Below are positions 1-64,000 of a DNA stretch of 64,000 bases, piece after piece. This stretch comes from Minisyncoccota bacterium (GTDB taxonomy: Bacteria > Patescibacteriota > Minisyncoccia > Phycocordibacterales > UBA9973). Location of the stretch: contig JBAZVG010000001.1 in NCBI GenBank assembly GCA_041661005.1, positions 6,019 to 70,018 on the forward strand. The letters run 5' to 3'. The notes beneath the pieces are model-generated. The model searched no databases, was not told the origin of the DNA, and saw only the letters and a list, made by a program, of their open reading frames with translations. How positions within the stretch are numbered: the first letter of the stretch is position 1; every line of letters starts with the position of its first letter. A program made the translations under genes and the position numbers.

Positions 1-152
1 TTTGCAGAGCGTTTTTCCACAAACTCATCAGAAATATAAATGCTTTCTCGCTTGGCAAGTTCTCGCAATTCGGCGAGCTGTGATTCAATAGAAAGGATTT
101 GTTTATCCTCAACATCTGTACTTTTGCGAGCATATAAAAAGTATTTAAGCAT
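1..152 (-). CDS. Serine recombinase (resolvase/integrase family), N-terminal fragment; the gene continues beyond the window start
   Basis: Minus-strand translation from the ATG at 152..150 gives MLKYFLYARKSTDVEDKQILSIESQLAELRELAKRE. This matches the serine-recombinase N-terminal motif Y-x-R-x-S-T-D-x-Q...SLE-Q with the catalytic Ser in place. The reading frame runs off the window edge and is not in the ORF track because it is partial. Confidence 0.5.
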   Translation of the reverse strand, partial: MLKYFLYARKSTDVEDKQILSIESQLAELRELAKRESIYISDEFVEKRSA

Positions 153-210
153 AGTTCTATTATACCATAACCCATAGTGTATAGCGCAAGAGCGAGTTAT
201 ACTGTTATCA

Positions 211-417
211 ATGAACGATGAAGCAAAAAGACTCGGTCAAAACTTAAAACGAATTAGAACTAAAAAAGGCATATCCCAAGGAGATATAGTAAAAACACTA
301 GATATGCCAAAAAGTTTTGTAAGTAGCATTGAAAACGGAAAAACAAATCCGACACTTTCAACGATTGCTAAAATAGCAAAAGCAATCGGGGTTTCGGTTG
401 GAGAATTGATGAAATAA
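211..417 (+). CDS. XRE/Cro-C1 family helix-turn-helix transcriptional regulator
   Basis: 68 aa. The stretch LKRIRTKKGISQGDIVKTLDMPKSFVSSIENGKTNPTLSTIAKIAKAIGVSVGEL is a typical HTH_3 pattern. It is divergent from the recombinase gene. Confidence 0.7.
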   Translation: MNDEAKRLGQNLKRIRTKKGISQGDIVKTLDMPKSFVSSIENGKTNPTLSTIAKIAKAIGVSVGELMK

Positions 418-424
418 TAACTAT

Positions 425-781
425 ATGAAAAGAAGTAACATCTTTTATTTAATATTTGTTTTGACTATTTTAGCAATTAGATTGGAGGTTTTTCTTTTTC
501 CTTCAAATAAAATAATAGTTGATGGCATAAGAATCAATCATTTTTGGATTGGAGTAATTTTGATTTTACTTGTCTTGTTTTTATCAAAAAATTATAATAT
601 AATAAAAATGGTTCTCCTCCCGATAGGCCTCGGAATAGTAGCGGATGAATTATTTTTTATGATTTTTAGCAATAGAACACTTGCCGATTATTGGTCAATT
701 TATTCTATAATCGGGGTTATAACAACGACAGTAATAATTTTTGTGATAAGGGAAAAGCTGGCAAGTAAAATTTATAAGTAA
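425..781 (+). CDS. Hypothetical integral membrane protein
   Basis: 118 aa with 3-4 hydrophobic helices. No recognisable motif. Confidence 0.4.
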   Translation: MKRSNIFYLIFVLTILAIRLEVFLFPSNKIIVDGIRINHFWIGVILILLVLFLSKNYNIIKMVLLPIGLGIVADELFFMIFSNRTLADYWSIYSIIGVITTTVIIFVIREKLASKIYK

Positions 782-799
782 TAATTTAATTAAAAAGAT

Positions 800-1237
800 A
801 TGAAAAAGAATTATTTCAAAATAGTACTGAGTGCGGTAATAATATCTGTAATCGGTGTTTATGTCATCGATTATTTTTCTCACTTGTTATTTTCAAATCC
901 AATGGAGACATTACCGTATTTCGTAGTGAAATTTATTCTATATTTTGTTTTTTCAATACTGTTCCTTTCTTTTATTGATGTAAGTAGAAAGGAATTTATA
1001 AAAGTAGTTGTTGGAGGAATTGTTGTTGCGTCGATATTTGGCATATATTATAATATTCTTCCGTCAGTATTTGATTTTTATCCCGCTGGAATTGCCTTAA
1101 ATGGTCTAACATTTTTAGGAATGGGACTTTTTGGAACTGGACTTGCTTTCGGAACTGTCCACACTCTTGCATTTGTCGGAGGATATTATTCAAGTAAATT
1201 CACGCTTAAGAGCTTTAATAATACCGATGTGCTATAA
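800..1237 (+). CDS. Hypothetical integral membrane protein
   Basis: 145 aa, multi-TM and Gly-rich C-terminus. No motif. Confidence 0.4.
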   Translation: MKKNYFKIVLSAVIISVIGVYVIDYFSHLLFSNPMETLPYFVVKFILYFVFSILFLSFIDVSRKEFIKVVVGGIVVASIFGIYYNILPSVFDFYPAGIALNGLTFLGMGLFGTGLAFGTVHTLAFVGGYYSSKFTLKSFNNTDVL

Positions 1238-1245
1238 TAACTAAC

Positions 1246-1701
1246 ATGAATAAAACTATCATAATTATTGCAGTAGTCGTCGTTGTCGGAATCGGAGCTT
1301 ATTATTTTGCCGTCAATAATGGTTCTAATGGGATTCCAGCGTATACTCCTCCAGTATCAAATAATAATCAAATACCTACGCCTACACCACCGGCACCAAC
1401 TTCAGTCACGACTCCAACCCCTACACCAACGACTCCCACTCCCACTCCAGTTACTAAAAACGTAACGATTCAAGGTTTTGCTTTTAACCAATCTTCCCTA
1501 ACTATCAAAAAAGGGGATACGGTTGTCTGGACCAATAAGGACTCCGCCCCGCATACCGTTACCGGCAATGCCGGAGGTCCTAAGAGTGGCACATTAAATC
1601 AAAATCAAACTTACAGCTTTACTTTCAATAGCGTTGGCACTTTCTCTTATAGATGTGCCCTTCATCCTTCTATGACAGGATCGGTGACGGTTACAGAATA
1701 A
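1246..1701 (+). CDS. Membrane-anchored cupredoxin (plastocyanin/azurin-like blue copper protein)
   Basis: N-terminal TM helix, then a Pro/Thr-rich linker (PTPTPPAPTSVTTPTPTPTTPTPTP), then a C-terminal domain with type-1 copper ligands: His in SAPHTV and C-x2-H-x3-M in YRCALHPSMTG. Confidence 0.65.
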   Translation: MNKTIIIIAVVVVVGIGAYYFAVNNGSNGIPAYTPPVSNNNQIPTPTPPAPTSVTTPTPTPTTPTPTPVTKNVTIQGFAFNQSSLTIKKGDTVVWTNKDSAPHTVTGNAGGPKSGTLNQNQTYSFTFNSVGTFSYRCALHPSMTGSVTVTE

Positions 1702-1705
1702 AATT

Positions 1706-2101
1706 GTGATTATTTGGCTAAAAAGAATCGGGTTAATTTTACTGATAATTTTTCTCGGGACAATAATTGACTACTTTGTCCACCAACTAAGCGATAATTT
1801 TACTGAGCAGTTTTCGTATTTTACCCACAAGATTGCTTTCGGTACATTGTGGGCGTTTGTCGCGTATTTAGTTTTCAGAAAATTTATCAAAACGCCTTTC
1901 TGGTTAGCATTTATAATGTCGGGAATGACATCGGTATTGCTTCAGTTTTTCTATTTTATCAATGAGCACGAACTGACATGGGTGACGGTATTTTTTCTGT
2001 TTGTGCATTTCTTAGTTTTCTTACTTCCCGGATATTATATTTGTAAGAAATATACGAATTTGTTTATAAATGAAAAAGAAAGTAAATCGCTTTTCTCCTA
2101 A
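1706..2101 (+). CDS. Hypothetical integral membrane protein
   Basis: 131 aa, 4 predicted TM helices. Confidence 0.4.
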   Translation: MIIWLKRIGLILLIIFLGTIIDYFVHQLSDNFTEQFSYFTHKIAFGTLWAFVAYLVFRKFIKTPFWLAFIMSGMTSVLLQFFYFINEHELTWVTVFFLFVHFLVFLLPGYYICKKYTNLFINEKESKSLFS

Positions 2102-2593
2102 AAAATTTGGCTATAGTAGATGAATCAGTAGGGAGTTTGACGATTTATTTAATCGGCAAAATTTTAACACGCGCACGGGTGGGTGGGGCAAGTGTTGTAT
2201 TTCATGTAGCCGACCTCCCCTCCAAAAAACTCTCCCTCCAAAAAATCTTTGGCTCGAACCTCTCCCTCCACGGACGCGTAGCGTCCGGAAACCCTTTCCC
2301 ACATTACGCAGAGCTTCGCTCTGCGCGCGAAAATTTTGGCGAAAAGTCCTTGAGTTTAATTACTGAGTGCTTATTAAACTCCGCTAGAACCTACTTTACC
2401 AAAAATTCAGGAGAAATGCCAAATCTAAAAGCGGACTCGGTTTTGCGAAAGCATTTTTTGGGGAAGCAGATTTCGCAAAACCTCGGCTAATATTTTTTTT
2501 GAATTCGGCGGGGTTAGATTCTATCCGCAGGAAGGGTTTGGGAGGGAATGCGGGTGAGTGTGTTTTGTTCTTAAAATTTGCTAAAATAACAAT

Positions 2594-3100
2594 ATGTCAA
2601 AAGAAATTCTCAATAGAATACTTGTTGTAGGAGATGCTGGCAGGGGAAAATCTACGTTGGCATCAAAAATTTCTGAAAAATTAGGGATACCGCATCATTC
2701 AACTGATGATTTTTATTATGAAGTAAAATTTTCTAAAGTTCGTGATAGGCCAGAAAGTATTACCAAAATTAAAGAAATTTTTGGAAAGAAAAAGTGGATC
2801 GTTGAAGGCACAAACAATCATCTAATTGAGCTCGGTCTTCACTCCGCTGATATAATTATTCATCTTAAATATAAAAGCATGCTTGCTCAGTGGGTGGTTC
2901 TCATTAAAAGATATTTCAAGAGAGAAAACGAGACTTTGGGGAAATTGTTTAGTCTTATGAAACATGTTTTTTATAAAAAATATAAATTAGGAGATAGAAA
3001 ATTGAAGCTAACCCATTCTGAACTTATTGAACCACACAAGCAAAAAGTAATTACGCTGTCTTCTTTTAAAGAAATTGATGGGTTTTTAAAATCTTTATAA
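2594..3100 (+). CDS. P-loop NTPase / small-molecule kinase-like protein (adenylate-kinase/AAA_17-like)
   Basis: Walker A motif VVGDAGRGKSTLA at the N-terminus; 168 aa. Confidence 0.5.
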   Translation: MSKEILNRILVVGDAGRGKSTLASKISEKLGIPHHSTDDFYYEVKFSKVRDRPESITKIKEIFGKKKWIVEGTNNHLIELGLHSADIIIHLKYKSMLAQWVVLIKRYFKRENETLGKLFSLMKHVFYKKYKLGDRKLKLTHSELIEPHKQKVITLSSFKEIDGFLKSL

Positions 3101-3114
3101 ATAATTTTATACAA

Positions 3115-3981
3115 ATGGAAAAGAGGAAATTATTAAGCAAAATTAGCCAAGAATTTCCAAACTTAAAGTGGAAAAACGCAGAACATAATACTGAAGGCTG
3201 GGATCATTATGTCATTATTTTAGATAATAAATATGTTTTTCGTTTTCCTAGAACCAAACAATATTTAAAAGTATTAAAAAATGAGGTATTCTTGCTCGAG
3301 TATTTGAAGAATAAAGTAAAAATTCCCATTCCGCAATATGCATATATTGCGAAAGATAAAAGTTTTGCCGGGTATTCTTTGATTCCGGGGACACAATTAA
3401 GGAAAAAAGTATTTGAATCGGTGTCTGAAAAAACAAAACATGCACTTGCCAAACAAATTGCGGATTTTCTTTCTTCTTTGCACAAAATACCAAACGAAGC
3501 TGTAAAAAAATATGGTGTGAAAATAGTTAATACTCAAAAACAATATAAAGAATTAATAATCAATACAAATAAATATATTTTTCCGAGAGTCTCAAAAAAA
3601 AGATCAGCTTTTGATAAATAACTACTTGAAAGAATTCAAAAATTATTTAAAATTTTCCAAAAAAGTTCTTACGCATAATGATCTTTATTCCAAACATATA
3701 CTTTTGGGAGAAAGTAAAAAAATATTTCTGGAATTATAGATTTTTCTGATAGAAAGATAGATGACCCAGCGAGAGATTTTACTGAAATGTGGGATTATGG
3801 AGAAAAATTTACCTTGGAAGTGTATAAAAATTACCAAGGTCCCAAAGATAAAGATTTTTTAAAGAGATCAATGATGTATTATAAAAGAATCCCTCTTTGG
3901 ACGATGATTTCTCCGTTTCAAGGCGGACGCGGGAAGTTTAAAAAGGGATATAAAATGTTTAAGGAATTGTTTTATGGATGA
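3115..3981 (+). pseudogene. Aminoglycoside/macrolide phosphotransferase (APH/Mph) family gene, disrupted by an in-frame stop and at least two frameshifts
   Basis: The N-terminal part (3115..3621, GWDHYVIILDNKYVFRFPR) matches the APH N-lobe. The same frame reads FDK-TAA-LLERIQKLF. The catalytic-loop motif HNDLYSKHIL (the HGDxxxxN equivalent) and IDFSD (the DFG-like Asp) lie in two other frames around 3660..3780. The last piece is ORF 3787..3981. The frame changes fall at A-homopolymers. Confidence 0.6.
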
Positions 3982-4435
3982 ATTTTTAGCTAAAATTTTA
4001 GAAACGCTAGGAGAGTTAAATGTAAAACCAGTAATTTATGGTTCGTTTGGTGTGGCTGTTTATCTTGGCAATTTTAAGAATTTTGAAGACATTGATGTTT
4101 TAATAGAAGATGAGTTTGTTAGTAATAGATGGAAAGAATTTAGAAAATTACTTGAGTCTAAGGGTTTTAATTTAATTAATGAAAAAGAACATGAGTTTGA
4201 ATTTAATGGTAAAAAAGTTGGATTTGCTTCAAAAAATATATTAATAAGAGATAAAATAATTAATGATTATTCAGAACTTGTTCAGTATAAAAATACAAAT
4301 GCTTTAACTTTAATGCCAGAAGGTTTTTTAAAAGCATATAAATTTAGCGTGAAAGATGGTTATAGAATTAATACAAGAGGGAAGAAAGATCAGGATATTA
4401 TTGAGAAGTTGGAAATTTATATAAAAAAGTTATAA
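3974..4435 (+). CDS. Pol-beta-like nucleotidyltransferase (small antibiotic NTase-like, cf. Lnu/ANT-type)
   Basis: 153 aa. GSFGVAVYLGN...DIDVLIEDEF fits the GS-x(n)-D-x-D nucleotidyltransferase signature. Size and pattern resemble small lincosamide/aminoglycoside NTases. Confidence 0.45.
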   Translation: MDEFLAKILETLGELNVKPVIYGSFGVAVYLGNFKNFEDIDVLIEDEFVSNRWKEFRKLLESKGFNLINEKEHEFEFNGKKVGFASKNILIRDKIINDYSELVQYKNTNALTLMPEGFLKAYKFSVKDGYRINTRGKKDQDIIEKLEIYIKKL

Positions 4436-4444
4436 TATCATTAT

Positions 4445-4831
4445 ATGAAAGCTTATTTAGTAATTAAATTTAAAGAAGATAATTCTAATCGAAAGACTAT
4501 CGAAGACATTTCAGCTGTTCTTGAAAAGATAGGCATGGAAACTACTGTCATGACTCGTGACTATGAAAAATGGGGAGAGGTAAGATTTACTCCCTTGGAA
4601 CTTATGCAAAAGACTTTTCAAATTATAGATTCATCTGACCTGCTTATTGTTGAATTTTCAGAAAAAGGTGTGGGGATAGGCATAGAAGCTGGTTATGCGT
4701 ATGCAAAAAATAAACCCATTTATGTTATATTAAAAGAAGGTTCAGATGTTTCAAACACACTTAGAGGTATAGCTAAAGATGTTATTTTTTATAATAATCC
4801 AGAAGAACTTATAGATAAGCTAAAAATTTAA
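4445..4831 (+). CDS. Nucleoside 2-deoxyribosyltransferase-like (NDT/Rcl/DNPH1 family) protein
   Basis: 128 aa. SDLLIVEFSEKGVGIGIEAGYAYAKNKPIYVI matches the conserved D...G(T)..E.GYA.A.(G)KP core of PF05014. Confidence 0.55.
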   Translation: MKAYLVIKFKEDNSNRKTIEDISAVLEKIGMETTVMTRDYEKWGEVRFTPLELMQKTFQIIDSSDLLIVEFSEKGVGIGIEAGYAYAKNKPIYVILKEGSDVSNTLRGIAKDVIFYNNPEELIDKLKI

Positions 4832-4839
4832 TAAATAAC

Positions 4840-6438
4840 ATGAAAAATTCCCCTTTAATTTACGGACTCCAAAGACCCAACGATAAACCTGATTTGATTT
4901 TAGTTAATTCACCAATAAGAGATTATACAGATGAAGAGAGACAGGAAACAGAACAATTACCAGCAATAGGCTTAGGATACATTGCAACTGTGTGTGAAAA
5001 AGCAGGTTTCAATGTTGGTTTGCTGGATGTAGAGGTTAATGGTTTGTCACCAGAAAAAGCAGCTGAAATAATTAATGAATCAAACCCTAGATGGGTTGGT
5101 GTTAATATGCTCACGCCAACTTTTCCTTTAGCTAAAAGAATTATTGCAAATATAAATAAGGGTATTCAAATTGAAGTTGGTGCTGCACATTCAAAAGCAT
5201 TATCAGAAAAAATATTAAGAGATTCAGAAATAGGTCACAAAATTGATTTAATCGTGCTTGAAGACGGTGAATTAATATCAAAAGGACTTCTTGAGGGAAA
5301 GAATCCCAGCGAAATGGGTGGGGTTGCTTATATAGACAAGTCTTCTGGTCAATATATTGAACACAGAGGAGACCCAGAAGGAAAATGGATTCCTAAAGAT
5401 TTAGATGCCTTACCATACTTGAATAGAAAATTTTTTAAAAATGGAATAATCAAATCGGAAGGAAGATTGGAAGCAAATATTGTAGGATCTCGAGGATGTC
5501 CTTTTTCTTGTCCATTTTGTGCTGGTGCAAAAGAAATGTTGATATTTGGGATTCGACAACGATCCATAGAAAATATTGTACAGGAAATAAAAAATCTAAA
5601 AGAACAAGGAGTAACGGCGATTAGATTTATTGATGATTTATTTTTATCAAGTCCAGCTCGCATAAAGCAATTTTTTAAACTAATGACTGAAGCAGGATTA
5701 AATGAACACGTTGTATGGGATGCAACAGGTAGAGCTAATATATTATCAAAACTAGACAAAGAAACATTAGAATTGATGGCGCGTAGTGGTGCTAGAGAAA
5801 TATCAATAGGCGTAGAGTCGGGATCACAAAGAATGCTCGATCTTATGAATAAAGGAATTAAACCAGAAATGGTAAGAAGCGCTATAGTAAATTTGGCATC
5901 TGTAGGAATACGCACAAAAACATATTTTATGTTGGGTATTCCTTCTGAAACGGAAGAAGAAGCGAAAGAGTCCGTAGCATTTATGCACGAATTACGTAAT
6001 CTTGCCAGAAAGACTGTTGCTGAGAATCCATTAACTCCAACAGGTAAACAGAATGAGGCTCAAAGTAGAGGAAGTATGTTTATTTTTCGACCATATCCAG
6101 GAACCCCTTTTAGTGAGCAGTTACAGGGTAAAAAAGAGTGGCCAGAAGGAACATGGAAAAATTCAGAACAACCATTATTTACAGAAGAAGAGATACTTGA
6201 GAGTTTTCATCCAACAACAATAAAACCTGGATTAGAAGTAAGACAAAAACATAGTTTCAGTACAACATTGCAATTGGGACCCTTGGAACCATCAAAAATA
6301 CAAGAAATGGTAGATGGTGCCATGCTCGCACAAAAGGAAGATATGGTTATACACGGGGAGTATTTGCCAGGCATAAAAGAAATAAAAGCTGAAAATAATG
6401 GAATAAATAAAACAGGAATGCCGTGGCGTATTGCTTAA
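4840..6438 (+). CDS. Cobalamin-binding-domain radical SAM enzyme (class B radical SAM)
   Basis: 532 aa. The N-terminal ~130 aa form a B12-binding-like Rossmann segment (LILVNSP...IGLGYIA...VGVNMLT). The CX3CX2C cluster is GSRGCPFSCPFCAG, and a TIM-barrel radical SAM core follows. Confidence 0.75.
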   Translation: MKNSPLIYGLQRPNDKPDLILVNSPIRDYTDEERQETEQLPAIGLGYIATVCEKAGFNVGLLDVEVNGLSPEKAAEIINESNPRWVGVNMLTPTFPLAKRIIANINKGIQIEVGAAHSKALSEKILRDSEIGHKIDLIVLEDGELISKGLLEGKNPSEMGGVAYIDKSSGQYIEHRGDPEGKWIPKDLDALPYLNRKFFKNGIIKSEGRLEANIVGSRGCPFSCPFCAGAKEMLIFGIRQRSIENIVQEIKNLKEQGVTAIRFIDDLFLSSPARIKQFFKLMTEAGLNEHVVWDATGRANILSKLDKETLELMARSGAREISIGVESGSQRMLDLMNKGIKPEMVRSAIVNLASVGIRTKTYFMLGIPSETEEEAKESVAFMHELRNLARKTVAENPLTPTGKQNEAQSRGSMFIFRPYPGTPFSEQLQGKKEWPEGTWKNSEQPLFTEEEILESFHPTTIKPGLEVRQKHSFSTTLQLGPLEPSKIQEMVDGAMLAQKEDMVIHGEYLPGIKEIKAENNGINKTGMPWRIA

Positions 6439-6466
6439 AATAATTTAATACATTTATATTAAAAAT

Positions 6467-7210
6467 ATGATTGAAGAAAAAGAGATAAAAATAAAAGTTG
6501 ATAAAAATATATTTGATGAGGCTAAAAAATATATTAAAGAACATACAAAACTGACAAAAACAAAATTTCAAATTGACGAATATTTTGATACAGAATTGTT
6601 TATGTTTACAAATTTAAATAGAGGAATTAGAGTTCGATATAATGATAAAATTCCTGAATCAGTAGAGTTTAAATCTTTATTTTGGAATAAATATGGTAAT
6701 CCTAATAATCCTTGGTATATTGAAGAGATAGGATTAAAAATACCGCTAGATACTGAAAGTAAAATAACTTTTCGTGCGATCTTAAAAAGATTTAATTTAT
6801 CATTAAATATACCTGAAGATATTGATGTTGACTATCAGTTATTCAAAGATTTATTAAACAAAATTGGATTATCTCCAAGAATTATTGTAACTAAAGAAAG
6901 AGAGGAATATGAAAATGATGAATCTACGTTTGTTTTTGATTATATAAAAGAACTTGGTTATTTTATTGAAATAGAAACAAAAGGTATTGATCCAATGGAT
7001 ATATTAAAAACAATACCTGTAATTAGTGATTATAGTGTTGTTCGAAATGGGTATAATGATATGGTTGGTGAAAATATTCCAAATTTAATATCAAATGATA
7101 TAAGGCAACAACTCTTTCGTTTAAATCATTCATGGAATATTCTAGAAACAGAAGTAGATATCGTAAATCAATTATTAAAAGAATATAAAGAAGTATGTCA
7201 AACCCAATAG
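6467..7210 (+). CDS. CYTH-domain protein (triphosphate tunnel metalloenzyme / class IV adenylyl cyclase-like)
   Basis: N-terminal EKEIKIKV (EiE-K motif), IRVRYND (R-x-R motif), C-terminal GYFIEIETKG (ExE motif). Its 3' end overlaps cmk by 16 nt. Confidence 0.55.
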   Translation: MIEEKEIKIKVDKNIFDEAKKYIKEHTKLTKTKFQIDEYFDTELFMFTNLNRGIRVRYNDKIPESVEFKSLFWNKYGNPNNPWYIEEIGLKIPLDTESKITFRAILKRFNLSLNIPEDIDVDYQLFKDLLNKIGLSPRIIVTKEREEYENDESTFVFDYIKELGYFIEIETKGIDPMDILKTIPVISDYSVVRNGYNDMVGENIPNLISNDIRQQLFRLNHSWNILETEVDIVNQLLKEYKEVCQTQ

Positions 7211-7905
7211 TGATTGCTATTGATGGACCAGCTTCTTCAGGAAAATCAACAATGGGGTTTTTGCTTGCTAAAGATCTTGGCTATCAATTTGTAGATTCTG
7301 GATTAATCTATCGTGTGGGTTGTGCATATATTTTAGAAAAAGGTATTGATATACTTAATATTTCAATGCTCGAAGAAGTTTTTCAAAACATGGATATTCA
7401 TTTTTATAACGAAGGATTAAAACAAAGAATTACTGCATTTGAGAATGATTATACAAATATTATTAATACCCCAGAAATAACAAAAATAGTTCCAGTTGTG
7501 GGAGCTAATCATACAGTACGGGAAAAAGTGCAAAAAATACAAAGAACTCTTGGTGCAGATAGAAATACTGTGATGGTTGGTCGAGATATTGGTAGCACAA
7601 TATTTCCCAACACACCACATAAATTTTTTATTACAGCATCTGCAGAAATACGAGCGCAAAGAAGATATAAACAATTGATTGATGGTGGAACAGTAGTAAC
7701 ATACGAAACTGTTTTTGAGGATATAAAACAACGGGATTTAAAAGATACAACAAGGGAAAGTTCCCCAATGATAATTCCAGAATCTGCAATAGTTATTGAT
7801 ACTTCTACACTTAGTATGGCTGAAACCGTTAATATGATTAAGATTACTTTTTTAAAAAATATTGAACCCAATAAGGAGCTACATTCTCAATTAAAGCTTA
7901 GATGA
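7195..7905 (+). CDS. cmk: Cytidylate kinase
   Basis: IAIDGPASSGKSTMGFLLAKDLGYQFVDSGLIYR is the canonical Cmk N-terminus with P-loop. Confidence 0.85.
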   Translation: MSNPIVIAIDGPASSGKSTMGFLLAKDLGYQFVDSGLIYRVGCAYILEKGIDILNISMLEEVFQNMDIHFYNEGLKQRITAFENDYTNIINTPEITKIVPVVGANHTVREKVQKIQRTLGADRNTVMVGRDIGSTIFPNTPHKFFITASAEIRAQRRYKQLIDGGTVVTYETVFEDIKQRDLKDTTRESSPMIIPESAIVIDTSTLSMAETVNMIKITFLKNIEPNKELHSQLKLR

Positions 7906-7935
7906 TTTATTAAAACTATATGATATTATGAAAAT

Positions 7936-8913
7936 ATGAATTATACAGATAGAGTATATGGAAGTTGCGAAATCACAGAACCTGTAATTTTGGAGTTAAT
8001 AAACTCTCCAACACTACAAAGATTAAAGGAAATTGATCAAGCGGGATATTTTGAACCACATTTCCCCAATACCAGACATTCACGTTTTGAACACTCTGTT
8101 GGAGTATATTTGCTTCTAAAAAAGTACGGTGCTCCTTTAGAAGAGCAGATTGCCGGTCTTATTCACGACGTGTCGCATTCCGCTTTTTCACATTGTATTG
8201 ATTATGTTTTAGATGGAGGATCAGGAAAGGAACACAACTATCAGGATGATATTTTTGATAATTTTGTAAAGAAATCGGAAATCCCTGCAATTCTAAAAAA
8301 ATATAATTTTGACCAAGATTATATTCTTAATGATAAAAATTTTCCACTTAAAGAAAAAGATTTACCCGATCTGTGCGCGGATAGGATAGATTATTCTTTG
8401 AGAACTGCTCTTGTTTTTGGGGTAGAAAAAGACGTGGAATATTTCCTTGATAATCTCACAGCGGAAGATAAAAACTGGGTTTATAAAAATTTTGAAAGCG
8501 CTAAAAAACATGCAGAACTTTTTAATAAATTAAACAATTATTGCTGGGCTGGGCTTCCTTCTGCTGTTATGTTTCGTACTGTCGGAGATTATCTTAAATA
8601 TGCTCTCTCTAAAAATTATATTTCCGAAAAAGATTTATATACAACCGATAAAATTGTTCTTGAAAAAATAGAACCTTGCATTAAGAATGATTCGCAACTA
8701 AACTTGTTATTTGAAAGAATGAATAATAAAATGGGTTTTAAAAATGATCCAAACGATTATGATGAGAAGGTATTTTGTAAATCACGAGTTATTGATCCAC
8801 TCTGTTTACATAACGGAGAAATAAAGAGAGTTTCTGAAATAGATTCAGGTTGGGCTGATGTAATTAAGTTAGAATCAAAACCAAAGGAATATTTTTTAAA
8901 GTTTGATAAATAA
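7936..8913 (+). CDS. HD-domain metal-dependent phosphohydrolase
   Basis: H...HD signature: RFEHSVGVYLL ... LIHDVSHSAFSH. Confidence 0.7.
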   Translation: MNYTDRVYGSCEITEPVILELINSPTLQRLKEIDQAGYFEPHFPNTRHSRFEHSVGVYLLLKKYGAPLEEQIAGLIHDVSHSAFSHCIDYVLDGGSGKEHNYQDDIFDNFVKKSEIPAILKKYNFDQDYILNDKNFPLKEKDLPDLCADRIDYSLRTALVFGVEKDVEYFLDNLTAEDKNWVYKNFESAKKHAELFNKLNNYCWAGLPSAVMFRTVGDYLKYALSKNYISEKDLYTTDKIVLEKIEPCIKNDSQLNLLFERMNNKMGFKNDPNDYDEKVFCKSRVIDPLCLHNGEIKRVSEIDSGWADVIKLESKPKEYFLKFDK

Positions 8914-8918
8914 TTTTT

Positions 8919-9605
8919 ATGCCCGACGACCAAAATTTAACCCAAAACCCAATTTCTGAAGAAAACTCTATTCCAGCAAGCCCTCAAGAGCCTATGGCGG
9001 ATACACCTGTTTCTACACCAGATCCTACCCCTGCCGAAATGCCCCTAGAAGCCCCAGAAACCTCTATAAACGCAGATATACCCATTTCCCTCAATAATGA
9101 TAATCCCCAAAATGAGCCTATTTCGACCCCTAACCCTGAAGAAGTGAAACCCGAAGAATTGCCAGCCGAAGGCGGAAAAATCGAGGGAATAACTCCTGTT
9201 TTATCTGAACCTTTGCAAACCCCTGAACCCCGAACGGCTCAAATACCAGTAAATGAGCCCTTCGGGAATACTCAGGACAAGCCGTTGGAATCTGTGCCAG
9301 TTTCAACCCCGCAACCACAATCAGTTTCCGATCCGATTTTTGCTGAACCGCAACAAAATAAAATTTCTCTCGCCCGCGAGCTTCTTGTAAAAGCTAGAAA
9401 CATGATTCAGTTTCGAAAAAGAAAAAAGCTGGATCGTGTGATGTCTTTGTTTCTCCAACGCTCTAAAATTACAAACGACGAAGTCGAAAAGTTTTTGCAC
9501 GTGTCTGATGCAACTGCAACTCGATATCTCTCACAACTAGAAAAGGAAGGAAAAATTAAACAGAGCGGAAAAACTGGAAAAGCGGTTTCGTATTCCAGAA
9601 TTTAA
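8919..9605 (+). CDS. Pro/Glu-rich low-complexity protein with C-terminal winged-helix-like DNA-binding segment
   Basis: The N-terminal 150 aa are P/E/T-rich. The C-terminus is KITNDEVEKFLHVSDATATRYLSQLEKEGKIKQSGKTGKAVSY. Confidence 0.4.
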   Translation: MPDDQNLTQNPISEENSIPASPQEPMADTPVSTPDPTPAEMPLEAPETSINADIPISLNNDNPQNEPISTPNPEEVKPEELPAEGGKIEGITPVLSEPLQTPEPRTAQIPVNEPFGNTQDKPLESVPVSTPQPQSVSDPIFAEPQQNKISLARELLVKARNMIQFRKRKKLDRVMSLFLQRSKITNDEVEKFLHVSDATATRYLSQLEKEGKIKQSGKTGKAVSYSRI

Positions 9606-10404
9606 TCTGAATTTTTTTTGGGGAGTGATTCTCGCGTGCACGCACGGGTGGGTAGGCTCGCGCGTACTCGCGCGAGCTGGGGCAAGCACGAGTATTTCGC
9701 CTCGGGCATTTCCGCTAGGGTGTCCATGACTAAAGGACGAGTGCCTGACCCGAATTGAAATCCAGAAATCGAAAGCGAAAGCGACACACTAAACACAATA
9801 TTGAAAAACGTAGAGTGGGGATGGCGAGGGCAGACTCCGCCAGCAGGCGGAGAGCCCGACCCGGGGAGAGGAAACTTCCTCTCCCCAAGAAGCGCGGGAA
9901 ACCGAACGGCTCATTTCCTGGTATTTGAGCCGTTCCGGTTTTCCCGCTCATAGGCATCTAGGCACTCGTAGCCCTAGCGGAAATGCCCGAGGCGGATGCC
10001 GAGGGTGCACTCTCAAAACTCTCAATAACCACCAAAATAGAAAAATGGTATAATGCCCGAGACAATGTTTTGAATTTTGAATTTGAATTTCTCCTGCGGG
10101 CAGAATTCGGAATCTCGCCAAAAGACACAGCCGAGGAAAATGGAAATCTAAATCCCCAAAATATTTGTTTCCATTTTCCGAGTCCGTTTGAATTAGCACA
10201 TTAGTAGAGCGTGGTAGAAATATTGAAGAAAAGAAAAAAGTGGAGCGTAAACCTTGGTTCGCTTGGAAACTTTTACAAATTTCTGCTAAAGTAGGTTCTA
10301 GCGGTATCGTAAAGGTACTCCCTCGGTCGTAGATCTACGGGCGAGACCAGCCGATGTAGCTCAGCTTGCCCCGCCTGAGCTAGGCGGGGTGAAGTAGAGC
10401 ATAG

Positions 10405-10477
10405 GCCGATGTAGCTCAGTTGGTAGAGCATCGCTTTCGTAAAGCGAGGGTCGACAGTTCAATCCTGTCCATCGGCT
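10405..10477 (+). tRNA. tRNA-Thr (anticodon CGT)
   Basis: Manual cloverleaf: acceptor gccgatg/catcggc, D-arm gctc/gagc, anticodon stem tcgct/agcga, loop ttCGTaa, T-arm gacag/ctgtc. No encoded CCA. Confidence 0.85.
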
Positions 10478-10493
10478 CCGCAATAAAAATATC

Positions 10494-11411
10494 ATGGACA
10501 AAGAAAAAGATAAAAATGAAATAGAAAATGAGATAGAAAGACTTGAGGTGCAAATGCTTGCGCCGGATTTTTGGAGTGATAAAGCTAAAGCTCAGAATAT
10601 TTTGAAAGAAATTTCCGATTTGAAAAATAAAAAAGAAGGCTTAGGAAAATACGATAAAGGTAACGCAATTATCACTATAATTTCCGGTGCGGGTGGGGAT
10701 GATGCCGAAGATTTTTCGAGCATGCTTCTCTCAATGTATATGAAGTATGTGAATAAAAAGGGATGGGATATTTCTTTTATTCATGAACACAAGAATGATC
10801 ATAATGGATACAGGAATGTATCTTTTGAAATAAAGGGGAAAAACCCGCCTAGACTCGGCGAGGCTGGTGTTTATGAAACGCTAAAGAACGAGGGAGGGGT
10901 GCATCGTCTTGTGCGGATTTCGCCTTTTAACGCGAAAAAATTAAGACATACTTCTTTTTCCTTGGTTGAAGTTTTACCTAAGTTTTCTAAACTTGAAGAA
11001 CATGATATCGTGATACCCGATGCTGATTTGAAAATTGAATTTGCGCGTTCTTCGGGTCCAGGGGGACAAAATGTTAACAAGAGGGAAACAGCTGTTCGTA
11101 TAGTTCATATCCCTACGGGAATTTCTGTTCACGCATCCGGAGAACGTAGCCAAGAGCAAAATCGTGAACAAGCTATGGCAATTCTCCGAGCGAAAATTTT
11201 CAAAAAGGCCCAAGAAGAAAAAAAATCAGTGGAAGAAAGTATGAAAATAAATAAAGGTACAGAGATAGAATGGGGAAATCAGATTCGCTCATATGTGTTG
11301 CATCCGTATAAAATGGTCAAAGATCATAGGACTGAAGCTGAAACTTCAAATATTGACGCTGTTTTAGATGGAGGACTTGATATTTTCATTGAGGCAGAAA
11401 AGAATTTGTGA
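10494..11411 (+). CDS. prfB: Peptide chain release factor 2
   Basis: SPF tripeptide (RISPFNAKK) and GGQ motif (SGPGGQNVNKRETAVRIVHIPTGI). It starts 17 nt after tRNA-Thr, and no upstream +1 frameshift segment is present. Confidence 0.85.
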   Translation: MDKEKDKNEIENEIERLEVQMLAPDFWSDKAKAQNILKEISDLKNKKEGLGKYDKGNAIITIISGAGGDDAEDFSSMLLSMYMKYVNKKGWDISFIHEHKNDHNGYRNVSFEIKGKNPPRLGEAGVYETLKNEGGVHRLVRISPFNAKKLRHTSFSLVEVLPKFSKLEEHDIVIPDADLKIEFARSSGPGGQNVNKRETAVRIVHIPTGISVHASGERSQEQNREQAMAILRAKIFKKAQEEKKSVEESMKINKGTEIEWGNQIRSYVLHPYKMVKDHRTEAETSNIDAVLDGGLDIFIEAEKNL

Positions 11412-11573
11412 TAGAATGTAATGGAAGCGAAAGTAATTTTTAAAATGCAATCTATCTAGCAAAGCTTTGCTAGCGAACTACTCGTCAATCAAGAAAATAA
11501 TAAATAGAGTACTATTTTTATTTTCTAATTTCCTGTGCAAGGCATTTTAAAAACTCTTTCGTTTCCATTTAAC

Positions 11574-12242
11574 ATGATTTATTTCAACAATGTTTCAAAA
11601 GCTTATAGAGATGGGTTAGCATTAGACGATGTTACTTTTACAATCGTCGCTGGAGAGTTTGTCTCTATTGTCGGACATTCAGGCGCTGGCAAGACGACTC
11701 TCACTAAAATGATTTTAGCAGATGAAAATCCTTCAGGTGGGACAGTTTTTTTTGAATCCATCAATGTGCATAAATTAAAAAGCAAAGACTTGACCAAGCT
11801 CCGTAGGCGCATCGGAGTGGTATTTCAAGATTTCAAATTATTGCCAAATAAAACCGCTTACGAAAATATCGCTTTTGCGATGGAAGCAGTCGGCAAGACT
11901 GACGAGGAAATAGCCTCTGATGTTCCACATGTTTTAGAATTAGTTGATTTAAGCCATCGTCTTTTTCACTTTCCAAATCAAATGTCTGGAGGCGAACAGC
12001 AGAGGCTCGCTATCGCTCGCGCTATTATCAATCAGCCCGAGCTTATCATCGCCGATGAGCCGACGGGGAATTTGGATCCGATAAATACGCATGAAATAGT
12101 GCAAATTTTAAAAAAAATAAATGATTTGGGCACTACGGTGATCTTAGCCACCCACAATCGCGGAGTGATCGATTCGATCGGCAAGAGAGTTATTACAATG
12201 GAAAATGGCAAAGTTATTCGAGATACGAAGAATGGGAAATGA
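11574..12242 (+). CDS. ftsE: Cell-division ABC ATPase FtsE
   Basis: Walker A GHSGAGKTTL, ABC signature LSGGEQQRLAIARAI, Walker B LIIADEPTGNLD; followed by ftsX. The ORF track opens at 11535; Met at 11574 (MIYFNNVSKAY) is chosen as the start. Confidence 0.8.
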   Translation: MIYFNNVSKAYRDGLALDDVTFTIVAGEFVSIVGHSGAGKTTLTKMILADENPSGGTVFFESINVHKLKSKDLTKLRRRIGVVFQDFKLLPNKTAYENIAFAMEAVGKTDEEIASDVPHVLELVDLSHRLFHFPNQMSGGEQQRLAIARAIINQPELIIADEPTGNLDPINTHEIVQILKKINDLGTTVILATHNRGVIDSIGKRVITMENGKVIRDTKNGK

Positions 12243-12252
12243 ATGATATAAT

Positions 12253-12339
12253 AGACGTGGAATGACTTTTTATCAGGTCCTCGGTTCTCTGGGGCCCCGC
12301 GCCCCAGCCAGACCGTTCTAAAAAGTCATTCCACGTCTA
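12253..12339. repeat. Palindromic element: 19-bp perfect inverted repeats (tagacgtggaatgactttt / aaaagtcattccacgtcta) flanking a 48-nt GC-rich core; fills the ftsE-ftsX spacer
   Basis: Read directly. The core tcaggtcctcggttctctggggccccgcgccccagccagaccgttc is ~90% identical to the core at 51798..51843. Confidence 0.6.
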
Positions 12340-12349
12340 TTAAAATAAC

Positions 12350-13267
12350 ATGACAGAATTAAAAAGAATTATCAAAGCTGGATTTATAAACTTTACCCGA
12401 GGTGGGTTGGTCTCTTTTGCAGCCGTTTTAGTGGTTACGATTACTCTTTCTGTTGTCACTTCCATTATTTTGTTGCAGGCGGTGCTGTATTCTTCACTCA
12501 GCACCATAAAAGACAAAGTGGATGTCGCGATTTATTTTACTGTAGATGCGCCCGAAAACAGGATTATGCTCTTGAAAGAATCTCTCTTGAAACTGCCAGA
12601 AGTGGCAAGCGTTTCCTATACCAGTAGTGAAGAAGCGTTAAGGCTTTTCCGCGCTCGCCATGAAAACGATTACCCGACAATCGCTGCTCTCGACGAGATA
12701 GGTAGCAATCCGCTTGGCGCTTATTTGAATGTCAAAGCGCGGGAGATTTCTCAATATGAAAGTATCGCGAATTTCATGAAAGGGGACAATGCTTTGGTTT
12801 TAGGCTCAGCCAATATCATAGATAAAGTAAATTATTATAAAAATAAGTTAGTGATAGACCGACTGAACTCCATAATATCTGGCGCGCAGAAGCTCGGATT
12901 CCTTGTTACGTTGATTTTAGTAATTATTTCTATTATTATCACTTTCAACACAATCCGGCTGACTATTTTTATCGCTAAAGAAGAAATCGGTGTCATGCGT
13001 CTTGTGGGAGCTTCTAAAATGCGCGTTCAGGGGCCTTTCATGATTGAAGGAGCAATTTATGGCGTTATCGCTACCATCATAACACTAGTCATCTTTTTGC
13101 CGATTACTGCATGGCTCGGGCGCAATATGACGAATTTTTTAGGGTTTGATGTTTACAACTACTACATTTCAAATTTCTTTCAAATTTTTGCAATTATTTT
13201 ATTATCAGGTATACTCTTTGGAGTGATTTCAAGTTTCTTGGCGGTCAGAAGATATTTGGATAAGTAA
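12350..13267 (+). CDS. ftsX: Cell-division permease-like protein FtsX
   Basis: 305 aa with one N-terminal TM, a large extracytoplasmic loop and three C-terminal TMs. Immediately downstream of ftsE. Confidence 0.75.
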   Translation: MTELKRIIKAGFINFTRGGLVSFAAVLVVTITLSVVTSIILLQAVLYSSLSTIKDKVDVAIYFTVDAPENRIMLLKESLLKLPEVASVSYTSSEEALRLFRARHENDYPTIAALDEIGSNPLGAYLNVKAREISQYESIANFMKGDNALVLGSANIIDKVNYYKNKLVIDRLNSIISGAQKLGFLVTLILVIISIIITFNTIRLTIFIAKEEIGVMRLVGASKMRVQGPFMIEGAIYGVIATIITLVIFLPITAWLGRNMTNFLGFDVYNYYISNFFQIFAIILLSGILFGVISSFLAVRRYLDK

Positions 13268-13285
13268 GGTATTACACAATAAAAC

Positions 13286-14932
13286 ATGTCAAAAAAACAA
13301 ACAAAATATATTTTTGTGGCGGGGGGAGTTATGTCTAGTGTCGGCAAAGGCGTTGCGGCCGGTTCTATAGGCAGAATTCTTCAAGCTCGAGGTCTAAAAG
13401 TTACTGCTCTCAAAATCGATCCTTATGTAAACGTTGATGCTGGCACGATGAATCCCACCGAACACGGTGAGGTTTTTGTTTTGGATGACGGGATGGAGTG
13501 TGATCAAGATATGGGTAATTATGAGAGATTTATGGGAGCCAATCTTGACCGAGACAATTACATGACAACGGGTAGTATATATCTTGAAGTTATTCAAAAA
13601 GAAAGAAATCTGGAATATGGTGGAAGATGCGTCCATGTGGTGCCGGATATACCTCTTGAGGTTATTTCGAGAATTCAAAAGGCGGCAAAGAAAGCAAGCT
13701 CGGATGTAGTGATTATCGAAATTGGGGGAACTATCGGTGACTATCAAAATGTTCTTTTTCTCGAGGCGGTGCGAATGCTTAAATTTACAAATCCAAAAGA
13801 CGTCTTACTCGCTCTCGTTACTTATGTACCGACTATTGGTGGAGGAGGTAATGAACTAAAAACGAAGCCTACCCAACACGCTGTGCGTTATTTGAATAGT
13901 TGCGGATTGCATCCGGATTTAGTTCTGGCTCGAGCGCCTGTTTTGATCGACGATAAGCGCAAAGAAAAATTGGAATTTATGTGTGGTTTAGAAAAGGGAA
14001 GCATTATGTCCGCTCCGGATGTGAAAAATATTTATGAAATTCCTATAAATTTTGAAGATGAAGGTTTGACTGATTGGCTTCTTAAAAAACTCAATCTCAA
14101 ACCAAAACAACACGATTTGAAAGAGTGGAGAGCGATGGTTTCCAAAATTAAAAATGCCACCAAACCAGTCCGTGTCGGTGTTGTCGGCAAGTATTTCAGT
14201 ACCGGAGAATTTGTATTGGAAGATTCATATATCTCGGTTTTAGAAGCTATTAAACACGCAGCTGGATCTTTAAACACCAAACCGGAAATAGAATGGATTG
14301 ATGCAGAACAGTTTGAAAAGAATCCGAAATCCTTAAAAGAATTAGACCAATTCAATGGCATAATCGTGCCTGGTGGTTTCGGTAGTCGGGGGATAGAAGG
14401 TAAAATTTCAGTAATTAAATACTGTCGCGAAAACAAGATTCCTTATTTTGGCCTGTGCTACGGAATGCAACTCGCAGTGACTGAATTTGCGCGACATGTG
14501 GTAGGCATGACAGATGCAAACACGACAGAAATAAATCCTGAGACTTCTCATCCAGTTGTCGATATCATGCCGGAGCAAAAAAAGAACCTGAAAGAAAAAA
14601 ATTTTGGCGCGACGATGCGTTTGGGCGCTTATCCCGCAAATCTTAAAAAGGGGAGTATCGCTTTCAATGCATATAATGTTTCTGAAATTTCTGAACGTCA
14701 TCGTCACCGCTACGAAGTAAATCCGGAATACATAGAACAAATACAAAAAGCTGGTTTGGTTTTTTCTGGAACTTCACCAGATGGAAGACTGATGGAAATT
14801 GCCGAGCTTCCTAAAAAAGATCATCCATTTTTCTTGGGCACTCAATTTCATCCGGAGTTAAAATCCAGACCGCTAAATCCGCATCCTCTTTTTGTGGCTT
14901 TCATGAAGGCTTGCGTTGCAAAGAAAAAATAA
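13286..14932 (+). CDS. pyrG: CTP synthase
   Basis: N-terminus KYIFVAGGVMSSVGKGVAAGSIGRIL. C-terminal glutamine amidotransferase domain with GLCYGMQL and the HRHRYEVN region. Confidence 0.9.
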   Translation: MSKKQTKYIFVAGGVMSSVGKGVAAGSIGRILQARGLKVTALKIDPYVNVDAGTMNPTEHGEVFVLDDGMECDQDMGNYERFMGANLDRDNYMTTGSIYLEVIQKERNLEYGGRCVHVVPDIPLEVISRIQKAAKKASSDVVIIEIGGTIGDYQNVLFLEAVRMLKFTNPKDVLLALVTYVPTIGGGGNELKTKPTQHAVRYLNSCGLHPDLVLARAPVLIDDKRKEKLEFMCGLEKGSIMSAPDVKNIYEIPINFEDEGLTDWLLKKLNLKPKQHDLKEWRAMVSKIKNATKPVRVGVVGKYFSTGEFVLEDSYISVLEAIKHAAGSLNTKPEIEWIDAEQFEKNPKSLKELDQFNGIIVPGGFGSRGIEGKISVIKYCRENKIPYFGLCYGMQLAVTEFARHVVGMTDANTTEINPETSHPVVDIMPEQKKNLKEKNFGATMRLGAYPANLKKGSIAFNAYNVSEISERHRHRYEVNPEYIEQIQKAGLVFSGTSPDGRLMEIAELPKKDHPFFLGTQFHPELKSRPLNPHPLFVAFMKACVAKKK

Positions 14933-14934
14933 GC

Positions 14935-15720
14935 TTAGAGTTTTAAATCTAATAGCCACTTCAGAAAAAGTTTCACTTCGTTCTGATTTTTCATGTACCA
15001 TTTTGCGGTACTGGTATTAGATTTTCCTACTCTGATAGTGATTCCCTTTGAAAGGGCATAGAATGCATCCTCATCTGTTTTACTGTCACCAATATAGATT
15101 GGCTTAAATTTGATTTTGTTTTTTTTGTTTAAGTATTTTAAGGCCAGTCTAGCTATGTCACCTTTCGTCCAATTTAAGCTAGGGACTATATCAATAGTTT
15201 CCTTATCGTGAAAAATTTTAATCACTGGTCTTTTTCTAACGTTTTTTAAAAATTTTTTTAACCATTTTTTAAAAAATTTCTTATCTTTAACTGGCATTAA
15301 ATGATAATGAAAAGTTACCGAGTATTTTTTTTCTTCTATTATCAACGATGGGTAAGTGTCTTTTATTTTTTTTAGAGTTTCATGAAATTGTTCGAGTTGA
15401 TCTGTTATAAGTTTTGGTAATATTTTATTTTTTAATTTCCCATCAAAATTCCACTCTAAACCATGACTAGCGCCATAGATGAAATTATTAACACCAACTT
15501 TTTTTATTATTACATTAAATGAACGTCCAGTGATGATAACAACCGGAAATACTTTGTTAATTTTTTTTAAAATACTTCGAGTCTCTTTTGTAATATAGGC
15601 ATTTTCAGGTTTTTTCACGATGGGAGATATGGTGCCATCAAAATCAAGCAAAAGAGCAATGTTTTTGTAATTTTTAATTACACCTTCTATTTCATGTAAT
15701 CTGGAGAATATGTACTTCAT
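14935..15720 (-). CDS. otsB: Trehalose-6-phosphate phosphatase (HAD family)
   Basis: LLLDFDGTISPIV (DxDGT motif I), ITGRS, GDSKTDEDAF (motif III). Directly downstream of otsA. Confidence 0.75.
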   Translation of the reverse strand: MKYIFSRLHEIEGVIKNYKNIALLLDFDGTISPIVKKPENAYITKETRSILKKINKVFPVVIITGRSFNVIIKKVGVNNFIYGASHGLEWNFDGKLKNKILPKLITDQLEQFHETLKKIKDTYPSLIIEEKKYSVTFHYHLMPVKDKKFFKKWLKKFLKNVRKRPVIKIFHDKETIDIVPSLNWTKGDIARLALKYLNKKNKIKFKPIYIGDSKTDEDAFYALSKGITIRVGKSNTSTAKWYMKNQNEVKLFLKWLLDLKL

Positions 15721-15725
15721 TAGTT

Positions 15726-17963
15726 TTAAAGTTCAACTATAGCTTTGAGAAGTTCCGCTGCCCAGCGATAAATATTGTAGTTTTTTACGCTACTTCTCAT
15801 AGTTTTCATTCTTCTGGTTTGTTCTACGGGTGCCATAATAATTCCTTTATATATAGCATCACCAATTTCTTTTGTACTATAAGGATTAATAATTAAAGCA
15901 CCTTTAAGGTCATAAGAAGCACCGGTAAATTGACTTAAAATGAGTACCCCCAGCTCATCGTTTCTTTCTGCTACGTATTCTTTAGAAACTAGATTCATAC
16001 CGTCATGTAAAGAAGTAACAACACAAACGTTTGCTAATTTATAAAGTGAGTTGATATCTGGGTGACTGTATTGAATCATTTCAAGAACAATGGGTTGCCA
16101 TTCCTTTGTTCCGAATTTTTTATTGATTCGTTCTGCTTCTCGAGAAACGAGTTCTTTATATTCAAGATACTTTTCAATTTCAGAACGACAAGGTGATGCA
16201 ATTTGTAGAAAAGTAAAATGTTCACGATACTCCGGATGATTTTCAAGAAAATACTCAATACCTTTAAACCGTTCAGGAATTCCTTTAGCATAATCAAGTC
16301 TATCCACTCCGAGTCCTATAAATTTTGTTTTAATTTTTAGATTACTTAGTATTTTTTTACCTGGTAAAGTGGCGTTCTCAGAATCTTGTTCTTTGGTAAA
16401 ATCAACTCCAGTAGGGAATGATCTGATATATGAGGTGTGTTCGTCTTGAGTAATAGCGAATTTGTCAAAATCTATAAGTGACTCGACATTCTTTCCGACT
16501 GTGTCAATAAAATTATTTCCGAACTGTTGTGTATGAAAACCTATAACATCAGCACCAAGCATCCCTGTAAGAATTTCTTTTCTTTGTGGACAAATACTAA
16601 AAGCTTCTGCACTTGGCCATGGAGTATGCCAAAATATACCAATTCGTGCATCTGGACGACTTTTTTTGATCATTTGTGGCAAAAGGGTAAAATGATATTC
16701 GTTAACGATTATGATTGGTCTTTGAACATTTTTTATTTCAGAAAGCAGTATTTTCGCAAATTTTCCATTAACTTTTTTATACTCAATCCAATCTTCTTCC
16801 TTAAATATTGGTCTAGTGTGAGTGTTTAAACAAAGTGGGTATAGTCCCTCTGCTGAATAACTTTTATTGTATCCCTGTTCTTCTTTGTCGGTAAGCCAAA
16901 CTCTTTTTAAAGTATATTTTGGATTATCGGGAGGAACTTTAATAGTGTCATTTTCGTCTACTGTTTCTTTGTCGGCATCACCACTGCCGTGAGCAATCCA
17001 CATTCCTCCACAAGCTTCCATCAGTGGTTCAAGAGCCGTTAGAACTCCACCTGCTTGAGAGAAGTAATAGATACCATCTTTTCCTTTTTTGTGTGTATAT
17101 GGTTCTCCCTTGAAGACTAGAAAAACTTTCTGGTCTTTCAAATACGCTTTTACAAATTCTTTTAATCGTTCCGCTGTCCATGGAGTATCAAGTTTTTCTA
17201 AGCGCATTCGCGCTTCTTCGCTGGCTGACGATCGCGCTTGGAGCAGACTATTTGTCATGTGGGTGATCTCTTTCGCTAAAGGTTTGAAGAAGGAATATTT
17301 CGCTGTATCTTTAAAGATTTCATTTTTTCCACCCATGCGGATTTTTTTGATGGAGTCGACTAGACGAACGACTTGGCGGAAAACAAAGAATCTGAGGATT
17401 ATAAAAATAGTGATTGAGAATATTATTATTTGAACTATCAATCTTATTAGATTTCCTCTCCAAATTTCACCAATGGTTGTATTTATATATCCCGCATTTT
17501 GCACGATCATCAAGGCTCCCAAAATACTGCCCTCATCATTGTGCAATGGATCGACAAATACGTATCGCGATTCTCCGTCCGCGTCAAAAAAATCACTCTT
17601 TGGTGTGTTGCTGTCCATGGCGTCAGAAATTGATTTTGTATTTTCAATTATTGTTTTTGGCAATCCTGAAGAAGTTGCCAGGAGCGTCCCCTTGTTGTCA
17701 TAAAGGGCGATTCCTGCCAATCGTTCACGGTTAGCGAACTTGTTAACGATTTTTTGCAGAGATGTTTGGAGAGTTGCTTCTCCAGAATTGACATACGAAG
17801 GTTCCACCGATTCTTTTAGACTATCAGCTAAAAGTGAAGCTCGTTGTTCCAGGTTGATAGTCAACGTTGCGCGCTCTTCATTGACTTGTTTGAGGTTAAG
17901 AAAAAATGAAACTACAGCCACGGTCACCACCACACTACCGATGATAGCGAAAATATATCTCAT
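15726..17963 (-). CDS. otsA: Trehalose-6-phosphate synthase (GT20) with ~250-aa N-terminal membrane/extracytoplasmic extension
   Basis: The C-terminal 480 aa have the GT20 hallmarks IVNEYHFTLLP, FWHTPWPS, GADVIGFHT. The N-terminus has two TM helices bracketing a ~160-aa predicted outside segment. Confidence 0.8.
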   Translation of the reverse strand: MRYIFAIIGSVVVTVAVVSFFLNLKQVNEERATLTINLEQRASLLADSLKESVEPSYVNSGEATLQTSLQKIVNKFANRERLAGIALYDNKGTLLATSSGLPKTIIENTKSISDAMDSNTPKSDFFDADGESRYVFVDPLHNDEGSILGALMIVQNAGYINTTIGEIWRGNLIRLIVQIIIFSITIFIILRFFVFRQVVRLVDSIKKIRMGGKNEIFKDTAKYSFFKPLAKEITHMTNSLLQARSSASEEARMRLEKLDTPWTAERLKEFVKAYLKDQKVFLVFKGEPYTHKKGKDGIYYFSQAGGVLTALEPLMEACGGMWIAHGSGDADKETVDENDTIKVPPDNPKYTLKRVWLTDKEEQGYNKSYSAEGLYPLCLNTHTRPIFKEEDWIEYKKVNGKFAKILLSEIKNVQRPIIIVNEYHFTLLPQMIKKSRPDARIGIFWHTPWPSAEAFSICPQRKEILTGMLGADVIGFHTQQFGNNFIDTVGKNVESLIDFDKFAITQDEHTSYIRSFPTGVDFTKEQDSENATLPGKKILSNLKIKTKFIGLGVDRLDYAKGIPERFKGIEYFLENHPEYREHFTFLQIASPCRSEIEKYLEYKELVSREAERINKKFGTKEWQPIVLEMIQYSHPDINSLYKLANVCVVTSLHDGMNLVSKEYVAERNDELGVLILSQFTGASYDLKGALIINPYSTKEIGDAIYKGIIMAPVEQTRRMKTMRSSVKNYNIYRWAAELLKAIVEL

Positions 17964-18083
17964 TTGAGTATTTTAATACAAGTTCACTGATAAATCAAGG
18001 GGGAAGATTAAAGAAGCAAGAAATATTCGCAATATTTAGAAAGAAAATAAAAATACAAAATAATACATAAAAATGCTATTATT

Positions 18084-18539
18084 ATGGCTATGGCTCATTA
18101 TGCAGAAAACAGGAAAGCGCATTTTAATTATGAGATCTTGGAAAAATACGAAGCCGGTATTGAACTTTTGGGTTCCGAGGTGAAGTCTGTGCGAGGGGGA
18201 CAAATGTCTCTAGAGGGAGCTTTTGTCATCATCCGCGGGGGCGAGTCATTTTTAATCAATGCCAATGTCCCGCCTTATCAAGCTAAAAATGCGCCAAAGG
18301 ATTACGACGCGCTTCGCAATCGAAAACTTTTGCTTACAAAAAAAGAAATTGTCGAACTTGCAGGAAGTGAGAAGAATAAAAGTTTGACAATTGTGCCAAT
18401 TTCAGTGTATAATAAAGGTAGGAAAATCAAAATAGAAATCGCTTTAGTTAAAGGCAAGAAGAAATTTGATAAACGAGAGACACTCAAGAAACGCGATACT
18501 GATCGCGAGCTTAGACGCGAGATGAGGGGAAAAGAATAA
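18084..18539 (+). CDS. smpB: SsrA-binding protein
   Basis: AENRKAHFNYEILEKYEAGIELLGSEVKSVR is the conserved SmpB N-terminus. Confidence 0.9.
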   Translation: MAMAHYAENRKAHFNYEILEKYEAGIELLGSEVKSVRGGQMSLEGAFVIIRGGESFLINANVPPYQAKNAPKDYDALRNRKLLLTKKEIVELAGSEKNKSLTIVPISVYNKGRKIKIEIALVKGKKKFDKRETLKKRDTDRELRREMRGKE

Positions 18540-18676
18540 AGAACATTGACAAAAAAATATTAAAACATCAACTTTTTCCGGTACGGATTTTTTGAAGCTT
18601 AAAAAATCCTGAAGTTTTCGCGCCGTCGCGCTCAAAACCCCTCCAAAAGTTATGTTTTAATATTTTCATAAAACAT

Positions 18677-19077
18677 GGGGATGCAAGGCATAGACAGTTG
18701 GACTTTTGTCATTGATGCATACTGAGAATGGACGTAATCTCGTAAAAATTCGTCCAATAGCTTAATTGCAAAATTAGCTTCCAAAGTGAAAGCGGCAGTC
18801 TCTCCATACTTCGGTATGAATGACTTTGCTTTCGCTTCAGTTTCCGCTTCGGCGTAACTGATGTCTCTCTTATAGACTTCCGATATATAAGGGCAGGCAC
18901 AATATTATCGGGATAGGAGAAAGACTGTTCTGACTTTCTTTCGAAACAAAGGAACTCGATTAAAAAATATTTGGCTCGTTTAAGAATTTTTTAATTTAAA
19001 CAAAAAAGCGCGCTATGTATGTAGACTTCTTTACAAAAACCTTCTGCACGGGGATTCGATTTCCCCCATCTCCACCA
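18677..19077 (+). ncRNA. ssrA: tmRNA (ssrA), one-piece, CCA encoded
   Basis: 5' ggggatg pairs with 3' catctcc, including a G3:U70 wobble (the Ala identity element). T-arm gggga-ttcgatt-tcccc, then A-CCA. An internal ORF ...NDFAFASVSASA-TAA is a plausible tag. Located 137 nt downstream of smpB. Confidence 0.75.
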
Positions 19078-19134
19078 AAATTTTACTATCTAAACTGATT
19101 TCTCTTTTTAGATTTTTTATGTTAATCTATACGC

Positions 19135-21057
19135 ATGGATTTTAATTTTTTGAACAAAAAAGGCACGCAAAATAAAGGCAAAAAGCCGAAAAGAGAAGTT
19201 AATTTTGGGGGAAGTATTGCCGGAACAATATTTATCTTTATGCTCATCACGGCAGTATATTTGATAGTTTCTGATAGTGGAAAGGTTATTCCAGAGATTT
19301 CGATTTCAGATTTAGCAAAAAGCGTATCGGTGGGGGAGGTGAAAAAGATCTTAGTTGAAGGAGACAAGCTGACGATTACTTATAAAAATGATGAAATTAA
19401 AAAATCCAAAAAAGAAATCAGCTCTGCTCTCTCACAGACGCTTTTCAATTACGGCGTAACAAGTGAGGCGCTCGGAAAAACAGAAATTGAAATAAAAGAT
19501 GAAGGCGGATTTATGTTTTTATTTTTAAATGCTCTTCCATTCCTATTGCCGATTGTTTTTATTTTACTTTTTTTCTGGTATTTATCGCGACAGGTCAAAG
19601 GCGCCGGCATGCAAGCGCTTTCCTTCGGCCAATCCAAAGCGCGCATCACTGATCCGAATGACAAGAACAATAGAGTGACTTTCAAAGATGTGGCTGGATG
19701 CAAGGAGGCAAAAGAAGAATTAAAAGAAATTGTTGATTTTCTAAAAAGCCCAAAGAAATTTTTAGATATTGGCGCGAGGATTCCAAAAGGTGTGATTTTG
19801 ACAGGAGCTCCGGGCACAGGAAAGACATTGCTTGCAAGAGCAGTAGCAGGGGAAGCCGGCGTGCCATTCTTTCATCTGTCTGGAAGTGAATTCGTGGAAA
19901 TGTTTGTGGGTGTCGGCGCTTCTCGAGTGCGGGATCTTTTCAAAATGGCCAAAAAAGCCGCTCCAGCGATAATCTTTGTGGATGAAATAGATGCCATTGG
20001 GCGCACGCGCGGAGGAGGCTTTGGTGGTGGTAATGATGAGCGTGAGCAAACGTTAAATCAAATATTGGTTGAGATGGACGGTTTTGAACCGAACGATAAA
20101 GTTATAGTAATGGCTGCGACCAACAGGCCGGATGTTCTAGACCCGGCGCTTATCCGCCCCGGCCGTTTTGATAGAAAAGTATTACTGGATTTGCCTGATC
20201 GCGCTGATCGTGAAGAAATATTAAAAATTCATGCGGTTAAAAAACCTCTTGCAGAGGATATCAATTTAAAATTGATCGCTGAACGAACTCCGGGATTCTC
20301 GGGCGCTGATTTGTATTCACTGATGAATGAAGGTGCGATCTTGGCAGCTCGAGAGAATCGAAAAAAAGTTTTTCAATTTGATTTGATTCGAGCTATTGAA
20401 AAAGTAATGCTTGGTCCCGAACGTAAAAGTCATTTGCTTTCCAAAAAAGAAAAAGAAATTACTGCCTATCATGAGGCTGGTCACGCCCTTGTGGCTTCGG
20501 TGTTGCCTTATGCAGATCCTGTGCACAAAGTTTCAATCATTGCGCGAGGAAATGCGGGAGGGTATACCTTAAAGTTGCCACTTGAAGAGCGACGTTTACA
20601 ATCTAAAAAAGAATTTATTGATGACATTGCAATGTCACTCGGAGGATATGTGGCAGAACAAATAATATTCGGAGACATAACTACCGGTCCTTCTAGCGAT
20701 TTACAAGTAGCGACGAATTTAGCGCGAGCAATGGTTACGCGATGGGGAATGTCTGATGTAATCGGTCCAGTAGCGCTCGTCGGTGGAGGGGGTAGAGTTC
20801 AATACAATGAAACTCCAGAAAAAGAATATTCTGAAAATGTTTCTGCCAAAGTCGATGCTGAGGTTTCTAGAATAATCAGTGATGGGATAAAATCTGCCGA
20901 AAAAGTATTGATTGAGCACCGGAAAGCTTTTGATGCTATCGCGCAGAAGCTCATTGAAGTTGAAACTTTAGAACAGAAAGAATATGAAAATATACTAACC
21001 CTGCACGGTATAATGTTGAAGAAGAAAGAGATCATAACTCCATCCGAGATTTCTTAG
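19135..21057 (+). CDS. ftsH: ATP-dependent zinc metalloprotease FtsH
   Basis: Two N-terminal TMs. AAA module [23 protein letters not shown] with Walker [10 protein letters not shown]. Zn site HEAGHAL. Confidence 0.9.
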
Positions 21058-21142
21058 GTTGTTATTATGTGCTATAATAAAGACATTATTAGTTTAATCA
21101 GCCGCCTGTGCGACAAAAGCTCTGGCGAGCCAAAGAAAAAAT

Positions 21143-21328
21143 ATGGCAGATTTAAAAGCTTTGTGTATGAAGTGTAGAAATGCGGAGAATAAGCCGACAA
21201 TGCAGGTGATGAAGAATGTAAAAGTGGAAGAAAAGAACGGCAGATATTCCGCAAAAGGACAATGCAGTGTTTGTGAGGGCAATCAATTCAAATTTATGTC
21301 CAAAGCAGACGCTGAGGCAATGAAATAA
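21143..21328 (+). CDS. Small zinc-ribbon-like protein
   Basis: 61 aa with CMKC...CSVC (two CxxC pairs). Preceded by a conserved ~35-nt leader also found at 21508..21557. Confidence 0.4.
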   Translation: MADLKALCMKCRNAENKPTMQVMKNVKVEEKNGRYSAKGQCSVCEGNQFKFMSKADAEAMK

Positions 21329-21557
21329 TTAGTAATTTAAAAAAATTATGAAGTTTTTGTTTTGGATTCTTGTAATATATCTTGTAGTAATCGTTTTTCT
21401 TGCGCTTACCCTTGATCACAAATTGTTTTTAGGGAATATGGGGATCTGGGCGTTTCTGTTTTTGTATTGGGTTTCTAATGTTGCAGGTTCGCACTAAACA
21501 TTATTAATTAATTTAAGCCGCCTATGCTAAAGCTATGGCGAGCCAAGCAATAAATTT

Positions 21558-21614
21558 ATGGCAAAAGGAGACGGACATAGAAAAGAGAAGAAGAAACCAA
21601 AGAAAAATAAGTAG
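21558..21614 (+). CDS. Tiny basic peptide ORF (MAKGDGHRKEKKKPKKNK)
   Basis: 18 codons read directly. Shares the upstream leader motif with 21143, and is followed by the hairpin plus T-run at 21637..21666. Speculative. Confidence 0.2.
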   Translation: MAKGDGHRKEKKKPKKNK

Positions 21615-21636
21615 CAAAATAAGTATAAAAAAGCCC

Positions 21637-21666
21637 CTATTTTTGGGGCTTTTTTATACTTGACTT
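21637..21666 (+). terminator. Rho-independent terminator-like hairpin
   Basis: aaaagcccc-tattttt-ggggctttttt, immediately upstream of the 16S leader. Confidence 0.45.
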
Positions 21667-22039
21667 ATATATTCCCTTAGCATATACTTGCTTCAGCGTC
21701 TTTCCTTTGTTGGAATGACGTTTTAATTTCCGCCAGGGGCGGATAAATAACTCTCTTTGACAATAGAATGAATTATTGAGAACAGGTGCAAGTCTGTTCT
21801 GTTTTTTTGAGTAAGCCCCGACGTAAAGTCGGGGTCCCGACCCTGAAATTTAATTTAGGCGTCGGGATAGAAATAATTTTTAGAGCAAAAGATTGAACTC
21901 TAACAAGTAACAAAAATAATACTGAGGAGCGCAAGCGACGGATGTACTGTTTTTTGTTTTGTTTCGTTCCTAAATCAAAATGCTTTGCATTTTGATCGGA
22001 CGATCCGCCTTTGGCGGATTTAGTCTGTAACTTTTATTT

Positions 22040-23590
<1,551 letters not shown>

Positions 23591-23874
23591 TTGAAAACTG
23601 TCCCAATTTTTATTTATAAAAATTGAGGATCCCGCCATAGGCGGGATCCTGGTCTCGCCCCGCGAGACTGGACTAATTGAGTCGGTATTGTGTCGCTCAA
23701 TTGACGACACAATAGTCTAAGTATGTTGTGGACTTAAAGAAACATATTGACAGAGAGGAAAGACTCTTAAGTTAAAAAGAACGAAACAAAACAAAGAACA
23801 GTTCACCCCGCCATGGCGGGGCAAGCAAACAAAAATACCTCGCGCAAGCGGGGTATTTTTGTTATAATTTTATT

Positions 23875-24846
23875 GTGCAAGAGACAAAATCTAAATCTAA
23901 AAAAGATAGTGCCAAAAAGAGAGTTGGAATATTACGTGGTGGAGTGGGGGCACATTATACAACGTCTCTCAAGCGTGGCGGAGATATTATTTCCCATATT
24001 TTTGAAAATTTAGGAGATAAATATAAAGTAGTTGATATTTTGATTGATAAAGATCACATTTGGCATCTCGGTGGACTACCTATAAGTCCTAGCGATCTAG
24101 CTCATAGAGTAGACGTGGTATGGAATACAACGCTTCCTAGTTACTCAAATATTTTAGAAAGTTTATCTATTCCAAATATTGGAGTCAGTGCTTTCTCTCA
24201 CACTTTGGAAAACAGCAAAGAAATGCTTCGTGAACATATGAAAAAAAAGGGAATTTCCATGCCTCGGTCTGTTGTTTTACCTCTTTATCAAAAAGATTTT
24301 GACGGATCGCGTGAGAGATATGCAATCAAAAAAGCGAAAGAAGTTTTTGAAAAGTTTGGATCACCTTGGATTATCAAATCCGCCTGGGCTGACGCCAGTC
24401 GAGACCGGTCTTTTACCCCCGACGCAAACATGGCTGTACATTTAGCTCATACATTTAATGAGTTGGTGGCGGGGATAGAAGACGGTGTGAACCATGAAAA
24501 AAGTATTTTAGTTGAAGAATTTATTGCGGGTAAAGTTGCTTCTGTCCATTCTGTCGCGAATTTTCGTGGAGAAAATGTTTATACTTTTCCTTTGAACAAT
24601 TTTTTCACCAATTTTTCTCAGAATGAAAAGGAAAAAATAAATGCTCTTGCAAAAGATTTACATACGCATATAGGCGCTGAACATTATTTAAAATTAGATT
24701 TTATTTTGACTCCCAGGGGTAAAGTTTATCTCTTGGAATTTGAATCTACACCCAATTTGAAATTACATTCGCATTTTTCGCAAGCCTGCAACTCCGTTGG
24801 CGCAAAAATGCACGAAGTGGTAGAACATATAATAGAACAAGTTTAA
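23875..24846 (+). CDS. ddl: D-alanine--D-alanine ligase-like ATP-grasp enzyme
   Basis: N-terminal VGILRGG...S, ATP-grasp core ILVEEFIAGKVASVH, and C-terminal HYLKLDFILTPRGKVYLLEFESTPNL (Ddl-like E-x-N-T-x-P). Starts with GTG in the ORF track. Confidence 0.6.
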   Translation: MQETKSKSKKDSAKKRVGILRGGVGAHYTTSLKRGGDIISHIFENLGDKYKVVDILIDKDHIWHLGGLPISPSDLAHRVDVVWNTTLPSYSNILESLSIPNIGVSAFSHTLENSKEMLREHMKKKGISMPRSVVLPLYQKDFDGSRERYAIKKAKEVFEKFGSPWIIKSAWADASRDRSFTPDANMAVHLAHTFNELVAGIEDGVNHEKSILVEEFIAGKVASVHSVANFRGENVYTFPLNNFFTNFSQNEKEKINALAKDLHTHIGAEHYLKLDFILTPRGKVYLLEFESTPNLKLHSHFSQACNSVGAKMHEVVEHIIEQV

Positions 24847-24916
24847 CATGGGCATGTGGCGCCCGCCTGCTTTCGCCTAAGCGAAGCGATGGCGGGCGGG
24901 TATTGGTATAGAATTT

Positions 24917-25003
24917 GCCGAAGTGGCGTAATTGGTAAACGCGCTGCGTTCAGGACGCAGTGAGGGCAACCTCGTAAGGGTTCAACTCCCTTCTTCGGCA
25001 CCA
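24917..25003 (+). tRNA. tRNA-Leu (anticodon CAG), type II, CCA encoded
   Basis: Acceptor gccgaag/cttcggc, anticodon stem ctgcg/cgcag, loop ttCAGga, long variable arm, T-arm aaggg-ttcaact-ccctt, then A-CCA. Confidence 0.85.
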
Positions 25004-25052
25004 CGGGCCGTAGCCCCGCACCAAAGCAAAGCTTGGTACGGGGTAAATATAC

Positions 25053-25125
25053 CGGGGTATAGTGTAACGGCTAACATACATGATTCGGGTTCATGTGATT
25101 CTGGGTTCGAATCCCAGTACCCCGA
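25053..25125 (+). tRNA. tRNA-Pro (anticodon CGG)
   Basis: Acceptor cggggta/taccccg, D-arm gtgt/acat, anticodon stem catga/tcatg, loop ttCGGgt, T-arm ctggg-ttcgaat-cccag. Confidence 0.85.
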
Positions 25126-25227
25126 CAATCGAGTTCGACCTGTCCCGTACGAAGCCAAAGGCTTTCGTTCGGGATTCTCGACGGCCCGACATTGCTTTGT
25201 CATTTTTTGGGGTTTATAATATGAGAT

Positions 25228-25554
25228 ATGAAGAAAGTGGTAAAGGATAAATTTAAAAACGAAGAAATGAAGCATTATTTAGATGCTTCTGCTGAGATAT
25301 ACAATGAAAACCTAAAGGGAATAAGGGAAGGTTCGATTATTACGAACAGAAAACTAGATGGCATCACAGAAACTTTAGCTAAGCATACAAAAAAATTAGA
25401 TTCACATTCAGAAATGATGGGAACCTTAATGGAAGATATGACAGTAGTCAAAGAAGATCTGTCTGTAATAAAAAGCGATTTAAAAAGAAAAGTTGATTAT
25501 GATGATTTCTTATCTTTAGTGAAAAGAGTTCAAAAGATAGAGGCAAAGTTATGA
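25228..25554 (+). CDS. Hypothetical coiled-coil protein
   Basis: 108 aa, charged and heptad-like. Confidence 0.35.
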   Translation: MKKVVKDKFKNEEMKHYLDASAEIYNENLKGIREGSIITNRKLDGITETLAKHTKKLDSHSEMMGTLMEDMTVVKEDLSVIKSDLKRKVDYDDFLSLVKRVQKIEAKL

Positions 25555-25583
25555 ATTATAAATAAACTAATTTTTTTATTAAA

Positions 25584-26033
25584 ATGAAAAGAACACTATT
25601 TGTCTCACTGACTGTAATTATCATTTTAGGATTAGGTTTAATAATATTTTTTCATTATAACAAACCTGATCTTATAATTGAGAATATAGTAACTAAACCA
25701 CCTGGAATATTAGATGTATCTATTAAAAATATAGGGAGGCAAGATGTAGTTGGAAGAGTCTATCTTTGTCTGATTGATACTGGTAGTTACAAAAACAAAG
25801 GGAAAAATCTACAGGACACGCCATGTGATCATGCAGAATTAGTAAACATGGATCTCAAAGGTCAACCAGGAGATGTATTGCCGATAAAGAAGGACGAAAC
25901 ACTAAGTTTTTCAGTTTATGGATATAGTTACTTTGGTCCCATATATGCTTATATAGATAAATCAAGTGAGGTGTCTAGCACTAATTTAGTATTAGAATCT
26001 AATGAAGGCAATAATTTATTTATTTTAAAATAA
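25584..26033 (+). CDS. Secreted CARDB-like domain protein
   Basis: Signal/TM anchor, then IENIVTKPPGILDVSIKNIGRQDV ... LVLESNEGNN (E-x-N-E-x-NN is a CARDB hallmark). Confidence 0.45.
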   Translation: MKRTLFVSLTVIIILGLGLIIFFHYNKPDLIIENIVTKPPGILDVSIKNIGRQDVVGRVYLCLIDTGSYKNKGKNLQDTPCDHAELVNMDLKGQPGDVLPIKKDETLSFSVYGYSYFGPIYAYIDKSSEVSSTNLVLESNEGNNLFILK

Positions 26034-26133
26034 CAAGTAACCAAATTGTTTTTATCTGTAGCGGGTGGTCGCACTCACATAGGCACATATGTTGGAGTTT
26101 CGCCATCACCCGCTTCAAATGAAAATAATTGAA

Positions 26134-26172
26134 AACCCTTCACCAAAATTTTGGTGAAGGGTTTTGTTTTTC
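26134..26172 (+). terminator. Rho-independent terminator
   Basis: aacccttcaccaaaa-ttttggtgaagggtt followed by ttgtttttc. Confidence 0.55.
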
Positions 26173-26420
26173 GTACATTATAAAAATTTTAGAGTCCGAA
26201 TATTTTTCTGCTGAAAAATTTCTCAAGACTCGCGCCGTCGCGCTCCGTAGCCTCTAAAATCTTTACAATGTACTCAAACTTGAATTTGACTTATCCACAG
26301 TTTTGTTTAAAAAAGTATTGTTTTACATTTTAATAAGGAACATAATTAAAGTGTTTTCGCAATAGAAATTTAAGGTCGTCTTTTATTGCAAACTATTTAG
26401 AAAATTAATTTATAAATACT

Positions 26421-26510
26421 ATGGCAAAAAAAAGAAAGAAAGCAGTAAAGAAGGGAAAGAAGCGAACAGCAAAAAAAGGAAAGAGAAAAGCTACAAAGAG
26501 ACGAAGATAG
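26421..26510 (+). CDS. Very basic 29-aa protein (MAKKRKKAVKKGKKRTAKKGKRKATKRRR)
   Basis: Read directly. A terminator hairpin cccgc-tac-ggcggg plus T-run follows at 26527..26556. Absent from the ORF track because it is under 60 aa. Confidence 0.4.
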   Translation: MAKKRKKAVKKGKKRTAKKGKRKATKRRR

Positions 26511-26605
26511 TTTCAGTTTAAAAAGATCCCGCTACGGCGGGGTTTTTTTGTTTCTTACCCCGCACTGAGCTTCGCTCTAGTCTTGGGTTGTGCTAATATA
26601 TAAAA

Positions 26606-29200
26606 ATGTCTTTATTTAGTAAAATATTTGGCAATGAGAGTTCAAAATTCATTGCAGATACAAAGAAAACATTAGCTGAAATCAACGTTTTAGAAGCGGA
26701 TATTTCGAGATTGGCGGACGAGGATTTTCCAAAGAAAACCCAAGAATTTAAGGATAGATTGGTAAAAGGAGAGACTTTAGATGACATATTGCCAGAGGCT
26801 TTTGCGCTCGTGCGAGAGGCGGCCAAAAGGAATTTGGGCGAGAGACATTATGACGTCCAATTGATCGGAGGACTTGCTCTTCATAATGGGAAAATTGCCG
26901 AGATGAGAACTGGTGAAGGAAAAACTTTAGTAGCAGTATTGCCGGCATATTTGAATGCGCTCACGGGCGAGGGTGTGCATATCGTCACGGTGAACGATTA
27001 TCTTTCTCGTATTGGTGCAGTCCTGATGGGGCAAGTTTATAATTTTTTAGGTTTAAGTGTTGGTGTAATCAATTCAAATAACGTTTCATATTTATATGAT
27101 GAGGAACATATTGGAAAGAAGGCTAAATCCAGCGAAGCTGGATCGCCCGACAATTCAGAAGAATTGTTTAGGGAAGATAAAGAGCGAGACACCATTGGAG
27201 AATTTAAAGTTGTTTATGATTTTCTGAAACCATGTTCAAGAAAAGATGCATATAAGGCGGATGTGACTTACGGCACAAATCATGAATACGGTTTCGATTA
27301 TCTGCGTGATAATCTAGCGACATCTGTAGAAAATTTAGTACAACGTGGACACAATTATGCAATCGTAGATGAAGTGGACTCTATTTTAATAGATGAAGCG
27401 CGTACTCCACTCATTATATCAAGCGCTTCGGGAGACTCTGGAGATTTTTATATTAAATTTTATCAAATTGCTAAACAGTTGAAGAGAGACACTGATTACG
27501 AAGTGGATGAAAAATTAAAAGCCATCACTTTAACCGATTCAGGTATAACTAAAGCTGAGCAACTTCTCGGAGTACAGAATATTTATACTGAAAAGGGTAT
27601 CAAATATGTCCATCACTTGGAAACAGCCGTGAAAGCGCAAGCTATTTTTGAAAAAGATAAAGACTATGTGGTAAAAGACGGAGAAGTTGTGATCGTAGAT
27701 CCTTTTACCGGCAGACTCCAGCCTGGCAGACGTTGGAGCGAGGGAATTCATCAAGCGATAGAAGCTAAAGAAGGCGTGAAAATAGAAAAAGAAACTCGTT
27801 CATCTGGCTCTATTACTTTTCAGAATTACTTCAGATTTTATAAAAAACTGTCTGGTATGACAGGCACAGCGGTTACCTCAGCAGAAGAATTTTTAAAAGT
27901 TTATGGCTTGGATGTTATTGTGATCCCGACCAATCGTCCCATTGTCCGCATAGATCATAACGATTTAATTTTCCAAACAGAAAAAGGCAAGTTTCAAGCG
28001 ATTGCGAAAAAAGTCAAAGAACTCAACATGAAAGGCGAGCCTGTGCTGATCGGAACTATTTCTATCGAAAAGAATGAGCTCCTGTCCGCGTATCTCAAAC
28101 AAGAAGGCGTGCCTCATGTGATTTTGAATGCAAAGAATCATGAAAAGGAAGGCGAGATAATCGCACAGGCTGGCAAACGCGGGGCGGTGACGATAGCTAC
28201 GAATATGGCTGGACGTGGAATTGATATCAAGCTCGGAGGTAATCCGATAATCAAACCAGAATATGAATTTGTAAAAAGCGTTGGCGGGCTTTTTGTTTTA
28301 GGTACTGAAAGACATGAGGCGAGAAGAATAGACAATCAGCTTCGGGGTCGCTCCGGCCGTCAGGGAGATCCGGGCGAGACGCAATTTTATGTTTCGCTCG
28401 AAGATGATTTAATGCGTGTGTTCGGTTCGGAAAAAATAAAAACAATGATGGGACGTTTTGGTATATCAGAAGATCAGCCGATTGAAAATCGTTTTATTGG
28501 GAAGACTCTTGAAGGAGCACAGGCGAAAATAGAAGGTTTTCATTTTGATGCGCGCAAAAATACTTTGGAATATGACGACGTGATGAATCATCAGCGTAAA
28601 ATTATTTACGAGAGACGTCAAAAGATGCTGAGGGCGGATCAGAATGGAATAGAAGAATTATTACAAAAGATTTCTGCAGGAAAAGAAGGTTTTGATAAAG
28701 TAATCGAAGAGAAAAGAAAAAAATTGGGCGACAAGGCGTTTTTGGAAGTTGTTCGCCGCATTGCTTTGTATACCACAGATGGTCTTTGGATGGAGCATTT
28801 AGAGGCGATGGATTATCTGCGGTCTTCCGTAAATTTGCGGGCTTATGGTCAAAGGGAACCTATCGTAGAATACAAAAAGGATGGACTCTTTATGTTTAAA
28901 GAGATGGAAAAAACATTTGAAGAACAAGCCTTTTCTTTAATTGGATCTATAAATACTGACACTGCAAATGTTCAAGCAGAAAAAAATGAACCACAACAAA
29001 CTTTAGTAGCAAGCCACACTGAACCCAGTGAACTTGGAGGAAAGAGAGATACATCGGCGCAAATTAGTGAAATGATAAATGTCGGACGCAATGATCCTTG
29101 TCCATGCGGGGCAATCAATCCAACAACTGGTGAAGTTTTTAAATACAAAAAATGCGGTCTCATAAATGCTCCACAGCATCGCAAGGCGTTGGTTAATTAA
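26606..29200 (+). CDS. secA: Preprotein translocase ATPase SecA
   Basis: 864 aa. DEAD-like motor (MRTGEGKTLVAVLPAYLNAL, IVDEVDSILIDEARTPLIIS) and C-terminal zinc finger CPCG...C. Confidence 0.92.
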   Translation: MSLFSKIFGNESSKFIADTKKTLAEINVLEADISRLADEDFPKKTQEFKDRLVKGETLDDILPEAFALVREAAKRNLGERHYDVQLIGGLALHNGKIAEMRTGEGKTLVAVLPAYLNALTGEGVHIVTVNDYLSRIGAVLMGQVYNFLGLSVGVINSNNVSYLYDEEHIGKKAKSSEAGSPDNSEELFREDKERDTIGEFKVVYDFLKPCSRKDAYKADVTYGTNHEYGFDYLRDNLATSVENLVQRGHNYAIVDEVDSILIDEARTPLIISSASGDSGDFYIKFYQIAKQLKRDTDYEVDEKLKAITLTDSGITKAEQLLGVQNIYTEKGIKYVHHLETAVKAQAIFEKDKDYVVKDGEVVIVDPFTGRLQPGRRWSEGIHQAIEAKEGVKIEKETRSSGSITFQNYFRFYKKLSGMTGTAVTSAEEFLKVYGLDVIVIPTNRPIVRIDHNDLIFQTEKGKFQAIAKKVKELNMKGEPVLIGTISIEKNELLSAYLKQEGVPHVILNAKNHEKEGEIIAQAGKRGAVTIATNMAGRGIDIKLGGNPIIKPEYEFVKSVGGLFVLGTERHEARRIDNQLRGRSGRQGDPGETQFYVSLEDDLMRVFGSEKIKTMMGRFGISEDQPIENRFIGKTLEGAQAKIEGFHFDARKNTLEYDDVMNHQRKIIYERRQKMLRADQNGIEELLQKISAGKEGFDKVIEEKRKKLGDKAFLEVVRRIALYTTDGLWMEHLEAMDYLRSSVNLRAYGQREPIVEYKKDGLFMFKEMEKTFEEQAFSLIGSINTDTANVQAEKNEPQQTLVASHTEPSELGGKRDTSAQISEMINVGRNDPCPCGAINPTTGEVFKYKKCGLINAPQHRKALVN

Positions 29201-29215
29201 AAATAAAAATTTTGT

Positions 29216-29548
29216 ATGATTACATATGAAGATTTTCAAAAAGTAGATATACGAGCGGGGGAAATATTAAAAGCAGAGGATTTCCCGGAGGCAAGAAAAC
29301 CGATGTATAAACTCGTGATAGATTTTGGCGCAGAAATTGGAATAAAAATGTCGGCTGGACAAATTACAAAAAATTACAAAAAAGAAGAGTTAGTTGGTAA
29401 AACTATTATCGGAGTAGTAAATTTTCCTCCGAAACATATCGGACCATTTATTTCTGAAGTGCTTACCTTGGGTTTGGTAGATGAAGAAGATGGGGTGGTT
29501 TTACTTTGCCCCACCAAAAAAGTGCCAAAAGGCGCGAGGATGATGTAG
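29216..29548 (+). CDS. csaA: tRNA-binding (EMAP/Trbp111-fold) protein, CsaA-like
   Basis: 110 aa. FQKVDIRAGEILKAE...KLVIDFG...GVVNFPPKHIGP matches the CsaA/MetG C-terminal-domain fold. Immediately downstream of secA. Confidence 0.7.
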   Translation: MITYEDFQKVDIRAGEILKAEDFPEARKPMYKLVIDFGAEIGIKMSAGQITKNYKKEELVGKTIIGVVNFPPKHIGPFISEVLTLGLVDEEDGVVLLCPTKKVPKGARMM

Positions 29549-29552
29549 TAAT

Positions 29553-30848
29553 ATGCGGGACAATAAAATGAAGAATCTACTTAGAAAATTAAAAATTAAA
29601 AGGCGAATTATTGCGCTCTTGGCGACCTTGCATTTCTTTGGTAATCCGTCGGCGAAATTAAAAATTGTGGGAGTGACGGGCACAAGTGGTAAAACAACGA
29701 CAGCTACGCTTTTGTATAGAATAGCCATAGATCTTGGTTATAAGGCTGGACTTATTAGCACAGTAGAGAATATTATAAATGGGAAAATCGTTGCGACATC
29801 GGACAACAGACCGATTCCTGGCACTACACCTGATCCGATAACTTTATATAAATTATTGAACAAGATGATGGATGAGGGCTGTGAATATGTTTTTATGGAA
29901 GTTTCTTCGCATTCACTCGACCAGAGACGAGTCGCAGGGATAAATTTTACCGGAGGAATTTTCACAAACTTGACTCAAGACCATTTTGATTATCATAAGA
30001 ATTTTGAGAATTATTTTGAGGCTAAAAAGAAATTTTTCAAGATGCTTCCCTCGCGAGCTTTTGCTTTGACGAATGCTGATGATAAGTATGGTGTGAAAAT
30101 GTTGGAGGGGATCAAGGCGAATCAGTTTTCTTATGGGTTCACTAAAGATTTTGATGAAGTGCATTTTCACGGCCAGATTCAGAAAGTAGATTTTAATGGT
30201 TTAGATTTACTTTTTAATAAAATCGAAATAAAGTCAAAGCTTGTCGGCAGATTTAATGCTTACAATTTACTAGCTGTGTGGAGTGCTTGCTCGCTTCTTG
30301 GTTTTGATATGGATAAGGTAAATAAAATAATAGAAAACATAGAGCCCCCACGGGGACGTTTTGAACATTTTACATCTGCAAATGGAGTTCTGGTTATAGT
30401 GGACTATGCTCACAAGCCAGATGCATTAGATAAAGTATTTGTGCCCATAAAAGATGTAATAGAAAAAAATAAAGCGATGGGCAAGCCGGGTAAAATAATC
30501 TCCGTTTTTGGATGCGGGGGAGACAGAGATCCATCAAAACGTCCAATCATGGGGAAAATTGGCGCGGAGAATTCTGACATAGCCATTTTCACTTCGGACA
30601 ATTCTAGAAGTGAAGATCCAAATAAAATAATTGAAGAAATGAAAACTGATTTATCTCCCGAAATGTTGGAAAAAGTAAAATCAATTACAGATAGACGTGA
30701 AGCGATAATTGAAGCAGTGAAATTAGCTAAAAATGGAGACGTCATTCTCTGTGCCGGCAAAGGCCATGAAGATTACCAGGAAATCAAAGGCGAGAAGCAT
30801 CATTTTGACGATATGGAGGAACTGAAAAAGGCATATGAAAGACTTTAA
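29553..30848 (+). CDS. murE: UDP-MurNAc-L-Ala-D-Glu--diamino acid ligase (MurE-type Mur ligase)
   Basis: GVTGTSGKTTTA P-loop. The DNSRSEDP motif aligns to MurE DNPR(S)E(D)P. Confidence 0.7.
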   Translation: MRDNKMKNLLRKLKIKRRIIALLATLHFFGNPSAKLKIVGVTGTSGKTTTATLLYRIAIDLGYKAGLISTVENIINGKIVATSDNRPIPGTTPDPITLYKLLNKMMDEGCEYVFMEVSSHSLDQRRVAGINFTGGIFTNLTQDHFDYHKNFENYFEAKKKFFKMLPSRAFALTNADDKYGVKMLEGIKANQFSYGFTKDFDEVHFHGQIQKVDFNGLDLLFNKIEIKSKLVGRFNAYNLLAVWSACSLLGFDMDKVNKIIENIEPPRGRFEHFTSANGVLVIVDYAHKPDALDKVFVPIKDVIEKNKAMGKPGKIISVFGCGGDRDPSKRPIMGKIGAENSDIAIFTSDNSRSEDPNKIIEEMKTDLSPEMLEKVKSITDRREAIIEAVKLAKNGDVILCAGKGHEDYQEIKGEKHHFDDMEELKKAYERL

Positions 30849-32211
30849 GCAATTTTTTAAAGATAAAAAGGTGACGGTGATGGGCCTTGGGCTTCTAGGC
30901 AAGCGCTTGGGCGACATTGCTTTTCTGGTTGAATGCGGAGCGAAGGTTTTGGTAACGGATTTAAAAACTGCAGAAGAACTGGCGCCGTCAATAAAAAAGC
31001 TCCGAAAATATAACCTGCCTCGACTAGGCAAGGCGGGAAATATACAATATGTGTTGGGCGGACATCGATTGGAAGATTTTGAAGATAAAGATTTTATTTT
31101 AAAGGGGCAGGGGGTGGCGCTTGACTCCCCGTATATTTTGCACGCCAGAAGCAGAGGCATACCGATAGAGATGGATGAGTCTTTATTTGCGAAACTTGCT
31201 CCGAAAGTAAAGATAATTGGAATTACTGGAACTCGCGGTAAAAGCACCACGACTATTCTCATTTATGAAATTCTATCTGCCTTCGCTAAAGCTTCGGCAA
31301 GACAAAGAAAGTTTGGGAATGTATATCTTGGTGGAAATATTAGAGGCACAGCTGCTTTACCACTTTTGAAAAAAGTAAAAGATGGTGATTTTGTTGTCTT
31401 TGAGCTTTCTTCATGGCAATTGCAGGGTTTTGGTGAAGCTCTTATTTCTCCACACATCTCTGTATTTACTAATTTCATGTCTGATCACATGAACTATTAT
31501 GGTTCGACTACGCTCACCACAGGCAAAGCAATGGAAAGATATTTTGCCGATAAAGCTTACATTTATAAATTTCAAAATGAAAACGATTTTCTTATTTTAG
31601 GTCCCAATATGAAAGATAAGATCGAGGACGCTAAAAGCAGAACCATCAATGCTGATATCAGCACCATCCCTGTGAATTGGAAAATAAAATTACCAGGGAA
31701 ACACAATTTAGAAAATATCGCCTGCGCTTTGGAAGTTGCAAAGTTATTAGAGATTCCAGAAAAGATTGTAAAAAAAGTGATAGAGAATTTCAAAGCCATA
31801 GAGGGCAGACTCGAATTGGTTAAAGACATAAGAGGGATAAAAATTTATAACGATACTAATTCCACAACTCCAGAGGCCACTATTACTGCTCTTTATTCTT
31901 TTGGCACGAAAGTAATCCTCATCATGGGTGGCATGGACAAAGGCTTGGGGGTTAGTGATTTGAATGAAGTTTTGCCGGATAAAACTAAAAATATCTTTCT
32001 AATTCCCGGTTCCGGAAGCGATAAAATAAATAATCCAAAAATAAAAATAGAAAAAGTGGCAAGTCTAGAAGAGGCAATCTCTAGCGCCATGAAAATAGCG
32101 AAAAGAGGAGATGTGATACTTTTCAGCCCAAGTTTTGCGTCTTTCAATATGTTTAAAAACGAATATGACAGAGGGGAGAAATTTATGCAGATAGTGAAGA
32201 ATCTGAAATGA
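30835..32211 (+). CDS. murD: UDP-N-acetylmuramoylalanine--D-glutamate ligase
   Basis: N-terminal VTVMGLGLLGKRLGDIAFLVECGAKVLVTD (MurD Rossmann), GITGTRGKSTT, and GGNIRG (MurD GGNIG). Confidence 0.75.
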   Translation: MKDFKQFFKDKKVTVMGLGLLGKRLGDIAFLVECGAKVLVTDLKTAEELAPSIKKLRKYNLPRLGKAGNIQYVLGGHRLEDFEDKDFILKGQGVALDSPYILHARSRGIPIEMDESLFAKLAPKVKIIGITGTRGKSTTTILIYEILSAFAKASARQRKFGNVYLGGNIRGTAALPLLKKVKDGDFVVFELSSWQLQGFGEALISPHISVFTNFMSDHMNYYGSTTLTTGKAMERYFADKAYIYKFQNENDFLILGPNMKDKIEDAKSRTINADISTIPVNWKIKLPGKHNLENIACALEVAKLLEIPEKIVKKVIENFKAIEGRLELVKDIRGIKIYNDTNSTTPEATITALYSFGTKVILIMGGMDKGLGVSDLNEVLPDKTKNIFLIPGSGSDKINNPKIKIEKVASLEEAISSAMKIAKRGDVILFSPSFASFNMFKNEYDRGEKFMQIVKNLK

Positions 32212-33031
32212 TTTCTACTTCATGTTTGCCAAACCATTTTTTGACCAATTTAGTCACATTTTGAGTTTTGTCTGTAACTAAAATTTTAACGCTTTTATTT
32301 TTGGATAGTTTTTCGGTAATTTCTAGGTGACGAGTGAGATATTCTTTAAACTTTCTGGGAATTACCTCATCTTGAGAAATAATTTTCACGTTTTTCGGTA
32401 TTAATTTTTTAATTTCTTTTTTCAATATAGGGTAATGTGTGCATCCCAAGACCAAGCTATCTAGGTTTTTCTTTAGTAGTGGTTTTAAATACTTTAAAAG
32501 AAACGGCGTCGAAAGTTTGTTTTCTCCTTCTTCAATGATAGACACCAAGACGGGAGCAGGATTTTGAAAAACTTTTATTTTTTTATTCAGTTTTTTTATT
32601 TCTATCGGGAATGTGTTTGAAGCTACAGTTCCAAGAGTTGCCAGCACGCCGACTCTTTGATATAGAGATGCTGTTTCAGCAGCTGGAATTAAGACGCCGA
32701 GGACTTTTCTGTCTGGATAATTTTTTGGCCTGCCTCGCCTAATGCGATTCAAGGCGGGCAAATATTTTTGTTGGATTTCGCGTAATGCTCTGGCGCTAGC
32801 TGTGTTGCAGGCGATGATGACAATGGCGCAATTTTCTTTACGAAAAAGGTGATCTACAGCCCGTTTTGTAAATTCATACACTGCGTCATGCGATTTGTTG
32901 CCGTAAGGCACCCTTTTTGTGTCTCCAAAATAAACATAGTCGTATTCTGGCATCATTTTATGTATTGCTTTGGCGACAATAAGCCCACCTAGCCCTGAAT
33001 CGAAAATTCCAATTTTCATCTTTTGCGTCAT
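32183..33031 (-). CDS. murI: Glutamate racemase
   Basis: IGIFDSGLGGLIV, PYGNKS, IIACNTAS, LGCTHYP. Confidence 0.85.
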   Translation of the reverse strand: MTQKMKIGIFDSGLGGLIVAKAIHKMMPEYDYVYFGDTKRVPYGNKSHDAVYEFTKRAVDHLFRKENCAIVIIACNTASARALREIQQKYLPALNRIRRGRPKNYPDRKVLGVLIPAAETASLYQRVGVLATLGTVASNTFPIEIKKLNKKIKVFQNPAPVLVSIIEEGENKLSTPFLLKYLKPLLKKNLDSLVLGCTHYPILKKEIKKLIPKNVKIISQDEVIPRKFKEYLTRHLEITEKLSKNKSVKILVTDKTQNVTKLVKKWFGKHEVEIISDSSLSA

Positions 33032-33084
33032 TTTTGCATTCTAACATATTAGAGATTTATGGTATATTAAACTTTAATTAACCC

Positions 33085-34365
33085 ATGCAATTAGATTTAT
33101 CCCTCGGTCGTAGCCGTACGGGCGAGGCAAAAATTAAAAAAGTATTCTTTATTGGTATTGGCGGTATCGGTATTTCGGCTTTAGCCAAGATGGCTATTTC
33201 ACGTGGAATATATGTGTCCGGGGTAAATGACGAAGAAAGTCCGAAAACTCTTGACTCACTCCATGAAGTAGGTGCAGAGATTATTTTTCAAAAAGATTTG
33301 AAAAAATTACCGGAAGCTGATCTATATATTTACAGCGATGCTTGGATATATCGAGGGCCTGAAATATTACAAAGCGCAAAAAATACAGGTAAACCCGTTT
33401 TGTCTTATTTTGAAGCGCTTGGACAATTTGCAAAAGAATACAAAGTCATAGCTATCGCCGGCACTCATGGCAAGACGACGACTACCAGCATGGTCGCAGA
33501 AGTTATGGTGGAGGCTGGTCTTGACCCCACAGTAATAGTCGGAAGTTTTGTTAAAAAGTTTGATTCTAATTTCCGAAAAGGGAATGGTGAATATCTAGTG
33601 GTGGAAGCGGATGAATACAACAGGCATTTCTTAAACTTTAATCCATTCATCGGGGTTGTCACAAACATTGAAGCTGATCATTTGGATTGTTATAAAGATT
33701 TGGTAGACATAAAAGGAGCTTTTGATAAATTTCTTTCTCAATGTGAAAATAAGATTGTGGATTACGGTAAATATTTAGAAAAAGTTCCGAAGCTTTCTGT
33801 GCCCGGGTCGCATAATAGAATGAACGCTGCTGCGGCGTTGGCGGTTGCAGACATTTTAAAGATTCATGAGGATGTTGCCAAAAAAGCATTATCAGAATTT
33901 GGTGGCACTTGGCGTAGACTTGAGAAAAAAGGGGAGACAAAAGATGGTGTGATTGTTTACGATGACTATGCCCATCATCCGACAGAGATAAAAGCCAGTC
34001 TCCAGGCATTACGAGAGCTTTATCCTGAACATGGCGAAAGGCAGAAGAAAATAACAGTTGTGTTTCAACCTCATTTATATAGTCGAACCAAAGCTTTGTT
34101 CGATGATTTTGCTAAAAGTTTCGGGCAAGCAGACAAAATATTGCTTTTACCCATTTATTTTGCCCGAGAAGACAAAGATGAAAGTATCTCAAGCGAAAAA
34201 CTTTCTGAAGCTATCAAAAAGGAAGGGGGTGATGCGCGAGCTTTTGCTGACTTTAAATCAGCTGAAAAAGCTGTCTCTGCTTTGGGTTTGGGATCCGATG
34301 ATGTGTTTGTAACCATGGGGGCGGGGGAAGCTTATAAAGTGGCTGAAAAAGTATTCGGAATGTAG
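33085..34365 (+). CDS. murC: UDP-N-acetylmuramate--L-alanine ligase
   Basis: FFIGIGGIGISALA, IAIAGTHGKTTTTSM, GSHNRMNAAAALAVA. Confidence 0.85.
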   Translation: MQLDLSLGRSRTGEAKIKKVFFIGIGGIGISALAKMAISRGIYVSGVNDEESPKTLDSLHEVGAEIIFQKDLKKLPEADLYIYSDAWIYRGPEILQSAKNTGKPVLSYFEALGQFAKEYKVIAIAGTHGKTTTTSMVAEVMVEAGLDPTVIVGSFVKKFDSNFRKGNGEYLVVEADEYNRHFLNFNPFIGVVTNIEADHLDCYKDLVDIKGAFDKFLSQCENKIVDYGKYLEKVPKLSVPGSHNRMNAAAALAVADILKIHEDVAKKALSEFGGTWRRLEKKGETKDGVIVYDDYAHHPTEIKASLQALRELYPEHGERQKKITVVFQPHLYSRTKALFDDFAKSFGQADKILLLPIYFAREDKDESISSEKLSEAIKKEGGDARAFADFKSAEKAVSALGLGSDDVFVTMGAGEAYKVAEKVFGM

Positions 34366-34713
34366 CAAAATTTAGGAAAATTCTTTCTTGATATAGTTTT
34401 ATCTAGACACGACATAATTTTCTGCTGAAAATTTGCTATGCTCGGCTCGACAGCCTGCGCAATGTCTATCTAAAACTACACCTGCAACAAATTTTCCTAA
34501 ATTTTACTATTTTTAACCTTATTTGTCAATATGCCTATGTCAAAATATCCTTATTTTATAAGGTTTTTTCTGTTTGACATACTGTGAAAGTATTGTATAA
34601 CTATTGACATTTAAACCGGATTATGCTATCATTAAAGTGTATCCTTATTATATAGGCCAGATGACTTATCTGCCTTATTAAATAAGGGTTTTTTAGTTTT
34701 TAGCCCAAATTAT

Positions 34714-35331
34714 ATGAAAAATAAAACATTAATAAGATTCGTAGAATCATTTATTCTTTTGCCAGTTATGACAATGTCTGGAGCGTCTGTGGGGCCCATC
34801 TCACAAGCAGTTATTGACGTTGTTAATACTCCATCGTCTTTATTGTCACAAAAACAAAGCATTGAGGCTTCTGATCTTTTAGCTCTTAACCAAGCTATTG
34901 ATCAAAAGAATAAGGCAGACGCTATCGATACATATTTCGAAGCGCGCAGTATGCCACTTAAAGGTACAGGCATGAAGATGGTTCTGGAGGCAGAAAAAAA
35001 TGAACTTGACTGGCGCTTATTGCCGGCGATAGCTATCCGAGAATCAACTGGAGGTAAATTTGCTTGTAAAAAAGTAACGTATAATTCCTTTGGATGGGGT
35101 TCTTGTAAGATTGGCTTCGATTCAAATGAAAAAGCGATTGAAATAGTGGCTCGCAATTTGGGTGGTAACAATCCGAATACTGATCATCATTATGCCGGAA
35201 AGACTACGAAACAGATATTACAGAAATATAATCCTCCTTCCGTTGTACCTCGTTATGCAGAACAAGTGATGTCTATAATGGATGACATTGGCAAGATAGA
35301 TGAAATAGTAATCCCTAACGCAACTACATAA
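34714..35331 (+). CDS. Secreted hypothetical protein (possible cell-wall hydrolase-like)
   Basis: Signal peptide; AIAIRESTGGKF segment. Weak evidence. Confidence 0.3.
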   Translation: MKNKTLIRFVESFILLPVMTMSGASVGPISQAVIDVVNTPSSLLSQKQSIEASDLLALNQAIDQKNKADAIDTYFEARSMPLKGTGMKMVLEAEKNELDWRLLPAIAIRESTGGKFACKKVTYNSFGWGSCKIGFDSNEKAIEIVARNLGGNNPNTDHHYAGKTTKQILQKYNPPSVVPRYAEQVMSIMDDIGKIDEIVIPNATT

Positions 35332-35333
35332 CA

Positions 35334-35368
35334 AAAAATCCTCCGACTCGGGTCGGAGGATTTTTTGT
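35334..35368. terminator. Bidirectional rho-independent terminator between convergent genes
   Basis: aaaaaatcctccgac-tcgg-gtcggaggatttttt, a perfect 11-bp stem with A/T runs on both sides. Confidence 0.6.
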
Positions 35369-35387
35369 TGCTTCTTTTTTATTTTCT

Positions 35388-36482
35388 TTATTCTAGATAA
35401 ACCAGAGTCATTTTTTGATCTTTTGGTTCAAAGAGGGTGATTTGGAAATTGTAATTTTTACCGAGTTCTAATTTTTCGCGCAGTTTACTTTCTGATGCAA
35501 AAGTGGAATTATGCACCAGTCCAGCAACGCCTTCTTTGATGGAGACGAGCGCGCCATGCTTGTTGTATTTTATAACTACTCCTTTGATAATATCTCCCTT
35601 TTTTAATTTGCCTTCAAATTCTTTCCAAGGATTTTCCTTGAGGGCTTTTATAGAAAGAGATATTTTACTGTCTTTGATTTCTATCACTCGTGCGCGGATT
35701 TTTTCTCCCACTTTAAACATTGAGCGGGGATTTTCTACGAGCCCCCAATCGAGTTCAGATATATGAACTAGGCCTTCTAATCCATCTTCAAGCTTTACGA
35801 ATACTCCAAAATCAACTAATCCTGCTACGGTGCAGTCCAAGTCCTCTCCAACATGATATTTGCTCAAGATTTCTTTTTTCTCTTCAGGATTATTGTCTTT
35901 TTCGGAGAATATCAGTTTTCCTTCTTTCGGTAGTGTTGAAATAATCATCACAGAGATCTGTTGTCCAACCAATTTTTTCAGCTCTTTCAATATTTTATCT
36001 TTATCAGAATCAAGCACGCGAGGATAATGGTCAGCTTTGAGTTGGGATGCGGGCAAGAATCCTTGTATGCCCTGCCATTCCAAGATTAACCCTCCCTTGT
36101 TTGCATCTTTTATTTCTAAACTCATCACTGTCTTTTCTTTTATCGCCTTTTCGGCTTCGTTCCATGTGAGTGCTTGCTTGGCTTCTTTTAAAGAAAGTTC
36201 TATATAGCCATCATTATTTTCCATATCGACAACCTTTGCTTTGATGATATCGCCGATACTTATTTTTTTGATTATATCTTTTGCGTTGATAAATTCTCGG
36301 CCATAAATGATACCCGTCCCGTATGGCGCGAGGTCAACATATACGGATGATTTTTCTACGCCGATGACTGCTCCTTCTACCAGAGAATCAACTTCTGGTT
36401 TATTTACACTACGAGAGACGATAGAACTCAGAACTGGATTTGCGTCTACTATTACTGTTTCTTCTTTGATTGCTTTAACCAT
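35388..36482 (-). CDS. rpsA: Ribosomal protein S1-like (four S1 domains)
   Basis: Repeated S1 OB-fold signatures: GDIIKAKVVDMENNDGYIELSLKEA, GKLIFSEKD, GDIIKGVVIKYNKHGALVSI. Confidence 0.7.
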   Translation of the reverse strand: MVKAIKEETVIVDANPVLSSIVSRSVNKPEVDSLVEGAVIGVEKSSVYVDLAPYGTGIIYGREFINAKDIIKKISIGDIIKAKVVDMENNDGYIELSLKEAKQALTWNEAEKAIKEKTVMSLEIKDANKGGLILEWQGIQGFLPASQLKADHYPRVLDSDKDKILKELKKLVGQQISVMIISTLPKEGKLIFSEKDNNPEEKKEILSKYHVGEDLDCTVAGLVDFGVFVKLEDGLEGLVHISELDWGLVENPRSMFKVGEKIRARVIEIKDSKISLSIKALKENPWKEFEGKLKKGDIIKGVVIKYNKHGALVSIKEGVAGLVHNSTFASESKLREKLELGKNYNFQITLFEPKDQKMTLVYLE

Positions 36483-36681
36483 AAAATTTGTGTCTAAAAT
36501 TAAAAATCCGCCTAAAGCGGATATAAGGCTTAGGTTCTAATTCGGCTGATGCCTTACTAGGGTTACCCTAAAATCCATGCTTTTAATGTATTAATTTCAT
36601 ATTACTATAAATCTTTTAAAATGCAAGACCTCATCAGGTTTTTATTTTCTTTTTTCATCAAAATATGTTAGAATAGAGCTA

Positions 36682-37341
36682 ATGATAATCACATATTTCG
36701 GCAAACAATTTTTTAAGATCCAACAAGGGGAGATAGTTTTATCTTTTAATCCTGTCAGTAAAAGCTCAAAGACAGGTATAAATGCTCATTTTGGCGCTGA
36801 TATTGCCCTTGTCACTACCAACCATCCTGATTACAATGGGCTTGAACAGCTTTCCCATGGGGAGCGAGTGCCTTTTGCGATCACCGGCCCGGGGGATTAT
36901 GAGGTTAAGAAAATTTTTATCAAAGGAGTGCTGTCTGATGCGCTTATCGCCGACCCGCGCTCCGCCAAAGGCTCTGGCGAGGCGAGCAAAAAATATATCA
37001 ATACAATTTATATATTGTCGGTAGATAATATCAATATCGTATTTCTTGGCGCGTTGTCAAATTCTGAAATCTCAAAGGAGGCGCACGAAGCGATAAATAG
37101 TCCGGACATTCTTTTTGTTCCAGTCGGAGGCAAGGGGCTCTTAGATGCTAAGTCGGCTGCAAAATTAGCATCTACTTTCGAGCCCAAGATGATCATACCG
37201 ATGGATTACGATGATGCATCTCTGAAAGCATTTCTGAAAGAAACAGGAGAAGAAAAAGCCGAAGTAGTCGAAAAGTTGACGCTTAAACTGAAAGATTTAG
37301 AAAATAAAGAAGGGGAAGTGGTTGTTTTAAAAGCTATATGA
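36682..37341 (+). CDS. MBL-fold metal-dependent hydrolase (UPF0173-like)
   Basis: MIITYFGKQFFKIQQGEIVLSFNP...ALVTTNHPDY pattern. Confidence 0.55.
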   Translation: MIITYFGKQFFKIQQGEIVLSFNPVSKSSKTGINAHFGADIALVTTNHPDYNGLEQLSHGERVPFAITGPGDYEVKKIFIKGVLSDALIADPRSAKGSGEASKKYINTIYILSVDNINIVFLGALSNSEISKEAHEAINSPDILFVPVGGKGLLDAKSAAKLASTFEPKMIIPMDYDDASLKAFLKETGEEKAEVVEKLTLKLKDLENKEGEVVVLKAI

Positions 37342-37383
37342 CCCATTCAATGGAATTCAGGGTCATGGTGATACAATAGAACC

Positions 37384-37632
37384 ATGAAAAGAATTATTCA
37401 TCACATCAGACGCCAGCCCGAGAAAGTTCGAATACATATTTTACATGTATCGACTGTTGTCTGCGCTATCATCTTGTTGTTTCTTTGGGTTTATTCTCTA
37501 GGAACGAGCTTGGCCAGTCCTGACACTCAGGTCAAAGTGAGCAATGACTTGAAACCATTTTCTGCGCTTAGAGACAATCTGATTGGCGGATATAAAAGTA
37601 TTTCAGAGTCCGATAAAGCTATAACGGAATAA
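37384..37632 (+). CDS. Small membrane protein
   Basis: 82 aa, one TM. Confidence 0.3.
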   Translation: MKRIIHHIRRQPEKVRIHILHVSTVVCAIILLFLWVYSLGTSLASPDTQVKVSNDLKPFSALRDNLIGGYKSISESDKAITE

Positions 37633-37641
37633 TTTTTTTTC

Positions 37642-40113
37642 ATGAAAAAATCTTTAGAGACAAAAGAAGACGCAGGCGGTGTAGACAAAATTCTTCCAGT
37701 TGATGTCGTGACTGAAATGAAAGAGTCGTATTTGGCATACGCGATGTCTGTCATCACATCTCGCGCCTTGCCTGACGTCAGGGACGGATTGAAGCCGGTG
37801 CATCGCAGAATTTTGTTCGCCATGCATGAGATGGGACTCACCTCTTCCGCGCGTTTTAGGAAATCAGCCGCAGTTGTCGGAGATGTGCTTGGTAAATACC
37901 ATCCGCATGGAGATGTCGCAGTTTATGATTCGATGGTGGGCATGGCGCAAGAATTTTCTTATCGTTATCCGTTTATTTTGGGGCAGGGGAACTTCGGTTC
38001 CATTGATGGAGACAATGCCGCCGCTATGCGTTACACCGAGGCAAAAATGTCTAAAATATCGGGAGAACTTCTGAGAGATTTAGAAAAAGAAACAGTTGAT
38101 TTTCGCCCCAATTACGATCAGACCCGCAAAGAGCCGATAGTCTTTCCTTCTTCTGTGCCGGCGTTACTTTTGAACGGCACCTTGGGCATCGCTGTCGGTA
38201 TGGCTACGAATATCCCTCCACATAATTTGGCTGAAGTTTTGGATGCTACTAATCTTTTAATTGAAAATGAAGATGCTACGACAGAGGATTTGATGCAGTT
38301 TATAAAAGGTCCAGATTTTCCCACTGGGGGAATAATCTATGGATACAAAGACATGCTCCACGCTTACTCAGGAGGACGAGGTGGTGTCGTGACGAGAGGT
38401 GAAGCGGAAATAGTCGAACAAAAAGATGGTAATTTCTCCATTATCATAACTTCGATTCCTTTTCGAGTAAATAAATCAAATTTGATAATGGCGATAGCGG
38501 AGCTGGTGCAGGAAAAAAAGTTGGAAGGTATAAAAGGGCTTCGCGATGAATCAACCAAAGACATCAGGGTTGTGATCGATCTGAAAAGCAGCGCGCATCC
38601 TGAAAAAGTTTTAAATTATATTTACAAAAATACCCAGCTTGAATCAAATTTTAATTTCAATATTGTGGCGTTGGTGGATGGAGTTCCTCAGACCTTGTCA
38701 CTTAAATCAATTCTCGAGCAGTTTGTTTTACACAGAAAGGAGATTGTAAAAAGAAGAAGCGCTTACGATCTAAAAAGGGCCGAAGAGCGCGAGCATATCT
38801 TGCTTGGTCTCAAAAAAGCGTTGGACAAGATAGATCGTGTGATAACCGTGATCCGTGGATCCAAAAATTCTCAAATCGCAAAATTTAATTTAATGAAAGA
38901 ATTCAAGTTTTCTGATTTGCAGGCGACGGCAATTCTCGAAATGAAGCTGTCAAAATTGGCCGGGTTAGAGAGGCAAGCAGTAGAGGACGAACTCAAAGAA
39001 AAACAGAAATTTATTGCAGAGATGAAAGATCTCTTGGCAAGTCCAAAGAAAATTCTAAAGACAATTGCTACGGAATTAAAAGAAATTCGCGAGAAGTATG
39101 CCGACGAGAGAAGGACAAAGATAGTGAAGGGTGGAGTCAAAGAAATTTCTGACGAAGATTTAGTGCCAGAAAAAGAAACAATGCTTGTTTTGACGGCTGG
39201 CGGATATGTAAAATGCACTGATCCTTCTGAATATCACGCGCAAAAGCGGGGTGGAGTCGGAGTGGTTGACCTTGAAACCAAAGAAGAAGATTTTGTGACG
39301 ATGCTCGTATCCGGTTCTACTCACAGCAATCTACTTTTCTTTACAAATCTCGGCAAAGTTTATCAAATGAAAATGTATGATATTCCCGAAGGTCGCAGGG
39401 CGACTCGCGGTAAATCGATTATGAACTTTTTAGCGCTAGGAGGAGAGGAAAAAGTAACTTCGATTCTTGCAATGCCGAAAGATTTAACTAAAACTTCTTC
39501 TTCACTTATGCTGGTTACCAAGAATGGCACAGCAAAAAAAATGTCTTCAGAAAGTTTCAAAGATGTGCGCCGAAGTGGAATTATTGCCATTCGTTTAGAT
39601 AAAGATGATCAGCTTGTTTCTGCTCTTTCTATAGAAAAAGGAGATGAGGTTATGATCGCGACAGCTGAAGGTCAATCAATCAGATTTAAAGAATCTGATA
39701 TCAGAGAGATGGGTAGGACGGCAGGAGGTGTGCGTGGAATAAAACTAAGCAAAAATGATGCAGTTATTGGTGTGGATGTTATAAAAAATAATCAACAAAA
39801 AGAAAAAAGATCTGGGGCATTTTTGACCATGAGCGCAAATGGGTTTGGAAAGAAGACCGATCTGAAAGAATATAAAGTTCAAAAACGCGGCGGTTCCGGT
39901 GTGAAAACCGCGAAAGTTACTACAAAAACAGGCAAGCTCATTGTTGCGAAAGTTTTGACTGGCGAGGAAGAAGAATTGATTGCCATGTCCAAAAAAGGTC
40001 AGGTCATCCGAACAGCTTTAAAAGATATTTCATCCCTTGGCAGACAAACACAAGGTGTGACAATTATGCGTCTCCGCGCCGGCGATGGCATTGCATCGCT
40101 TGCGTGTATCTGA
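37642..40113 (+). CDS. gyrA: DNA gyrase subunit A
   Basis: [28 protein letters not shown] with the active-site Tyr region, and C-terminal beta-pinwheel repeats. No gyrB lies adjacent. Confidence 0.9.
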
Positions 40114-40227
40114 TTCTCCTCTTGAGGAGTACTCCGACCTAGGTCGGAGGGAGGTGGATGAATTCTCCACCCCGTCTCGCAAGCGAGCCACCCCTCAAGA
40201 GGGGAATAAATATGGTATAATTAACTC

Positions 40228-40752
40228 ATGTTCACCGATCCAATAAAAAATCTAAAAGCTTTAGGATTGCGAGAAGATAATATTGTTGCTGATCTTGGCG
40301 CAGGGACAGGATTCTATTCTGTTGCCGCAGGTCATATAGTCCCCAAGGGAAAAGTTTATGCTGTTGAAATCGATAAGGACTTTTTGGCGACAATAAAGGA
40401 AAAAGTAAAAGAGGCTCGTCTCAACAACGTCGAGATTCTCTGGGGAGATATATCTAAAAATGGCGGGACTAATATAGGAAACAAGATTGTGGATGCGGTG
40501 ATTGCTTCCAACGTTCTTTTTCAAGTGGAAGATAAACACAGATTTATTGAAGAGATAAAAAGAATATTAAAACCGAGGGGTAGGGTGTTGTTGATTGATT
40601 GGGTGGAGTCTCCGATTGTGAATGCCAAGACTGTTGTTCCCAAAAACAAAGCTCGCGAGATGTTTGAAAAAAAAGGTTTTATCTGGCAACAGGATATTAA
40701 CACAGGGGCGTATCATTATGGTATGATATTTGGGTTGGGCTCTAAAGATTAG
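40228..40752 (+). CDS. Class I SAM-dependent methyltransferase
   Basis: VADLGAGTGFYS (motif I). Confidence 0.65.
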   Translation: MFTDPIKNLKALGLREDNIVADLGAGTGFYSVAAGHIVPKGKVYAVEIDKDFLATIKEKVKEARLNNVEILWGDISKNGGTNIGNKIVDAVIASNVLFQVEDKHRFIEEIKRILKPRGRVLLIDWVESPIVNAKTVVPKNKAREMFEKKGFIWQQDINTGAYHYGMIFGLGSKD

Positions 40753-40766
40753 GTTTTGGTCAAAAC

Positions 40767-42059
40767 ATGAAAAATTTTCAGATTGTAACTATAATCGTAT
40801 TCATTGCTCTAGCTGTTTTTGGCGTTTTGGTTTTTTCCGGCGCGATCCCGATTGGGGACGACAATACTCCCGGAGGATTGGGTACTGTAGTTTTATGGGG
40901 AACGATAAATGGAACTACATTGGCGCCGCTCTTGGAAGAGTTTAATAATGTTAATCCGACTTTTACAGTAAAATATGAACAAAAGGGGATTAATAATTTT
41001 GATCAGGAGCTGCTTGAAGCGCTGGCTAGCGGTGTGGGACCGGACATGTTTTTCTTGCCCGATGATCTCGCGTTTCATTATGCCAATAAAATTTTCCCTA
41101 TCCCATACGAGAGTTATCCTCTAGTCTCTTTTAAGAACAATTTTGCAAGCGCAGGCGAAGTATTTTTGACTTCACGCGGTATTTTAGCTTTTCCATTGTC
41201 TATTGATCCACTGATGATGTATTACAATCGTAGCCAGCTGGATGCTAATGGAATTATTCGCCCGCCAGTTTTATGGGATGATCTGGTTGATATGGTGCCG
41301 AAACTTACCAAGAAAGATGATTCAAATAAAATATCCAAAAGCGCGGTTGCGTTGGGGCATTTTTCAAATGTTACCCATGCCAAAGACATTTTGTCCGCTC
41401 TTTTTATGCAGACGGGGAATAGCATTGTCACGGAGCAAAATGGGGTTTTCAATACAAACCTTGATACGCCCAATCCAAAATACAACCTCGCATCGATCTT
41501 AAAATTTTACACTGGTTTTGCCGACCCAAACAACAGAGATCTATATTCCTGGAATAAATCATTTCCTAATTCCAGTGATTCATTTTCCAGAGAAGATTTG
41601 ACGTTTTATTTCGGATTTGCGAGCGAACTTGTGCCCTTGATAAATAAAAATCCCAATCAAGATTTGGCTGTCGCGCCTATTCCGCAAATCAAAAATTCGA
41701 ATTTCAAATTGACCACGGCGCAAGTGATGGGGATAGCACTACTATCATCATCTAAGAATTTTAATACAGCTTTTACAGCAGCGAGCCTCATGGCTACAGG
41801 AGATTTTGCTTCCAAGTTTGCTGTCGCTTTAGGGGTGGCGCCAGCCCGTCGCGACCTGCTCAAGGTGAAGCCAACAGACGCTTATTCCCCAATTTTTTAT
41901 GATTCAGCTCTCTATGCAAAAAGCTGGCTTGACCCTAGAGAAAAGGATACAGACAACATCTTCCGTAACATGATCGATGGAGTGCTATCGAACAACATGA
42001 CTGTCCAAAGCGCGATATCTGATGCCAGCGCGAAAATTAATTTATTATTGCAGAGATAA
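40767..42059 (+). CDS. Extracellular solute-binding protein (ABC transporter, family 1-like)
   Basis: N-terminal TM/lipobox-like anchor; 430 aa with SBP_bac_1-like composition. No cognate permease lies adjacent. Confidence 0.55.
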   Translation: MKNFQIVTIIVFIALAVFGVLVFSGAIPIGDDNTPGGLGTVVLWGTINGTTLAPLLEEFNNVNPTFTVKYEQKGINNFDQELLEALASGVGPDMFFLPDDLAFHYANKIFPIPYESYPLVSFKNNFASAGEVFLTSRGILAFPLSIDPLMMYYNRSQLDANGIIRPPVLWDDLVDMVPKLTKKDDSNKISKSAVALGHFSNVTHAKDILSALFMQTGNSIVTEQNGVFNTNLDTPNPKYNLASILKFYTGFADPNNRDLYSWNKSFPNSSDSFSREDLTFYFGFASELVPLINKNPNQDLAVAPIPQIKNSNFKLTTAQVMGIALLSSSKNFNTAFTAASLMATGDFASKFAVALGVAPARRDLLKVKPTDAYSPIFYDSALYAKSWLDPREKDTDNIFRNMIDGVLSNNMTVQSAISDASAKINLLLQR

Positions 42060-42099
42060 TCAGGTTCTAGTTTCTAGGGGCTAGGTTTTTAGTAAACAA

Positions 42100-42915
42100 A
42101 TGCAAATTCAAGAAATAAAAAAAAACGCTATTCACTCCCGCAAACCAATTTTGTTATTTTGGCTATCTATCATTGTTGCAGTCGGACTTTTGAGTCCTAT
42201 AACAGAAATAAATGCGCAGGCGTCGAGGAAGGCACCGTGTTTTATCCCCAATGGGGACGGGACAGGCGGTAGAGTTTTAACGATGAATCGACAGGAATGC
42301 GAATCGTTTTTTGGAACATTTGATGCCACTTCGGCTCCAGCACGGGAGATAAGGGGTGAAAATCCTAGCGATATTGACTGCATTCTCTATGACGCGGATG
42401 GGGTATCAAATCCTAGAATTGTAAGGATGACTCGAATTGTATGTGAATCCTATCATGGAACACCTAGTGCAGCGAATCTTGGCACGGGTCAACCTGCCAC
42501 TGGTACTAATGTTAATTCGGCTCCAGTTGTCGCTCCCACTCAGTCTGTTACTGTATTTTCTTTTGCAGAGATAGACACGGATAAACCAGATGTTGAGGGA
42601 GGCTTGGTGCCCTGTGGTCATCCGGATGCTCAAGGTAATATAACTAACCCCTGTAGTTTCAAGGATGCTCTAACTCTCATAAACACCATAATAAAGTTTA
42701 TTCTTTTTGATTTAGCGATTCCGATTGCCGCCGTGATGTTCGCTTATGCGGGTTTTAAACTGGTAACTTCCGGAGGTAGCTCTGAGGCTAGGGGGCAGGC
42801 GAAAAATATTTTCTCCAACGCAGTTTTTGGGCTGGTGATTGCCGCTGGCGCTTGGCTCATTATCAGGACGATATTATCAGTTTTGGGTTATCAAGGGGCT
42901 TGGATTGGATTTTAA
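42100..42915 (+). CDS. Secreted protein, paralog 1 of a five-member tandem family with a C-terminal two-TM pilin-like module
   Basis: Signal peptide, Cys-containing N-domain, C-terminal IPIAAVMFAYAGFKLVTSGGSSEARGQAKNIFSNAVFGLVIAAGAW. Nucleotides 42130..42500 are near-identical to 42975..43345. Confidence 0.45.
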   Translation: MQIQEIKKNAIHSRKPILLFWLSIIVAVGLLSPITEINAQASRKAPCFIPNGDGTGGRVLTMNRQECESFFGTFDATSAPAREIRGENPSDIDCILYDADGVSNPRIVRMTRIVCESYHGTPSAANLGTGQPATGTNVNSAPVVAPTQSVTVFSFAEIDTDKPDVEGGLVPCGHPDAQGNITNPCSFKDALTLINTIIKFILFDLAIPIAAVMFAYAGFKLVTSGGSSEARGQAKNIFSNAVFGLVIAAGAWLIIRTILSVLGYQGAWIGF

Positions 42916-42951
42916 TGTGGTGTATAATACCGTTGTGAATTTTTTAATTTT

Positions 42952-43686
42952 ATGAGGAGAAATTTTAACAAACCAATTTTGTTATTTTGGCTATCTATCA
43001 TTGTTGCAGTCGGACTTTTGAGTCCTATAACAGAAATAAATGCGCAGGCGTCGAGGAAGGCACCGTGTTTTATCCCCAATGGGGACGGGACAGGCGGTAG
43101 AGTTTTAACGATGAATCGACAGGAATGCGAATCGTTTTTTGGAACATTTGATGCCACTTCGGCTCCAGCACGGGAGATAAGGGGTGAAAATCCTAGCGAT
43201 ATTGACTGCATTCTCTATGACGCGGATGGGGTATCAAATCCCAGAATTGTAAGGATGACTCGAATTGTATGTGAATCCTATCATGGAACACCTAGTGCAG
43301 CGAATCTTGGCACGGGTCAACCTGCCACCAGTACTAATATTAATTCGTCTCCAGTTGTCGCTCCCACTCAGTCTGTTACTTATGATTCATCTCCATGTAT
43401 TGGCAAGATCTGCAACCCTCTGGGTACTAAAGGGGTAGCCAGTATCCCAGCTTTCATTCAAAAACTTTTAGAAGGCGTCTTGCAGATTGGCATACCCATC
43501 GTGGCGCTCGCTATCATTTATTGTGGTTTCCTGTTTGTGGCGGCTCGGGGTAATTCGGAAAAATTAGGCAAAGCCAAAGATGCCCTGCTCTATACCCTGA
43601 TCGGCGCGGCGATACTTTTGGGGTCGTGGGCTATTGCGCAGATGATATCCGCTACTGTCACTGGACTTGGGGCTGGAGTAGTATAA
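42952..43686 (+). CDS. Paralog 2 (recent tandem duplicate of paralog 1 over the first ~125 codons)
   Basis: Identical N-domain. C-terminal GIPIVALAIIYCGFLFVAARGNSEKLGKAKDALLYTLIGAAILLGSWAI. Confidence 0.45.
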   Translation: MRRNFNKPILLFWLSIIVAVGLLSPITEINAQASRKAPCFIPNGDGTGGRVLTMNRQECESFFGTFDATSAPAREIRGENPSDIDCILYDADGVSNPRIVRMTRIVCESYHGTPSAANLGTGQPATSTNINSSPVVAPTQSVTYDSSPCIGKICNPLGTKGVASIPAFIQKLLEGVLQIGIPIVALAIIYCGFLFVAARGNSEKLGKAKDALLYTLIGAAILLGSWAIAQMISATVTGLGAGVV

Positions 43687-43709
43687 TTTTTATTATAGAT
43701 TAAAATAAT

Positions 43710-44159
43710 ATGAAAAAAATCTTACCATATCTTCTGATGCTGACTATCCTTGTGGGACTTCTTAGTCCAGTAACGGTGACGCGTGGAGCTGATGTTTTTG
43801 ATCCTACTAATAGATCTAATACAGTTAATGTGTCAGAATCGTCAACTTCGTCCACTTTTGTGACTTGTAGGTTGGATAATAAACCAAAACTTCAGCATCT
43901 TTTAAATTACGCCACTTGCATCATAAATACGTCGGTGATTCCTTTGATTTTTGCTTTGGCGATTGTGATGTTTGTCTGGGGAGTGGTGCAGTTTGTGATA
44001 AATAGCGACGACGAAGCAAAAAAGACTAAAGGCAAGATGTTTATGATTTGGGGCATCGTCGCTTTGACGGTGATGGTTTCGGTTTGGGGCTTGGTGGCGA
44101 TACTGGGAAATACTTTCGGCGTTAATACCGGCATTATTCCACAGGTCAAGTCCCCATAG
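43710..44159 (+). CDS. Paralog 3 of pilin-like family
   Basis: IPLIFALAIVMFVWGVVQFVINSDDEAKKTKGKMFMIWGIVALTVMVSVWGLVAILGNTFGVN. Confidence 0.45.
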   Translation: MKKILPYLLMLTILVGLLSPVTVTRGADVFDPTNRSNTVNVSESSTSSTFVTCRLDNKPKLQHLLNYATCIINTSVIPLIFALAIVMFVWGVVQFVINSDDEAKKTKGKMFMIWGIVALTVMVSVWGLVAILGNTFGVNTGIIPQVKSP

Positions 44160-44162
44160 TTG

Positions 44163-44228
44163 CCCCGTAGTGAATTTTGGCGAGGCGCAAAGCGCAAGTT
44201 ATAAACATCGCCAAAATCTACTACGGGG
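44163..44228. repeat. REP-like long hairpin repeat, copy 1
   Basis: ccccgtagtgaattttggcga ... tcgccaaaatctactacgggg: a 21-bp stem with one G-U and one A-C mismatch that are conserved in all copies. Confidence 0.6.
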
Positions 44229-44256
44229 TTGCTTTGTTTTATTTATGTTTGTGGTA

Positions 44257-44334
44257 CCCCGTAGTGAATTTTGGCAACATGTTTTAGATTGGTTAGTTTT
44301 AAACAAACTAACCTTGCCAAAATCTACTACGGGG
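44257..44334. repeat. REP-like long hairpin repeat, copy 2 (different loop)
   Basis: ccccgtagtgaattttggcaa ... ttgccaaaatctactacgggg. Confidence 0.6.
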
Positions 44335-44386
44335 TGGTATTATTAAGGAATATTATTAATATTATTATTTAGAGTCGTAAAAAATT

Positions 44387-44794
44387 ATGAAAAAGAAATT
44401 AGTTGTTTTGTCAGGTTTTGTTTTAGGTTTGGCTCCGGTTGTAGCGTTGGCGCAAATTAATCTTGGTGGTGGTCCTACCGGAAGTTGCGTTCTTGGTAAT
44501 GGAGGTACAATTTTTGGTATATTTTGCCGAGTTGGGCAGATTCTTAATTCCATTGTGCCCATATTGATTGCCCTAGGAATTGTTTACTTTGTTTGGGGAG
44601 TCATTTCTTATGTAATCGGTGGCGACGAAGAAGCAAAGAAGAAAGGAAGAGACAAAATAATCTATGGCATTATTGGTTTAGCTGTTATTGTTGCGGTCTG
44701 GGGGCTTGTGGGAATTTTAACTAGAACCTTTGGTGTTAATAATACATTTCAAGGAAATATTCCAACTATTCCTGTTCCCAATCAAGTTAATTAG
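44387..44794 (+). CDS. Paralog 4 of pilin-like family
   Basis: VPILIALGIVYFVWGVISYVIGGDEEAKKKGRDKIIYGIIGLAVIVAVWGLVGILTRTFGVNN. Confidence 0.45.
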   Translation: MKKKLVVLSGFVLGLAPVVALAQINLGGGPTGSCVLGNGGTIFGIFCRVGQILNSIVPILIALGIVYFVWGVISYVIGGDEEAKKKGRDKIIYGIIGLAVIVAVWGLVGILTRTFGVNNTFQGNIPTIPVPNQVN

Positions 44795-44810
44795 TATCAT
44801 TTCTAATGAT

Positions 44811-45140
44811 ATGGATATATTCTCCACCAATGTGGCTTATGCGGATGGGCGTTTTGACAAGTTTTTGACGAATGTCAACACAGAAATCATCAATCCACTC
44901 ATACTGTTCCTTTTTGCTCTCGCGATGGTGTTTTTCCTCTACGGCGTGTTTGAGTTTATTGCAAATGGCGCCAATGATGAGAAAAAGACAACTGGGAAAA
45001 GTCACATGATTTGGGGTGTTGTCGGGCTTACCATTATGATGGGGGTTTGGGCGATTCTTAATATTATTTTGAGTACGTTTGATATTCCAAAAAGTCAGAT
45101 AAACCCAGAACAGGGAACTGTGACTTTGCCACCAAAATAG
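44811..45140 (+). CDS. Paralog 5 of pilin-like family (no obvious signal peptide)
   Basis: NPLILFLFALAMVFFLYGVFEFIANGANDEKKTTGKSHMIWGVVGLTIMMGVWAIL. Start chosen at Met 44811 downstream of the paralog 4 stop. Confidence 0.4.
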   Translation: MDIFSTNVAYADGRFDKFLTNVNTEIINPLILFLFALAMVFFLYGVFEFIANGANDEKKTTGKSHMIWGVVGLTIMMGVWAILNIILSTFDIPKSQINPEQGTVTLPPK

Positions 45141-45211
45141 TAGAAAGATTCTATAGAAACAAAAAGGCGATTCAGAACGAATCGCCTTTTTGTTTTGTTA
45201 CTAGATTAACT

Positions 45212-45973
45212 TTAGTCGTGTTTCAACGGAGCTGTGTGATATTTTTCACCCATGCCATAAACTTTCCTAACCAAGATGACTATCACGAGAATCAGTATCG
45301 CAAAGAATATCCATTGAACCAAACCAGAAGGGTGTACACCGTTTGATCCAAAAATAGCGTTGGATGCGAGATTGTTGAAATTTTCTGTTTCACTTCCAGA
45401 TGGAATCGTGTCAACAAAATTCGTACCGGTGTCGTTTGCTTTGTTGTTATTTGACGTGGTTTTAGAAGAGGCAACGGAGTTACTTACTTTTATGGTGAAA
45501 AAAACTGCATTGGAATGTCCTCCTCCCGGAGCGCTGTTAAAAACGGTGATGAAGAATCCGCCATTGTTCAGGTATTTATAAGTGTCCTCTCCGGTTATTT
45601 GGATCAAGAGACGAGAGCTATCGATAAAAGTAGTTGGTCGGTTTGAGCCGTTTATTCTGACAACGGAATTTGAGACAAAACCTTTTCCAGTTATGGTTAT
45701 GGTTTTTGTGCCTATGCCGATATTACTAGAGCTTGGATTCACAGAAACAATAATCGGTGTCGGGTTATAGGATGGTGCATTATCTGTTTCTGCCGATTTT
45801 CTCAAGTCTATATAGCCATTATAATAGTTGGGGTAAGGTGCTTCAGAACTTACTTTTATGGGCATAACAGCAAGTCCAAAAATTGAAACAAGAAACAAAG
45901 CAGGAAATACATAACTTATTGAGTTTTTATTTATATTTTTCATACTATTATAGTATAGCATATTCAGGTTCAA
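45212..45973 (-). CDS. Cell-surface protein with IPT/TIG-like Ig-fold domain and C-terminal TM anchor
   Basis: PIIVSVNPSSSNIGIGTKTITITGKGFVSNSVVRINGSN is IPT/TIG-like. Signal peptide and a C-terminal hydrophobic anchor. Confidence 0.45.
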   Translation of the reverse strand: MNLNMLYYNSMKNINKNSISYVFPALFLVSIFGLAVMPIKVSSEAPYPNYYNGYIDLRKSAETDNAPSYNPTPIIVSVNPSSSNIGIGTKTITITGKGFVSNSVVRINGSNRPTTFIDSSRLLIQITGEDTYKYLNNGGFFITVFNSAPGGGHSNAVFFTIKVSNSVASSKTTSNNNKANDTGTNFVDTIPSGSETENFNNLASNAIFGSNGVHPSGLVQWIFFAILILVIVILVRKVYGMGEKYHTAPLKHD

Positions 45974-46049
45974 AAGTCAATAGCACATGACCCGCATTTA
46001 ACCTGTTAGTAGACAGATCGAGAGAGTTAATTTTACACTCAATCAGATC

Positions 46050-46436
46050 TTAGTAAGGATATGAATAGGAATAGCTTGGGTATGAATAGTTTCCATAATA
46101 ACCGTAGTCATAACTTTCGTAAGGCATGTAAATGTAGTTATTTCCATAGTAATATGAAGGGGCGGAATAAGTAGAATAATAAGAGCTACCACAGCTATAA
46201 CCACATCCATAATCGTAGTTATTATAATCATAGCCGTAATTACTGCCTATGTAATAGGATGAGGGTTGAGAGTAAGAATAATAAGATGATCCGTTGCAAG
46301 CAAATCCGCAATTATAACCATTGTAATAACCATTAGAAATATATTTATTGTTGTAATAACTATTATTGTGCTTGGCATAAACAGGAACAGCCACAAAAGA
46401 CACTATTATTATGACTATACTAAGAAATTTTTTCAT
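46050..46436 (-). CDS. Secreted Tyr/Gly/Ser/Asn-rich low-complexity protein (~35% Tyr)
   Basis: Signal peptide, then YYNNKYISNGYYNGYNCGFACNGSSYYSYSQPSSYYIGSNYGYDYNNYDYGCGYSCGSSYY... Confidence 0.4.
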   Translation of the reverse strand: MKKFLSIVIIIVSFVAVPVYAKHNNSYYNNKYISNGYYNGYNCGFACNGSSYYSYSQPSSYYIGSNYGYDYNNYDYGCGYSCGSSYYSTYSAPSYYYGNNYIYMPYESYDYGYYGNYSYPSYSYSYPY

Positions 46437-46527
46437 ATGAATATGCTAACATTTTTAAATTTAAAAGTCAATGGCCCCGTGCAACAAGTTGCGCCGGGGC
46501 CATAGAGATGATTTGAGCTGCTTGGTT

Positions 46528-47355
46528 TTACCAAGCCCCTACCACTCTGGTAGGGTTAGGGTCGCATATGTACCCATTGTAGGGTTGCCCGAAGACAACC
46601 CTACCGCCCCAATGTGGGTACACCACTACGGGTGGCGGTGGCGGTGTCGTCCAGTATACCACTGGAGGCGGGCAGGCTGGTGGTGGCATGACTACCACAG
46701 GTTGCGGGGGGCAGACCATCGTTGGTTGTGCGGTCTGTGTGACCGCGACGCTGTTCGTCGCCGTCGCCGAAGCTTGCGCGCTGCCGGCCACGTTGTTGAT
46801 GATGATCGGTGCCGGCGCTGGCAGGTACACCACCGTGTTGGTAATCCAGTTGGTGACTACGGTCGTCGGGGGTGAAGGGGGTGTCGTCGGCAGAGGGGTT
46901 GTAGATGGGAAGAGGTTTTTCAACCTTTCAAAATACGACACCCTTCCGGCTTCATGACCGTTTCTCTGTCCCTGGAGGTAAAGGAACCTGCCCATCGCTG
47001 GGCTAAGGCCTTGAAAGTGGGTCTCCAGGACATTCGTCCCGGACATTCTCACCTCCACGGCTTCGAGTTCCTCCCCCTTGGGGAGAATCTTGACTATTTC
47101 CGGTTCCGCTGGTTTGGTGTCGGCAGCCCTGGAGGAGGATACGCAGGATGTGAGCCCCCATACTAGCAGGCCCAACAATCCCAGTGTTCCAACTGCCAAA
47201 CCGATTTTGGTCTTTCCACCGAGACTGTTGAAGGTGGTGGGGGTAGGAGGGGTATCGTTCATAGTTTGTTTCGTTGTTTGTTTGTTGTTTCCTGCAAGTT
47301 TGTCCTGCAAGACAGCAACCGAGAAAAGTTTATTTTCTAAGCTATTGTCTTGCAA
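46528..47355 (-). CDS. Pro/Thr/Val-rich membrane-anchored protein encoded in a locally GC-rich (~60%) segment
   Basis: One N-terminal TM (IGLAVGTLGLLGLLVWGL), then a PPxP-rich region (PPPACPPPVVYWTTPPPPPVVVYP). GC content is strikingly above the surrounding ~38%. Confidence 0.4.
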   Translation of the reverse strand: MQDNSLENKLFSVAVLQDKLAGNNKQTTKQTMNDTPPTPTTFNSLGGKTKIGLAVGTLGLLGLLVWGLTSCVSSSRAADTKPAEPEIVKILPKGEELEAVEVRMSGTNVLETHFQGLSPAMGRFLYLQGQRNGHEAGRVSYFERLKNLFPSTTPLPTTPPSPPTTVVTNWITNTVVYLPAPAPIIINNVAGSAQASATATNSVAVTQTAQPTMVCPPQPVVVMPPPACPPPVVYWTTPPPPPVVVYPHWGGRVVFGQPYNGYICDPNPTRVVGAW

Positions 47356-47474
47356 GAAAACATGGGCAAGAAAAACATTATGTAAAAGAACAGCTACTAC
47401 TCTATACTTTGGTAGTATAGCATATTAGAGTCCTATTGTCAAGCGTAGATTTATCTTGAAAATATCTATATTTT

Positions 47475-47714
47475 GTGGGCGAGGGGAGACTTGGTCAGGC
47501 ATAATTTTCTGCTGAAAATTTGCACGACCCTGCCTCTTCCGACCTAAAGTCGGAGTCCGGCTTTCTCGTCCTAAAATACTTCGTATTTTACCTCGTGGGC
47601 GAGGGGAGACTTGGTCAGGCATAATTTTCTGCTGAAAATTTGCACGACCCTGCCTCTTCCGACCTAAAGTCGGAGTCCGGCTTTCTCGTCCTAAAATACT
47701 TCGTATTTTACCTC
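47475..47714. repeat. Two perfect 120-bp tandem direct repeats, each beginning with the last 19 nt of tRNA-Leu(TAG) (gtgggcgaggggagacttg on this strand); the intact tRNA follows at 47716
   Basis: Read directly. Period is exactly 120 (47475, 47595, then the tRNA copy at 47715). Each unit also carries the aattttctgctgaaaattt motif and a ccgacctaaagtcggag hairpin. Confidence 0.75.
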
Positions 47715-47715
47715 G

Positions 47716-47797
47716 TGGGCGAGGGGAGACTTGAACTCCCACGGCTTGCGCCACCAGTTCCTAAGACTGGCGTGTTTACCAATTACACCACTCGCCC
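47716..47797 (-). tRNA. tRNA-Leu (anticodon TAG), type II
   Basis: Minus strand: acceptor gggcgag/ctcgccc, anticodon stem ccagt/actgg, loop ctTAGga, long variable arm, T-arm gggag-ttcaagt-ctccc. Confidence 0.85.
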
Positions 47798-47831
47798 AAA
47801 ACTTATTTGACTAGGTCTTGCCTAGTCACTG

Positions 47832-47904
47832 TGCGTCCAGAAGGGATCGAACCTTCGACCTTATCCTTAAGAGGGATCTGCTCTACCAGCTGAGCTATGG
47901 ACGC
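47832..47904 (-). tRNA. tRNA-Lys (anticodon CTT)
   Basis: Minus strand: acceptor gcgtcca/tggacgc perfect, D-arm gctc/gagc, anticodon loop ctCTTaa (a 27:43 G-A mismatch is tolerated), T-arm gaagg-ttcgatc-ccttc. Confidence 0.75.
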
Positions 47905-47943
47905 AAATTATTTATTTTCTAACTAAAAATTTTTATTTAAAAT

Positions 47944-48025
47944 AAAAATTTTGTGCCCGGAGTGGGAGTCGAACCCACATCCCTTACGAGACACCATTTT
48001 AAGTGGTGCGCGTATACCAATTCCG
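47944..48025 (-). tRNA. tRNA-Leu (anticodon TAA), type II
   Basis: Minus strand: acceptor gcccgga/tccgggc, anticodon stem cacca/tggtg, loop ctTAAaa, long variable arm, T-arm gtggg-ttcgact-cccac. Confidence 0.85.
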
Positions 48026-48046
48026 CCATCCGGGCAATCTACAAAA

Positions 48047-48562
48047 TTAACTTTTTATGAAAAGATTATTTCTATCCTTCATCTTATTATGCTGTTTTGT
48101 ATTTCTTCCTCGATGTGTTGTTTGTAGACTGTGACAATTTGGACACAGAATTCTTAAGTTTTCTAATCTGTTGTCATGCCTATCTCCATTGATGTGATCT
48201 AACTCCAGGGGTACTCTACCATCAATCGACATTTTAGCCCAACTACACTCTTCACATTTAGGTTCCTTTAGTTTAACTAAAAAAAGTCTTTTTTTCAACT
48301 TAAAGCTTTGATAGGTACTATTTTTCACTAAAATATCTTTTAAAGCTATGACTGGTATAAATGGCCTTTTTAATCCTTTATTCCAGAGCATTCCTGTAAA
48401 ATGTTTTGTAGATATTTTATATTCTCTTATATATTTTTTTACTTGATCATAATTTCCACCTGCGGGCACTAATCCTAAAATTTTTATTACGTTTCTGTAA
48501 CTTTTAGAATCTTTAACTGCATTTTTTAATTGCTCTTCCGACCAACTTCTTTTTTTAGGCAT
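48047..48562 (-). CDS. HNH homing-type endonuclease (free-standing)
   Basis: ELDHINGDRHDNRLENLRILCPNCH (HNH motif with Zn-binding Cys pairs CEEC...CPNC). It lies between tRNA-Leu(TAA) and tRNA-Cys. Confidence 0.75.
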   Translation of the reverse strand: MPKKRSWSEEQLKNAVKDSKSYRNVIKILGLVPAGGNYDQVKKYIREYKISTKHFTGMLWNKGLKRPFIPVIALKDILVKNSTYQSFKLKKRLFLVKLKEPKCEECSWAKMSIDGRVPLELDHINGDRHDNRLENLRILCPNCHSLQTTHRGRNTKQHNKMKDRNNLFIKS

Positions 48563-48634
48563 AAATTAAAAGGGCACACCGATAGTGTATCATACAATCG
48601 CTTGTATACCTAATAAAATTAGAAGTAATTAAAC

Positions 48635-48709
48635 TGGAGGCCTGGGGCGGAATTGAACCGCCGTATATTCCTTTTGCAGAGGAATGCCTTACCACTTGGC
48701 TACCAGGCC
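48635..48709 (-). tRNA. tRNA-Cys (anticodon GCA), CCA encoded, discriminator U73
   Basis: Minus strand: acceptor ggcctgg/ccaggcc, anticodon stem ttcct/aggaa, loop ctGCAaa, T-arm ggcgg-ttcaatt-ccgcc, then T-CCA. Confidence 0.85.
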
Positions 48710-48729
48710 ATCGATACTTAATTAACTTC

Positions 48730-48775
48730 TTAAAGCCTCTGCGCAGAGGAATGCCTTGCTGTCTTGGCTACCAGG
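48730..48775 (-). other. Degenerate partial copy of the tRNA-Cys 5' half (pseudo-tRNA fragment) just upstream of the intact gene
   Basis: ctgcgcagaggaatgccttgctgtcttggctaccaggcc, compared with the gene's cttttgcagaggaatgccttaccacttggctaccaggcc. Confidence 0.5.
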
Positions 48776-48810
48776 CCGTTTTTAAACTATAACCTATAAC
48801 CTAGAAGCTA

Positions 48811-49134
48811 TCAACTGTTCCGTAGCAGTTCGTCAATTTTTTGTCTGTGTTTTTCTCCGAGGTCGATGGCGATGTCGACGAATGGAATATTTTTTGTGGT
48901 CATTCTTTTCTTGAAAAATTCCCGCAATTCCGGCCTTTTGCGTTTAGCAAATTCCAATGCTGTTTTCTCTTTATCAGTAGGGAACACGGTGATGAATACG
49001 GTTGCGCGTTTCAAATCTGGGGAACAAGTCGCAGAGGTTACCGTAACGAGCGAAGTTCTGTTATTCTCTCGACCCAAAAACTCTGCTGTGAGTTCTTTTA
49101 AATGGTTTGCAACTTTTTCGTTTCTTTCACTCAT
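48811..49134 (-). CDS. rbfA: Ribosome-binding factor A
   Basis: 107 aa. VANHLKELTAEFL...TVTSATCSPDLKRATVFITV matches the RbfA KH-like core. Downstream of infB in the same orientation. Confidence 0.8.
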   Translation of the reverse strand: MSERNEKVANHLKELTAEFLGRENNRTSLVTVTSATCSPDLKRATVFITVFPTDKEKTALEFAKRKRPELREFFKKRMTTKNIPFVDIAIDLGEKHRQKIDELLRNS

Positions 49135-49173
49135 AAAAATTTCAGAAAAGGAACTTTTTGAAAGATTTTCATA

Positions 49174-50694
49174 CTATTTTTGCGCTATGGAAAATAATTC
49201 TACAATGTCGCCTTGCGCAATTTCTATTTTTGATTCGATCATCATGCCGAATTCAAGTCCCTCTTCTACTGTGCTGGTTTTTACTTTATTCTTTTCCAGA
49301 TTTATAATTTTACCTCGCCCGATTTCAAATTCTCGGCGCATGATTTTGACTGTTCCATTCAAGAGCATGCATCCTTCGATCACTTTTCCGCCGACTATCT
49401 GGCGTTCTTTAGTCCGACTGAAGGCTCTGATGATTTTGGCTCGGCCTGTCGTTTCTACTGTTTCGATTCTTGGTCTTCTCTCTTCCATTTGTTCTTCGAG
49501 CCATTCTGTCATTTTGTAAATAATATCAAAAAAGGAAATAGTTATGCCTCTTTTTTGGGCGATCTCGAGGGCGCTTTTGTCGGCTTTTACGTTGAACCCT
49601 ATGACTATGCTATCGCCGCTAGTCGAGATATTCTTGATGTCGGATTCAGAGATCGGACCCACACCCTTTGCTATGATTTTAAATTCTGCGTTATCCATTC
49701 CGCTTTTGCTTTTTATTTTTGCTATTTCTTTTTCAATGGCTTCCAAAGAGCCGGACACATCCGCTTTGAGCAGTATCGGAATCATTTTTTTATTATGGTT
49801 TTGTTCGGAGTTTTCTATTCTGCAGTTTTGCAATTCACATGCCGAGTCTTTGCAATTTTCTGAATATTCGATTGCATCTTGCTTGTCGTCAAAAGCTATA
49901 AAACATCCCCCCACTTTTGGAATTTTATTAAAACCGCAAAGTTTTATCGGCGAGGAAAAAGATGCGCTGTTTATCGTTGTTCCTTTAAAATCTTGTATTG
50001 AGCGGGTGGAACAAACACTGTCTCCTACGGCAACCGTCATTCCTTTTTTTATTGTGCCATTTTTTATAATGAGTGTTGCCATGATGCCTCGTTTGCAGTT
50101 GAGGTTGGCTTCGATCACAAAACCCGAAGCGTTTTCTTCGGTGTTGCCGGTAAAATTTTCCATTTCGGCTAAAATCAAAATTAAAGATAACAGGCTGTCT
50201 ATCCCAACGCCAGTTTTAGCGGATATCTCCGCGTATGGAATTTTACCTCCGTAATTTTCCAAATAGATTTCATTTTCCGCCAATTCCTGTTTTGTTTTTT
50301 CAATGTTGGCGCCTGGTTTGTCTATTTTATTTATCGCAACTATCGAGGGGAGCTTCATCTCGGTAATTGTTTTCCATGCTTCGATCGTCTGTGGTTTTAC
50401 GCCGTCTTCAGCTGAAACGACCAAAATGGCAATGTCGGCGATGAGGGCTCCGCGTTCTCGCATTTTTGAAAAAGCCTCGTGTCCGGGCGTGTCCAAAAAG
50501 GTGATTTTTCTTTCTTTTCCTTCATCATCTTTATGTAGAACCTCATAAGCCGAAATATTTTGAGTAATTCCTCCGGCTTCATCGAGAGTGGTGTTTGTTT
50601 TTCTGATGTAATCAAGAAGGGTTGATTTTCCATGATCTATGTGTCCCATAACCACCACCACTGGTGGTCTTGTTGTATTTTTATTTTCTTGCAT
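49174..50694 (-). CDS. infB: Translation initiation factor IF-2 (short form lacking the long N-terminal region)
   Basis: G-domain VVVVMGHIDHGKSTLLD, DTPGHEAF, NKIDK, and the C-terminal beta-barrel domains. Confidence 0.9.
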   Translation of the reverse strand: MQENKNTTRPPVVVVMGHIDHGKSTLLDYIRKTNTTLDEAGGITQNISAYEVLHKDDEGKERKITFLDTPGHEAFSKMRERGALIADIAILVVSAEDGVKPQTIEAWKTITEMKLPSIVAINKIDKPGANIEKTKQELAENEIYLENYGGKIPYAEISAKTGVGIDSLLSLILILAEMENFTGNTEENASGFVIEANLNCKRGIMATLIIKNGTIKKGMTVAVGDSVCSTRSIQDFKGTTINSASFSSPIKLCGFNKIPKVGGCFIAFDDKQDAIEYSENCKDSACELQNCRIENSEQNHNKKMIPILLKADVSGSLEAIEKEIAKIKSKSGMDNAEFKIIAKGVGPISESDIKNISTSGDSIVIGFNVKADKSALEIAQKRGITISFFDIIYKMTEWLEEQMEERRPRIETVETTGRAKIIRAFSRTKERQIVGGKVIEGCMLLNGTVKIMRREFEIGRGKIINLEKNKVKTSTVEEGLEFGMMIESKIEIAQGDIVELFSIAQK

Positions 50695-50699
50695 ATTTT

Positions 50700-51158
50700 T
50701 TATTTTATTCTTGCTTTGTTCAAAGATTCTTGTTCTTCGATTGAAAGCTCATATTCTGATTTGTTGTTTTTTATAGGTTTAGCAAATACGCTCATTCGAT
50801 CACGAGAATACAAACTTGAAAGCACCACGCCATCGCCCTCTTCGTTTAACATCCCAATCGCAAAACTTTGATTGCTACCCTGGTCAGGAAAAGGATTGAA
50901 GCGGATGGTTTCAAGTCCGCGGATACTTTTTTTTATTTTCGCATTCATTACGGAAATGTTATTCTGCATGTCGGTCTGGGTTTTTTTTAAACTGATAATG
51001 TCATTTTCTATACTAAAGATAGTGTCTTCTAAATCTTTCGCTTTTTTACCTAGAAAGAATCTCTTTAGGCGCTTTTCTGTGACAAAAACCCAAACAGCTC
51101 CAATCAGCATGACAATGCCGGTAAAAACAAAAAAAGCGATTTCAAGCTTTGTATCCAT
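50700..51158 (-). CDS. Hypothetical membrane-anchored protein
   Basis: 152 aa, N-terminal TM plus coiled-coil. Confidence 0.35.
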   Translation of the reverse strand: MDTKLEIAFFVFTGIVMLIGAVWVFVTEKRLKRFFLGKKAKDLEDTIFSIENDIISLKKTQTDMQNNISVMNAKIKKSIRGLETIRFNPFPDQGSNQSFAIGMLNEEGDGVVLSSLYSRDRMSVFAKPIKNNKSEYELSIEEQESLNKARIK

Positions 51159-51183
51159 GTATAGATAATATATACCCGGTAGT

Positions 51184-51260
51184 GAGCTTTAGCAAGGCAC
51201 AAAGAAAGCATGCTCGCAGAGCGAGCGATTGCTAAAGTCTACTAACCGGGTATACTATTT
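51184..51260. repeat. REP-like long hairpin repeat, copy 3 (ends 3 nt before the cysteine desulfurase start codon)
   Basis: cccggtagtgagctttagcaaggcacaaag ... gctaaagtctactaaccggg. Confidence 0.6.
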
Positions 51261-51262
51261 CA

Positions 51263-52552
51263 ATGCCCAAATCAAATAAAGGCTCGACAGAAAAAACAAG
51301 AAAAATATATTTAGATTATGCGTCCAGTGTGGAATCCAATCCAAGTTCTATACACATGGAAGGGGTGCAAGCCAGAGTCAGGCTTCAAAATGCGCGTAGA
51401 GAAGTTGCAGGTGTGCTTGGCGCAAAATCGGAAGAAATAATCTTTACCAGTGGAGGCACTGAGAGCAACAATCTTGCAATTCAAGGTATGGTTTTGTCTT
51501 TGCAGGGAAAAATGTTGCCCCATATTATAACAACAAACATCGAACACCCGTCTGTTCTTGAAACCTTTAAACTTCTTGAAAAAAGAAAACTTGCGCAAAT
51601 TTCCATAGTGCCCGTAGAAGCGAACGGCATTGTGGATCCAAAAAAAATAAAAAAAGAAATTAAAAAAAATACGGTTCTTGTGTCTGTGATGTATGCCAAT
51701 AATGAAATTGGCACTATCCAGCCCATAAGAGAAATTGCAAAAGAGATCAGACATTTTAGAAAGCAAAAGGAAAAGAAGAAAGGTTTTCTCAGGTCCTCGG
51801 TTCCCTGGGTCCCTCCCCCAGCCAGACCATTCCAAAACCTTTCTTCTTTTCCTTTTTTTCATACCGACGCAGTGCAAGCAGGAAACTATCTAGATTTGAA
51901 TGTAGAGAGATTGGGAGTGGATTTGCTCTCGCTTTCTGGTTCGAAAATTTTTGGTGGGGGTAAAGTTGGAGTGCTTTATAAAAAAAAATCTGTGCCTCTT
52001 GCAAATATATTTGGCGGGGGAAATCAAGAAATGGGATTACGTCCGGGCACGGAAAATTTGCCGGAGATTTTAAAATTTTCCAAGGCGCTTCAATTTACAC
52101 AGAAAGTAAAAGAAAAAGAGGCAAAGAGATTAACTAAACTTCGGGATTATTTTATCGCTTCGCTTCATCAAATTTTTTCCTCCTGCGTCCTTCTCGGATT
52201 ACCGAGTGGGACCCTCGGAAATAAAAAATTCGATGAAGCTTCACTCTTTGTAAATGGTGATTTAAAAGATAGATTGCCGAATAATATAAATATTACTATT
52301 CCAAATATTCCAAGCGATCTTTTGGTCATTGAGCTTTCAGCAAAAGGAATAATGTGTTCATCAAAAAGCGCTTGTGAATCCGGCGATGGCAAAGCGTCAT
52401 ATGTTATTAAAGCAATAAATAAAAATATTTCAGAAGAGGACGGCTCTTTGCGGTTTTCATTAGGAAGAGATACCACAAAAGCAGATATTGATTATACTGT
52501 TAAAGCTTTATCACAAATTTTGACTAAATTAGAAAAGTGGTACACCCGGTAG
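51263..52552 (+). CDS. Cysteine desulfurase (class V aminotransferase, NifS/IscS-like) carrying an in-frame ~30-aa insertion derived from a palindromic repeat
   Basis: SGGTESNNLAIQG, HTDAVQAG, SLSGSKIFGG (the PLP-Lys region), and catalytic-loop Cys in SSKSACESG. The segment RKQKEKKKGFLRSSVPWVPPPARPFQNLSSFPF precedes the conserved FHTDAVQ motif, where no insert is expected. Confidence 0.75.
   Translation: MPKSNKGSTEKTRKIYLDYASSVESNPSSIHMEGVQARVRLQNARREVAGVLGAKSEEIIFTSGGTESNNLAIQGMVLSLQGKMLPHIITTNIEHPSVLETFKLLEKRKLAQISIVPVEANGIVDPKKIKKEIKKNTVLVSVMYANNEIGTIQPIREIAKEIRHFRKQKEKKKGFLRSSVPWVPPPARPFQNLSSFPFFHTDAVQAGNYLDLNVERLGVDLLSLSGSKIFGGGKVGVLYKKKSVPLANIFGGGNQEMGLRPGTENLPEILKFSKALQFTQKVKEKEAKRLTKLRDYFIASLHQIFSSCVLLGLPSGTLGNKKFDEASLFVNGDLKDRLPNNINITIPNIPSDLLVIELSAKGIMCSSKSACESGDGKASYVIKAINKNISEEDGSLRFSLGRDTTKADIDYTVKALSQILTKLEKWYTR
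51765..51855. repeat. Palindromic element inside the cysteine desulfurase CDS: 22-bp inverted repeats (aaaaggaaaagaagaaaggtttt / aaaacctttcttcttttcctttt) flanking a 45-nt core homologous to the 12271..12318 core
   Basis: Read directly. Core tcaggtcctcggttccctgggtccctccccagccagaccattc. The flanking IRs are unrelated to those of the 12253 copy. Confidence 0.6.
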
Positions 52553-52616
52553 TGAATTTTGGTAAGGCACAAAGTGCAGCTCGCAAAACGAGCATTGCCA
52601 AAATCTACTAACCGGG
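52545..52616. repeat. REP-like long hairpin repeat, copy 4 (its first arm provides the desulfurase TAG stop codon)
   Basis: cccggtagtgaattttggtaaggcacaaagtgcagctcgcaaaacgagcattgccaaaatctactaaccggg. Confidence 0.6.
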
Positions 52617-52628
52617 TATAATTGAGGG

Positions 52629-53462
52629 ATGGATATCAAGGATTTAAACAAACCACAACTACTGCTTTTGGCTGTGTTGCTTTCTTTTATCACTTCTATT
52701 GCCACAGGCATAACGACGGTGACTTTGATGCAACAAGCACCGGCGTCTTTCACCGTGCCCGTCAATCGTGTCGTCAGACAAACAATAGAAAAAATTCAAC
52801 AAGTGGAAGGCAAAACCACAGTGCAAACTGTCATTGTGAAAGAAGAAGATCTAGTGGTGGATGCTATCGCTAAAAATAAATCAGCCACCTTTGCTGTTAG
52901 TAAAGAATCCCCCGACTTAAATGGGCAGAATGTTGAAGTCTCCATTGGGCGAGGATTCGCGGTTTCCACGGATGGCATAGTTGCAGTTGATAGCGGTTTT
53001 GCAAAAGAGGCTGGGGTTTATTTTTTGAAAAATGATAGCGGGAAGTTCAAAGCTGATTTCTTGCTGGTGGACAAATCCGGTTTTTCACTTCTGAAGATAG
53101 GAGCTCCGCTTGATGAAAAAAGTAAGCCAGTTTTTACCGTGCCAGTTTTTGGTGATTTAAACAAAATGAAAATAGGTCAAAAGATTTTAGTTTTAGGCGA
53201 TACTATATCTTCTTTTATTTTTGAAGGGGATAAGAATATAAAAATTATTAATGTTACAAAATCAAATGCTGGCGCCATCGTGCTGGATCTCGATGGAAAT
53301 GTTTTAGGCATAGCTTTATCTCTCGAAGCTACGTCTTTTGCACCTATTGATGCCATAAAAGATGTCCTGAATGCAAAATTCTCCGAAAATATCAAAACGA
53401 CCATGTCAGCAGCTCCAATACTTGCGCCTTCTACTTCTCCTTCTGTGTCTTCTACGCAGTAA
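52629..53462 (+). CDS. Membrane-anchored trypsin-fold (HtrA-like) protein apparently lacking the catalytic His and Ser
   Basis: GRGFAVSTDGIVAVDSGFA has no His where HtrA has TNNHVV. DKSGFSLLKI retains the Asp. KSNAGAIVLDLDGNVLGIALS has Ala where HtrA has the Ser of GNSGG. Confidence 0.4.
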   Translation: MDIKDLNKPQLLLLAVLLSFITSIATGITTVTLMQQAPASFTVPVNRVVRQTIEKIQQVEGKTTVQTVIVKEEDLVVDAIAKNKSATFAVSKESPDLNGQNVEVSIGRGFAVSTDGIVAVDSGFAKEAGVYFLKNDSGKFKADFLLVDKSGFSLLKIGAPLDEKSKPVFTVPVFGDLNKMKIGQKILVLGDTISSFIFEGDKNIKIINVTKSNAGAIVLDLDGNVLGIALSLEATSFAPIDAIKDVLNAKFSENIKTTMSAAPILAPSTSPSVSSTQ

Positions 53463-53519
53463 GAAAGACCACATACACCAGCTTGACAGCTAGTGTATAA
53501 TCTAAAATATATATATAAT

Positions 53520-56273
53520 ATGCCACCATTAAATAAATTTACAACTAAATCAAGGGATGCGATTAAAAAAGCCCACGAGCTTGCCATCGAACGCGGGGTG
53601 AATCATGTTTCATCAGTGCATTTATTGGCTGCATTGCTTCTCCAAGAAGAGAGCATGGTGAATTCAATTTTGGACAAATTGGAAATCGATACAATGCTCT
53701 TGACTGATTCTATTTTAGAATTGATTGAACTACCTGAAAGTCACAATACTCTCTCTCCCTCTTATCAGATTTATCTCAATCCTGATTTGGCGCAAGTCAT
53801 AGATCAATCAGCTAAATTGGCAGAATCAATGAAAGATGATTTTGTTTCGACTGAACATCTTTTTGTTGCAATATTGGAAGTTGCGAGCGAAGCGCGGGAA
53901 GCTTTGGCACGATTTCGAATCCACAAAGATCCTGTCATGAAAGTTCTGGAAGAATTGCGCAGTCAAAATATCACCGATATCACAGAACCAAAGAAGTTTA
54001 AATTACTTTTGAAATATACTAGAAATTTAACCAAATTAGCAAAAGAAGACAAACTGGATCCGGTTATCGGCAGGGATAATGAAATAACGCGTATCATGCA
54101 GATACTTTCGCGTCGGACAAAGAATAATCCTATTTTGATCGGTGAGGCTGGCACCGGAAAGACGGCTGTAGTGGAAGGTTTGGCGCAAATGATAGTCAAA
54201 AATAATGTTCCGGAATCGTTGAAGGACAAAGAGCTCGTTTCTCTCGATCTTGGACTTCTTGTTGCCGGCACAAAGTATCGCGGAGAATTTGAGGAAAGGC
54301 TAAAGGGTATCATGAAAGAAATCGAACGATCGGATGGAAAAGTGATTCTCTTTATTGATGAAATTCACACTATCGTCGGCGCTGGAGGCGCGGAGGGAAC
54401 GATGGATGCCTCGAATATGTTAAAGCCGGCGCTTTCACGTGGAGAGTTGCGCGCTATTGGCGCGACGACGTTGCGAGAATATCAAAAGCATATTGAAAAA
54501 GATCCAGCTCTAGCTCGGCGTTTTCAGCCTGTATATATTGATGAGCCTAGTGTTGAAGATGCCATAGCCATCCTTCGGGGCTTGAAGGAAAAGTATGAGC
54601 TCTTTCATGGTGTTCGTATTACTGATGATGCCATAATCTCTGCGGTGAATCTTTCTGCCCGCTATATCACAAATAGATTTTTGCCCGACAAGGCGGTGGA
54701 TTTGATAGATGAGGCATCATCTTCTCTTAAAATAATGCTGGAAAACAAGCCACCAGTTTTAGAAGATGCTCATAGAAAAATAATGCGTCTGGAAATAGAA
54801 AAGGAGGCTCTCAAAAAAGAGATTGCTGTTTTAAGCGCAGAGAAAGACAGGGAAGAAAAAGAAAAGGCGAAAGAAAAAAATAATGAGATAAAAAATAGGC
54901 TCAAGGAAGTGGACAAGGAGATAGGTAATTTGCATGAGAAAACAAAGGAGCTCGAACTAAAGTGGCAAAATGAGAAAACAATTGTTGTTGAAGTTCGCGC
55001 CATAAAAAAAGATTTAGAGAGTCTGCGATTGGAGGCGGAAGGCGCTGAGATGAAATCGGATCTTTCTCGCGCGGCTGAAATACGTTATGGAAAGATTCCT
55101 GAATTGAAAAAGGATCTAGAGGCAAAGCTTTTACGATTAAAGAAGTTGCAAAAATCGCGCCGAATTTTAAAGGAAGAAATTACAGCGGAAGATATTGCCG
55201 AGGTGGTGGCTCGATGGACGGGAATACCGCTTACAAAGATGCTTGAAGAGGAACGTGAAAAGTTGGAAAAGATGGAATCGGAATTGAGGAAAAGAGTGGT
55301 GGGGCAAGATGAGGCTATAAAGCGTGTGTCGGATGTTATACGGCGTTCTCGCGCCGGCATAGGAGACCCTAATAGACCTATCGGTTCTTTTATTTTTTTG
55401 GGTCCTACTGGGGTGGGCAAGACAGAGCTCACCAAAGCCCTAGGGCAATTTATGTTTAACGACGATCGAGCGATTATTCGTGTGGATATGTCTGAATACA
55501 TGGAAAGACACTCGGTTTCCAAACTCATCGGCTCTCCTCCGGGATATGTGGGTTATGATGAAGCAGGGCAATTGACGGAATCAGTGCGTCATCGTCCGTA
55601 TGCGGTGATACTCTTTGACGAAATTGAGAAAGCGCATCCGGAAGTTTTTAATATGCTTCTGTCGGTTATTGATGAGGGAAGATTGACTGACGGCAAAGGC
55701 AGAGTGGTGAACTTTAAAAATACCATTATAGTTCTTACTTCTAATATCGGTTCACAATTCGTGGAGAAAATGGAATCAATCGGATTCTCCAATAATTCTA
55801 AAAAACAAGATTATAGCAATATGAAAGAAAAAGTTCTGGAAGCGCTGAAAGACAATTTCCGTCCGGAATTTTTAAATCGTCTCGATGAGATTGTTGTTTT
55901 TGATGTCTTATCGGAATCAGCTATTGCTGAAATAGTTAGCTTGAGAATAAAAGTAGTTGTAGATAGACTAGCAACCAAGGGGATTAATTTCGAGATTTCT
56001 AATGAGGCATTGTCGCATCTAGCAAAAGAAGGTTATGATCCGCACTATGGAGCTCGTCCCTTAAACCGCTTGATTCAGAATAAAATCTTGAACCCTGTTG
56101 CCTCTTATATTATTTCAAACGGAGTAAAGAAAGGGGATACTGTGTTTGTCTCAACAAAGAACAACGAGCTGGTCATTGAAACTAAAAAAGGTAAAAATCA
56201 CCACCGCCTCTGGAGGAGTCCCGCAGAAAGCGGGAAAAGCACATTTCATGTGCGATCTAGGTCGTCGGTTTAA
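53520..56273 (+). CDS. clpB: Chaperone ClpB (AAA+ disaggregase)
   Basis: Clp_N repeats. NBD1 [16 protein letters not shown] long coiled-coil middle domain. NBD2 [14 protein letters not shown] with sensor ARPL. Start chosen at MPPLNKF. The C-terminal ~28 aa extend beyond typical ClpB. Confidence 0.85.
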
Positions 56274-56660
56274 AGGAAATGAAAAACAAAAAACCCGTCT
56301 TGCGACAAGTTTTTTTGTTGCGGGACGGGATGATTAAGGTTTTTTCCTCTGTCCTGACTTCAATTCCTTACCAAGGGCTTGAAGATCAAGCAGCAATTTA
56401 TGCAACGAGGAATCCAAAGTGCCGTTTTGGTGTCTGCGATATCGCCGGCGACCAAGATTTCTGCCTGCGATTTTGCAAAGGCCAATAGGGATGAGGTTGG
56501 TTTTCATATTGTGCTAGCTGATTTCTTTTGTTGATCAACATTGTAGTTGCAACAATCGTGTTTTCCACTAAAGTATCATCTAATCTTTATAAAATGTTAA
56601 AATGAATATGTAGTAGAGTAGTCAATTGCAACTTATTCTAGATAGTGTTATCATTAGATA

Positions 56661-57473
56661 ATGGTTAGACGTTGGACAAAAAAAGAAGAAGGCAAGTATC
56701 GATCAGAACTTTTTAAGATTTATGTTAAACAGAATAAAAGTTTGGGTGAGGTTTCAAAAATTTTAGATATATCGGAGCAAGCAGTTTTTCGAAGATTGGG
56801 GCGTTTGGGGATTAAAACACAACCGCATTTAAAAAAGAATTACTTAAAAAAGCGGATTGATGTACGAATTCCAGATAAATACTCTGAAGATCTGGCGGAA
56901 TTTTTTGGTATTATGCTTGGTGATGGGCATATAAGTCATTTTCAAGTTGTGGTTAGCTTGGGTAATAAAGAAGAAAAATATGCAGAATATGTCAAATCGC
57001 TTATCAAGAAAATATTTAAGACGAATGTAAAAATTTCCCTTCGAAGTAAGGGATACCGAGATGTTTATCTTGGTTCAGTGGCTATAACATCATGGCTCCT
57101 TAAGGAAGGGCTTGTTCACAATAAGGTCAAATCACAGGTCGATGTGCCAATGTGGATATTTAGTAAAAATAATTTTATAAAGCGTTTTTTAAGGGGATTT
57201 TTTGACACTGACGGATCGGTATACAAATTAAAATATGGTATTCAAGTGTCCTTTTGCAATCGGTCTTTACCGATACTTCTATCTTTACAAAAGATGCTTA
57301 AAAAGTTAGAATACAATCCGTCACGTTTAAGTTCGTATAATATGTATCTTACTAAAAGGGAAGATGTTAAAAGATTTTTTCAGGAGATCAAACCATCTAA
57401 TCCTAAACATGTAAGTAGATATTTAAACATTTCAAACAACATGCGTCGGTCGGATAGTGGCTATTCCAGGTGA
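56661..57473 (+). CDS. LAGLIDADG-family homing endonuclease (two motifs, single-chain) with N-terminal HTH; free-standing
   Basis: Motif 1 LAEFFGIMLGDGHIS, motif 2 FLRGFFDTDGSVY, N-terminal SLGEVSKILDISEQAVFRRLGRLGI. The last 31 nt of the ORF overlap the tRNA-Tyr 5' end. Confidence 0.75.
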   Translation: MVRRWTKKEEGKYRSELFKIYVKQNKSLGEVSKILDISEQAVFRRLGRLGIKTQPHLKKNYLKKRIDVRIPDKYSEDLAEFFGIMLGDGHISHFQVVVSLGNKEEKYAEYVKSLIKKIFKTNVKISLRSKGYRDVYLGSVAITSWLLKEGLVHNKVKSQVDVPMWIFSKNNFIKRFLRGFFDTDGSVYKLKYGIQVSFCNRSLPILLSLQKMLKKLEYNPSRLSSYNMYLTKREDVKRFFQEIKPSNPKHVSRYLNISNNMRRSDSGYSR

Positions 57474-57524
57474 CTGTAAATCACCCGCCTTCGGGCATCG
57501 TTGGTTCGAGTCCAACCCGGCGCA
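57443..57524 (+). tRNA. tRNA-Tyr (anticodon GTA), type II
   Basis: Acceptor gcgtcgg/ccggcgc (one U-G), D-arm gga/tcc, anticodon stem ggtga/tcacc, loop ctGTAaa, long variable arm cgccttcgggcatc, T-arm gttgg-ttcgagt-ccaac, discriminator A. Confidence 0.8.
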
Positions 57525-57585
57525 CAATAAAAATCCACCTTTTTACTTCATGAAGTTTTCATCTATACTGTAATAGTATAGATAT

Positions 57586-58128
57586 ATGTTAAAATTTGTT
57601 TTATCAATATTCATTATAACGTCTTTTGGATTTTACGTTTTTCAGCAGAACGTGATTGGTTCTGCTAATATTCCATCAGTGCCGGTGGTTGCTACTGGTC
57701 CTAACGGCGCAGACAACAGTACAAAAAAAACTACTAAGCCTACTACGGTCGTTAGAACCACTCCTGTTGTAAATAATCCTCCTTCTAAATCTATGATGAA
57801 TAATGGGGGGATGATGGGAGGCGGAGGAATGATGAATCAAGGCACTTTTAGAAATGGTGAATATGTAGGCTCTGTTGCTGATGCTTATTATGGATATGTG
57901 CAGGTGAAAGCGGTTATCACAAACGGCAAGCTTTCGGATGTTATTTTTCTGGATTATCCTCAAAGCAGATCAACTTCTGTTCGGATTAATTCATACGCCA
58001 TGCCTATTTTGAAACGAGAAGCCATCATCGCTCAAAGCGCGAATGTTGATGCTGTTTCAGGAGCGTCTGCTACCAGCCCGGCTTTTGTGAAATCTTTAAC
58101 ATCTGCTCTCAATCAGGCAAGAATATAA
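57586..58128 (+). CDS. Secreted/membrane-anchored FMN-binding domain protein (FMN_bind)
   Basis: N-terminal anchor, Gly/Met-rich linker. The C-terminal FMN_bind fold ends in NVDAVSGASATS (the flavinylation Ser/Thr site motif). Confidence 0.6.
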   Translation: MLKFVLSIFIITSFGFYVFQQNVIGSANIPSVPVVATGPNGADNSTKKTTKPTTVVRTTPVVNNPPSKSMMNNGGMMGGGGMMNQGTFRNGEYVGSVADAYYGYVQVKAVITNGKLSDVIFLDYPQSRSTSVRINSYAMPILKREAIIAQSANVDAVSGASATSPAFVKSLTSALNQARI

Positions 58129-58205
58129 AATATTACTTGTCCCGTACTAAATTTTAGATTACGGGACATAAAGATAGACATTATTAATAAAATTTTAGTA
58201 CTGGG

Positions 58206-58949
58206 ATGAAAAAACAAAGAACTATAATGGGAATGTTGGCAGTTGTAGAAATAGTTGATTTAAATGCGACTGATAGGATATTTGAAGAAGTTTTTGATTA
58301 TCTGGTTTCTGCGGACGAAAGATTCAGCACATATAAAAAAAATAGTGAAATAACTTTATTTAATGAAGGGAAAAAAATTGATAAAAAAAACTTGAGTACT
58401 GATATGAAAGAAGTTCTTGAGCTTTCGGAAGAGACAAAGAAAACCACGAATGGATTTTTTGACATTACGCGCAATGGAAAAATCGATCCATCTGGTCTTG
58501 TAAAGGGTTGGGCAATTCGTAACGCATCGCTTATCTTGCGAGATAGGGGGTTTGAAAACTTTTATGTAGAAATTGCCGGTGATATCGAGGTTGCGGGATT
58601 AAATAGCGAGGGGAAAAAGTGGGCTATCGGCGTCAGAAATCCATTTAATAAAACAGAGAATGTAAAGGTGGTGTATTTAAGCGAGAGTGGAATTGCCACT
58701 TCTGGCACATATGAAAGGGGAGGCCATATTTACAATCCTAAACAATCGGATGGAATGATCGGGGATGATGTTGTTAGCTTGACGGTGATAGGTCCGAATA
58801 TTTACGAAGCTGACAGATTTGCAACCGCGGCTTTCGCCATGGGTAAAGACGGAATATTGTTTATAGAAAAATTGCCTGGTTTTGAGGGATATATGATTGA
58901 TAAAGATGGTGTTGCAACATTAACAACTGGATTTGAAAAATATACATAG
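58206..58949 (+). CDS. apbE: ApbE-family FAD:protein FMN transferase (short form)
   Basis: GFFDITRNGKIDPSGLVKGWAI, GVRNP, SGIATSGTYERGGHIYNP match the ApbE core. Confidence 0.6.
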   Translation: MKKQRTIMGMLAVVEIVDLNATDRIFEEVFDYLVSADERFSTYKKNSEITLFNEGKKIDKKNLSTDMKEVLELSEETKKTTNGFFDITRNGKIDPSGLVKGWAIRNASLILRDRGFENFYVEIAGDIEVAGLNSEGKKWAIGVRNPFNKTENVKVVYLSESGIATSGTYERGGHIYNPKQSDGMIGDDVVSLTVIGPNIYEADRFATAAFAMGKDGILFIEKLPGFEGYMIDKDGVATLTTGFEKYT

Positions 58950-60480
58950 CATGAAACCTGTCATTAAGTTTATGGATGATTTCTTAAATAGGACAACGAT
59001 GTACAAAGTAGTTTTGTATTACTTGATTGTCCTTTGGATAGTAGCATTTGTATTCAGTTTTTTTAATTTATTGTCTTTTACGCCGATCTCAATGATGATT
59101 TCTTTGGCTATCTTGCTTAGTGCCTCTTACATTACCAATCGCGCTTTTGCCTATGTTTTTAGAGTTCCGGCCAATGCGGAATCTATTTATATTTCTGTTT
59201 TTATTCTTGCATTGATTATTACTCCCGCATTGACACTCGCTGAATATATTTTTCTTGGTTGGGTTGGGATTTTAGCCATGGCATCAAAATATATTTTTGC
59301 CATTAAACATAAACATGTTTTCAATCCGGCAGCATTAGCTGTTGCGGTCACCGCTTTTTTTCTTAACCAAGGCGCAAGTTGGTGGATTGGGACGATTTCA
59401 ATGATGCCGTTTGTATTTTTAGGTGGATTGATTATTGTCCGAAAAATTAAAAGAAAAGATCTCACTTTTAGTTTTTTCATCGTCGCTCTCTTCACTATCG
59501 TGATTTCTAGCTTATCAAGTGGTGGAGACGTTGTCAGCACTCTAAACAGAACGATATTTTATTCTCCAATTTTGTTTTTCACATTCTTTATGATCACCGA
59601 TCCGCTAACTGCACCATCTTCGCGATTTTTGCGTATTTTATATGGAATAGTTGTGGGATTTATGTTTGCTCCAGCAGTACACATAGGAGCATTTTATTTT
59701 ACTCCCGAAATCGCATTGTTGTCTGGAAATATATTTTCTTATCTGGTCAGCTCAAAGAAGAGATTGATGTTGAAACTTAAAAAGATTGTTCAACATACTT
59801 CCGATACCGTTTCGTTTATTTTTACCCCCGATTCTTCGTTTGTTTTCAAGCCGGGGCAATATTTGGAATGGACTTTAGGGCATCATGGAATGGATAGTCG
59901 TGGTAATAGGCGTTATTTTACGATTGCTTCCTCTCCCACAGAAAAAGAATTGCATCTGGGTGTTAAATTTTATCCAAATGGGAGCAGTTTCAAAAAGGCA
60001 TTGTCGGGCATGAATGACGACGACACTATTTTTGCTTCACAACTTTCGGGAGATTTCGTTTTGCCGAGAGACAAGAAAAAGAAACTGGTTTTTATCGCTG
60101 GTGGTATCGGCATTACTCCTTTCAGGAGTATGATCAAGTATTTGATTGATACGCAACAAAAGAGAGATATATTTTTGATTTATTCTAATAAAAAAGAAAC
60201 AGATATAGTCTATAAAAATATTTTTGATCAAGCTTCTTATGATTTTGGTTTGAAAACGATCTACACATTGACTGATATGGAAGATGAGCAAACAAATTGG
60301 AATGGAAGGAGAGGATTTATTGATGGAAAAATGATATTGGAAGAAATAAAAGATTGGCGCGAAAGAACTTTTTATATTTCTGGTCCTCCCTCGATGGTTT
60401 CCGACACCGAAAAAATAATTAAAAATTTGGGTCTCAGTGGCAAGCAAATAAAAACCGACTTTTTTCCGGGGTTTGCCTAA
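58933..60480 (+). CDS. Fusion protein: RnfD/NqrB-like polytopic membrane domain + C-terminal ferredoxin-NADP reductase-like FAD/NAD(P)-binding domain
   Basis: The N-terminal ~300 aa are multi-TM with HVFNPAA and FFMITDP (RnfD/NqrB-type motifs, including the flavinylated-Thr TDP-like site). The C-terminus has RRYFTIASSP (R-x-Y-S/T FAD-binding motif) and FIAGGIGITPF (NAD(P)-binding). Confidence 0.55.
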   Translation: MKNIHSMKPVIKFMDDFLNRTTMYKVVLYYLIVLWIVAFVFSFFNLLSFTPISMMISLAILLSASYITNRAFAYVFRVPANAESIYISVFILALIITPALTLAEYIFLGWVGILAMASKYIFAIKHKHVFNPAALAVAVTAFFLNQGASWWIGTISMMPFVFLGGLIIVRKIKRKDLTFSFFIVALFTIVISSLSSGGDVVSTLNRTIFYSPILFFTFFMITDPLTAPSSRFLRILYGIVVGFMFAPAVHIGAFYFTPEIALLSGNIFSYLVSSKKRLMLKLKKIVQHTSDTVSFIFTPDSSFVFKPGQYLEWTLGHHGMDSRGNRRYFTIASSPTEKELHLGVKFYPNGSSFKKALSGMNDDDTIFASQLSGDFVLPRDKKKKLVFIAGGIGITPFRSMIKYLIDTQQKRDIFLIYSNKKETDIVYKNIFDQASYDFGLKTIYTLTDMEDEQTNWNGRRGFIDGKMILEEIKDWRERTFYISGPPSMVSDTEKIIKNLGLSGKQIKTDFFPGFA

Positions 60481-60528
60481 GAATTCATTCTTCATGAAAT
60501 TTTCATCTTACAGTGATATCATGTAGGC

Positions 60529-61197
60529 ATGAAGATATTAGTTGTTGAGGATAATAAAAAGCTGGCAGAAAACCTAAAGCAGGGGCTTACCCAAGAAGGG
60601 TATGCTGTGGATGTGATTGAAGATGGGCTTGTGGCAGAACGTCGAATCTTAATTAATCGTGATGAATATGATCTTGTTATTCTCGATCGAATGCTTCCTG
60701 GAAAAGACGGGACTTCAGTATGTGCTTCTTGGCGTGAAAATGATGTCATCGTTCCAGTACTGATGCTGACTGCTCTCGATACTACGGATGATAAGGTCAT
60801 AGGTCTAGATGCAGGCGCGGATGATTATCTAACCAAACCTTTTGCTTTCAAAGAACTTTTAGCTCGTATCCATGCGTTGTTGCGACGTCCAAAACAAAGC
60901 ATACCCTCGGTGCTTATTTCTGGAGATATTAGTGTCAACACCACGAGCAGAATCGTAACTCTTAAAAATAAACCAATTTCTCTAACCCTGAAAGAGTTTA
61001 TGGTGTTAGAATATCTAATGCGCAATCAGAAGAAGGTGTTTACTAGAGATGAGCTTTATTCGCATGCTTGGGATTTTGCGGACTCATCTTTTAGTAATAC
61101 TGTCGATGTGCATATAAAAAATCTACGAAAGAAAATAAATGATAATGGAAAAATTATACAAACAATTCGTGGAGTTGGTTATAAGATGGAAGGTTAG
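60529..61197 (+). CDS. OmpR-family response regulator
   Basis: Receiver domain KILVVEDNKKLA...LVILDRMLPGKDG, then winged-helix output LTLKEFMVLEYLMRNQKKVFTRDELY...VDVHIKNLRKK. Confidence 0.85.
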   Translation: MKILVVEDNKKLAENLKQGLTQEGYAVDVIEDGLVAERRILINRDEYDLVILDRMLPGKDGTSVCASWRENDVIVPVLMLTALDTTDDKVIGLDAGADDYLTKPFAFKELLARIHALLRRPKQSIPSVLISGDISVNTTSRIVTLKNKPISLTLKEFMVLEYLMRNQKKVFTRDELYSHAWDFADSSFSNTVDVHIKNLRKKINDNGKIIQTIRGVGYKMEG

Positions 61198-62170
61198 TCG
61201 CAAGATTGATGAATTCTTTATTGCGCGACTTCGTCTTACTTTTTATTATTCCATCACGGCAATAATAATTTTAGGTGGTTCGAGTATTATACTTTATAAA
61301 ACAATTCTTTCGAATCTAACGGATTCTATTTCAGAGGATATATTTTTAGATCCGCGTATTTATCAAGCAGTCATAGATAGAGCGCAGGATATACTGCTCA
61401 ATCGTTTTTTAACGATAGACCTTATCATAATATTTTTTATTATAATATTGGGTTTCTTGCTTACTCACAAAACATTGGAACCGATTCGGTCTAATATGCA
61501 AAAACAAAAGAGGTTTATTGCGGATGCATCGCACGAGCTCCGCACTCCTATTGCCGTAGTTATCTCTGGTCTTGAGGTTAACCTTAATAATAAAAAGTTG
61601 GATTTGACTTTGGCCAAAAAAACACTTGAAAATACTTTGGATGAAATGAGAGAATTTTCAAAACTCAGCAATAGTCTACTTGATTTATCAAAATATGACA
61701 TGAGAGTGCAAATAGGGTATGAACCCATAGCCATGAGTATATTGGTAAAATCTATCGTAGAAAAAAATAAGAGTCTAGCGAAACAAAAAGATATAAATAT
61801 TGAAACAAAAATAGAATCATCGGCAATGGTTTTTGGCAACAAGATGGAGTTAGGCCGAGTATTTTTTAATATTTTAGATAATGCTATTAAATATACTCCG
61901 CCCAACGGAATTATATCTATCTTGGATAAAGTTTCTAACGGTAAATATATTGTAATCATAAGCGACAACGGCAATGGTATTTCGAAAGATACTTTGGATA
62001 AAATTTTTGATCCATTTTTTAGAGGAGATTTGTCTCGAAGTACGGATGGCGCGGGGCTCGGGCTCACTTTGGCAAAAAAAATCATTGAAAATCACAAGGG
62101 GACTATCTCCATCAAGAGTCAAGTAAACAAGGGCACTAGCGTGGCCATATCTTTACCTATCTCTTCATGA
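61139..62170 (+). CDS. Sensor histidine kinase (HisKA + HATPase_c)
   Basis: Two TMs, H-box FIADASHELRTPIA, N/G boxes NILDNAIKYTP, ISDNGNGIS, GLGLTLAKKI. The annotated start overlaps the RR gene by 59 nt; a later GTG/TTG start is possible. Confidence 0.8.
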   Translation: MIMEKLYKQFVELVIRWKVSRKIDEFFIARLRLTFYYSITAIIILGGSSIILYKTILSNLTDSISEDIFLDPRIYQAVIDRAQDILLNRFLTIDLIIIFFIIILGFLLTHKTLEPIRSNMQKQKRFIADASHELRTPIAVVISGLEVNLNNKKLDLTLAKKTLENTLDEMREFSKLSNSLLDLSKYDMRVQIGYEPIAMSILVKSIVEKNKSLAKQKDINIETKIESSAMVFGNKMELGRVFFNILDNAIKYTPPNGIISILDKVSNGKYIVIISDNGNGISKDTLDKIFDPFFRGDLSRSTDGAGLGLTLAKKIIENHKGTISIKSQVNKGTSVAISLPISS

Positions 62171-62272
62171 TAACTTCATTTTATAGATTTATAATATACA
62201 CATACATTATGGTCATTATGTATGGACATTATTAAATTAATAGTTATTATTTTTTAATTTTTAAAATTATAT

Positions 62273-62725
62273 ATGAAATATAAAAAACAAATTGCAACTG
62301 GTGCCTTGGCGTTGTCGCTCCTAGTTGGAGGCTCTTCTGTTTTTGCTTCCACACCGCAAGATTTAGGTATAAAAGATATACAATCTATCTATCAAAAACA
62401 CGACAAGAATAATAAAAAAATAAAGATTAGAAATAAGATAAAAAACAGTGTCGTGGGGGTCGTGGAATCGATAAATGGTGCTGGTTTTACGATAGATATA
62501 AAAAATATGAAGACGCGAACCATGTTTTCAGCTGATGTCAAAACAAATGTTTCGACTCTATACAACAAAAATGGAATTAATGCGAATTTTTCTGATCTAA
62601 CCATAGGGCAAAAGGTAATCGTTGTGGGGGAGTTAGACAAAACAACGAATATAATAAATGCCAAAATAGTAAAAATTGTTGACCAAAATATGGGTTTCCA
62701 TAGGAATAAAAACAAAATTCAATAA
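62273..62725 (+). CDS. Secreted hypothetical protein
   Basis: Signal peptide; 150 aa; no motif. Confidence 0.3.
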   Translation: MKYKKQIATGALALSLLVGGSSVFASTPQDLGIKDIQSIYQKHDKNNKKIKIRNKIKNSVVGVVESINGAGFTIDIKNMKTRTMFSADVKTNVSTLYNKNGINANFSDLTIGQKVIVVGELDKTTNIINAKIVKIVDQNMGFHRNKNKIQ

Positions 62726-62834
62726 AAACTTGTTGTTTTATAGAAAGTATGTTATTATAAAACAGCTTTCAAAAAAGCTCTGATCTTCTTTGGGGCTTTT
62801 TTGTTTAAACAAAAAAATTTAGTAAAATTTATTT

Positions 62835-64000
62835 ATGGAAATTAGGAATATTGCAATAATCGCCCATGTGGACCATGGTAAAACCACATTGACCGATGCT
62901 TTGATGAAGCAAAACGGCGGGCTTTTAGATGAAGGAGTATCGATGGATTCAAACGCTTTAGAGAAAGAGCGTGGTATTACTATTTATTCAAAAAATACTT
63001 CTATCTATTACAAGGATACCAAGATAAACATTGTGGATACTCCCGGCCATGCGGATTTCGGTTCGGAGGTGGAACGTGTTTTACGCGCGGTGGATTGCGT
63101 GCTTTTGCTTGTGGATGCCGTTGAAGGACCAATGCCTCAGACTAGATTCGTCTTAAAAAAATCTTTAGAGCTCGGGCTCAAGCCGATAGTGGTTATAAAT
63201 AAAATAGACAAGCCAGCTGCCGAACCGGACAGGGTGCATAATGAAATTCTGGAATTGTTTTTTGAATTGGGTGCGAGTGAAGAGCAGGCAAATTTTGAAA
63301 CAGTCTATGCGATCGGACGTGAAGGGAAGGCCTTCAAACATTTGAACGACAAATCTAGCGACCTTTCTCCCATTTTGGATGTAATTTTAGAAAAAGTTTT
63401 ACCCGCTTCTAGCGGGGCTACTAATGAAAAAATGTCTGCGCAAGTTTTTAACTTAGGTTATGACAATTTTTTGGGCAGAATGGCAGTGGCGCGAATATAT
63501 TCTGGGAAGATTTTTACTTCTAGCAATATTTTTGTAAAAGGAGAGCATGAGACACGCAAAGGTAAAATAACAAAACTTTTTTCTTTTGAGGGAATAACCA
63601 GAAAAGAAGTGGATTTTGCTACGACCGGCGATATTGTGCTTTTGGCCGGGATTCCAGACATATATATAGGTGAAACAATATGTGAAGATGAGTCTGTAGA
63701 ACAATTACCGCACATTGCCATCGATGAGCCCACTCTCTCTCTAAATTTTTTGGTGAATGATTCTCCGTTTGCGGGTAAGGAGGGAAAATTTGTCACCTCA
63801 AGGCAGATCAAAGAAAGATTGGAAAAAGAGCTTGAGATAAACGTTGGGTTAAAGGTTGATTTTTCTCCAGACCAGGGCGATAAATCAGGGCCGAGTTTTT
63901 TTAAAGTATACGGAAGAGGAGAGCTTCACGTAGCCATATTATTGGAAAATATGCGTCGAGAAGGATTTGAAATGCAGGTCTCTCAGCCGGAAGTTATTAT
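62835..64000 (+). CDS. typA: GTP-binding protein TypA/BipA (N-terminal ~388 aa; continues past window end)
   Basis: [26 protein letters not shown], then [28 protein letters not shown]. The BipA-type spacing is [13 protein letters not shown] rather than LepA MD-ERERGITI. Confidence 0.8.

Follow-up and report, generated by a model that had tools for sequence, protein, structure and literature searches.

A five-gene array of candidate VirB2-like pilins conserved position by position in Paceibacteria, with an N-terminal cassette shared by its first two members

What do five tandem genes at positions 42100-45140 of the window, the 64,000-nt stretch of DNA analysed here, encode? A sequence-only reading had described them as five ORFs ending in a common two-helix membrane module of VirB2/TrbC pilin-like topology, or alternatively as a new family of surface proteins under diversifying selection. 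The common module was confirmed. All five genes are on the plus strand, and every product has at its C-terminal end two hydrophobic helices connected into a hairpin by a short acidic-then-basic loop (Table 1); the loop peptides quoted in that reading and the invariant Trp are present in the paralogs. Hydropathy agrees with the assignment of signal peptides to four of the five products: an N-terminal hydrophobic segment precedes the two C-terminal segments in P1-P4, and P5 contains the two C-terminal segments only. An HMM of the module built from the paralogs identified exactly these five ORFs in the window (E = 4e-32 to 3.6e-26), and a search of all six frames with the same HMM detected no further module copies at E<=1. 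P1 is composed of a signal peptide, a Cys-rich two-repeat ectodomain, a linker, a Cys loop, and the two-helix module, while the AF2 model of P4 (pLDDT 66) comprises helices at residues 3-21, 42-77, and 81-114. The start codon of P5 is most likely the ATG at 44811, which is also the NCBI call, rather than the TTG at 44730. Three of the five genes already bear the name 'pilin' at NCBI. P4, for which more than 1000 homologs were found, is identical to the entry 'MAG: pilin [Candidatus Paceibacterota bacterium]' on an 813,355-bp contig; this identity and the relatives described below, all Nomurabacteria/Paceibacteria MAGs, indicate a Patescibacteria origin of the DNA.

Table 1. Features of the pilin array and its flanks (positions in the window)
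Feature	Coordinates	Strand	Description
Solute-binding protein (SBP_bac_1), membrane-anchored	40767..42059	+	PF01547, E 1e-17
Pilin paralog 1 (P1)	42100..42915	+	271 aa; PF18895 34.1 bits, TrbC 19.8 bits; NCBI MFA6076499.1 'pilin'
Cassette copy 1	42141..42552	+	P1 residues 15-151: signal-peptide hydrophobic core, ectodomain, linker
Pilin paralog 2 (P2)	42952..43686	+	244 aa; PF18895 30.8 bits, TrbC 25.0 bits; NCBI MFA6076500.1 'pilin'
Cassette copy 2	42969..43380	+	in P2; 407/412 nt identical to copy 1
Pilin paralog 3 (P3)	43710..44159	+	149 aa; PF18895 37.3 bits
Long P3-P4 spacer	44160..44386		two copies of a ~70-nt palindromic hairpin element and a promoter-like site
Pilin paralog 4 (P4)	44387..44794	+	135 aa; PF18895 43.8 bits, highest of the five
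Pilin paralog 5 (P5)	44811..45140	+	109 aa, without signal peptide; PF18895 29.8 bits; NCBI MFA6076503.1, 109 aa
IPT/TIG (choice-of-anchor Z) surface protein	45212..45973	-	PF01833 E 4e-8; NF058597 E 7e-22

The pilin reading is supported by profile searches. All five products scored above the gathering cut-off of PF18895 (T4SS_pilin; 26.6 bits), with a range of 29.8-43.8 bits, and this family also matched all 52 P1/P2-type modules from the window and its relatives. PF04956 (TrbC/VirB2; cut-off, 27.9 bits) matched 35 of the same 52 modules at E<=0.01 (best E, 3.3e-7); its cut-off was not reached by any window protein, P2 (26.4 bits for the module alone) and P1 lying near it, and searches with P3, P4, and P5 yielded no match to this family. 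The sole NCBIfam signal for each of the five was NF045849 (Mbov_0395 family), a pilin-like conjugal transfer protein of Mycoplasma ICEs, with scores of 17.7-31.2 bits that are all below its threshold of 40 bits. When the P1/P2 modules were aligned by hhalign with seven genuine VirB2/TrbC proteins whose genes all lie between virB1 and virB3, both helices were in register over 63 columns (P = 7.6e-4, with a probability of only 25%); a P4-type profile showed no detectable similarity to VirB2 in hhalign. Signal peptide, two hydrophobic helices, and a short charged loop were recognized by hydropathy, alignment, and AF2, with P5 lacking the signal peptide and cleavage being predicted. Profile searches of PDB sequences with the P4-type and P1/P2-type alignments returned no pilin. 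A fold comparison with pilins, which the sequence-only reading had proposed, was run by Foldseek with the P4 model against PDB (best E, 2.2; the archaeal conjugative pilin 8dft_A at rank 17, E 4.6); it was uninformative, speaking neither for nor against pilin homology, because helical hairpins find thousands of matches among unrelated structures. The proposal of a new family was not borne out: PF18895 is curated, NCBI names are in place, and tandem arrays of VirB2-like pilins in Patescibacteria have already been published (Wang 2023; Quinonero-Coronel 2025, with 441 arrays of 2-11 genes). The locus is a further example of this catalogued family.

The same gene order, i.e. gyrA, a methyltransferase gene, the solute-binding protein (SBP) gene, and the pilin genes, is kept in 80 species-level Paceibacteria/Nomurabacteria relatives, the nearest genome match being 84% identical. 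Together with a Logan contig carrying the window's own array, 81 loci were analysed, of which 52 contain five pilin genes, 25 contain six, three contain four, and one, on a truncated contig, contains two. Their modules fall into exactly five orthogroups, each matching a gene position: the P1 module groups with position-1 orthologs, the P2 module shares 65-88% identity with 29 position-2 orthologs, and the P3 module belongs to a separate orthogroup of 59 members. Identity between modules is 58-68% within an orthogroup, compared with 12-49% between the window's own paralogs. As judged from these alignments, the five genes are anciently diverged positional orthologs, conserved across at least 77 related species. 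The suggestion of diversifying selection does not hold for the modules, in which the dN/dS of orthologs is 0.05-0.20. Since all five genes are kept under purifying selection, they probably have distinct roles. Conservation of each copy across species argues against a simple turnover resembling antigenic variation, and the five pilins are probably not interchangeable antigenic variants.

The SBP gene is located immediately upstream of the array in the relatives as well, with a median gap of 4 nt between its stop codon and the start of the first pilin gene (75 loci), and it is probably co-transcribed with the array. Downstream, the TIG gene is convergent to the array and encodes a protein in which a signal anchor and a TM segment at the C-terminal end accompany an IPT/TIG repeat; the gene is present at this place in most relatives and is a conserved context of the array, which does not imply membership of the system. 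Within the array, the P3-P4 spacer contains the hairpin arm CCCCGTAGTGAATTTTGGC at 44163 and 44257 on the plus strand and at 44210 and 44316 on the minus strand (0.01 matches expected by chance), and the predicted RNA fold of the spacer has an energy of -88 kcal/mol (z = -8.8). A long gap is found at this position in relatives also (median, ~104-115 nt). The promoter-like site in the spacer, TTGCCA-18-TATTAT, is at 44314-44343. A conserved promoter before P4 was considered and not upheld, consensus scans being non-discriminating in this AT-rich DNA.

No T4SS or T4P machinery had been noticed in the window, and this holds for essentially all scanned ORFs of >=110 aa outside the larger genes. 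Likewise, the 10 kb flanking the array on each side contained no T4SS genes in any of the 80 relatives. The assemblies of six relatives with the same array are listed as VirB4-positive, with VirB4 elsewhere in the genome. In GCA_000999465.1 (one of the analysed relatives, L033), proteins #126, #128, and #129, which by their tandem numbering we take to be the same array, were called VirB2/PrgF with 'VirB4 proximity: No', and VirB3, TrsD, and VirB4 are proteins #634-636. A PF18895-family protein (#638) adjoins VirB4 in a relative's genome. VirB4 was found in 2,417 of 3,035 Patescibacteria assemblies, along with 441 pilin arrays (PMC12102498). In Southlakia epibionticum, the VirB2-like pilin array is located inside the T4SS cluster and is essential (PMC10633639; PMC12857230). 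In the Patescibacteria literature, no pilus has been seen in any member so far, and the role of the T4SS is called unknown.

From these data, we consider it probable that the locus is a five-gene chromosomal array of VirB2-like T4SS pilins, whose products are inserted into the membrane, extracted by VirB4, and assembled into a pilus or conduit, and whose P1/P2 cassette was spread by gene conversion. In this scheme, the Sec/YidC route would insert the pilins into the cytoplasmic membrane with both ends outward and the charged loop in the cytoplasm. A monoderm T4SS of the VirB4 type, presumed to be encoded elsewhere in the genome, would then extract them, and the extracted pilins would form a pilus-like filament or an envelope-spanning conduit for epibiotic contact with the host cell. 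That the array products form a pilus is what we infer from the genes. The major subunit may perhaps be P4 with P5, behind their own spacer and promoter-like site, and the others may be minor or adaptor subunits, an assignment of roles for which gene spacing and conservation are the whole basis. The pilin at position 1 would bear a surface ectodomain that varies, comparable to a fusion of adhesin and pilin.

The products may instead be channel subunits of a monoderm T4SS, embedded in the membrane or wall in the manner of PrgF or Mbov_0395 and not forming an extended pilus. The exclusive NCBIfam signal of NF045849 points in this direction, as do the calling of #128 of GCA_000999465.1, an array member by tandem numbering, as FATA_PrgF by CONJScan, the lack of hhalign similarity between the P4-type profile and VirB2, and the nesting of the Patescibacteria T4SS in the monoderm MPF-FATA class, a class not known to make pili (PMC12102498). 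We regard this explanation as improbable, however: TrbC/VirB2 profiles match the P1/P2-type modules, five conserved paralogs exceed the number used by known monoderm systems, and position-1 ectodomains of up to ~880 aa suggest exposure beyond the wall.

These ectodomains are a recurrent feature of the first gene position. Variable ectodomains, including fn3 repeats, recur in position-1 pilins, which reach 966 aa, with ectodomains of up to ~880 aa. The divergent ectodomains described in the sequence-only reading are real insofar as position-1 pilins of different species have unrelated ectodomains, and the variability concerns position 1. In the P2, P4, and P5 types and in most of the P1 types, the median length ahead of the module is 17-53 aa with the signal peptide included; for last-position orthologs it is 17 aa. 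Ectodomain types known at position 1 are fn3 repeats, orphan Cys-rich repeats, and low-complexity stalks. For the Cys-rich ectodomain of P1 and P2, a word-index search found no homologues, and a full HMMER scan across 1.84 billion representatives yielded just two repeat proteins, whose matches are compositional; the window's own P1 and P2, which the collection contains, were absent from the results of these ectodomain searches, so that the source genome seems to be masked. No match was found in the loci of the 80 relatives; the position-1 pilin of one relative (L074) showed one weak resemblance over 12 residues (E 0.006), and the Cys repeats of another (L060) showed no significant similarity. 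By these searches, the two-repeat domain is an orphan. In the AF2 model of full-length P1 (pLDDT 48.8), each Cys repeat is predicted, with low confidence, as a beta-hairpin plus a helix.

Variable P1 ectodomains would also be expected if the hairpin were a mere membrane anchor for adhesin-like ectodomains of a T4SS-independent surface-protein family, which was the alternative offered in the sequence-only reading. This explanation would account for an array that is never beside T4SS genes, here or in the 80 relatives, and for neighbours that encode surface proteins (SBP, TIG/CoaZ, and Tyr-rich and Pro-rich secreted proteins). It is nevertheless very unlikely, as there is almost nothing for the hairpin to anchor in the P2, P4, and P5 types and in most P1 types, the hairpin itself is the conserved part and is under strong purifying selection, and members of the same Pfam family are found inside essential T4SS clusters of other Patescibacteria and beside VirB4 (#638) in a relative.

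How P1 and P2 came to resemble each other is best seen from the extent of their identity. The two cassette copies align without gaps at an offset of 828 nt, with mismatches at 42414, 42501, 42502, 42511, and 42520 and with sharp tract edges, and the cassette contains an internal duplication of a ~45-aa two-Cys unit. The ~370-bp identity noted earlier is a real tract, although the coordinates given for its second copy were ~17 nt off and its first 360 nt contain one mismatch; nor do the genes differ only in the C-terminal module, as the first 14 residues of P1 and the first six of P2 also differ. In the alignment of orthologs, the tract replaces the signal-peptide core of each gene, up to the ancestral cleavage region. 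P2 consists of a cassette identical in kind to that of P1, fused to a position-2-type module. Whole-gene tandem duplication was rejected as the origin of P1 and P2, because identity is confined to 412 nt of the 828-nt offset between the copies and each module has its own orthologs. Of the two origins previously suggested, recent duplication or gene conversion, the first does not fit paralogs that are ancient positional orthologs, while recent copying of the 412-nt N-terminal cassette does stand. On this evidence, the cassette appears to have been shared by gene conversion and grafted onto two anciently diverged modules; therefore, two different pilin modules now carry one common domain. A long pre-module region is present in 12 of 77 position-1 pilins versus none of 77 position-2 pilins, the latter having <=97 aa ahead of the module in all 77 relatives, and the direction of conversion was most likely from P1 to P2. 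This sharing is the sole recent event in the array. The Logan contig (L001), an independent assembly, is 100% identical to window positions 43351-47504 and spans the junction between the cassette and the P2 module, i.e. the last 30 nt of the tract plus P2-specific sequence. That MAG assembly created the near-identity artificially, by stitching in a collapsed repeat or a strain variant, is hardly credible: the only records of full-length P1 and P2 are the MAG and the IMG copy of it, and the Logan assembly stops at 43351, within the tract, but a real repeat is expected to break short-read assemblies, the cassette copies are in frame and differ at five positions, the modules to which they are joined are different and have their own orthologs, and the junction with P2-specific sequence is independently present.

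A broader and more tentative reading, possible but rather doubtful, is that the SBP and the five pilins constitute one conserved module remote from virB4, producing a heteromeric T4SS-dependent filament or conduit of five specialised subunits, in which the position-1 pilin is a modular adaptor with a host-facing ectodomain that is rapidly swapped between lineages; gene conversion, as in the present array, could in addition copy this ectodomain from one paralog to another. Close linkage with an orphan SBP would fit the published speculation that the Patescibacteria T4SS/pilus takes up host molecules. The locus reveals no new kind of system and sharpens the picture of Patescibacteria pilins, which, like the T4SS, are essential to epibiotic growth in the single species so far tested. 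A large Paceibacteria lineage has a fixed five-member pilin set, conserved gene by gene and tightly packed behind an SBP gene away from virB4, a picture that favours distinct structural roles over redundancy resembling antigenic variation. Position 1 of this set is a hot spot for ectodomain gain, and the P1/P2 cassette provides a concrete example of ectodomain movement. The identity of the major subunit and the ligand of the ectodomain become targets relevant to CPR-host contact.

Compared with known systems, the array resembles published Patescibacteria arrays in its Pfam family (PF18895), its tandem divergent pilins, and its location on the chromosome of a monoderm host-dependent bacterium; module identities of 12-49% compare with a published mean of 25% among members, and the array of S. 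epibionticum, in the T4SS cluster SEML1_0006-0019, has six members. Unlike those arrays, it lies away from the virB4 cluster, beside gyrA, methyltransferase, and SBP genes, its five members are positional orthologs in at least 77 species under purifying selection, and some members have large ectodomains. The whole P1 and P2 proteins are 69% identical, above the published maximum of 54%, because of the common cassette. The VirB2 arrays of Bartonella and Anaplasma, compared here by their cited description, also consist of divergent tandem copies in host-associated bacteria; they are thought to give antigenic variation, whereas each copy here is separately conserved (PMC12102498).

With VirB2/TrbC of Gram-negative MPF-T systems, such as Agrobacterium VirB2, the products share the signal peptide, two hydrophobic helices, and short charged loop, an in-register profile alignment across both helices, and sub-threshold to marginal PF04956 matches. 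They differ in the monoderm host, PF04956 scores below the cut-off, the absence of adjacent virB1/virB3, long N-terminal ectodomains on some pilins, and one pilin without a signal peptide. Classical VirB2/TrbC pilins depend on a VirB4-containing T4SS that is encoded with them and, together with phospholipid, polymerise into an extracellular pilus; for the present products, cyclisation and pilus formation are putative. Monoderm two-TM pilin-like proteins (NF045849 and FATA_PrgF) are similar in size and topology, with weak but consistent matches for all five products; those proteins are single-copy in mobile elements, in contrast to the five-gene chromosomal array described here. FimH of chaperone-usher pili is a two-domain adhesin-pilin with a receptor-binding-type N-terminal domain and a pilin module. 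Its fold and assembly pathway are unrelated to those of the present proteins, and by analogy it resembles P1 and the fn3-bearing position-1 pilins of the relatives, in which binding by the ectodomain is putative.

Window 42100-45140 contains five ORFs, all on the + strand (paralogs P1-P5), whose C-terminal parts align over a common module, i.e. a hydrophobic helix, a short acidic-then-basic loop, another hydrophobic helix, in which one Trp is invariant, and a short tail. The loop peptides quoted in the earlier sequence-only reading are all present in these proteins. A module HMM searched against the six-frame translation of the window matched exactly these five ORFs (E 4e-32 to 3.6e-26), and no further module copies were found there at E<=1. 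An N-terminal hydrophobic segment was identified by hydropathy in P1-P4 and none in P5, which according to NCBI starts at ATG 44811 (109 aa), not at the overlapping TTG 44730.

With 29.8-43.8 bits, all five proteins score above the gathering cut-off (26.6 bits) of Pfam PF18895 ('Type IV secretion system pilin'), and all five weakly match NF045849, an NCBIfam family of pilin-like conjugal transfer proteins from Mycoplasma ICEs; P1 and P2 also match PF04956 (TrbC/VirB2) with scores just under the cut-off. An 813,355-bp contig at NCBI encodes a protein with the same sequence as P4, 'MAG: pilin [Candidatus Paceibacterota bacterium]', and P4 has >1000 PF18895 homologues, for the most part in Nomurabacteria. 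NCBI, where the five proteins are MFA6076499-MFA6076503, also names P1 and P2 pilin, and P3 and P5 'hypothetical'. The PF18895 matches and the published arrays indicate that the pilin-like interpretation was right, yet they also place P1-P5 in an already known family and array architecture rather than in the new family that had been considered. As a reference set, seven genuine plasmid VirB2/TrbC genes were used, each with virB1 and virB3 as flanking genes. In hhalign, 52 P1/P2-type modules aligned with these in register over both helices (63 columns; P 7.6e-4, with a probability of only 25%), and 35 of the 52 matched Pfam TrbC at E<=0.01 (best E 3.3e-7). The P4-type profile exhibited no hhalign similarity to the seven proteins except at the signal-peptidase site, and no pilin was among the matches in profile searches of PDB sequences.

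A species-level scan (one genome per species) identified 80 related loci (L002-L081), essentially all of which share the gene order S1 protein (- strand), MBL-fold protein, GyrA, methyltransferase, solute-binding protein (SBP), and array, followed downstream by a TIG-domain protein and IF-2 (both - strand). Together with L001, a Logan contig of the window's own array, 81 loci were analysed; five pilins are present in 52, six in 25, four in three, and two in one, where the contig is truncated. Clustering of 425 modules yielded exactly five groups, which match gene position and contain one window paralog each. Module identity is 0.58-0.68 inside the groups, compared with 0.12-0.49 among the window's own paralogs, and dN/dS between the window and four relatives is 0.05-0.20 per module, with dS near or beyond saturation. 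These positional groups and low values contradict the recent duplication and diversifying selection earlier proposed, as far as the modules are concerned. The data suggest that the five pilins have five non-redundant roles. In most of L003-L081, pilin 5 and the TIG gene are separated by one or two extra genes, often SPFH/Band_7; the window lacks them, and its convergent TIG gene directly follows pilin 5.

The gap between the end of the SBP gene and pilin 1 has a median of 4 nt in 75 loci and is sometimes a 4-nt overlap; this tight packing suggests that the SBP gene is co-transcribed with the array and possibly functionally linked to it. No ABC permease or ATPase gene was found near this orphan SBP gene. 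Inside five-gene arrays, the median gaps are 5, 16.5, 103.5, and 12.5 nt, indicating that a long spacer ahead of pilin 4 is a conserved trait. The window's version of this spacer (44160-44386) contains two tandem copies of a palindromic element, has a strong predicted fold (z = -8.8), and includes a promoter-like site; the layout gives a hint that pilins 4 and 5 are expressed separately or differentially. The third copy of the element lies just after an aminotransferase gene (51263-52552). Five matches to the palindrome arm were found in the window versus 0.01 expected by chance, and the element may act in termination or mRNA stabilisation, or it may be mobile.

Features of the window and of related loci (coordinates are those of the window unless a locus is named)
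Feature	Coordinates	Strand	Remarks
Membrane-anchored solute-binding protein (SBP_bac_1)	40767-42059		directly upstream of array; also in L002-L081
REP-like dispersed palindromic element, ~70 nt	44163-44229; 44256-44335; 52545-52615		arms CCCCGTAGTGAATTTTGGC + complement
TIG / choice-of-anchor-Z repeat protein	45212-45973	-	C-terminal TM segment
Tyr/Asn/Gly-rich protein, 128 aa	46050-46436	-	signal peptide, no family
Pro-rich protein, 275 aa	46528-47355	-	local GC 0.46 vs ~0.38
Giant position-1 fusions, 464-966 aa	L021 4808-7708; L056 3229-4662; L070 7094-8488		fibronectin type III-like (fn3) repeats before PF18895 module; 966 aa in L021

The 64-kb window encodes neither T4SS nor type IV pilus machinery, as had been noted from the sequence, and in the 80 relatives no T4SS genes were found in the 10 kb that flank the array on each side. 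Published tables list six of these relatives' assemblies as VirB4-positive. For GCA_000999465.1, the genome of L033, the tables call proteins #126, #128, and #129 VirB2/PrgF with 'VirB4 proximity: No', and from their tandem numbering we take these to be the L033 array; #634-638 of the same genome comprise VirB3, TrsD, VirB4, and an additional PF18895 pilin. The family membership, topology, conservation, and synteny of the array, as well as the cassette transfer described below, are established here. We infer that the pilins would be inserted by Sec/YidC with the loop toward the cytoplasm and that a VirB4-type machine encoded elsewhere would extract and assemble them, the product being a filament or conduit at the contact with the host. 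P4 would be the likely major subunit, and P1, in this genome also P2, would carry ectodomains. That P1-P5 are instead PrgF-like subunits of a membrane or wall channel, without an extended pilus, is considered unlikely. Hairpin-anchored surface proteins independent of any T4SS would fit the lack of T4SS genes around the arrays, and seem less probable still.

The ectodomain of P1 and P2 is built from a ~45-residue unit that occurs twice, each time with two Cys (motif C..(D/N)G....R(V/I).(T/R)M.R..CES(F/Y).GT), and is followed by a Gly/Thr/Pro-rich linker. No homologues were detected by word-index search or in the relatives' loci, and comparison with 1.84 billion representatives gave just two matches, both compositional repeat matches, and no real homologue. 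One weak 12-residue resemblance was found in the position-1 pilin of L074, and the AF2 model of full-length P1 is of low confidence. The position-1 pilins of three relatives (L021, L056, and L070) carry fn3 repeats, and further ones carry sequences without a Pfam domain followed by Ser/Thr/Pro/Asn-rich stalks. The ectodomain at position 1 is thus variable.

Genes 1 and 2 share a gap-free tract (42141-42552 and 42969-43380; offset 828 nt) in which 407 of 412 nt are identical and four of the five mismatches fall inside the last 52 nt. The near-identity reported from the sequence is therefore real, and the coordinates given for its second copy were ~17 nt off. Alignment with orthologs indicates that, in both genes, the tract stands in place of the gene's own signal-peptide core and ends at approximately the ancestral cleavage region. 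After the tract, P1 continues with 'VFSFAE', matching the 'SFAQ' with which the orthologs' signal peptides end, and P2 with 'SPC.GKICNP', the start of mature position-2 pilins. Recent gene conversion of a cassette, which comprises the signal-peptide core, ectodomain, and linker, is the simplest reading of this sequence pattern, with gene 1 as the probable donor and gene 2 as the recipient; more than 120 residues precede the module in 12 of 77 position-1 pilins (maximum 882), and more than 97 in none of 77 position-2 pilins. Whole-gene duplication was rejected as the origin of the tract because the P2 module keeps to its position-2 orthologs (65-88% identity) versus only ~30% identity to the P1 module. 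A misassembled repeat is very improbable, an independent Logan contig, which does not span the repeat itself, being exactly identical to 43351-47504, including the junction of the tract to P2-specific sequence.

The remainder of the window is ordinary Patescibacteria chromosome (gyrA, secA, ftsH, mur ligases, infB, clpB, 16S rRNA, and tmRNA with smpB). The 16S rRNA gene (22033-23591) is unlinked, and neither a 23S nor a 5S gene occurs in the 64 kb; stand-alone 16S rRNA genes are common in CPR genomes. The tmRNA (18677-19077) and smpB (18084-18539) genes are adjacent. Downstream of the array, a series of genes whose predicted products are surface or secreted proteins occupies 45212-47355 on the - strand. 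A perfect tandem repeat (47475-47733; 2.2 copies of a 120-nt unit, 100% matches) lies against, and partly over, the 3' end of tRNA-Leu(tag) (47715-47797, - strand) and may have arisen by duplication of an integration site or of part of the tRNA; the long ORF at 47425-47754 (- strand) is probably a mere reading of this repeat. An HNH endonuclease ORF (48047-48562) lies within the tRNA gene cluster 47715-48709, and a free-standing LAGLIDADG endonuclease ORF (56661-57473) overlaps the start of tRNA-Tyr (57443-57525). The trehalose-6-phosphate synthase (15726-17963, - strand; GT20 at residues 292-742), whose gene adjoins a trehalose phosphatase gene (14935-15720), has an N-terminal extension with weak, sub-threshold Cache-domain matches and may be a sensor-enzyme fusion.

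VirB2-like pilins have been reported in 1,948 Patescibacteria assemblies using PF18895, PF04956, and pilin HMM profiles of diderm T4SS classes, with a pilin gene near virB4 in 1,135 of them, and 441 arrays of 2-11 pilin genes each were described, within which identity averages 25% and reaches at most 54% (Quinonero-Coronel et al. 2025, PMC12102498). In Southlakia epibionticum, the predicted pilin subunits encoded in the T4SS cluster are essential (Wang et al. 2023, PMC10633639), and it has been speculated that a pilus could serve as a conduit through which material is taken up from the host (PMC12857230); in the literature, the role of the Patescibacteria T4SS is described as completely unknown. 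The five-gene array is a real pilin-like feature of this known, recently described kind, and its positional conservation tempers the published antigenic-variation-like view of such arrays. To these systems it makes incremental additions, namely an orthologous set fixed at five members and distant from virB4, its coupling to an SBP gene, the turnover of ectodomains at position 1, and one cassette conversion caught in the act.

Follow-up and report, generated by a model that had tools for sequence, protein, structure and literature searches.

A candidate RtT-like structured RNA element linked to tRNA genes in Nomurabacteria and related uncultured bacteria

The window, as the whole 64,000-nt stretch of DNA analyzed here is called, contains a perfect 120-bp tandem repeat directly behind a tRNA-Leu(TAG) gene. 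With moderate confidence, we interpret each repeat unit as a type A copy of a conserved, tRNA-linked structured RNA element, an RtT-like trailer with putative tRNA-type processing that is found in Nomurabacteria and related uncultured bacteria. Sequence comparison indicates that the family is absent from Rfam, uncatalogued, widespread and analogous to the RtT repeats of Escherichia coli. If this interpretation is right, the odd repeat would be a first glimpse of a large RNA family that no catalogue lists, with more than 100 copies at least, tied to the tRNA genes of the Candidate Phyla Radiation (CPR), a group whose RNA biology is almost unexplored.

The repeat array and its tRNA gene

A bacterial 16S rRNA and a tmRNA are encoded in the window, whose IF-2 is 67-82% identical to those of Candidatus Nomurabacteria / Paceibacterota MAGs, which places it in a CPR bacterium. 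The tandem array occupies positions 47475-47733 and has a period of 120, with 100% matches, 0 indels and 2.2 copies, this being the number as assembled in a metagenome assembly (Tandem Repeats Finder, TRF); this agrees with the two perfect 120-bp direct repeats described in a sequence-only reading of the same DNA. The identity of the two units implies either a recent duplication or an uncertain copy number in the assembly. The array follows the last gene of a cluster formed by tRNA-Cys, an HNH ORF, tRNA-Leu(TAA), tRNA-Lys(CTT) and tRNA-Leu(TAG), and the order Cys / Leu(TAA) / Lys(CTT) / Leu(TAG) is kept in relatives. The first nucleotide of the unit comes directly after C74 of tRNA-Leu(TAG).

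The 19-mer GTGGGCGAGGGGAGACTTG is found exactly three times, starting at 47475, 47595 and 47715, in phase as the sequence-only reading had stated and with a chance expectation of 0.00; no further copy exists in the 64-kb window with up to 3 mismatches allowed. Its form in the RNA, read from the minus strand, is CAAGUCUCCCCUCGCCCAC; this corresponds to positions 56-74 of tRNA-Leu(TAG) and spans the 3' half of the T-loop, the 3' strands of the T-stem and the acceptor stem, the discriminator A73 and C74. The payload separating the copies is only 101 nt. The features of the locus are the following.

47715/47716-47797, minus strand: tRNA-Leu(TAG), the gene adjoining the array (ARAGORN; Rfam tRNA model, 63.3 bits)
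47715-47733, minus strand: copy X1, the last 19 nt of tRNA-Leu(TAG)
47595..47714, minus strand: proximal 120-nt unit (TRF), in the RNA order GAGG, hp0, GGAC(GA), GAAAG, P2/hp1, GG, hp2, X2
47692..47710 (second copy 47572-47590), minus strand: trailer hairpin hp0, UAAAAUACGAAGUAUUUUA
47681..47691 (second copy 47561-47571), minus strand: X' (GGAC, then GA) and the junction GAAAG, from alignment A1 and the fold
47656..47675 (second copy 47536-47555), minus strand: hairpin hp1, CUCCGACUUUAGGUCGGAAG, flanked by the P2 pairs GCC/GGC
47613..47649 (second copy 47493-47529), minus strand: hairpin hp2/P3, GGUCGUGCAAAUUUUCAGCAGAAAAUUAUGCCUGACC, stacked directly on helix P1
47595..47613, minus strand: X2, identical to tRNA positions 56-74; in unit 1 it forms the 3' strand of both helix P1 and the acceptor mimic
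47475..47594, minus strand: distal 120-nt unit (TRF), 100% identical to the proximal one, with X3 at its end
47475..47493, minus strand: X3, an exact copy of tRNA positions 56-74 at the 3' end of unit 2; then AAAAUAUAG..., then the promoter
47414..47442, minus strand: strong sigma-70-type promoter of the next gene, TTGACA-17-TATACT, TG-extended, outside the element and marking its distal boundary

The two hairpins named in the sequence-only reading are real and correspond to the conserved stems hp2 and hp1. The array folds much better than shuffled sequences (z = -7.25), and neither ARAGORN nor the Rfam tRNA model finds a cloverleaf in 47475-47714. A pseudo-tRNA was considered and rejected; hp1 (CCGACUUUAGGUCGG) resembles an anticodon arm, but it is free to vary among relatives, and no tRNA is recognized here by ARAGORN or Rfam.

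The unit carries all the marks that define type A, namely the GAAAG junction, P2 with GCC/GGC, the GGA/GA internal loop, GG, P3 with GGUCG..UGACC and then tRNA 57-74. In alignment A1, the window row keeps all invariant columns except for a change of CGAG to AGAG and of G to A in GGCAGGG. The covariance model R1 matches the two units at 47604-47694 (68 bits) and 47484-47574, although the window is in the seed and this score is therefore not independent. Independent support is given by BLAST, where nucleotides 59-103 of the unit, the hp2 region, are 91-98% identical to sequences lying between tRNA-Lys and tRNA-Leu(TAG) in four relatives (L039, L072, L043 and L001). For example, hp2 of the window is identical at 44/45 positions to the element after tRNA-Lys in L039, whose IF-2 is only 73% identical. 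Also, the loop motif ACGAAGU of hp0 recurs in other elements.

Within the unit, GGAC pairs with G59-U62 of X, and GAGG (47711-47714) pairs with C65-C68. While the core is intact, the X':X helix is reduced to GGAC/GUCU and GAGG/CCUC with hp0 in between, that is, 4+4 bp with non-canonical pairs, and the consensus-like fold has -38.9 kcal/mol as compared with -43.1 for the MFE. This weak pairing, together with a consensus-like fold that lies above the MFE, suggests that the copies in the window may be decaying.

Recurrence and conserved fold of the element

An exact 19-nt copy of the own tRNA end is located 93-104 nt after tRNA-Leu(TAG) in 7 of the 56 GTDB relatives holding that tRNA (L005, L014, L017, L018, L019, L039 and L078), with tRNA-end sequences that differ between genomes. 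L078 has two tandem 112-bp units, as in the window, and a second unit is also present in L202. The copy number at this tRNA is 0, 1 or 2 between genomes, and what distinguishes a filled site from an empty one is exactly the unit. This sporadic occurrence indicates that the element is dispensable. Exact-protein look-ups with three proteins of the window, aimed at strain-level copy-number variation, gave no match. L048 retains the displaced 3' end of another tRNA-Leu allele. Moreover, both the window and its relatives have partial copies with a D-loop hairpin on the 5' side of tRNA-Cys and tRNA-Thr.

The sequence between the tRNA and the copy is structured and exists in two forms, type A (the window, L019, L014/17 and L039) and type B (L078, L005 and L018). 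Type B is found after tRNA-Leu(TAA), Leu(TAG), Lys(CTT) and Gly(CCC), in each case ending in positions 57-74 of that tRNA, and the two type B copies that L005 has at different tRNAs share an identical core of ~50 nt. The same tRNA allele can be followed by either of these unrelated cores, type A in L014/L017 and type B in L018.

The type A set was obtained from a core-pattern scan of metagenomes (at least 120 loci) and the GTDB loci, followed by nhmmer, and comprises at least 114 elements representing at least 27 tRNA species and at least 14 amino acids. Among the matches listed, 89/114 are preceded on the same strand by a tRNA at a distance of up to 200 nt, 8 more lie at contig ends, and the last tRNA of a cluster precedes 65 of the 78 scorable elements (83%). 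An example is L279, with an eight-tRNA cluster and 4 copies in 12 kb. In 36 elements among the matches listed, the sequence after the core repeats the end of the own tRNA exactly, and within these the identity starts at position 56 in 30/36 and includes C74 in 36/36. The left edge lies at position 56-61, and the repeat reaches 1 to 48 nt past N73. Many other copies have the same tRNA segment with 1-3 mismatches or indels. RNase P RNA was found on one element-bearing contig.

Neither core is present in the 2.9 M viral contigs of IMG/VR, which leads us to discard a phage attP; an over-loose pattern gave 120 chance matches among those listed for viral contigs, and 0 were confirmed by nhmmer. Rfam searches at the gathering score and at E<=10 with the window, L044 and 9 element-bearing loci gave no families other than tRNAs, RNase P, tmRNA and SSU rRNA, and the literature yielded no description of such elements in CPR. 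Hammerhead, twister, pistol, hatchet and HDV ribozymes, T-box, YrlA and SRP RNA were rejected, as there are no matches and the conserved cores are lacking. A CRISPR or type III toxin-antitoxin (ToxI-like) array was also rejected, since the 'spacers' do not differ from one another and neither cas nor a toxN-like gene is among the neighbors.

The order of parts along the RNA is the tRNA, a trailer hairpin, X', GAAAG, GCC-GGAG-hp1-CGAG-GGC, GG, GGUCG-hp2-UGACC and X. Two kinds of trailer hairpin exist, a terminator-like one and the small one of the window, whose loop is ACGAAGU. X replicates positions 56/57-74 of the own tRNA, often extended to CCA, and pairs with X', which where well preserved comprises the acceptor 5' strand, the T-stem 5' strand and the complement of T-loop nucleotides 57-60. 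For example, L293 reads GGGCGAU CGAGG AAUC, core, GAUU CCUCG AUCGCCC G. As predicted from these sequences, the element is an imitation of the acceptor/T-arm 'top half' (minihelix) of a tRNA, in which the T-loop is replaced by a three-way junction. In L267, L268 and L299, a conserved hairpin stands where the D/anticodon domain would emerge.

Structure statistics were computed for 37 sequences in alignment A1 with the named structure. Paired cells amount to 88.4%, compared with 70.4±0.7% in shuffles and 37-42% with the partners slid, and cells changed on both sides number 218 versus 68 in shuffles. Compensatory changes occur in 22/32 pairs (hp2 11/16, hp1 4/4, P1 7/9). The 16 pairs of hp2 are formed in 95.9% of cells, and one G.U pair of hp2/P3 is invariant (37/37). 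The P1 pairs opposite T-loop nucleotides 57, 59 and 60 covary, the pair at nucleotide 59 being AU14/CG11/UA8/GC2; because nucleotide 59 is unpaired in the tRNA, X' is a true complement and not copied tRNA sequence. Also, 83 G.U cells are found versus 27 A.C cells, and this excess places the fold on the tRNA-sense strand. Moreover, 24 core columns are invariant though the GC content ranges from 36 to 72%. Taken with the compensatory changes and the strand-specific invariant G.U pair, this argues for purifying selection on a folded single strand. Covariance model R1 recovers elements in relatives and metagenome contigs with 40-95 bits.

The ends of the element resemble those of a tRNA. With no more than 1 mismatch allowed, the acceptor 5' strand is mimicked in 11/35 elements versus 6.9% in cross-controls (P=1.4e-5), and the acceptor parts are degenerate in many copies. 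CCA follows the copy in 16/36, including 6 of the 25 cases where the tRNA gene itself has no CCA (P=0.003). The tracking of X' with X2 or with the tRNA split 4 versus 2 versus 1 at only 7 informative sites.

Proposed processing and competing explanations

Our best guess is that the element is a trailer RNA of the tRNA operon with tRNA-like ends for processing. It would be co-transcribed with the upstream tRNA, and tRNA-processing enzymes would recognize its ends, RNase P acting at the 5' side and RNase Z together with the CCA-adding enzyme at N73/C74. A discrete, stable RNA would thereby be set free, and the transcript of the tRNA operon would receive a defined 3' end. Co-transcription would be limited in roughly half of the metagenomic copies, where the tRNA and X' are separated by a terminator-like hairpin. 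The exact identity between X and the tRNA is required by no proposed enzyme and may have a separate cause, for which recent duplication, gene conversion, template switching and mobility of the cores are candidates. In the window, the two perfect copies probably go back to a recent event between the 19-nt direct repeats, either replication slippage or, as the most likely route, unequal recombination, and the same exchange would delete the element and leave the 'empty' sites of relatives.

A more speculative proposal, which we consider somewhat unlikely, is that these tRNA-coupled CPR RNAs have a regulatory or protective role. In this case, the junction would be a sensor or protein-binding module that gates maturation of the upstream tRNA through competing X1:X' and X':X2 pairings, or the element would act as a decoy, specific to its tRNA, and divert enzymes or toxins directed at tRNA ends. 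If either were true, it would be a mode of tRNA-linked regulation or defense not described before, and E. coli RtT would be an isolated convergent example.

Among the alternatives to an RNA trailer, a non-autonomous mobile DNA is the one that survives best, even if we regard it as unlikely. According to this explanation, a miniature 'satellite' core is mobilized in trans, inserts beside or within a tRNA gene at the T-loop and duplicates the 3' end of its target, with tandem copies arising from repeated insertion. The sequence-only reading had also offered a small satellite that amplifies in tandem and has the tRNA end as its attachment site; a discrete unit bounded by tRNA ends and varying from 0 to 2 copies between genomes agrees with that proposal, which can be kept in a loose sense only. 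The presence/absence polymorphism with exact boundaries, the two core types at one tRNA allele in L014/L017 and L018, the shared core at two tRNAs in L005, the near-identity of hp2 between the window and the otherwise divergent L039, and the several copies per contig seen in L279 would all be expected of a mobile unit. However, the element has no terminal inverted repeats of its own and no transposase or integrase nearby, and its core is absent from viral contigs. Moreover, the duplicated stretch is of variable length and may carry a CCA that is absent from the gene or up to 48 nt of trailer; with its variable right boundary and the gain of CCA, a fixed-stagger target duplication was rejected. 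Finally, X' complements its specific target, including the unpaired T-loop nucleotides 57-60, and simple insertion cannot generate such a match.

A neutral by-product of replication appears less probable. Here, hairpin-driven intrastrand template switching (quasi-palindrome extension) would copy the tRNA end first inverted, as X', and then direct, as X, or the elements would be decaying partial tandem duplicates of tRNAs, and the RNA would be functionless. Template switching fits the direct-inverted-direct geometry (X1, hairpin, X', core, X2), accounts for the concerted change of X and tRNA and for repeats that run into the trailer, and has a parallel in the partial copies 5' of tRNA-Cys and tRNA-Thr; the many degenerate copies also suit a neutral origin. 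Nevertheless, it leaves the origin of the conserved core unexplained. The 24 invariant core columns across the wide range of GC content, the compensatory changes and the strand-specific invariant G.U pair speak against neutrality, and the CCA enrichment and the acceptor mimics suggest a function at the RNA ends.

The sequence-only reading had proposed repeated site-specific integration and excision at the tRNA 3' end, and an integration hotspot or island around it. The array would then represent reiterated attL/attR sites of a tyrosine integrase, which we judge very improbable. The direct repeat does run from the T-loop to the tRNA 3' end, as in the T-loop class of tRNA att sites, for which an integrase attB is known in mycobacteriophage Ms6 (PMC1762012). 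Also, the vicinity includes an HNH gene of sporadic occurrence and two genes with anomalous GC content, and the displaced tRNA-Leu end in L048 could be read in the same way. However, none of the 10 ORFs from 40.7 to 48.6 kb is an integrase according to Pfam, the copies enclose 101 nt instead of a kb-scale payload, and the distal copy of the 19-nt core that the sequence-only reading had proposed to look for is missing from the 64 kb. The same architecture recurs at all the tRNA species counted above with an internal complementary strand, which pairs with the repeat within a conserved fold and which integration would not create. Also, the core is absent from IMG/VR.

The neighborhood gives a similar answer. 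Pfam agrees with the HNH, IPT/TIG and pilin-like neighbors named in that reading, and finds five T4SS-pilin-like proteins and a solute-binding protein (SBP). The IPT/TIG protein, the pilin paralogues and the SBP lie downstream of the same tRNA cluster in 37-40 of 80 related loci, so that this block, and with it the flanking 5.6 kb, is syntenic in relatives and not an island. The only window-specific part is a GC-rich ORF with a Tyr-rich ORF (46050-47355; GC 0.58), with homologues only in L011. Moreover, the promoter past the array is orthologous to one that adjoins the tRNA 3' end in ~15 relatives, directly or past a short AT-rich spacer, and the array exactly fills the gap between the tRNA and this conserved promoter. 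Compared with L009 and L015, the window has exactly two units more and L019 has one more. The integrase model fails every tested feature except the direct repeat from the T-loop to the 3' end. In practice, direct repeats of tRNA ends are routinely taken as att sites of islands, and the repeats described here would form a class of them that does not derive from integration.

Comparison with RtT and other known systems

Compared with other small elements and tRNA mimics, the RtT-like element shares some features with each. MITEs and small palindromic repeats, such as the Rickettsia palindromic elements, are small, non-coding, hairpin-rich, multi-copy and sporadic between genomes, and the same is true of the element. 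It differs from MITEs in having no conserved terminal inverted repeats or fixed target duplication, in flanks that are target-specific in both orientations and in its strict association with tRNA 3' ends. With the tRNA mimic YrlA (PMC4201824), viral TLS and mascRNA it shares the imitation of the acceptor/T-arm half and a 3' end of N73 followed by C or CCA, which makes use of tRNA-processing enzymes plausible. However, the Rfam models of YrlA, mascRNA and tRNA have no match, and in contrast to such tRNA-like mimics its T-loop is replaced and the sequence of the adjacent tRNA is copied exactly.

The closest parallel is found in the tyrT/RtT repeats of E. coli, which have been known since 1978. 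In E. coli K-12, a 178-bp unit is reiterated behind tyrV in 3.1 copies with 95% identity. The sequence AATCCTTCCCCCACCACCA, equal to positions 58-76 of tRNA-Tyr, occurs six times across tyrT-tyrV, in the two tRNA genes, once in the spacer and at the end of each of the three units after tyrV. The Rfam model RF00391 (RtT) has 4 matches at this locus, and the outer helix of its consensus, GgGaaGGAU : AUCCuuCcC, corresponds to the X':X pairing. The E. coli record annotates the sRNA rttR and tpr at tyrT-tyrV. PMC3318445 (citing Bosl & Kersten 1991) states that the rtT RNA is a processed product of the operon and that one of the repeat units encodes rttR, and the mode of action of rttR is still described as unknown (bioRxiv 10.1101/2024.07.17.603846).

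The element and RtT both lie in the 3' trailer of tRNA genes, and in both each unit closes with the 19 terminal nucleotides of the tRNA, which begin in the T-loop and run to its 3' end (58-76 in E. coli, 56-74 in the window). Also, in both cases the copy and an upstream complementary strand close a structured domain, with covariation in 7/9 pairs of P1 in the CPR family, and both are reiterated in tandem (2.2 copies in the window, 2 in L078, a second unit in L202 and 3.1 in E. coli). On the other hand, RF00391 has no match in the window (E<=10) or in the 9 element-bearing loci, and the reciprocal search with R1 gives at most 6.8 bits on the E. coli locus, so that homology to RtT was rejected in both directions. 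The CPR core is another, conserved three-way junction, the unit has ~100-120 nt compared with 178 and carries no tpr-like ORF, and the CPR family serves at least 27 tRNA species whereas RtT serves one. This shared architecture with no detectable homology makes the element RtT-like and not a member of the RtT family. If our interpretation is right, the E. coli tyrT/RtT repeats would gain a broad and independent counterpart built on the same logic, in which a replica of the tRNA end closes a structured domain, and the role of such trailers would become accessible to comparative and biochemical testing.

Partial replicas of tRNAs on the 5' side

The promoter region of the minus-strand tRNA operon comes directly after the rbfA stop codon, and the operon's leader opens with a partial copy of tRNA-Cys. 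A further replica precedes tRNA-Thr on the opposite strand.

48783-48814, minus strand: tRNA-operon promoter, TTGATA-17-TATAGT
48738-48777, minus strand: partial tRNA-Cys replica, at the start of the operon leader, upstream of tRNA-Cys (48635-48709)
10350-10404, plus strand: tRNA-Thr replica, upstream of tRNA-Thr (10405-10479)

Four TAGGTTA heptamer repeats overlap the promoter and are kept in the related loci L005 and L014. The tRNA-Cys replica covers nucleotides 1-15 and about 22-34 of the tRNA; its D-loop is altered, and a hairpin, CCUCUGC/GCAGAGG, has been added. It is also present in at least 12 relatives, where it co-varies with the tRNA-Cys sequence, and is a 5'-side counterpart of the 3' tRNA-end replicas. 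The tRNA-Thr replica corresponds to tRNA nucleotides 1-16 plus the 3' strand of the D-stem, its D-loop holding an inserted GC-rich hairpin (CCCCGCC UGAGCUA GGCGGGG) to whose loop tRNA nucleotides 8-14 are complementary. Also, a tRNA-Tyr replica in the related locus L063 carries a hairpin resembling this one.

Other tRNA ends and tRNA-free modules

In the metagenome contig L270, tRNA-Thr(TGT) is followed by three more copies of its 3' end at a spacing of 73 nt, and then by a type A element (the structured RNA found 3' of tRNAs). This indicates another, shorter kind of tRNA-end-bearing unit. In L048 (11715-11760), the functional tRNA-Leu(TAG) ends in ..CCCCTCGCCCAC, and 24 nt downstream, ahead of the promoter, lies CGAAGTCTCCCTCCCGGCAC. 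The latter has the 3'-terminal sequence of the second tRNA-Leu(TAG) allele type, found in L023 and L049, and is a displaced remnant which shows a replacement of the entire gene.

The two-hairpin module of the type A element also occurs away from tRNAs, at two intergenic sites of the window.

26188-26258, minus strand: two-hairpin module (29.7 bits at 26188 with R1, the covariance model of the element)
34412-34459, minus strand: two-hairpin module

Both cap long locus-specific hairpins and are composed of GGAG-GCGC GACG GCGC-GAG and an AU-rich AGCA-loop hairpin. Orthologous copies are found in the relatives L011, L012, L013, L027, and L047 and, in L012, L039, L077, and L014, at a site ~0.9 kb upstream of IF-2.

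Inserts in and beside the tRNA cluster

48047-48562, minus strand: free-standing HNH endonuclease ORF, between tRNA-Cys and tRNA-Leu(TAA)
46050-47355, minus strand: GC-anomalous Pro/Thr-rich ORF and Tyr-rich ORF, with the conserved promoter on one side and the IPT/TIG gene on the other

Of 80 relatives, only 3 have the HNH ORF at this position (L009, L073, and L047; 81-91% identity), and a different insert of ~0.7-0.9 kb sits between tRNA-Lys and tRNA-Leu(TAG) in L013, L035, L065, and L070. Hence the cluster attracts homing-endonuclease-like genes. As for the two ORFs at 46050-47355, the Pro/Thr-rich one has a GC content of 0.58 against ~0.40, Pfam matches neither of them, and L011 alone has homologues, which lie elsewhere; the pair is probably a small insert, acquired or fast-evolving.

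Comparison with E. coli RtT

The junction of the element bears a likeness to that of RtT in the E. coli tyrT-tyrV locus (L321) which is short and not scored as homology by the covariance models. After X' (the upstream partner of X, the closing tRNA 3'-end replica), RtT has the strand GAUGAGAAGC and the window (47681-47691) has GACGAGAAAGCC; before X, RtT has CUGAGU and the window CUGACC.

Follow-up and report, generated by a model that had tools for sequence, protein, structure and literature searches.

Four long hairpins lie at gene boundaries in the 64-kb stretch of DNA analysed here (the window), two of them in tandem between two pilin genes and two on either side of a cysteine desulfurase gene. 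Do these repeats belong to the genome that carries them, did they bring the desulfurase with them, and what could have placed them so precisely at the ends of genes? A preliminary description presented them as a REP-like family of four copies with shared arms. All four copies are real and lie on the + strand, although the third occupies 51175-51250 rather than 51184-51260, a displacement of 9-10 nt. The features discussed below are as follows.

44163 to 44228, + strand: copy 1 (c1), 66 bp, no ORF, outer stem CCCC/GGGG
44257 to 44334, + strand: copy 2 (c2), 78 bp, outer stem CCCC/GGGG
51175 to 51250, + strand: copy 3 (c3), 76 bp, outer stem CCCG/CGGG, additional A at 51245
51263 to 52552, + strand: cysteine desulfurase gene (Aminotran_5), native gene and not cargo
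52545 to 52616, + strand: copy 4 (c4), 72 bp, outer stem CCCG/CGGG, additional A at 52611

All four copies possess terminal inverted repeats, with arms of about 21-25 bp, and the two ends of each element form one single hairpin. The two-arm pattern matches four times in the window against 0.00 expected from shuffles, and a covariance model, applied to all 64 kb with its filters switched off, recovers these four copies only (55-70 bits), a density of 4 per 64 kb. Folding gives a long hairpin for every copy, at -36 to -41 kcal/mol; z-scores run from -5.5 to -8.5 (-5.5 to -7.1 for the + strand, comparable for the - strand). The G.U pair and A.C mismatch that had been noticed earlier are kept in all four, GTAGTGA lying opposite TCTACTAC, and the AGGCRCAAAG motif is indeed present in three (c1, c3 and c4); an arm position given as t or a is in fact g or a.

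Copy c1, with core GTAGTGA...TCTACTAC and a tip beginning GGCGCAAAGCGC, starts 4 nt on from the stop codon of a T4SS pilin gene (43710-44159) and is flanked by TTG on both sides (44160-62 and 44229-31). Copy c2 has a 5-bp direct repeat, TGGTA (44252-56 and 44335-39), and is followed 52 nt downstream by a pilin paralogue (44387-44794); the pair thus lies between two T4SS-pilin paralogues (PF18895), in agreement with the preliminary description. The sole ORF over c1-c2 (44170-44346, 58 aa) results incidentally from the repeat, and a promoter-like match (10/12) combines TTGCCA in the right arm of c2 with a flanking TATTAT. Copy c3 occupies the divergent spacer, 24 nt in its host site, between a DUF4446 gene on the - strand (start 51158) and the desulfurase, whose ATG is at 51263, within a TATA target-site duplication (51171-74 and 51251-54). 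Copy c4 is flanked by TACA (52541-44) and TATA (52617-20), a synonymous TAT>TAC change having altered the 5' duplication. Both c3 and c4 end 12 nt before an ATG (51250 to 51263; 52616 to 52629), and not 3 nt before it as had been reported. One Logan contig, L201, stops 5 bp past c3. In a partial screen of the window ORFs, by eye or Pfam, no integrase turned up. Exact matches to window proteins came from the same strain only.

The four hairpins are, on good evidence, ORF-less members of an element family found across the Patescibacteria/CPR, not a REP family private to this genome. Among species-representative genomes the same element recurs at no fewer than 120 loci, nearly all of them in Patescibacteria/CPR, and the 80 matches listed are all from CPR except for two named non-CPR MAGs and eight unclassified MAGs. 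The lineages that carry it include Saccharibacteria, Paceibacteria, Gottesmanbacteria and many others; a scan of viral contigs for the element returned no matches. A functional family had been considered unlikely should only these four copies exist and relatives lack them, a situation far from the widespread distribution found. Our literature search did not find a description of the element, and one may exist elsewhere.

The element ends, CCNNGTAG.../...CTACNNGG, begin with a 4-bp outer stem that varies freely and stays paired, followed by a GTAGTGA/TCTACTAC core whose tandem G.T and A.C mismatches are invariant in all of the more than 200 copies seen. Inside the core lie a covarying stem and a tip with one or two mini-hairpins. 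The unvarying tandem mismatch supports the proposal, first made from the four copies in the window, that the repeat family is under constraint. Across 126 aligned copies, stem pairing reaches 94.8%, compared with 81.1% in shuffles and 33-43% for a slid partner; covariation scores 0.352 versus 0.104, with double changes at 10 pairs. The short ORF-less forms measure 55-90 bp. They recur beside T4SS genes, housekeeping genes and GIY-YIG genes, and an outward hybrid promoter is weakly enriched family-wide (9 and 11 of 123 copies, versus 5.5 and 7.8 in controls).

The flanks of the hairpins carry signs of mobility. A direct repeat of 3-6 bp stands just outside the outer stem in 110 of the 126 copies, and is exactly 4 bp long in 66, while 107 of the 126 show no such repeat when the flanks are permuted (about 15% do). 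The duplications are nearly always YNNR and mostly TNNA (TTGA, TATA, TATG, TGGA). At one locus (L008), deleting the element together with one TTAG regenerates the sequence of the intact adjacent tRNA-Ile. Surviving insertions sit precisely at gene boundaries, in a -35 or -10 box, at a start codon or in the last codons, and copies also lie at ORF ends or inside fragments of tRNA genes. The possibility that hairpins interrupt live tRNA genes was rejected: ARAGORN run after in-silico excision returned only intact neighbouring tRNAs and interrupted fragments. An 8-bp duplication, in which the outer stem would copy the adjacent target, is not enriched in general (3 four-of-four matches against 1.0 expected), although the outer stem does copy the adjacent target at a hot spot beside GIY-YIG genes.

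The history of the desulfurase locus can be read from three relatives (L203, L204/205 and L206/207) that share the order RbfA-IF2-DUF4446 <> desulfurase-27x-aa protein-ClpB, the DUF4446 protein of L203 being 91% identical to that of the window. At the position of c3 these relatives have a 24-nt spacer with GATAATATATACTA or CAATATATACTA, and at the position of c4 a TGGTATAATTGA-like sequence; both sites are empty in all three, with nothing replacing the hairpins. The empty sites show that c3 and c4 are independent insertions at TATA, each of which duplicated TATA, on the two sides of a resident gene, and that the desulfurase is native. Copy c4 took the place of the last codon and stop codon of the desulfurase, which ends in ...KWY(N/D/S)-stop in relatives without c4. 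The window protein accordingly ends in ..WYTR-stop as against ..WYN-stop, with GTAG of c4 providing the stop codon TAG (52550-52552) within the left arm, as first noted. The window copies have these features of a MITE: terminal inverted repeats, a size of 66-78 bp and no coding capacity, together with target-site duplication (family-wide) and, for c3 and c4, empty sites. CPR bacteria are regarded as streamlined, with few mobile elements; the hairpin family reveals a common and still active mobilome in them, one that rewrites gene ends and occupies promoters, start codons and positions inside or next to tRNA genes.

Longer members of the family point to a possible partner enzyme. At locus L096 the arms enclose a GIY-YIG ORF (PF01541, E 2.3e-17, 63.5 bits versus a cut-off of 22.6). 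The protein of this locus was used to fetch 80 metagenome loci, a sample that, being protein-based, is biased towards one clade and includes near-duplicates. About 50 of the 80 loci have GTAGTGA some 23 nt before the ORF and TCTACTAC 10-20 nt after it, or the same arrangement in reverse orientation, and in about 15 more a complete short hairpin lies within about 130 nt of the ORF, nearly always upstream. The 46 long elements measured (45 after dropping a spurious 404-bp pairing, L127) span 304-328 bp, and an exact 4-bp duplication flanks 34 of them. The ORF, 7-20 nt from both arms, is forward in 29 and reversed in 17. It is their only ORF and encodes a GIY-YIG nuclease of 82-98 aa of the SLX1/UPF0213 type, nearest to UPF0213 proteins (1zg2 at 5e-8, 1ywl) and SLX1 (7wme, 7cq2, 4xlg). 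Residues Y6, Y17, G19, R27, H31 and E63 are invariant in eight diverse members; they include the catalytic columns, with the two Tyr of GIY/YIG, Arg, His and the metal-binding Glu, which correspond to the residues of I-TevI.

Long and short forms have the same ends and the same kind of duplication, and the target preference of each arm subfamily is common to both (AAATTC arms with TATG, ATTTTG arms with TTGA). In 15 of 16 long elements that duplicate TATG, the 3' ATG is the start of a host ORF no shorter than 87 aa. GIY-YIG genes directly adjoin ATTTTGG-type hairpins at four loci (L114, L118, L100 and L164), and a relative of the partner nuclease gene lies inside the 16S rRNA gene at L056. A half-site search for solitary arms, the signal of a long partner, was swamped by noise, and a strict census was used instead that called for two arms, a paired outer stem and an exact 4-bp duplication. 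Applied to 1.14 Mb of sequence drawn from about 200 CPR genomes or contigs, it gave 71 elements below 120 bp, 4 of 120-280 bp and 38 of 280-400 bp; none exceeded 400 bp save the pairing of c3 with c4.

In our view the window hairpins are probably MITE-like, non-autonomous representatives of a family of mobile elements associated with GIY-YIG. The earlier suggestion of a MITE served by an enzyme in trans is supported. We infer that the SLX1/UPF0213-type nuclease moves the hairpins. Acting in trans, it would recognise the paired ends and cut both element and target, and host repair and ligation would complete an insertion that duplicates 4 bp of a YNNR target. The G.T/A.C distortion would arise only upon pairing of the two arms, in a cruciform or a single-stranded hairpin, and may contribute to recognition by the nuclease. 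SLX1 acts on branched and stem-loop DNA, which suits a hairpin or cruciform substrate. At a gene boundary, the target duplication preserves the downstream signal and the TAG-TGA/TAG-TAG of the arms terminates the upstream reading frame; c2-c4 possibly give the downstream gene a -35-like TTGCCA or TTGCTA.

This proposal has to accommodate several observations. GIY-YIG enzymes are hydrolytic nucleases for which we know of no strand-transfer or ligation activity, and to our knowledge none is an established prokaryotic transposase. No GIY-YIG gene is present in the 64-kb window, and none of the long elements retrieved has exactly the ATTTTGG arms of the window copies. The short forms are not simple deletion derivatives, having only the ends in common with the long forms. 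With these points in mind, we raise tentatively, as a possibility somewhat short of an even chance, that the element represents an unrecognised class of prokaryotic transposable element whose sole protein, a bare SLX1-like GIY-YIG nuclease of about 88 aa, recognises the paired ends of the element, tandem G.T/A.C distortion included, and leaves host repair to finish what nuclease cuts begin, with 4-bp duplications as the outcome. If the nuclease is the mover, a very small, structure-recognising enzyme would join prokaryotic transposition as a new class, and the element of about 310 bp would be among the smallest autonomous mobile elements, with hairpin MITEs hitch-hiking on it throughout the CPR.

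Known GIY-YIG systems resemble the long elements in part. SLX1 and bacterial UPF0213 (YhbQ/YazA), structure-specific GIY-YIG nucleases, are the closest solved relatives of the CPR nuclease, whose own activity is predicted, but their genes serve housekeeping or repair, are single-copy and have no repeats associated with them. In Penelope-like retroelements a GIY-YIG endonuclease is likewise part of a mobile element, where it cuts the target; these elements, however, are eukaryotic and need a reverse transcriptase, which the CPR element, about 310 bp in all, does not have. GIY-YIG enzymes also include homing endonucleases, and with these (I-TevI, the T4 Seg proteins) the CPR partner has the catalytic domain and selfish behaviour in common. 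Homing endonucleases have long specific targets, spread by recombinational repair and lack inverted repeats and target duplications, in contrast to a bare catalytic domain set inside 20-bp inverted repeats. GIY-YIG ORFs in non-intron insertions of CPR rRNA genes have been described as lying outside introns and not being site-specific (PMC11270868).

The alternative that deserves most attention, though we think it unlikely, reads the hairpins as MITEs of the classical kind, dependent on an unseen DDE-type insertion sequence, and the GIY-YIG ORF as a selfish homing-endonuclease gene colonising the hairpin loop, the ORF-less hairpins serving as its 'empty alleles'. Terminal inverted repeats with a target duplication of fixed length are a hallmark of DDE transposition, and an ORF found in either orientation, and also just outside complete hairpins, fits a gene that moves independently. 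The hairpins resemble Correia/NEMIS of Neisseria, ERIC/IRU, RUP and Nezha, which are small (50-150 bp), ORF-less, bounded by terminal inverted repeats and a short duplication, located at gene boundaries, foldable as transcripts and able to supply promoter or stop signals. Those families, each limited to one genus or family of hosts, go back to IS630/Tc1-like sequences with a TA target or to other DDE insertion sequences, whereas the CPR hairpins have a class- to phylum-level spread, a 4-bp YNNR duplication, an invariant tandem mismatch and ORF-bearing relatives that encode solely a GIY-YIG nuclease. The strict census holds no element of DDE-transposase size, and nothing above 400 bp apart from the c3/c4 pairing; the freely varying outer 4 bp are unlike termini contacted by a transposase. 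A homing gene that colonised the loop would also have to explain why long and short forms of one arm type have the same target preference, and why the ORF is packed so closely against both arms.

A distinctly less probable account takes the hairpin as primarily a host-selected structured RNA (a stabiliser, insulator, processing site or regulator) whose spread is secondary. The strong covariation would also fit such an RNA, as would the fold z-scores; the tips are structured (median z -2.6) and in some copies carry C(UUCG)G-like loops, hairpin and downstream gene share an orientation in 64 of 101 cases, and copies at orthologous positions in L114 and L118 differ by compensatory changes. Yet c3 and c4 are absent without replacement from close relatives, and copies are found in tRNA fragments, at ORF ends, in both orientations and in all four intergenic types. 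The tips are dominated by triloops (108 of 189), which fit DNA palindromes at least as well, and the strand difference in model score is due solely to the two mismatched positions. No terminator-like site spans any of the four long stems in the window: the sole such site reported is a 6-bp sub-hairpin within c3 on the - strand, and the flanking sequences (TTGC, TGGTA, TATAC, TATAA) contain no T-run after the stem. Rfam 15 has no match at the four sites at the gathering score, and relaxing the threshold to E 10 adds nothing beyond chance matches to miRNA-like hairpins. A role in terminating transcripts, or in stabilising them as suggested at the outset, is unsupported in view of the missing T-run, the presence/absence polymorphism and the use of both orientations.

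We regard as very improbable the original reading of the hairpins as a REP/REPIN family mobilised by a RAYT (a Y1 HUH transposase). The resemblance to REP/REPIN with RAYT, and to IS200/IS605 with PATE, lies in the imperfect palindromes with conserved stem irregularities, the GTAG at the 5' foot, the mostly extragenic copies and the pairing of non-autonomous hairpins with a small single-domain enzyme gene that they flank; recognition of a folded single-stranded form, as in those systems, is plausible for the CPR hairpins too. REPs and IS200/IS605 relatives, however, produce no target duplication and depend on a Y1 HUH transposase, whereas here a 4-bp duplication surrounds ends that enclose a GIY-YIG gene, and the arms of strict elements in the 1.14 Mb enclose no ORF of RAYT size (about 150-300 aa); Pfam covered ten proteins. 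REPs are also shorter (20-40 nt) and far more numerous, usually above 100 per genome, as against the low density of the hairpins in the window. The recurrent neighbours of the hairpins are T4SS, housekeeping and GIY-YIG genes. PATE derived from IS200/IS605 insert 3' of a fixed tetra- or pentanucleotide without duplicating it and have separate left and right subterminal hairpins, in contrast to a duplicated YNNR and one hairpin. Integron attC sites (RYYYAAC/GTTRRRY, IntI, no duplication) likewise differ from the element, which has other ends and a duplication.

The notion that c3 and c4 bracket the desulfurase as one unit, a composite transposon that imported the gene, has the TATA outer flanks across 1441 bp and the matching outer stems (c3 left, c4 right) in its favour, but is refuted by the hairpin-free desulfurase between DUF4446 and the 27x-aa protein in the three relatives; c3 has a perfect TATA duplication of its own, and a single synonymous change explains TACA/TATA at c4.

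The hairpins also have practical consequences. Their insertion polymorphisms are potential strain markers, and the repeats disrupt short-read assemblies and generate false small ORFs. They further lead gene callers to extend the nuclease ORF across an arm, giving calls of 97-101 aa.

The four long hairpins in the window are ORF-less members of a family of GIY-YIG-bearing elements, delimited by inverted repeats, that insert at YNNR tetranucleotides with a 4-bp target duplication. In sequence order they are:

44163-44228, + strand, long imperfect hairpin (c1)
44257-44334, + strand, long imperfect hairpin (c2)
51175-51250, + strand, long imperfect hairpin (c3)
52545-52616, + strand, long imperfect hairpin (c4)

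The preliminary description had reported an arm consensus (GTAGTGARYTTTRG / CYAAARTCTACTA), a G.U pair and A.C mismatch identical in all four copies, and a motif, AGGCRCAAAG, in three of them, all of which is borne out. So are the location of the cysteine desulfurase stop codon (TAG, 52550-52552) within the left arm of c4 and the flanking of c1 and c2 by two T4SS-pilin paralogues (PF18895). Its coordinates for c3 were 9-10 nt too high, and c3 and c4, which it had stopping 3 nt short of an ATG, both lie 12 nt away. The two-arm pattern occurs four times in the window against 0.00 expected in shuffles, and an unfiltered covariance-model scan of the whole 64 kb returned c1-c4 only, with nothing further above 17 bits.

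The hairpin is no private repeat of the source genome. The pattern GTAGTGANNTTTNG-N(18-48)-CNAAANTCTACTA, scanned against one genome per species (GTDB representatives) with a calculated chance expectation of about two matches in 596 Gb, was found at 120 or more loci, so the condition under which the preliminary description would have held a functional family unlikely (these four copies only, and none in relatives) does not apply. Among the 80 matches listed, all are from Patescibacteria/CPR (Saccharibacteria, Paceibacteria, Nomura-, Nealson-, Yanofsky-, Zambryski-, Gottesman-, Portnoy- and Giovannonibacteria) except for a Dehalococcoidia MAG, a Bdellovibrionales MAG and 8 unclassified MAGs. 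IMG/VR viral contigs gave no match.

An alignment of 126 copies defines the anatomy of the element from the outside in. The outermost part is a direct repeat of the flank, exactly 4 bp long in 66 copies and 3-6 bp in 110; with permuted flanks, 107 of the 126 have none. Next comes a 4-bp outer stem that is paired though variable (CCCC, CCCG, CCCA, CCAG, CAGG, TCCG and others), followed by an invariant core, GTAGTGA opposite TCTACTAC, which forms five Watson-Crick pairs and then the G.T and A.C tandem mismatch. This mismatch is retained in all copies recovered by the model instead of the pattern. The inner stem covaries freely (e.g. ATTTTGG/CCAAAAT, GCTTTCG/CGAAAGT, AATTTCG/CGAAATT) and leads to a tip of median length 31 nt, folded into one mini-hairpin in 57 copies and two in 66 (median z -2.6), with triloops predominating. 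The copies recovered by the model include minimal ones that consist of the stem only (L086 755-794, L002 1420-1452 and L115 about 1043-1086, all outside the window). On one strand the arms carry TAG-TGA, on the other TAG-TAG, and the element's TAG serves as the stop of the upstream ORF in 6 of 57 co-oriented cases from other genomes.

The duplicated tetranucleotides are nearly all YNNR and mostly TNNA: TTGA/TCAA accounts for 26, and others include TATA, TAAA, TCCA/TGGA, CTTG/CAAG and TTAG. Either orientation relative to the element is found, and reconstructed empty sites are often a -35 box (TTGACA). At locus L008 an element lies in a duplicated 5' half of tRNA-Ile, and excising it with one TTAG yields the same sequence as the intact tRNA-Ile that lies 60 nt away. 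The hairpin family is mobile DNA, for which the empty sites in relatives of the window, described below, are the decisive evidence.

The likely partner of these short forms is found in longer copies. One of them, at locus L096, has arms GTAGTGAAAATTCGAC / GTCGAATTTCTACTAC, a TATG duplication and a 91-aa ORF that encodes a GIY-YIG domain (PF01541, E 2.3e-17). Relatives of this protein occur in 8 of the 120 hairpin loci, and at three loci (L114, L118, L100) a GIY-YIG ORF follows a hairpin by 23-123 nt. When 80 metagenome loci were fetched with the L096-type protein alone (at least 539 relatives among 600 candidates), about 50 had an 82-98-aa ORF between GTAGTGA (about 19-27 nt upstream) and TCTACTAC (about 10-20 nt downstream), or the reverse. 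In about 15 more, a short hairpin is complete and lies no farther than about 130 nt from the GIY-YIG ORF, nearly always upstream. The long elements measure 304-328 bp (46 measured; 45 without a spurious 404-bp pairing in L127) and share with the short forms a paired 4-bp outer stem and the same GA/AG asymmetry, relative to which the ORF runs one way in 29 and the other in 17. An exact 4-bp duplication borders 34 of them (TATG/CATA 23, TGGA/TCCA 6). Where the duplication is TATG, its 3' copy provides the ATG of a host ORF (87 aa or longer) in 15 of 16 cases, so that these elements sit exactly at start codons without destroying them. In one long subfamily the frame opened by the 5' ATG continues across the arm into the nuclease ORF, which explains the 97-101-aa proteins of gene callers. 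The protein's Tyr, Tyr, Arg, His and Glu columns are invariant, its nearest solved structures are UPF0213 BH0048 (1zg2, 5e-8), EF2693 (1ywl) and SLX1 (7wme, 7cq2, 4xlg), and its named database members are almost all CPR (Patescibacteria, Portnoy-, Nealson-, Parcubacteria), with one Omnitrophica MAG.

We considered whether the hairpins might instead be MITEs of a DDE transposase, with the GIY-YIG gene as a homing-endonuclease passenger. A strict census of 1.14 Mb (two arms, paired outer stem, exact 4-bp duplication) gave 71 elements shorter than 120 bp, 4 of 120-280 bp and 38 of 280-400 bp; nothing exceeded 400 bp but a coincidental c3/c4 pairing, and none of the elements had the size expected of a DDE partner. 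The lack of a large element, together with termini that vary and a target preference common to long and short forms of each arm type (AAATTC with TATG; ATTTTG with TTGA or TGGA), makes this alternative unlikely.

A host-selected RNA structure would be permitted by covariation alone. c1-c4 fold at -36 to -41 kcal/mol (z -5.5 to -8.6, either strand); across the family pairing holds in 94.8% of stem cells (81.1% in shuffles, 33-43% on sliding the partner), and covariation scores 0.352 versus 0.104, with both-sided changes in ten pairs. However, presence varies between close relatives, copies interrupt tRNA fragments and ORF ends, both orientations are found and there is no T-run, so we regard this explanation as decidedly improbable. 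A search of Rfam 15 returned no family for the hairpin.

The family resembles Correia and ERIC elements in kind, as a MITE-like family, and REPIN-RAYT in logic, where a hairpin likewise goes with a small enzyme gene that it flanks. What sets the family apart from both are the enzyme, the 4-bp YNNR duplication, the invariant tandem mismatch and a distribution across the phylum; the target duplication leaves the REP-like reading of the preliminary description, with a RAYT as its enzyme, hardly any likelihood. GIY-YIG ORFs have been reported in non-intron, non-site-specific insertions in CPR rRNA genes (PMC11270868), and GIY-YIG genes are listed among those exchanged by Patescibacteria (PMC12455944). 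In the literature searched, there was no description of inverted repeats, duplications or hairpin derivatives. That the family constitutes a categorically new, GIY-YIG-driven class of transposon is a real possibility, though somewhat less likely than not.

We suggest that the nuclease acts in trans on short forms and recognizes the two ends paired together, as a cruciform or single-stranded hairpin. Such paired-end recognition is in keeping with the nuclease's relation to structure-specific SLX1-type enzymes, with an outer stem that varies freely yet is always paired, and with a mismatch pair present only in the folded form. The target would be nicked twice, 4 bp apart, and host fill-in and ligation would yield the duplication. 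GIY-YIG enzymes are not known to have a joining activity. In these genomes, with their intergenic spacers of 3-24 nt, the insertions that survive are those at gene boundaries, where the duplication preserves a -35 box, -10 box or ATG and the arms terminate the upstream frame. The right arms of c2, c3 and c4 place TTGCCA or TTGCTA 16-18 nt upstream of TATTAT, TATACT and TATAAT in the flank (promoter-like scores of 10/12, 9/12 and 11/12). They might supply the -35-like half of a hybrid promoter, an idea to which we give low weight; enrichment of such promoters across the family is weak.

The gene order RbfA-IF2-DUF4446, divergent from desulfurase-27x aa protein-ClpB, is common to the window and three relatives without c3 and c4: L203 (DUF4446 91% identical), L204/205 and L206/207. 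Between the divergent start codons the relatives have 24 nt with ...GATAATATATACTA... or ...CAATATATACTA..., where the window has ...GATAATATATA[c3]TATACTA.... Their desulfurase ends TGG TAT AAT TGA, GAT TAG or AGT TAA; that of the window ends TGG TAC A[c4]TATAATTGA. The empty sites show that c3 and c4 are two independent insertions, each duplicating TATA; the 5' copy at c4 later became TACA through a synonymous Tyr change. The protein, which in relatives ends ..KWY(N/D/S)-stop, now ends ..KWYTR-stop and uses the GTAG of the element for its stop. The desulfurase, present in relatives without either hairpin, is a resident gene. A composite transposon that brought it in, suggested by the 1441 bp from the left end of c3 to the right end of c4 with TATA on both flanks, is refuted by the same gene order in relatives without c3/c4; two independent insertions at a favored target make the arrangement coincidental.

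Several further observations concern the surroundings of the hairpins. Among the 120 loci, T4SS genes are the most recurrent neighbors, with a VirD4-like ATPase in 8 and T4SS pilins in 5 against about 1 expected for a single-copy gene (L076, L103, L063, L091, L060, L038, L100, L089; window 42100-45140). Upstream of the window's pilin genes, adjacent secreted-protein paralogues (42100-42915, 42952-43686) share a 300-nt stretch at 100% identity (42141-42440 and 42969-43268), which indicates a recent duplication or gene conversion. Hairpins associated with tRNAs (L008 3900-4200, L068 5569-5647, L100 1-120, L111 3487-3569, L022 3176-3262, L098 1363-1441) lie in the duplicated tRNA-Ile 5' half, in a 3' tRNA fragment (T-loop), or directly adjoin the first or last bases of intact tRNAs, which the duplication leaves whole. 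A hot spot, TTGGAC(N)GGG, marks the end of a dockerin-like ORF (..AYYWTG-stop, the stop supplied by the element's GTAG) just upstream of a free-standing GIY-YIG gene, about 100-200 nt from it in L164, L140, L161, L159, L194, L143, L154, L162 and L167; it recurs in L114 (561-630) and L118 (2790-2869). Hairpins there occur in both orientations and as tandem and 5'-truncated copies, and the 4 nt past the duplication match the outer stem of the element, a correspondence that does not hold across the family. In L056 (1662-1925) a family GIY-YIG ORF lies within a 16S rRNA gene with rRNA sequence on either side, in agreement with the non-intron insertions reported for CPR (PMC11270868). A Logan short-read contig with DUF4446 (L201 1-99, copy at 6-84) stops 5 bp past c3; the repeats may fragment assemblies.

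A second small element, unrelated to the hairpins, occurs in the window at 12249-12342, 51765-51856 and about 52168-52230, and in L203 at 1700-1800. It has a conserved core of ~46 nt (TCAGGTCCTCGGTTCYCTGGG..CCCCAGCCAGACCRTTC) between perfect, copy-specific inverted repeats of 23-24 nt. Within the desulfurase one copy adds QKEKKKGFLRSSVPWVPPPARPF in frame (69 nt = 23 + 46) relative to relatives without it; the native residues QNLSSFPFF are encoded by its right arm, which makes the left arm an inverted copy of the target sequence next to it. Inverted rather than direct target duplication is very unusual. An older in-frame copy is common to the window and L203. Repeats with the core CATAATTTTCTGCTGAAAATTTGC (34413, 47500, 47620; variant at 26199), within long copy-specific inverted repeats at 34363-34509, 26168-26278 and 47475-47714, may be a third family of the same logic; the last lies inside a perfect 120-nt tandem duplication adjoining tRNA-Leu(tag). 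More selfish nucleases are present in this small genome: a free-standing HNH endonuclease gene (48047-48562, - strand) among four tRNA genes, and a LAGLIDADG-domain protein (56661-57473, + strand) whose ORF runs into tRNA-Tyr (57443-57525).
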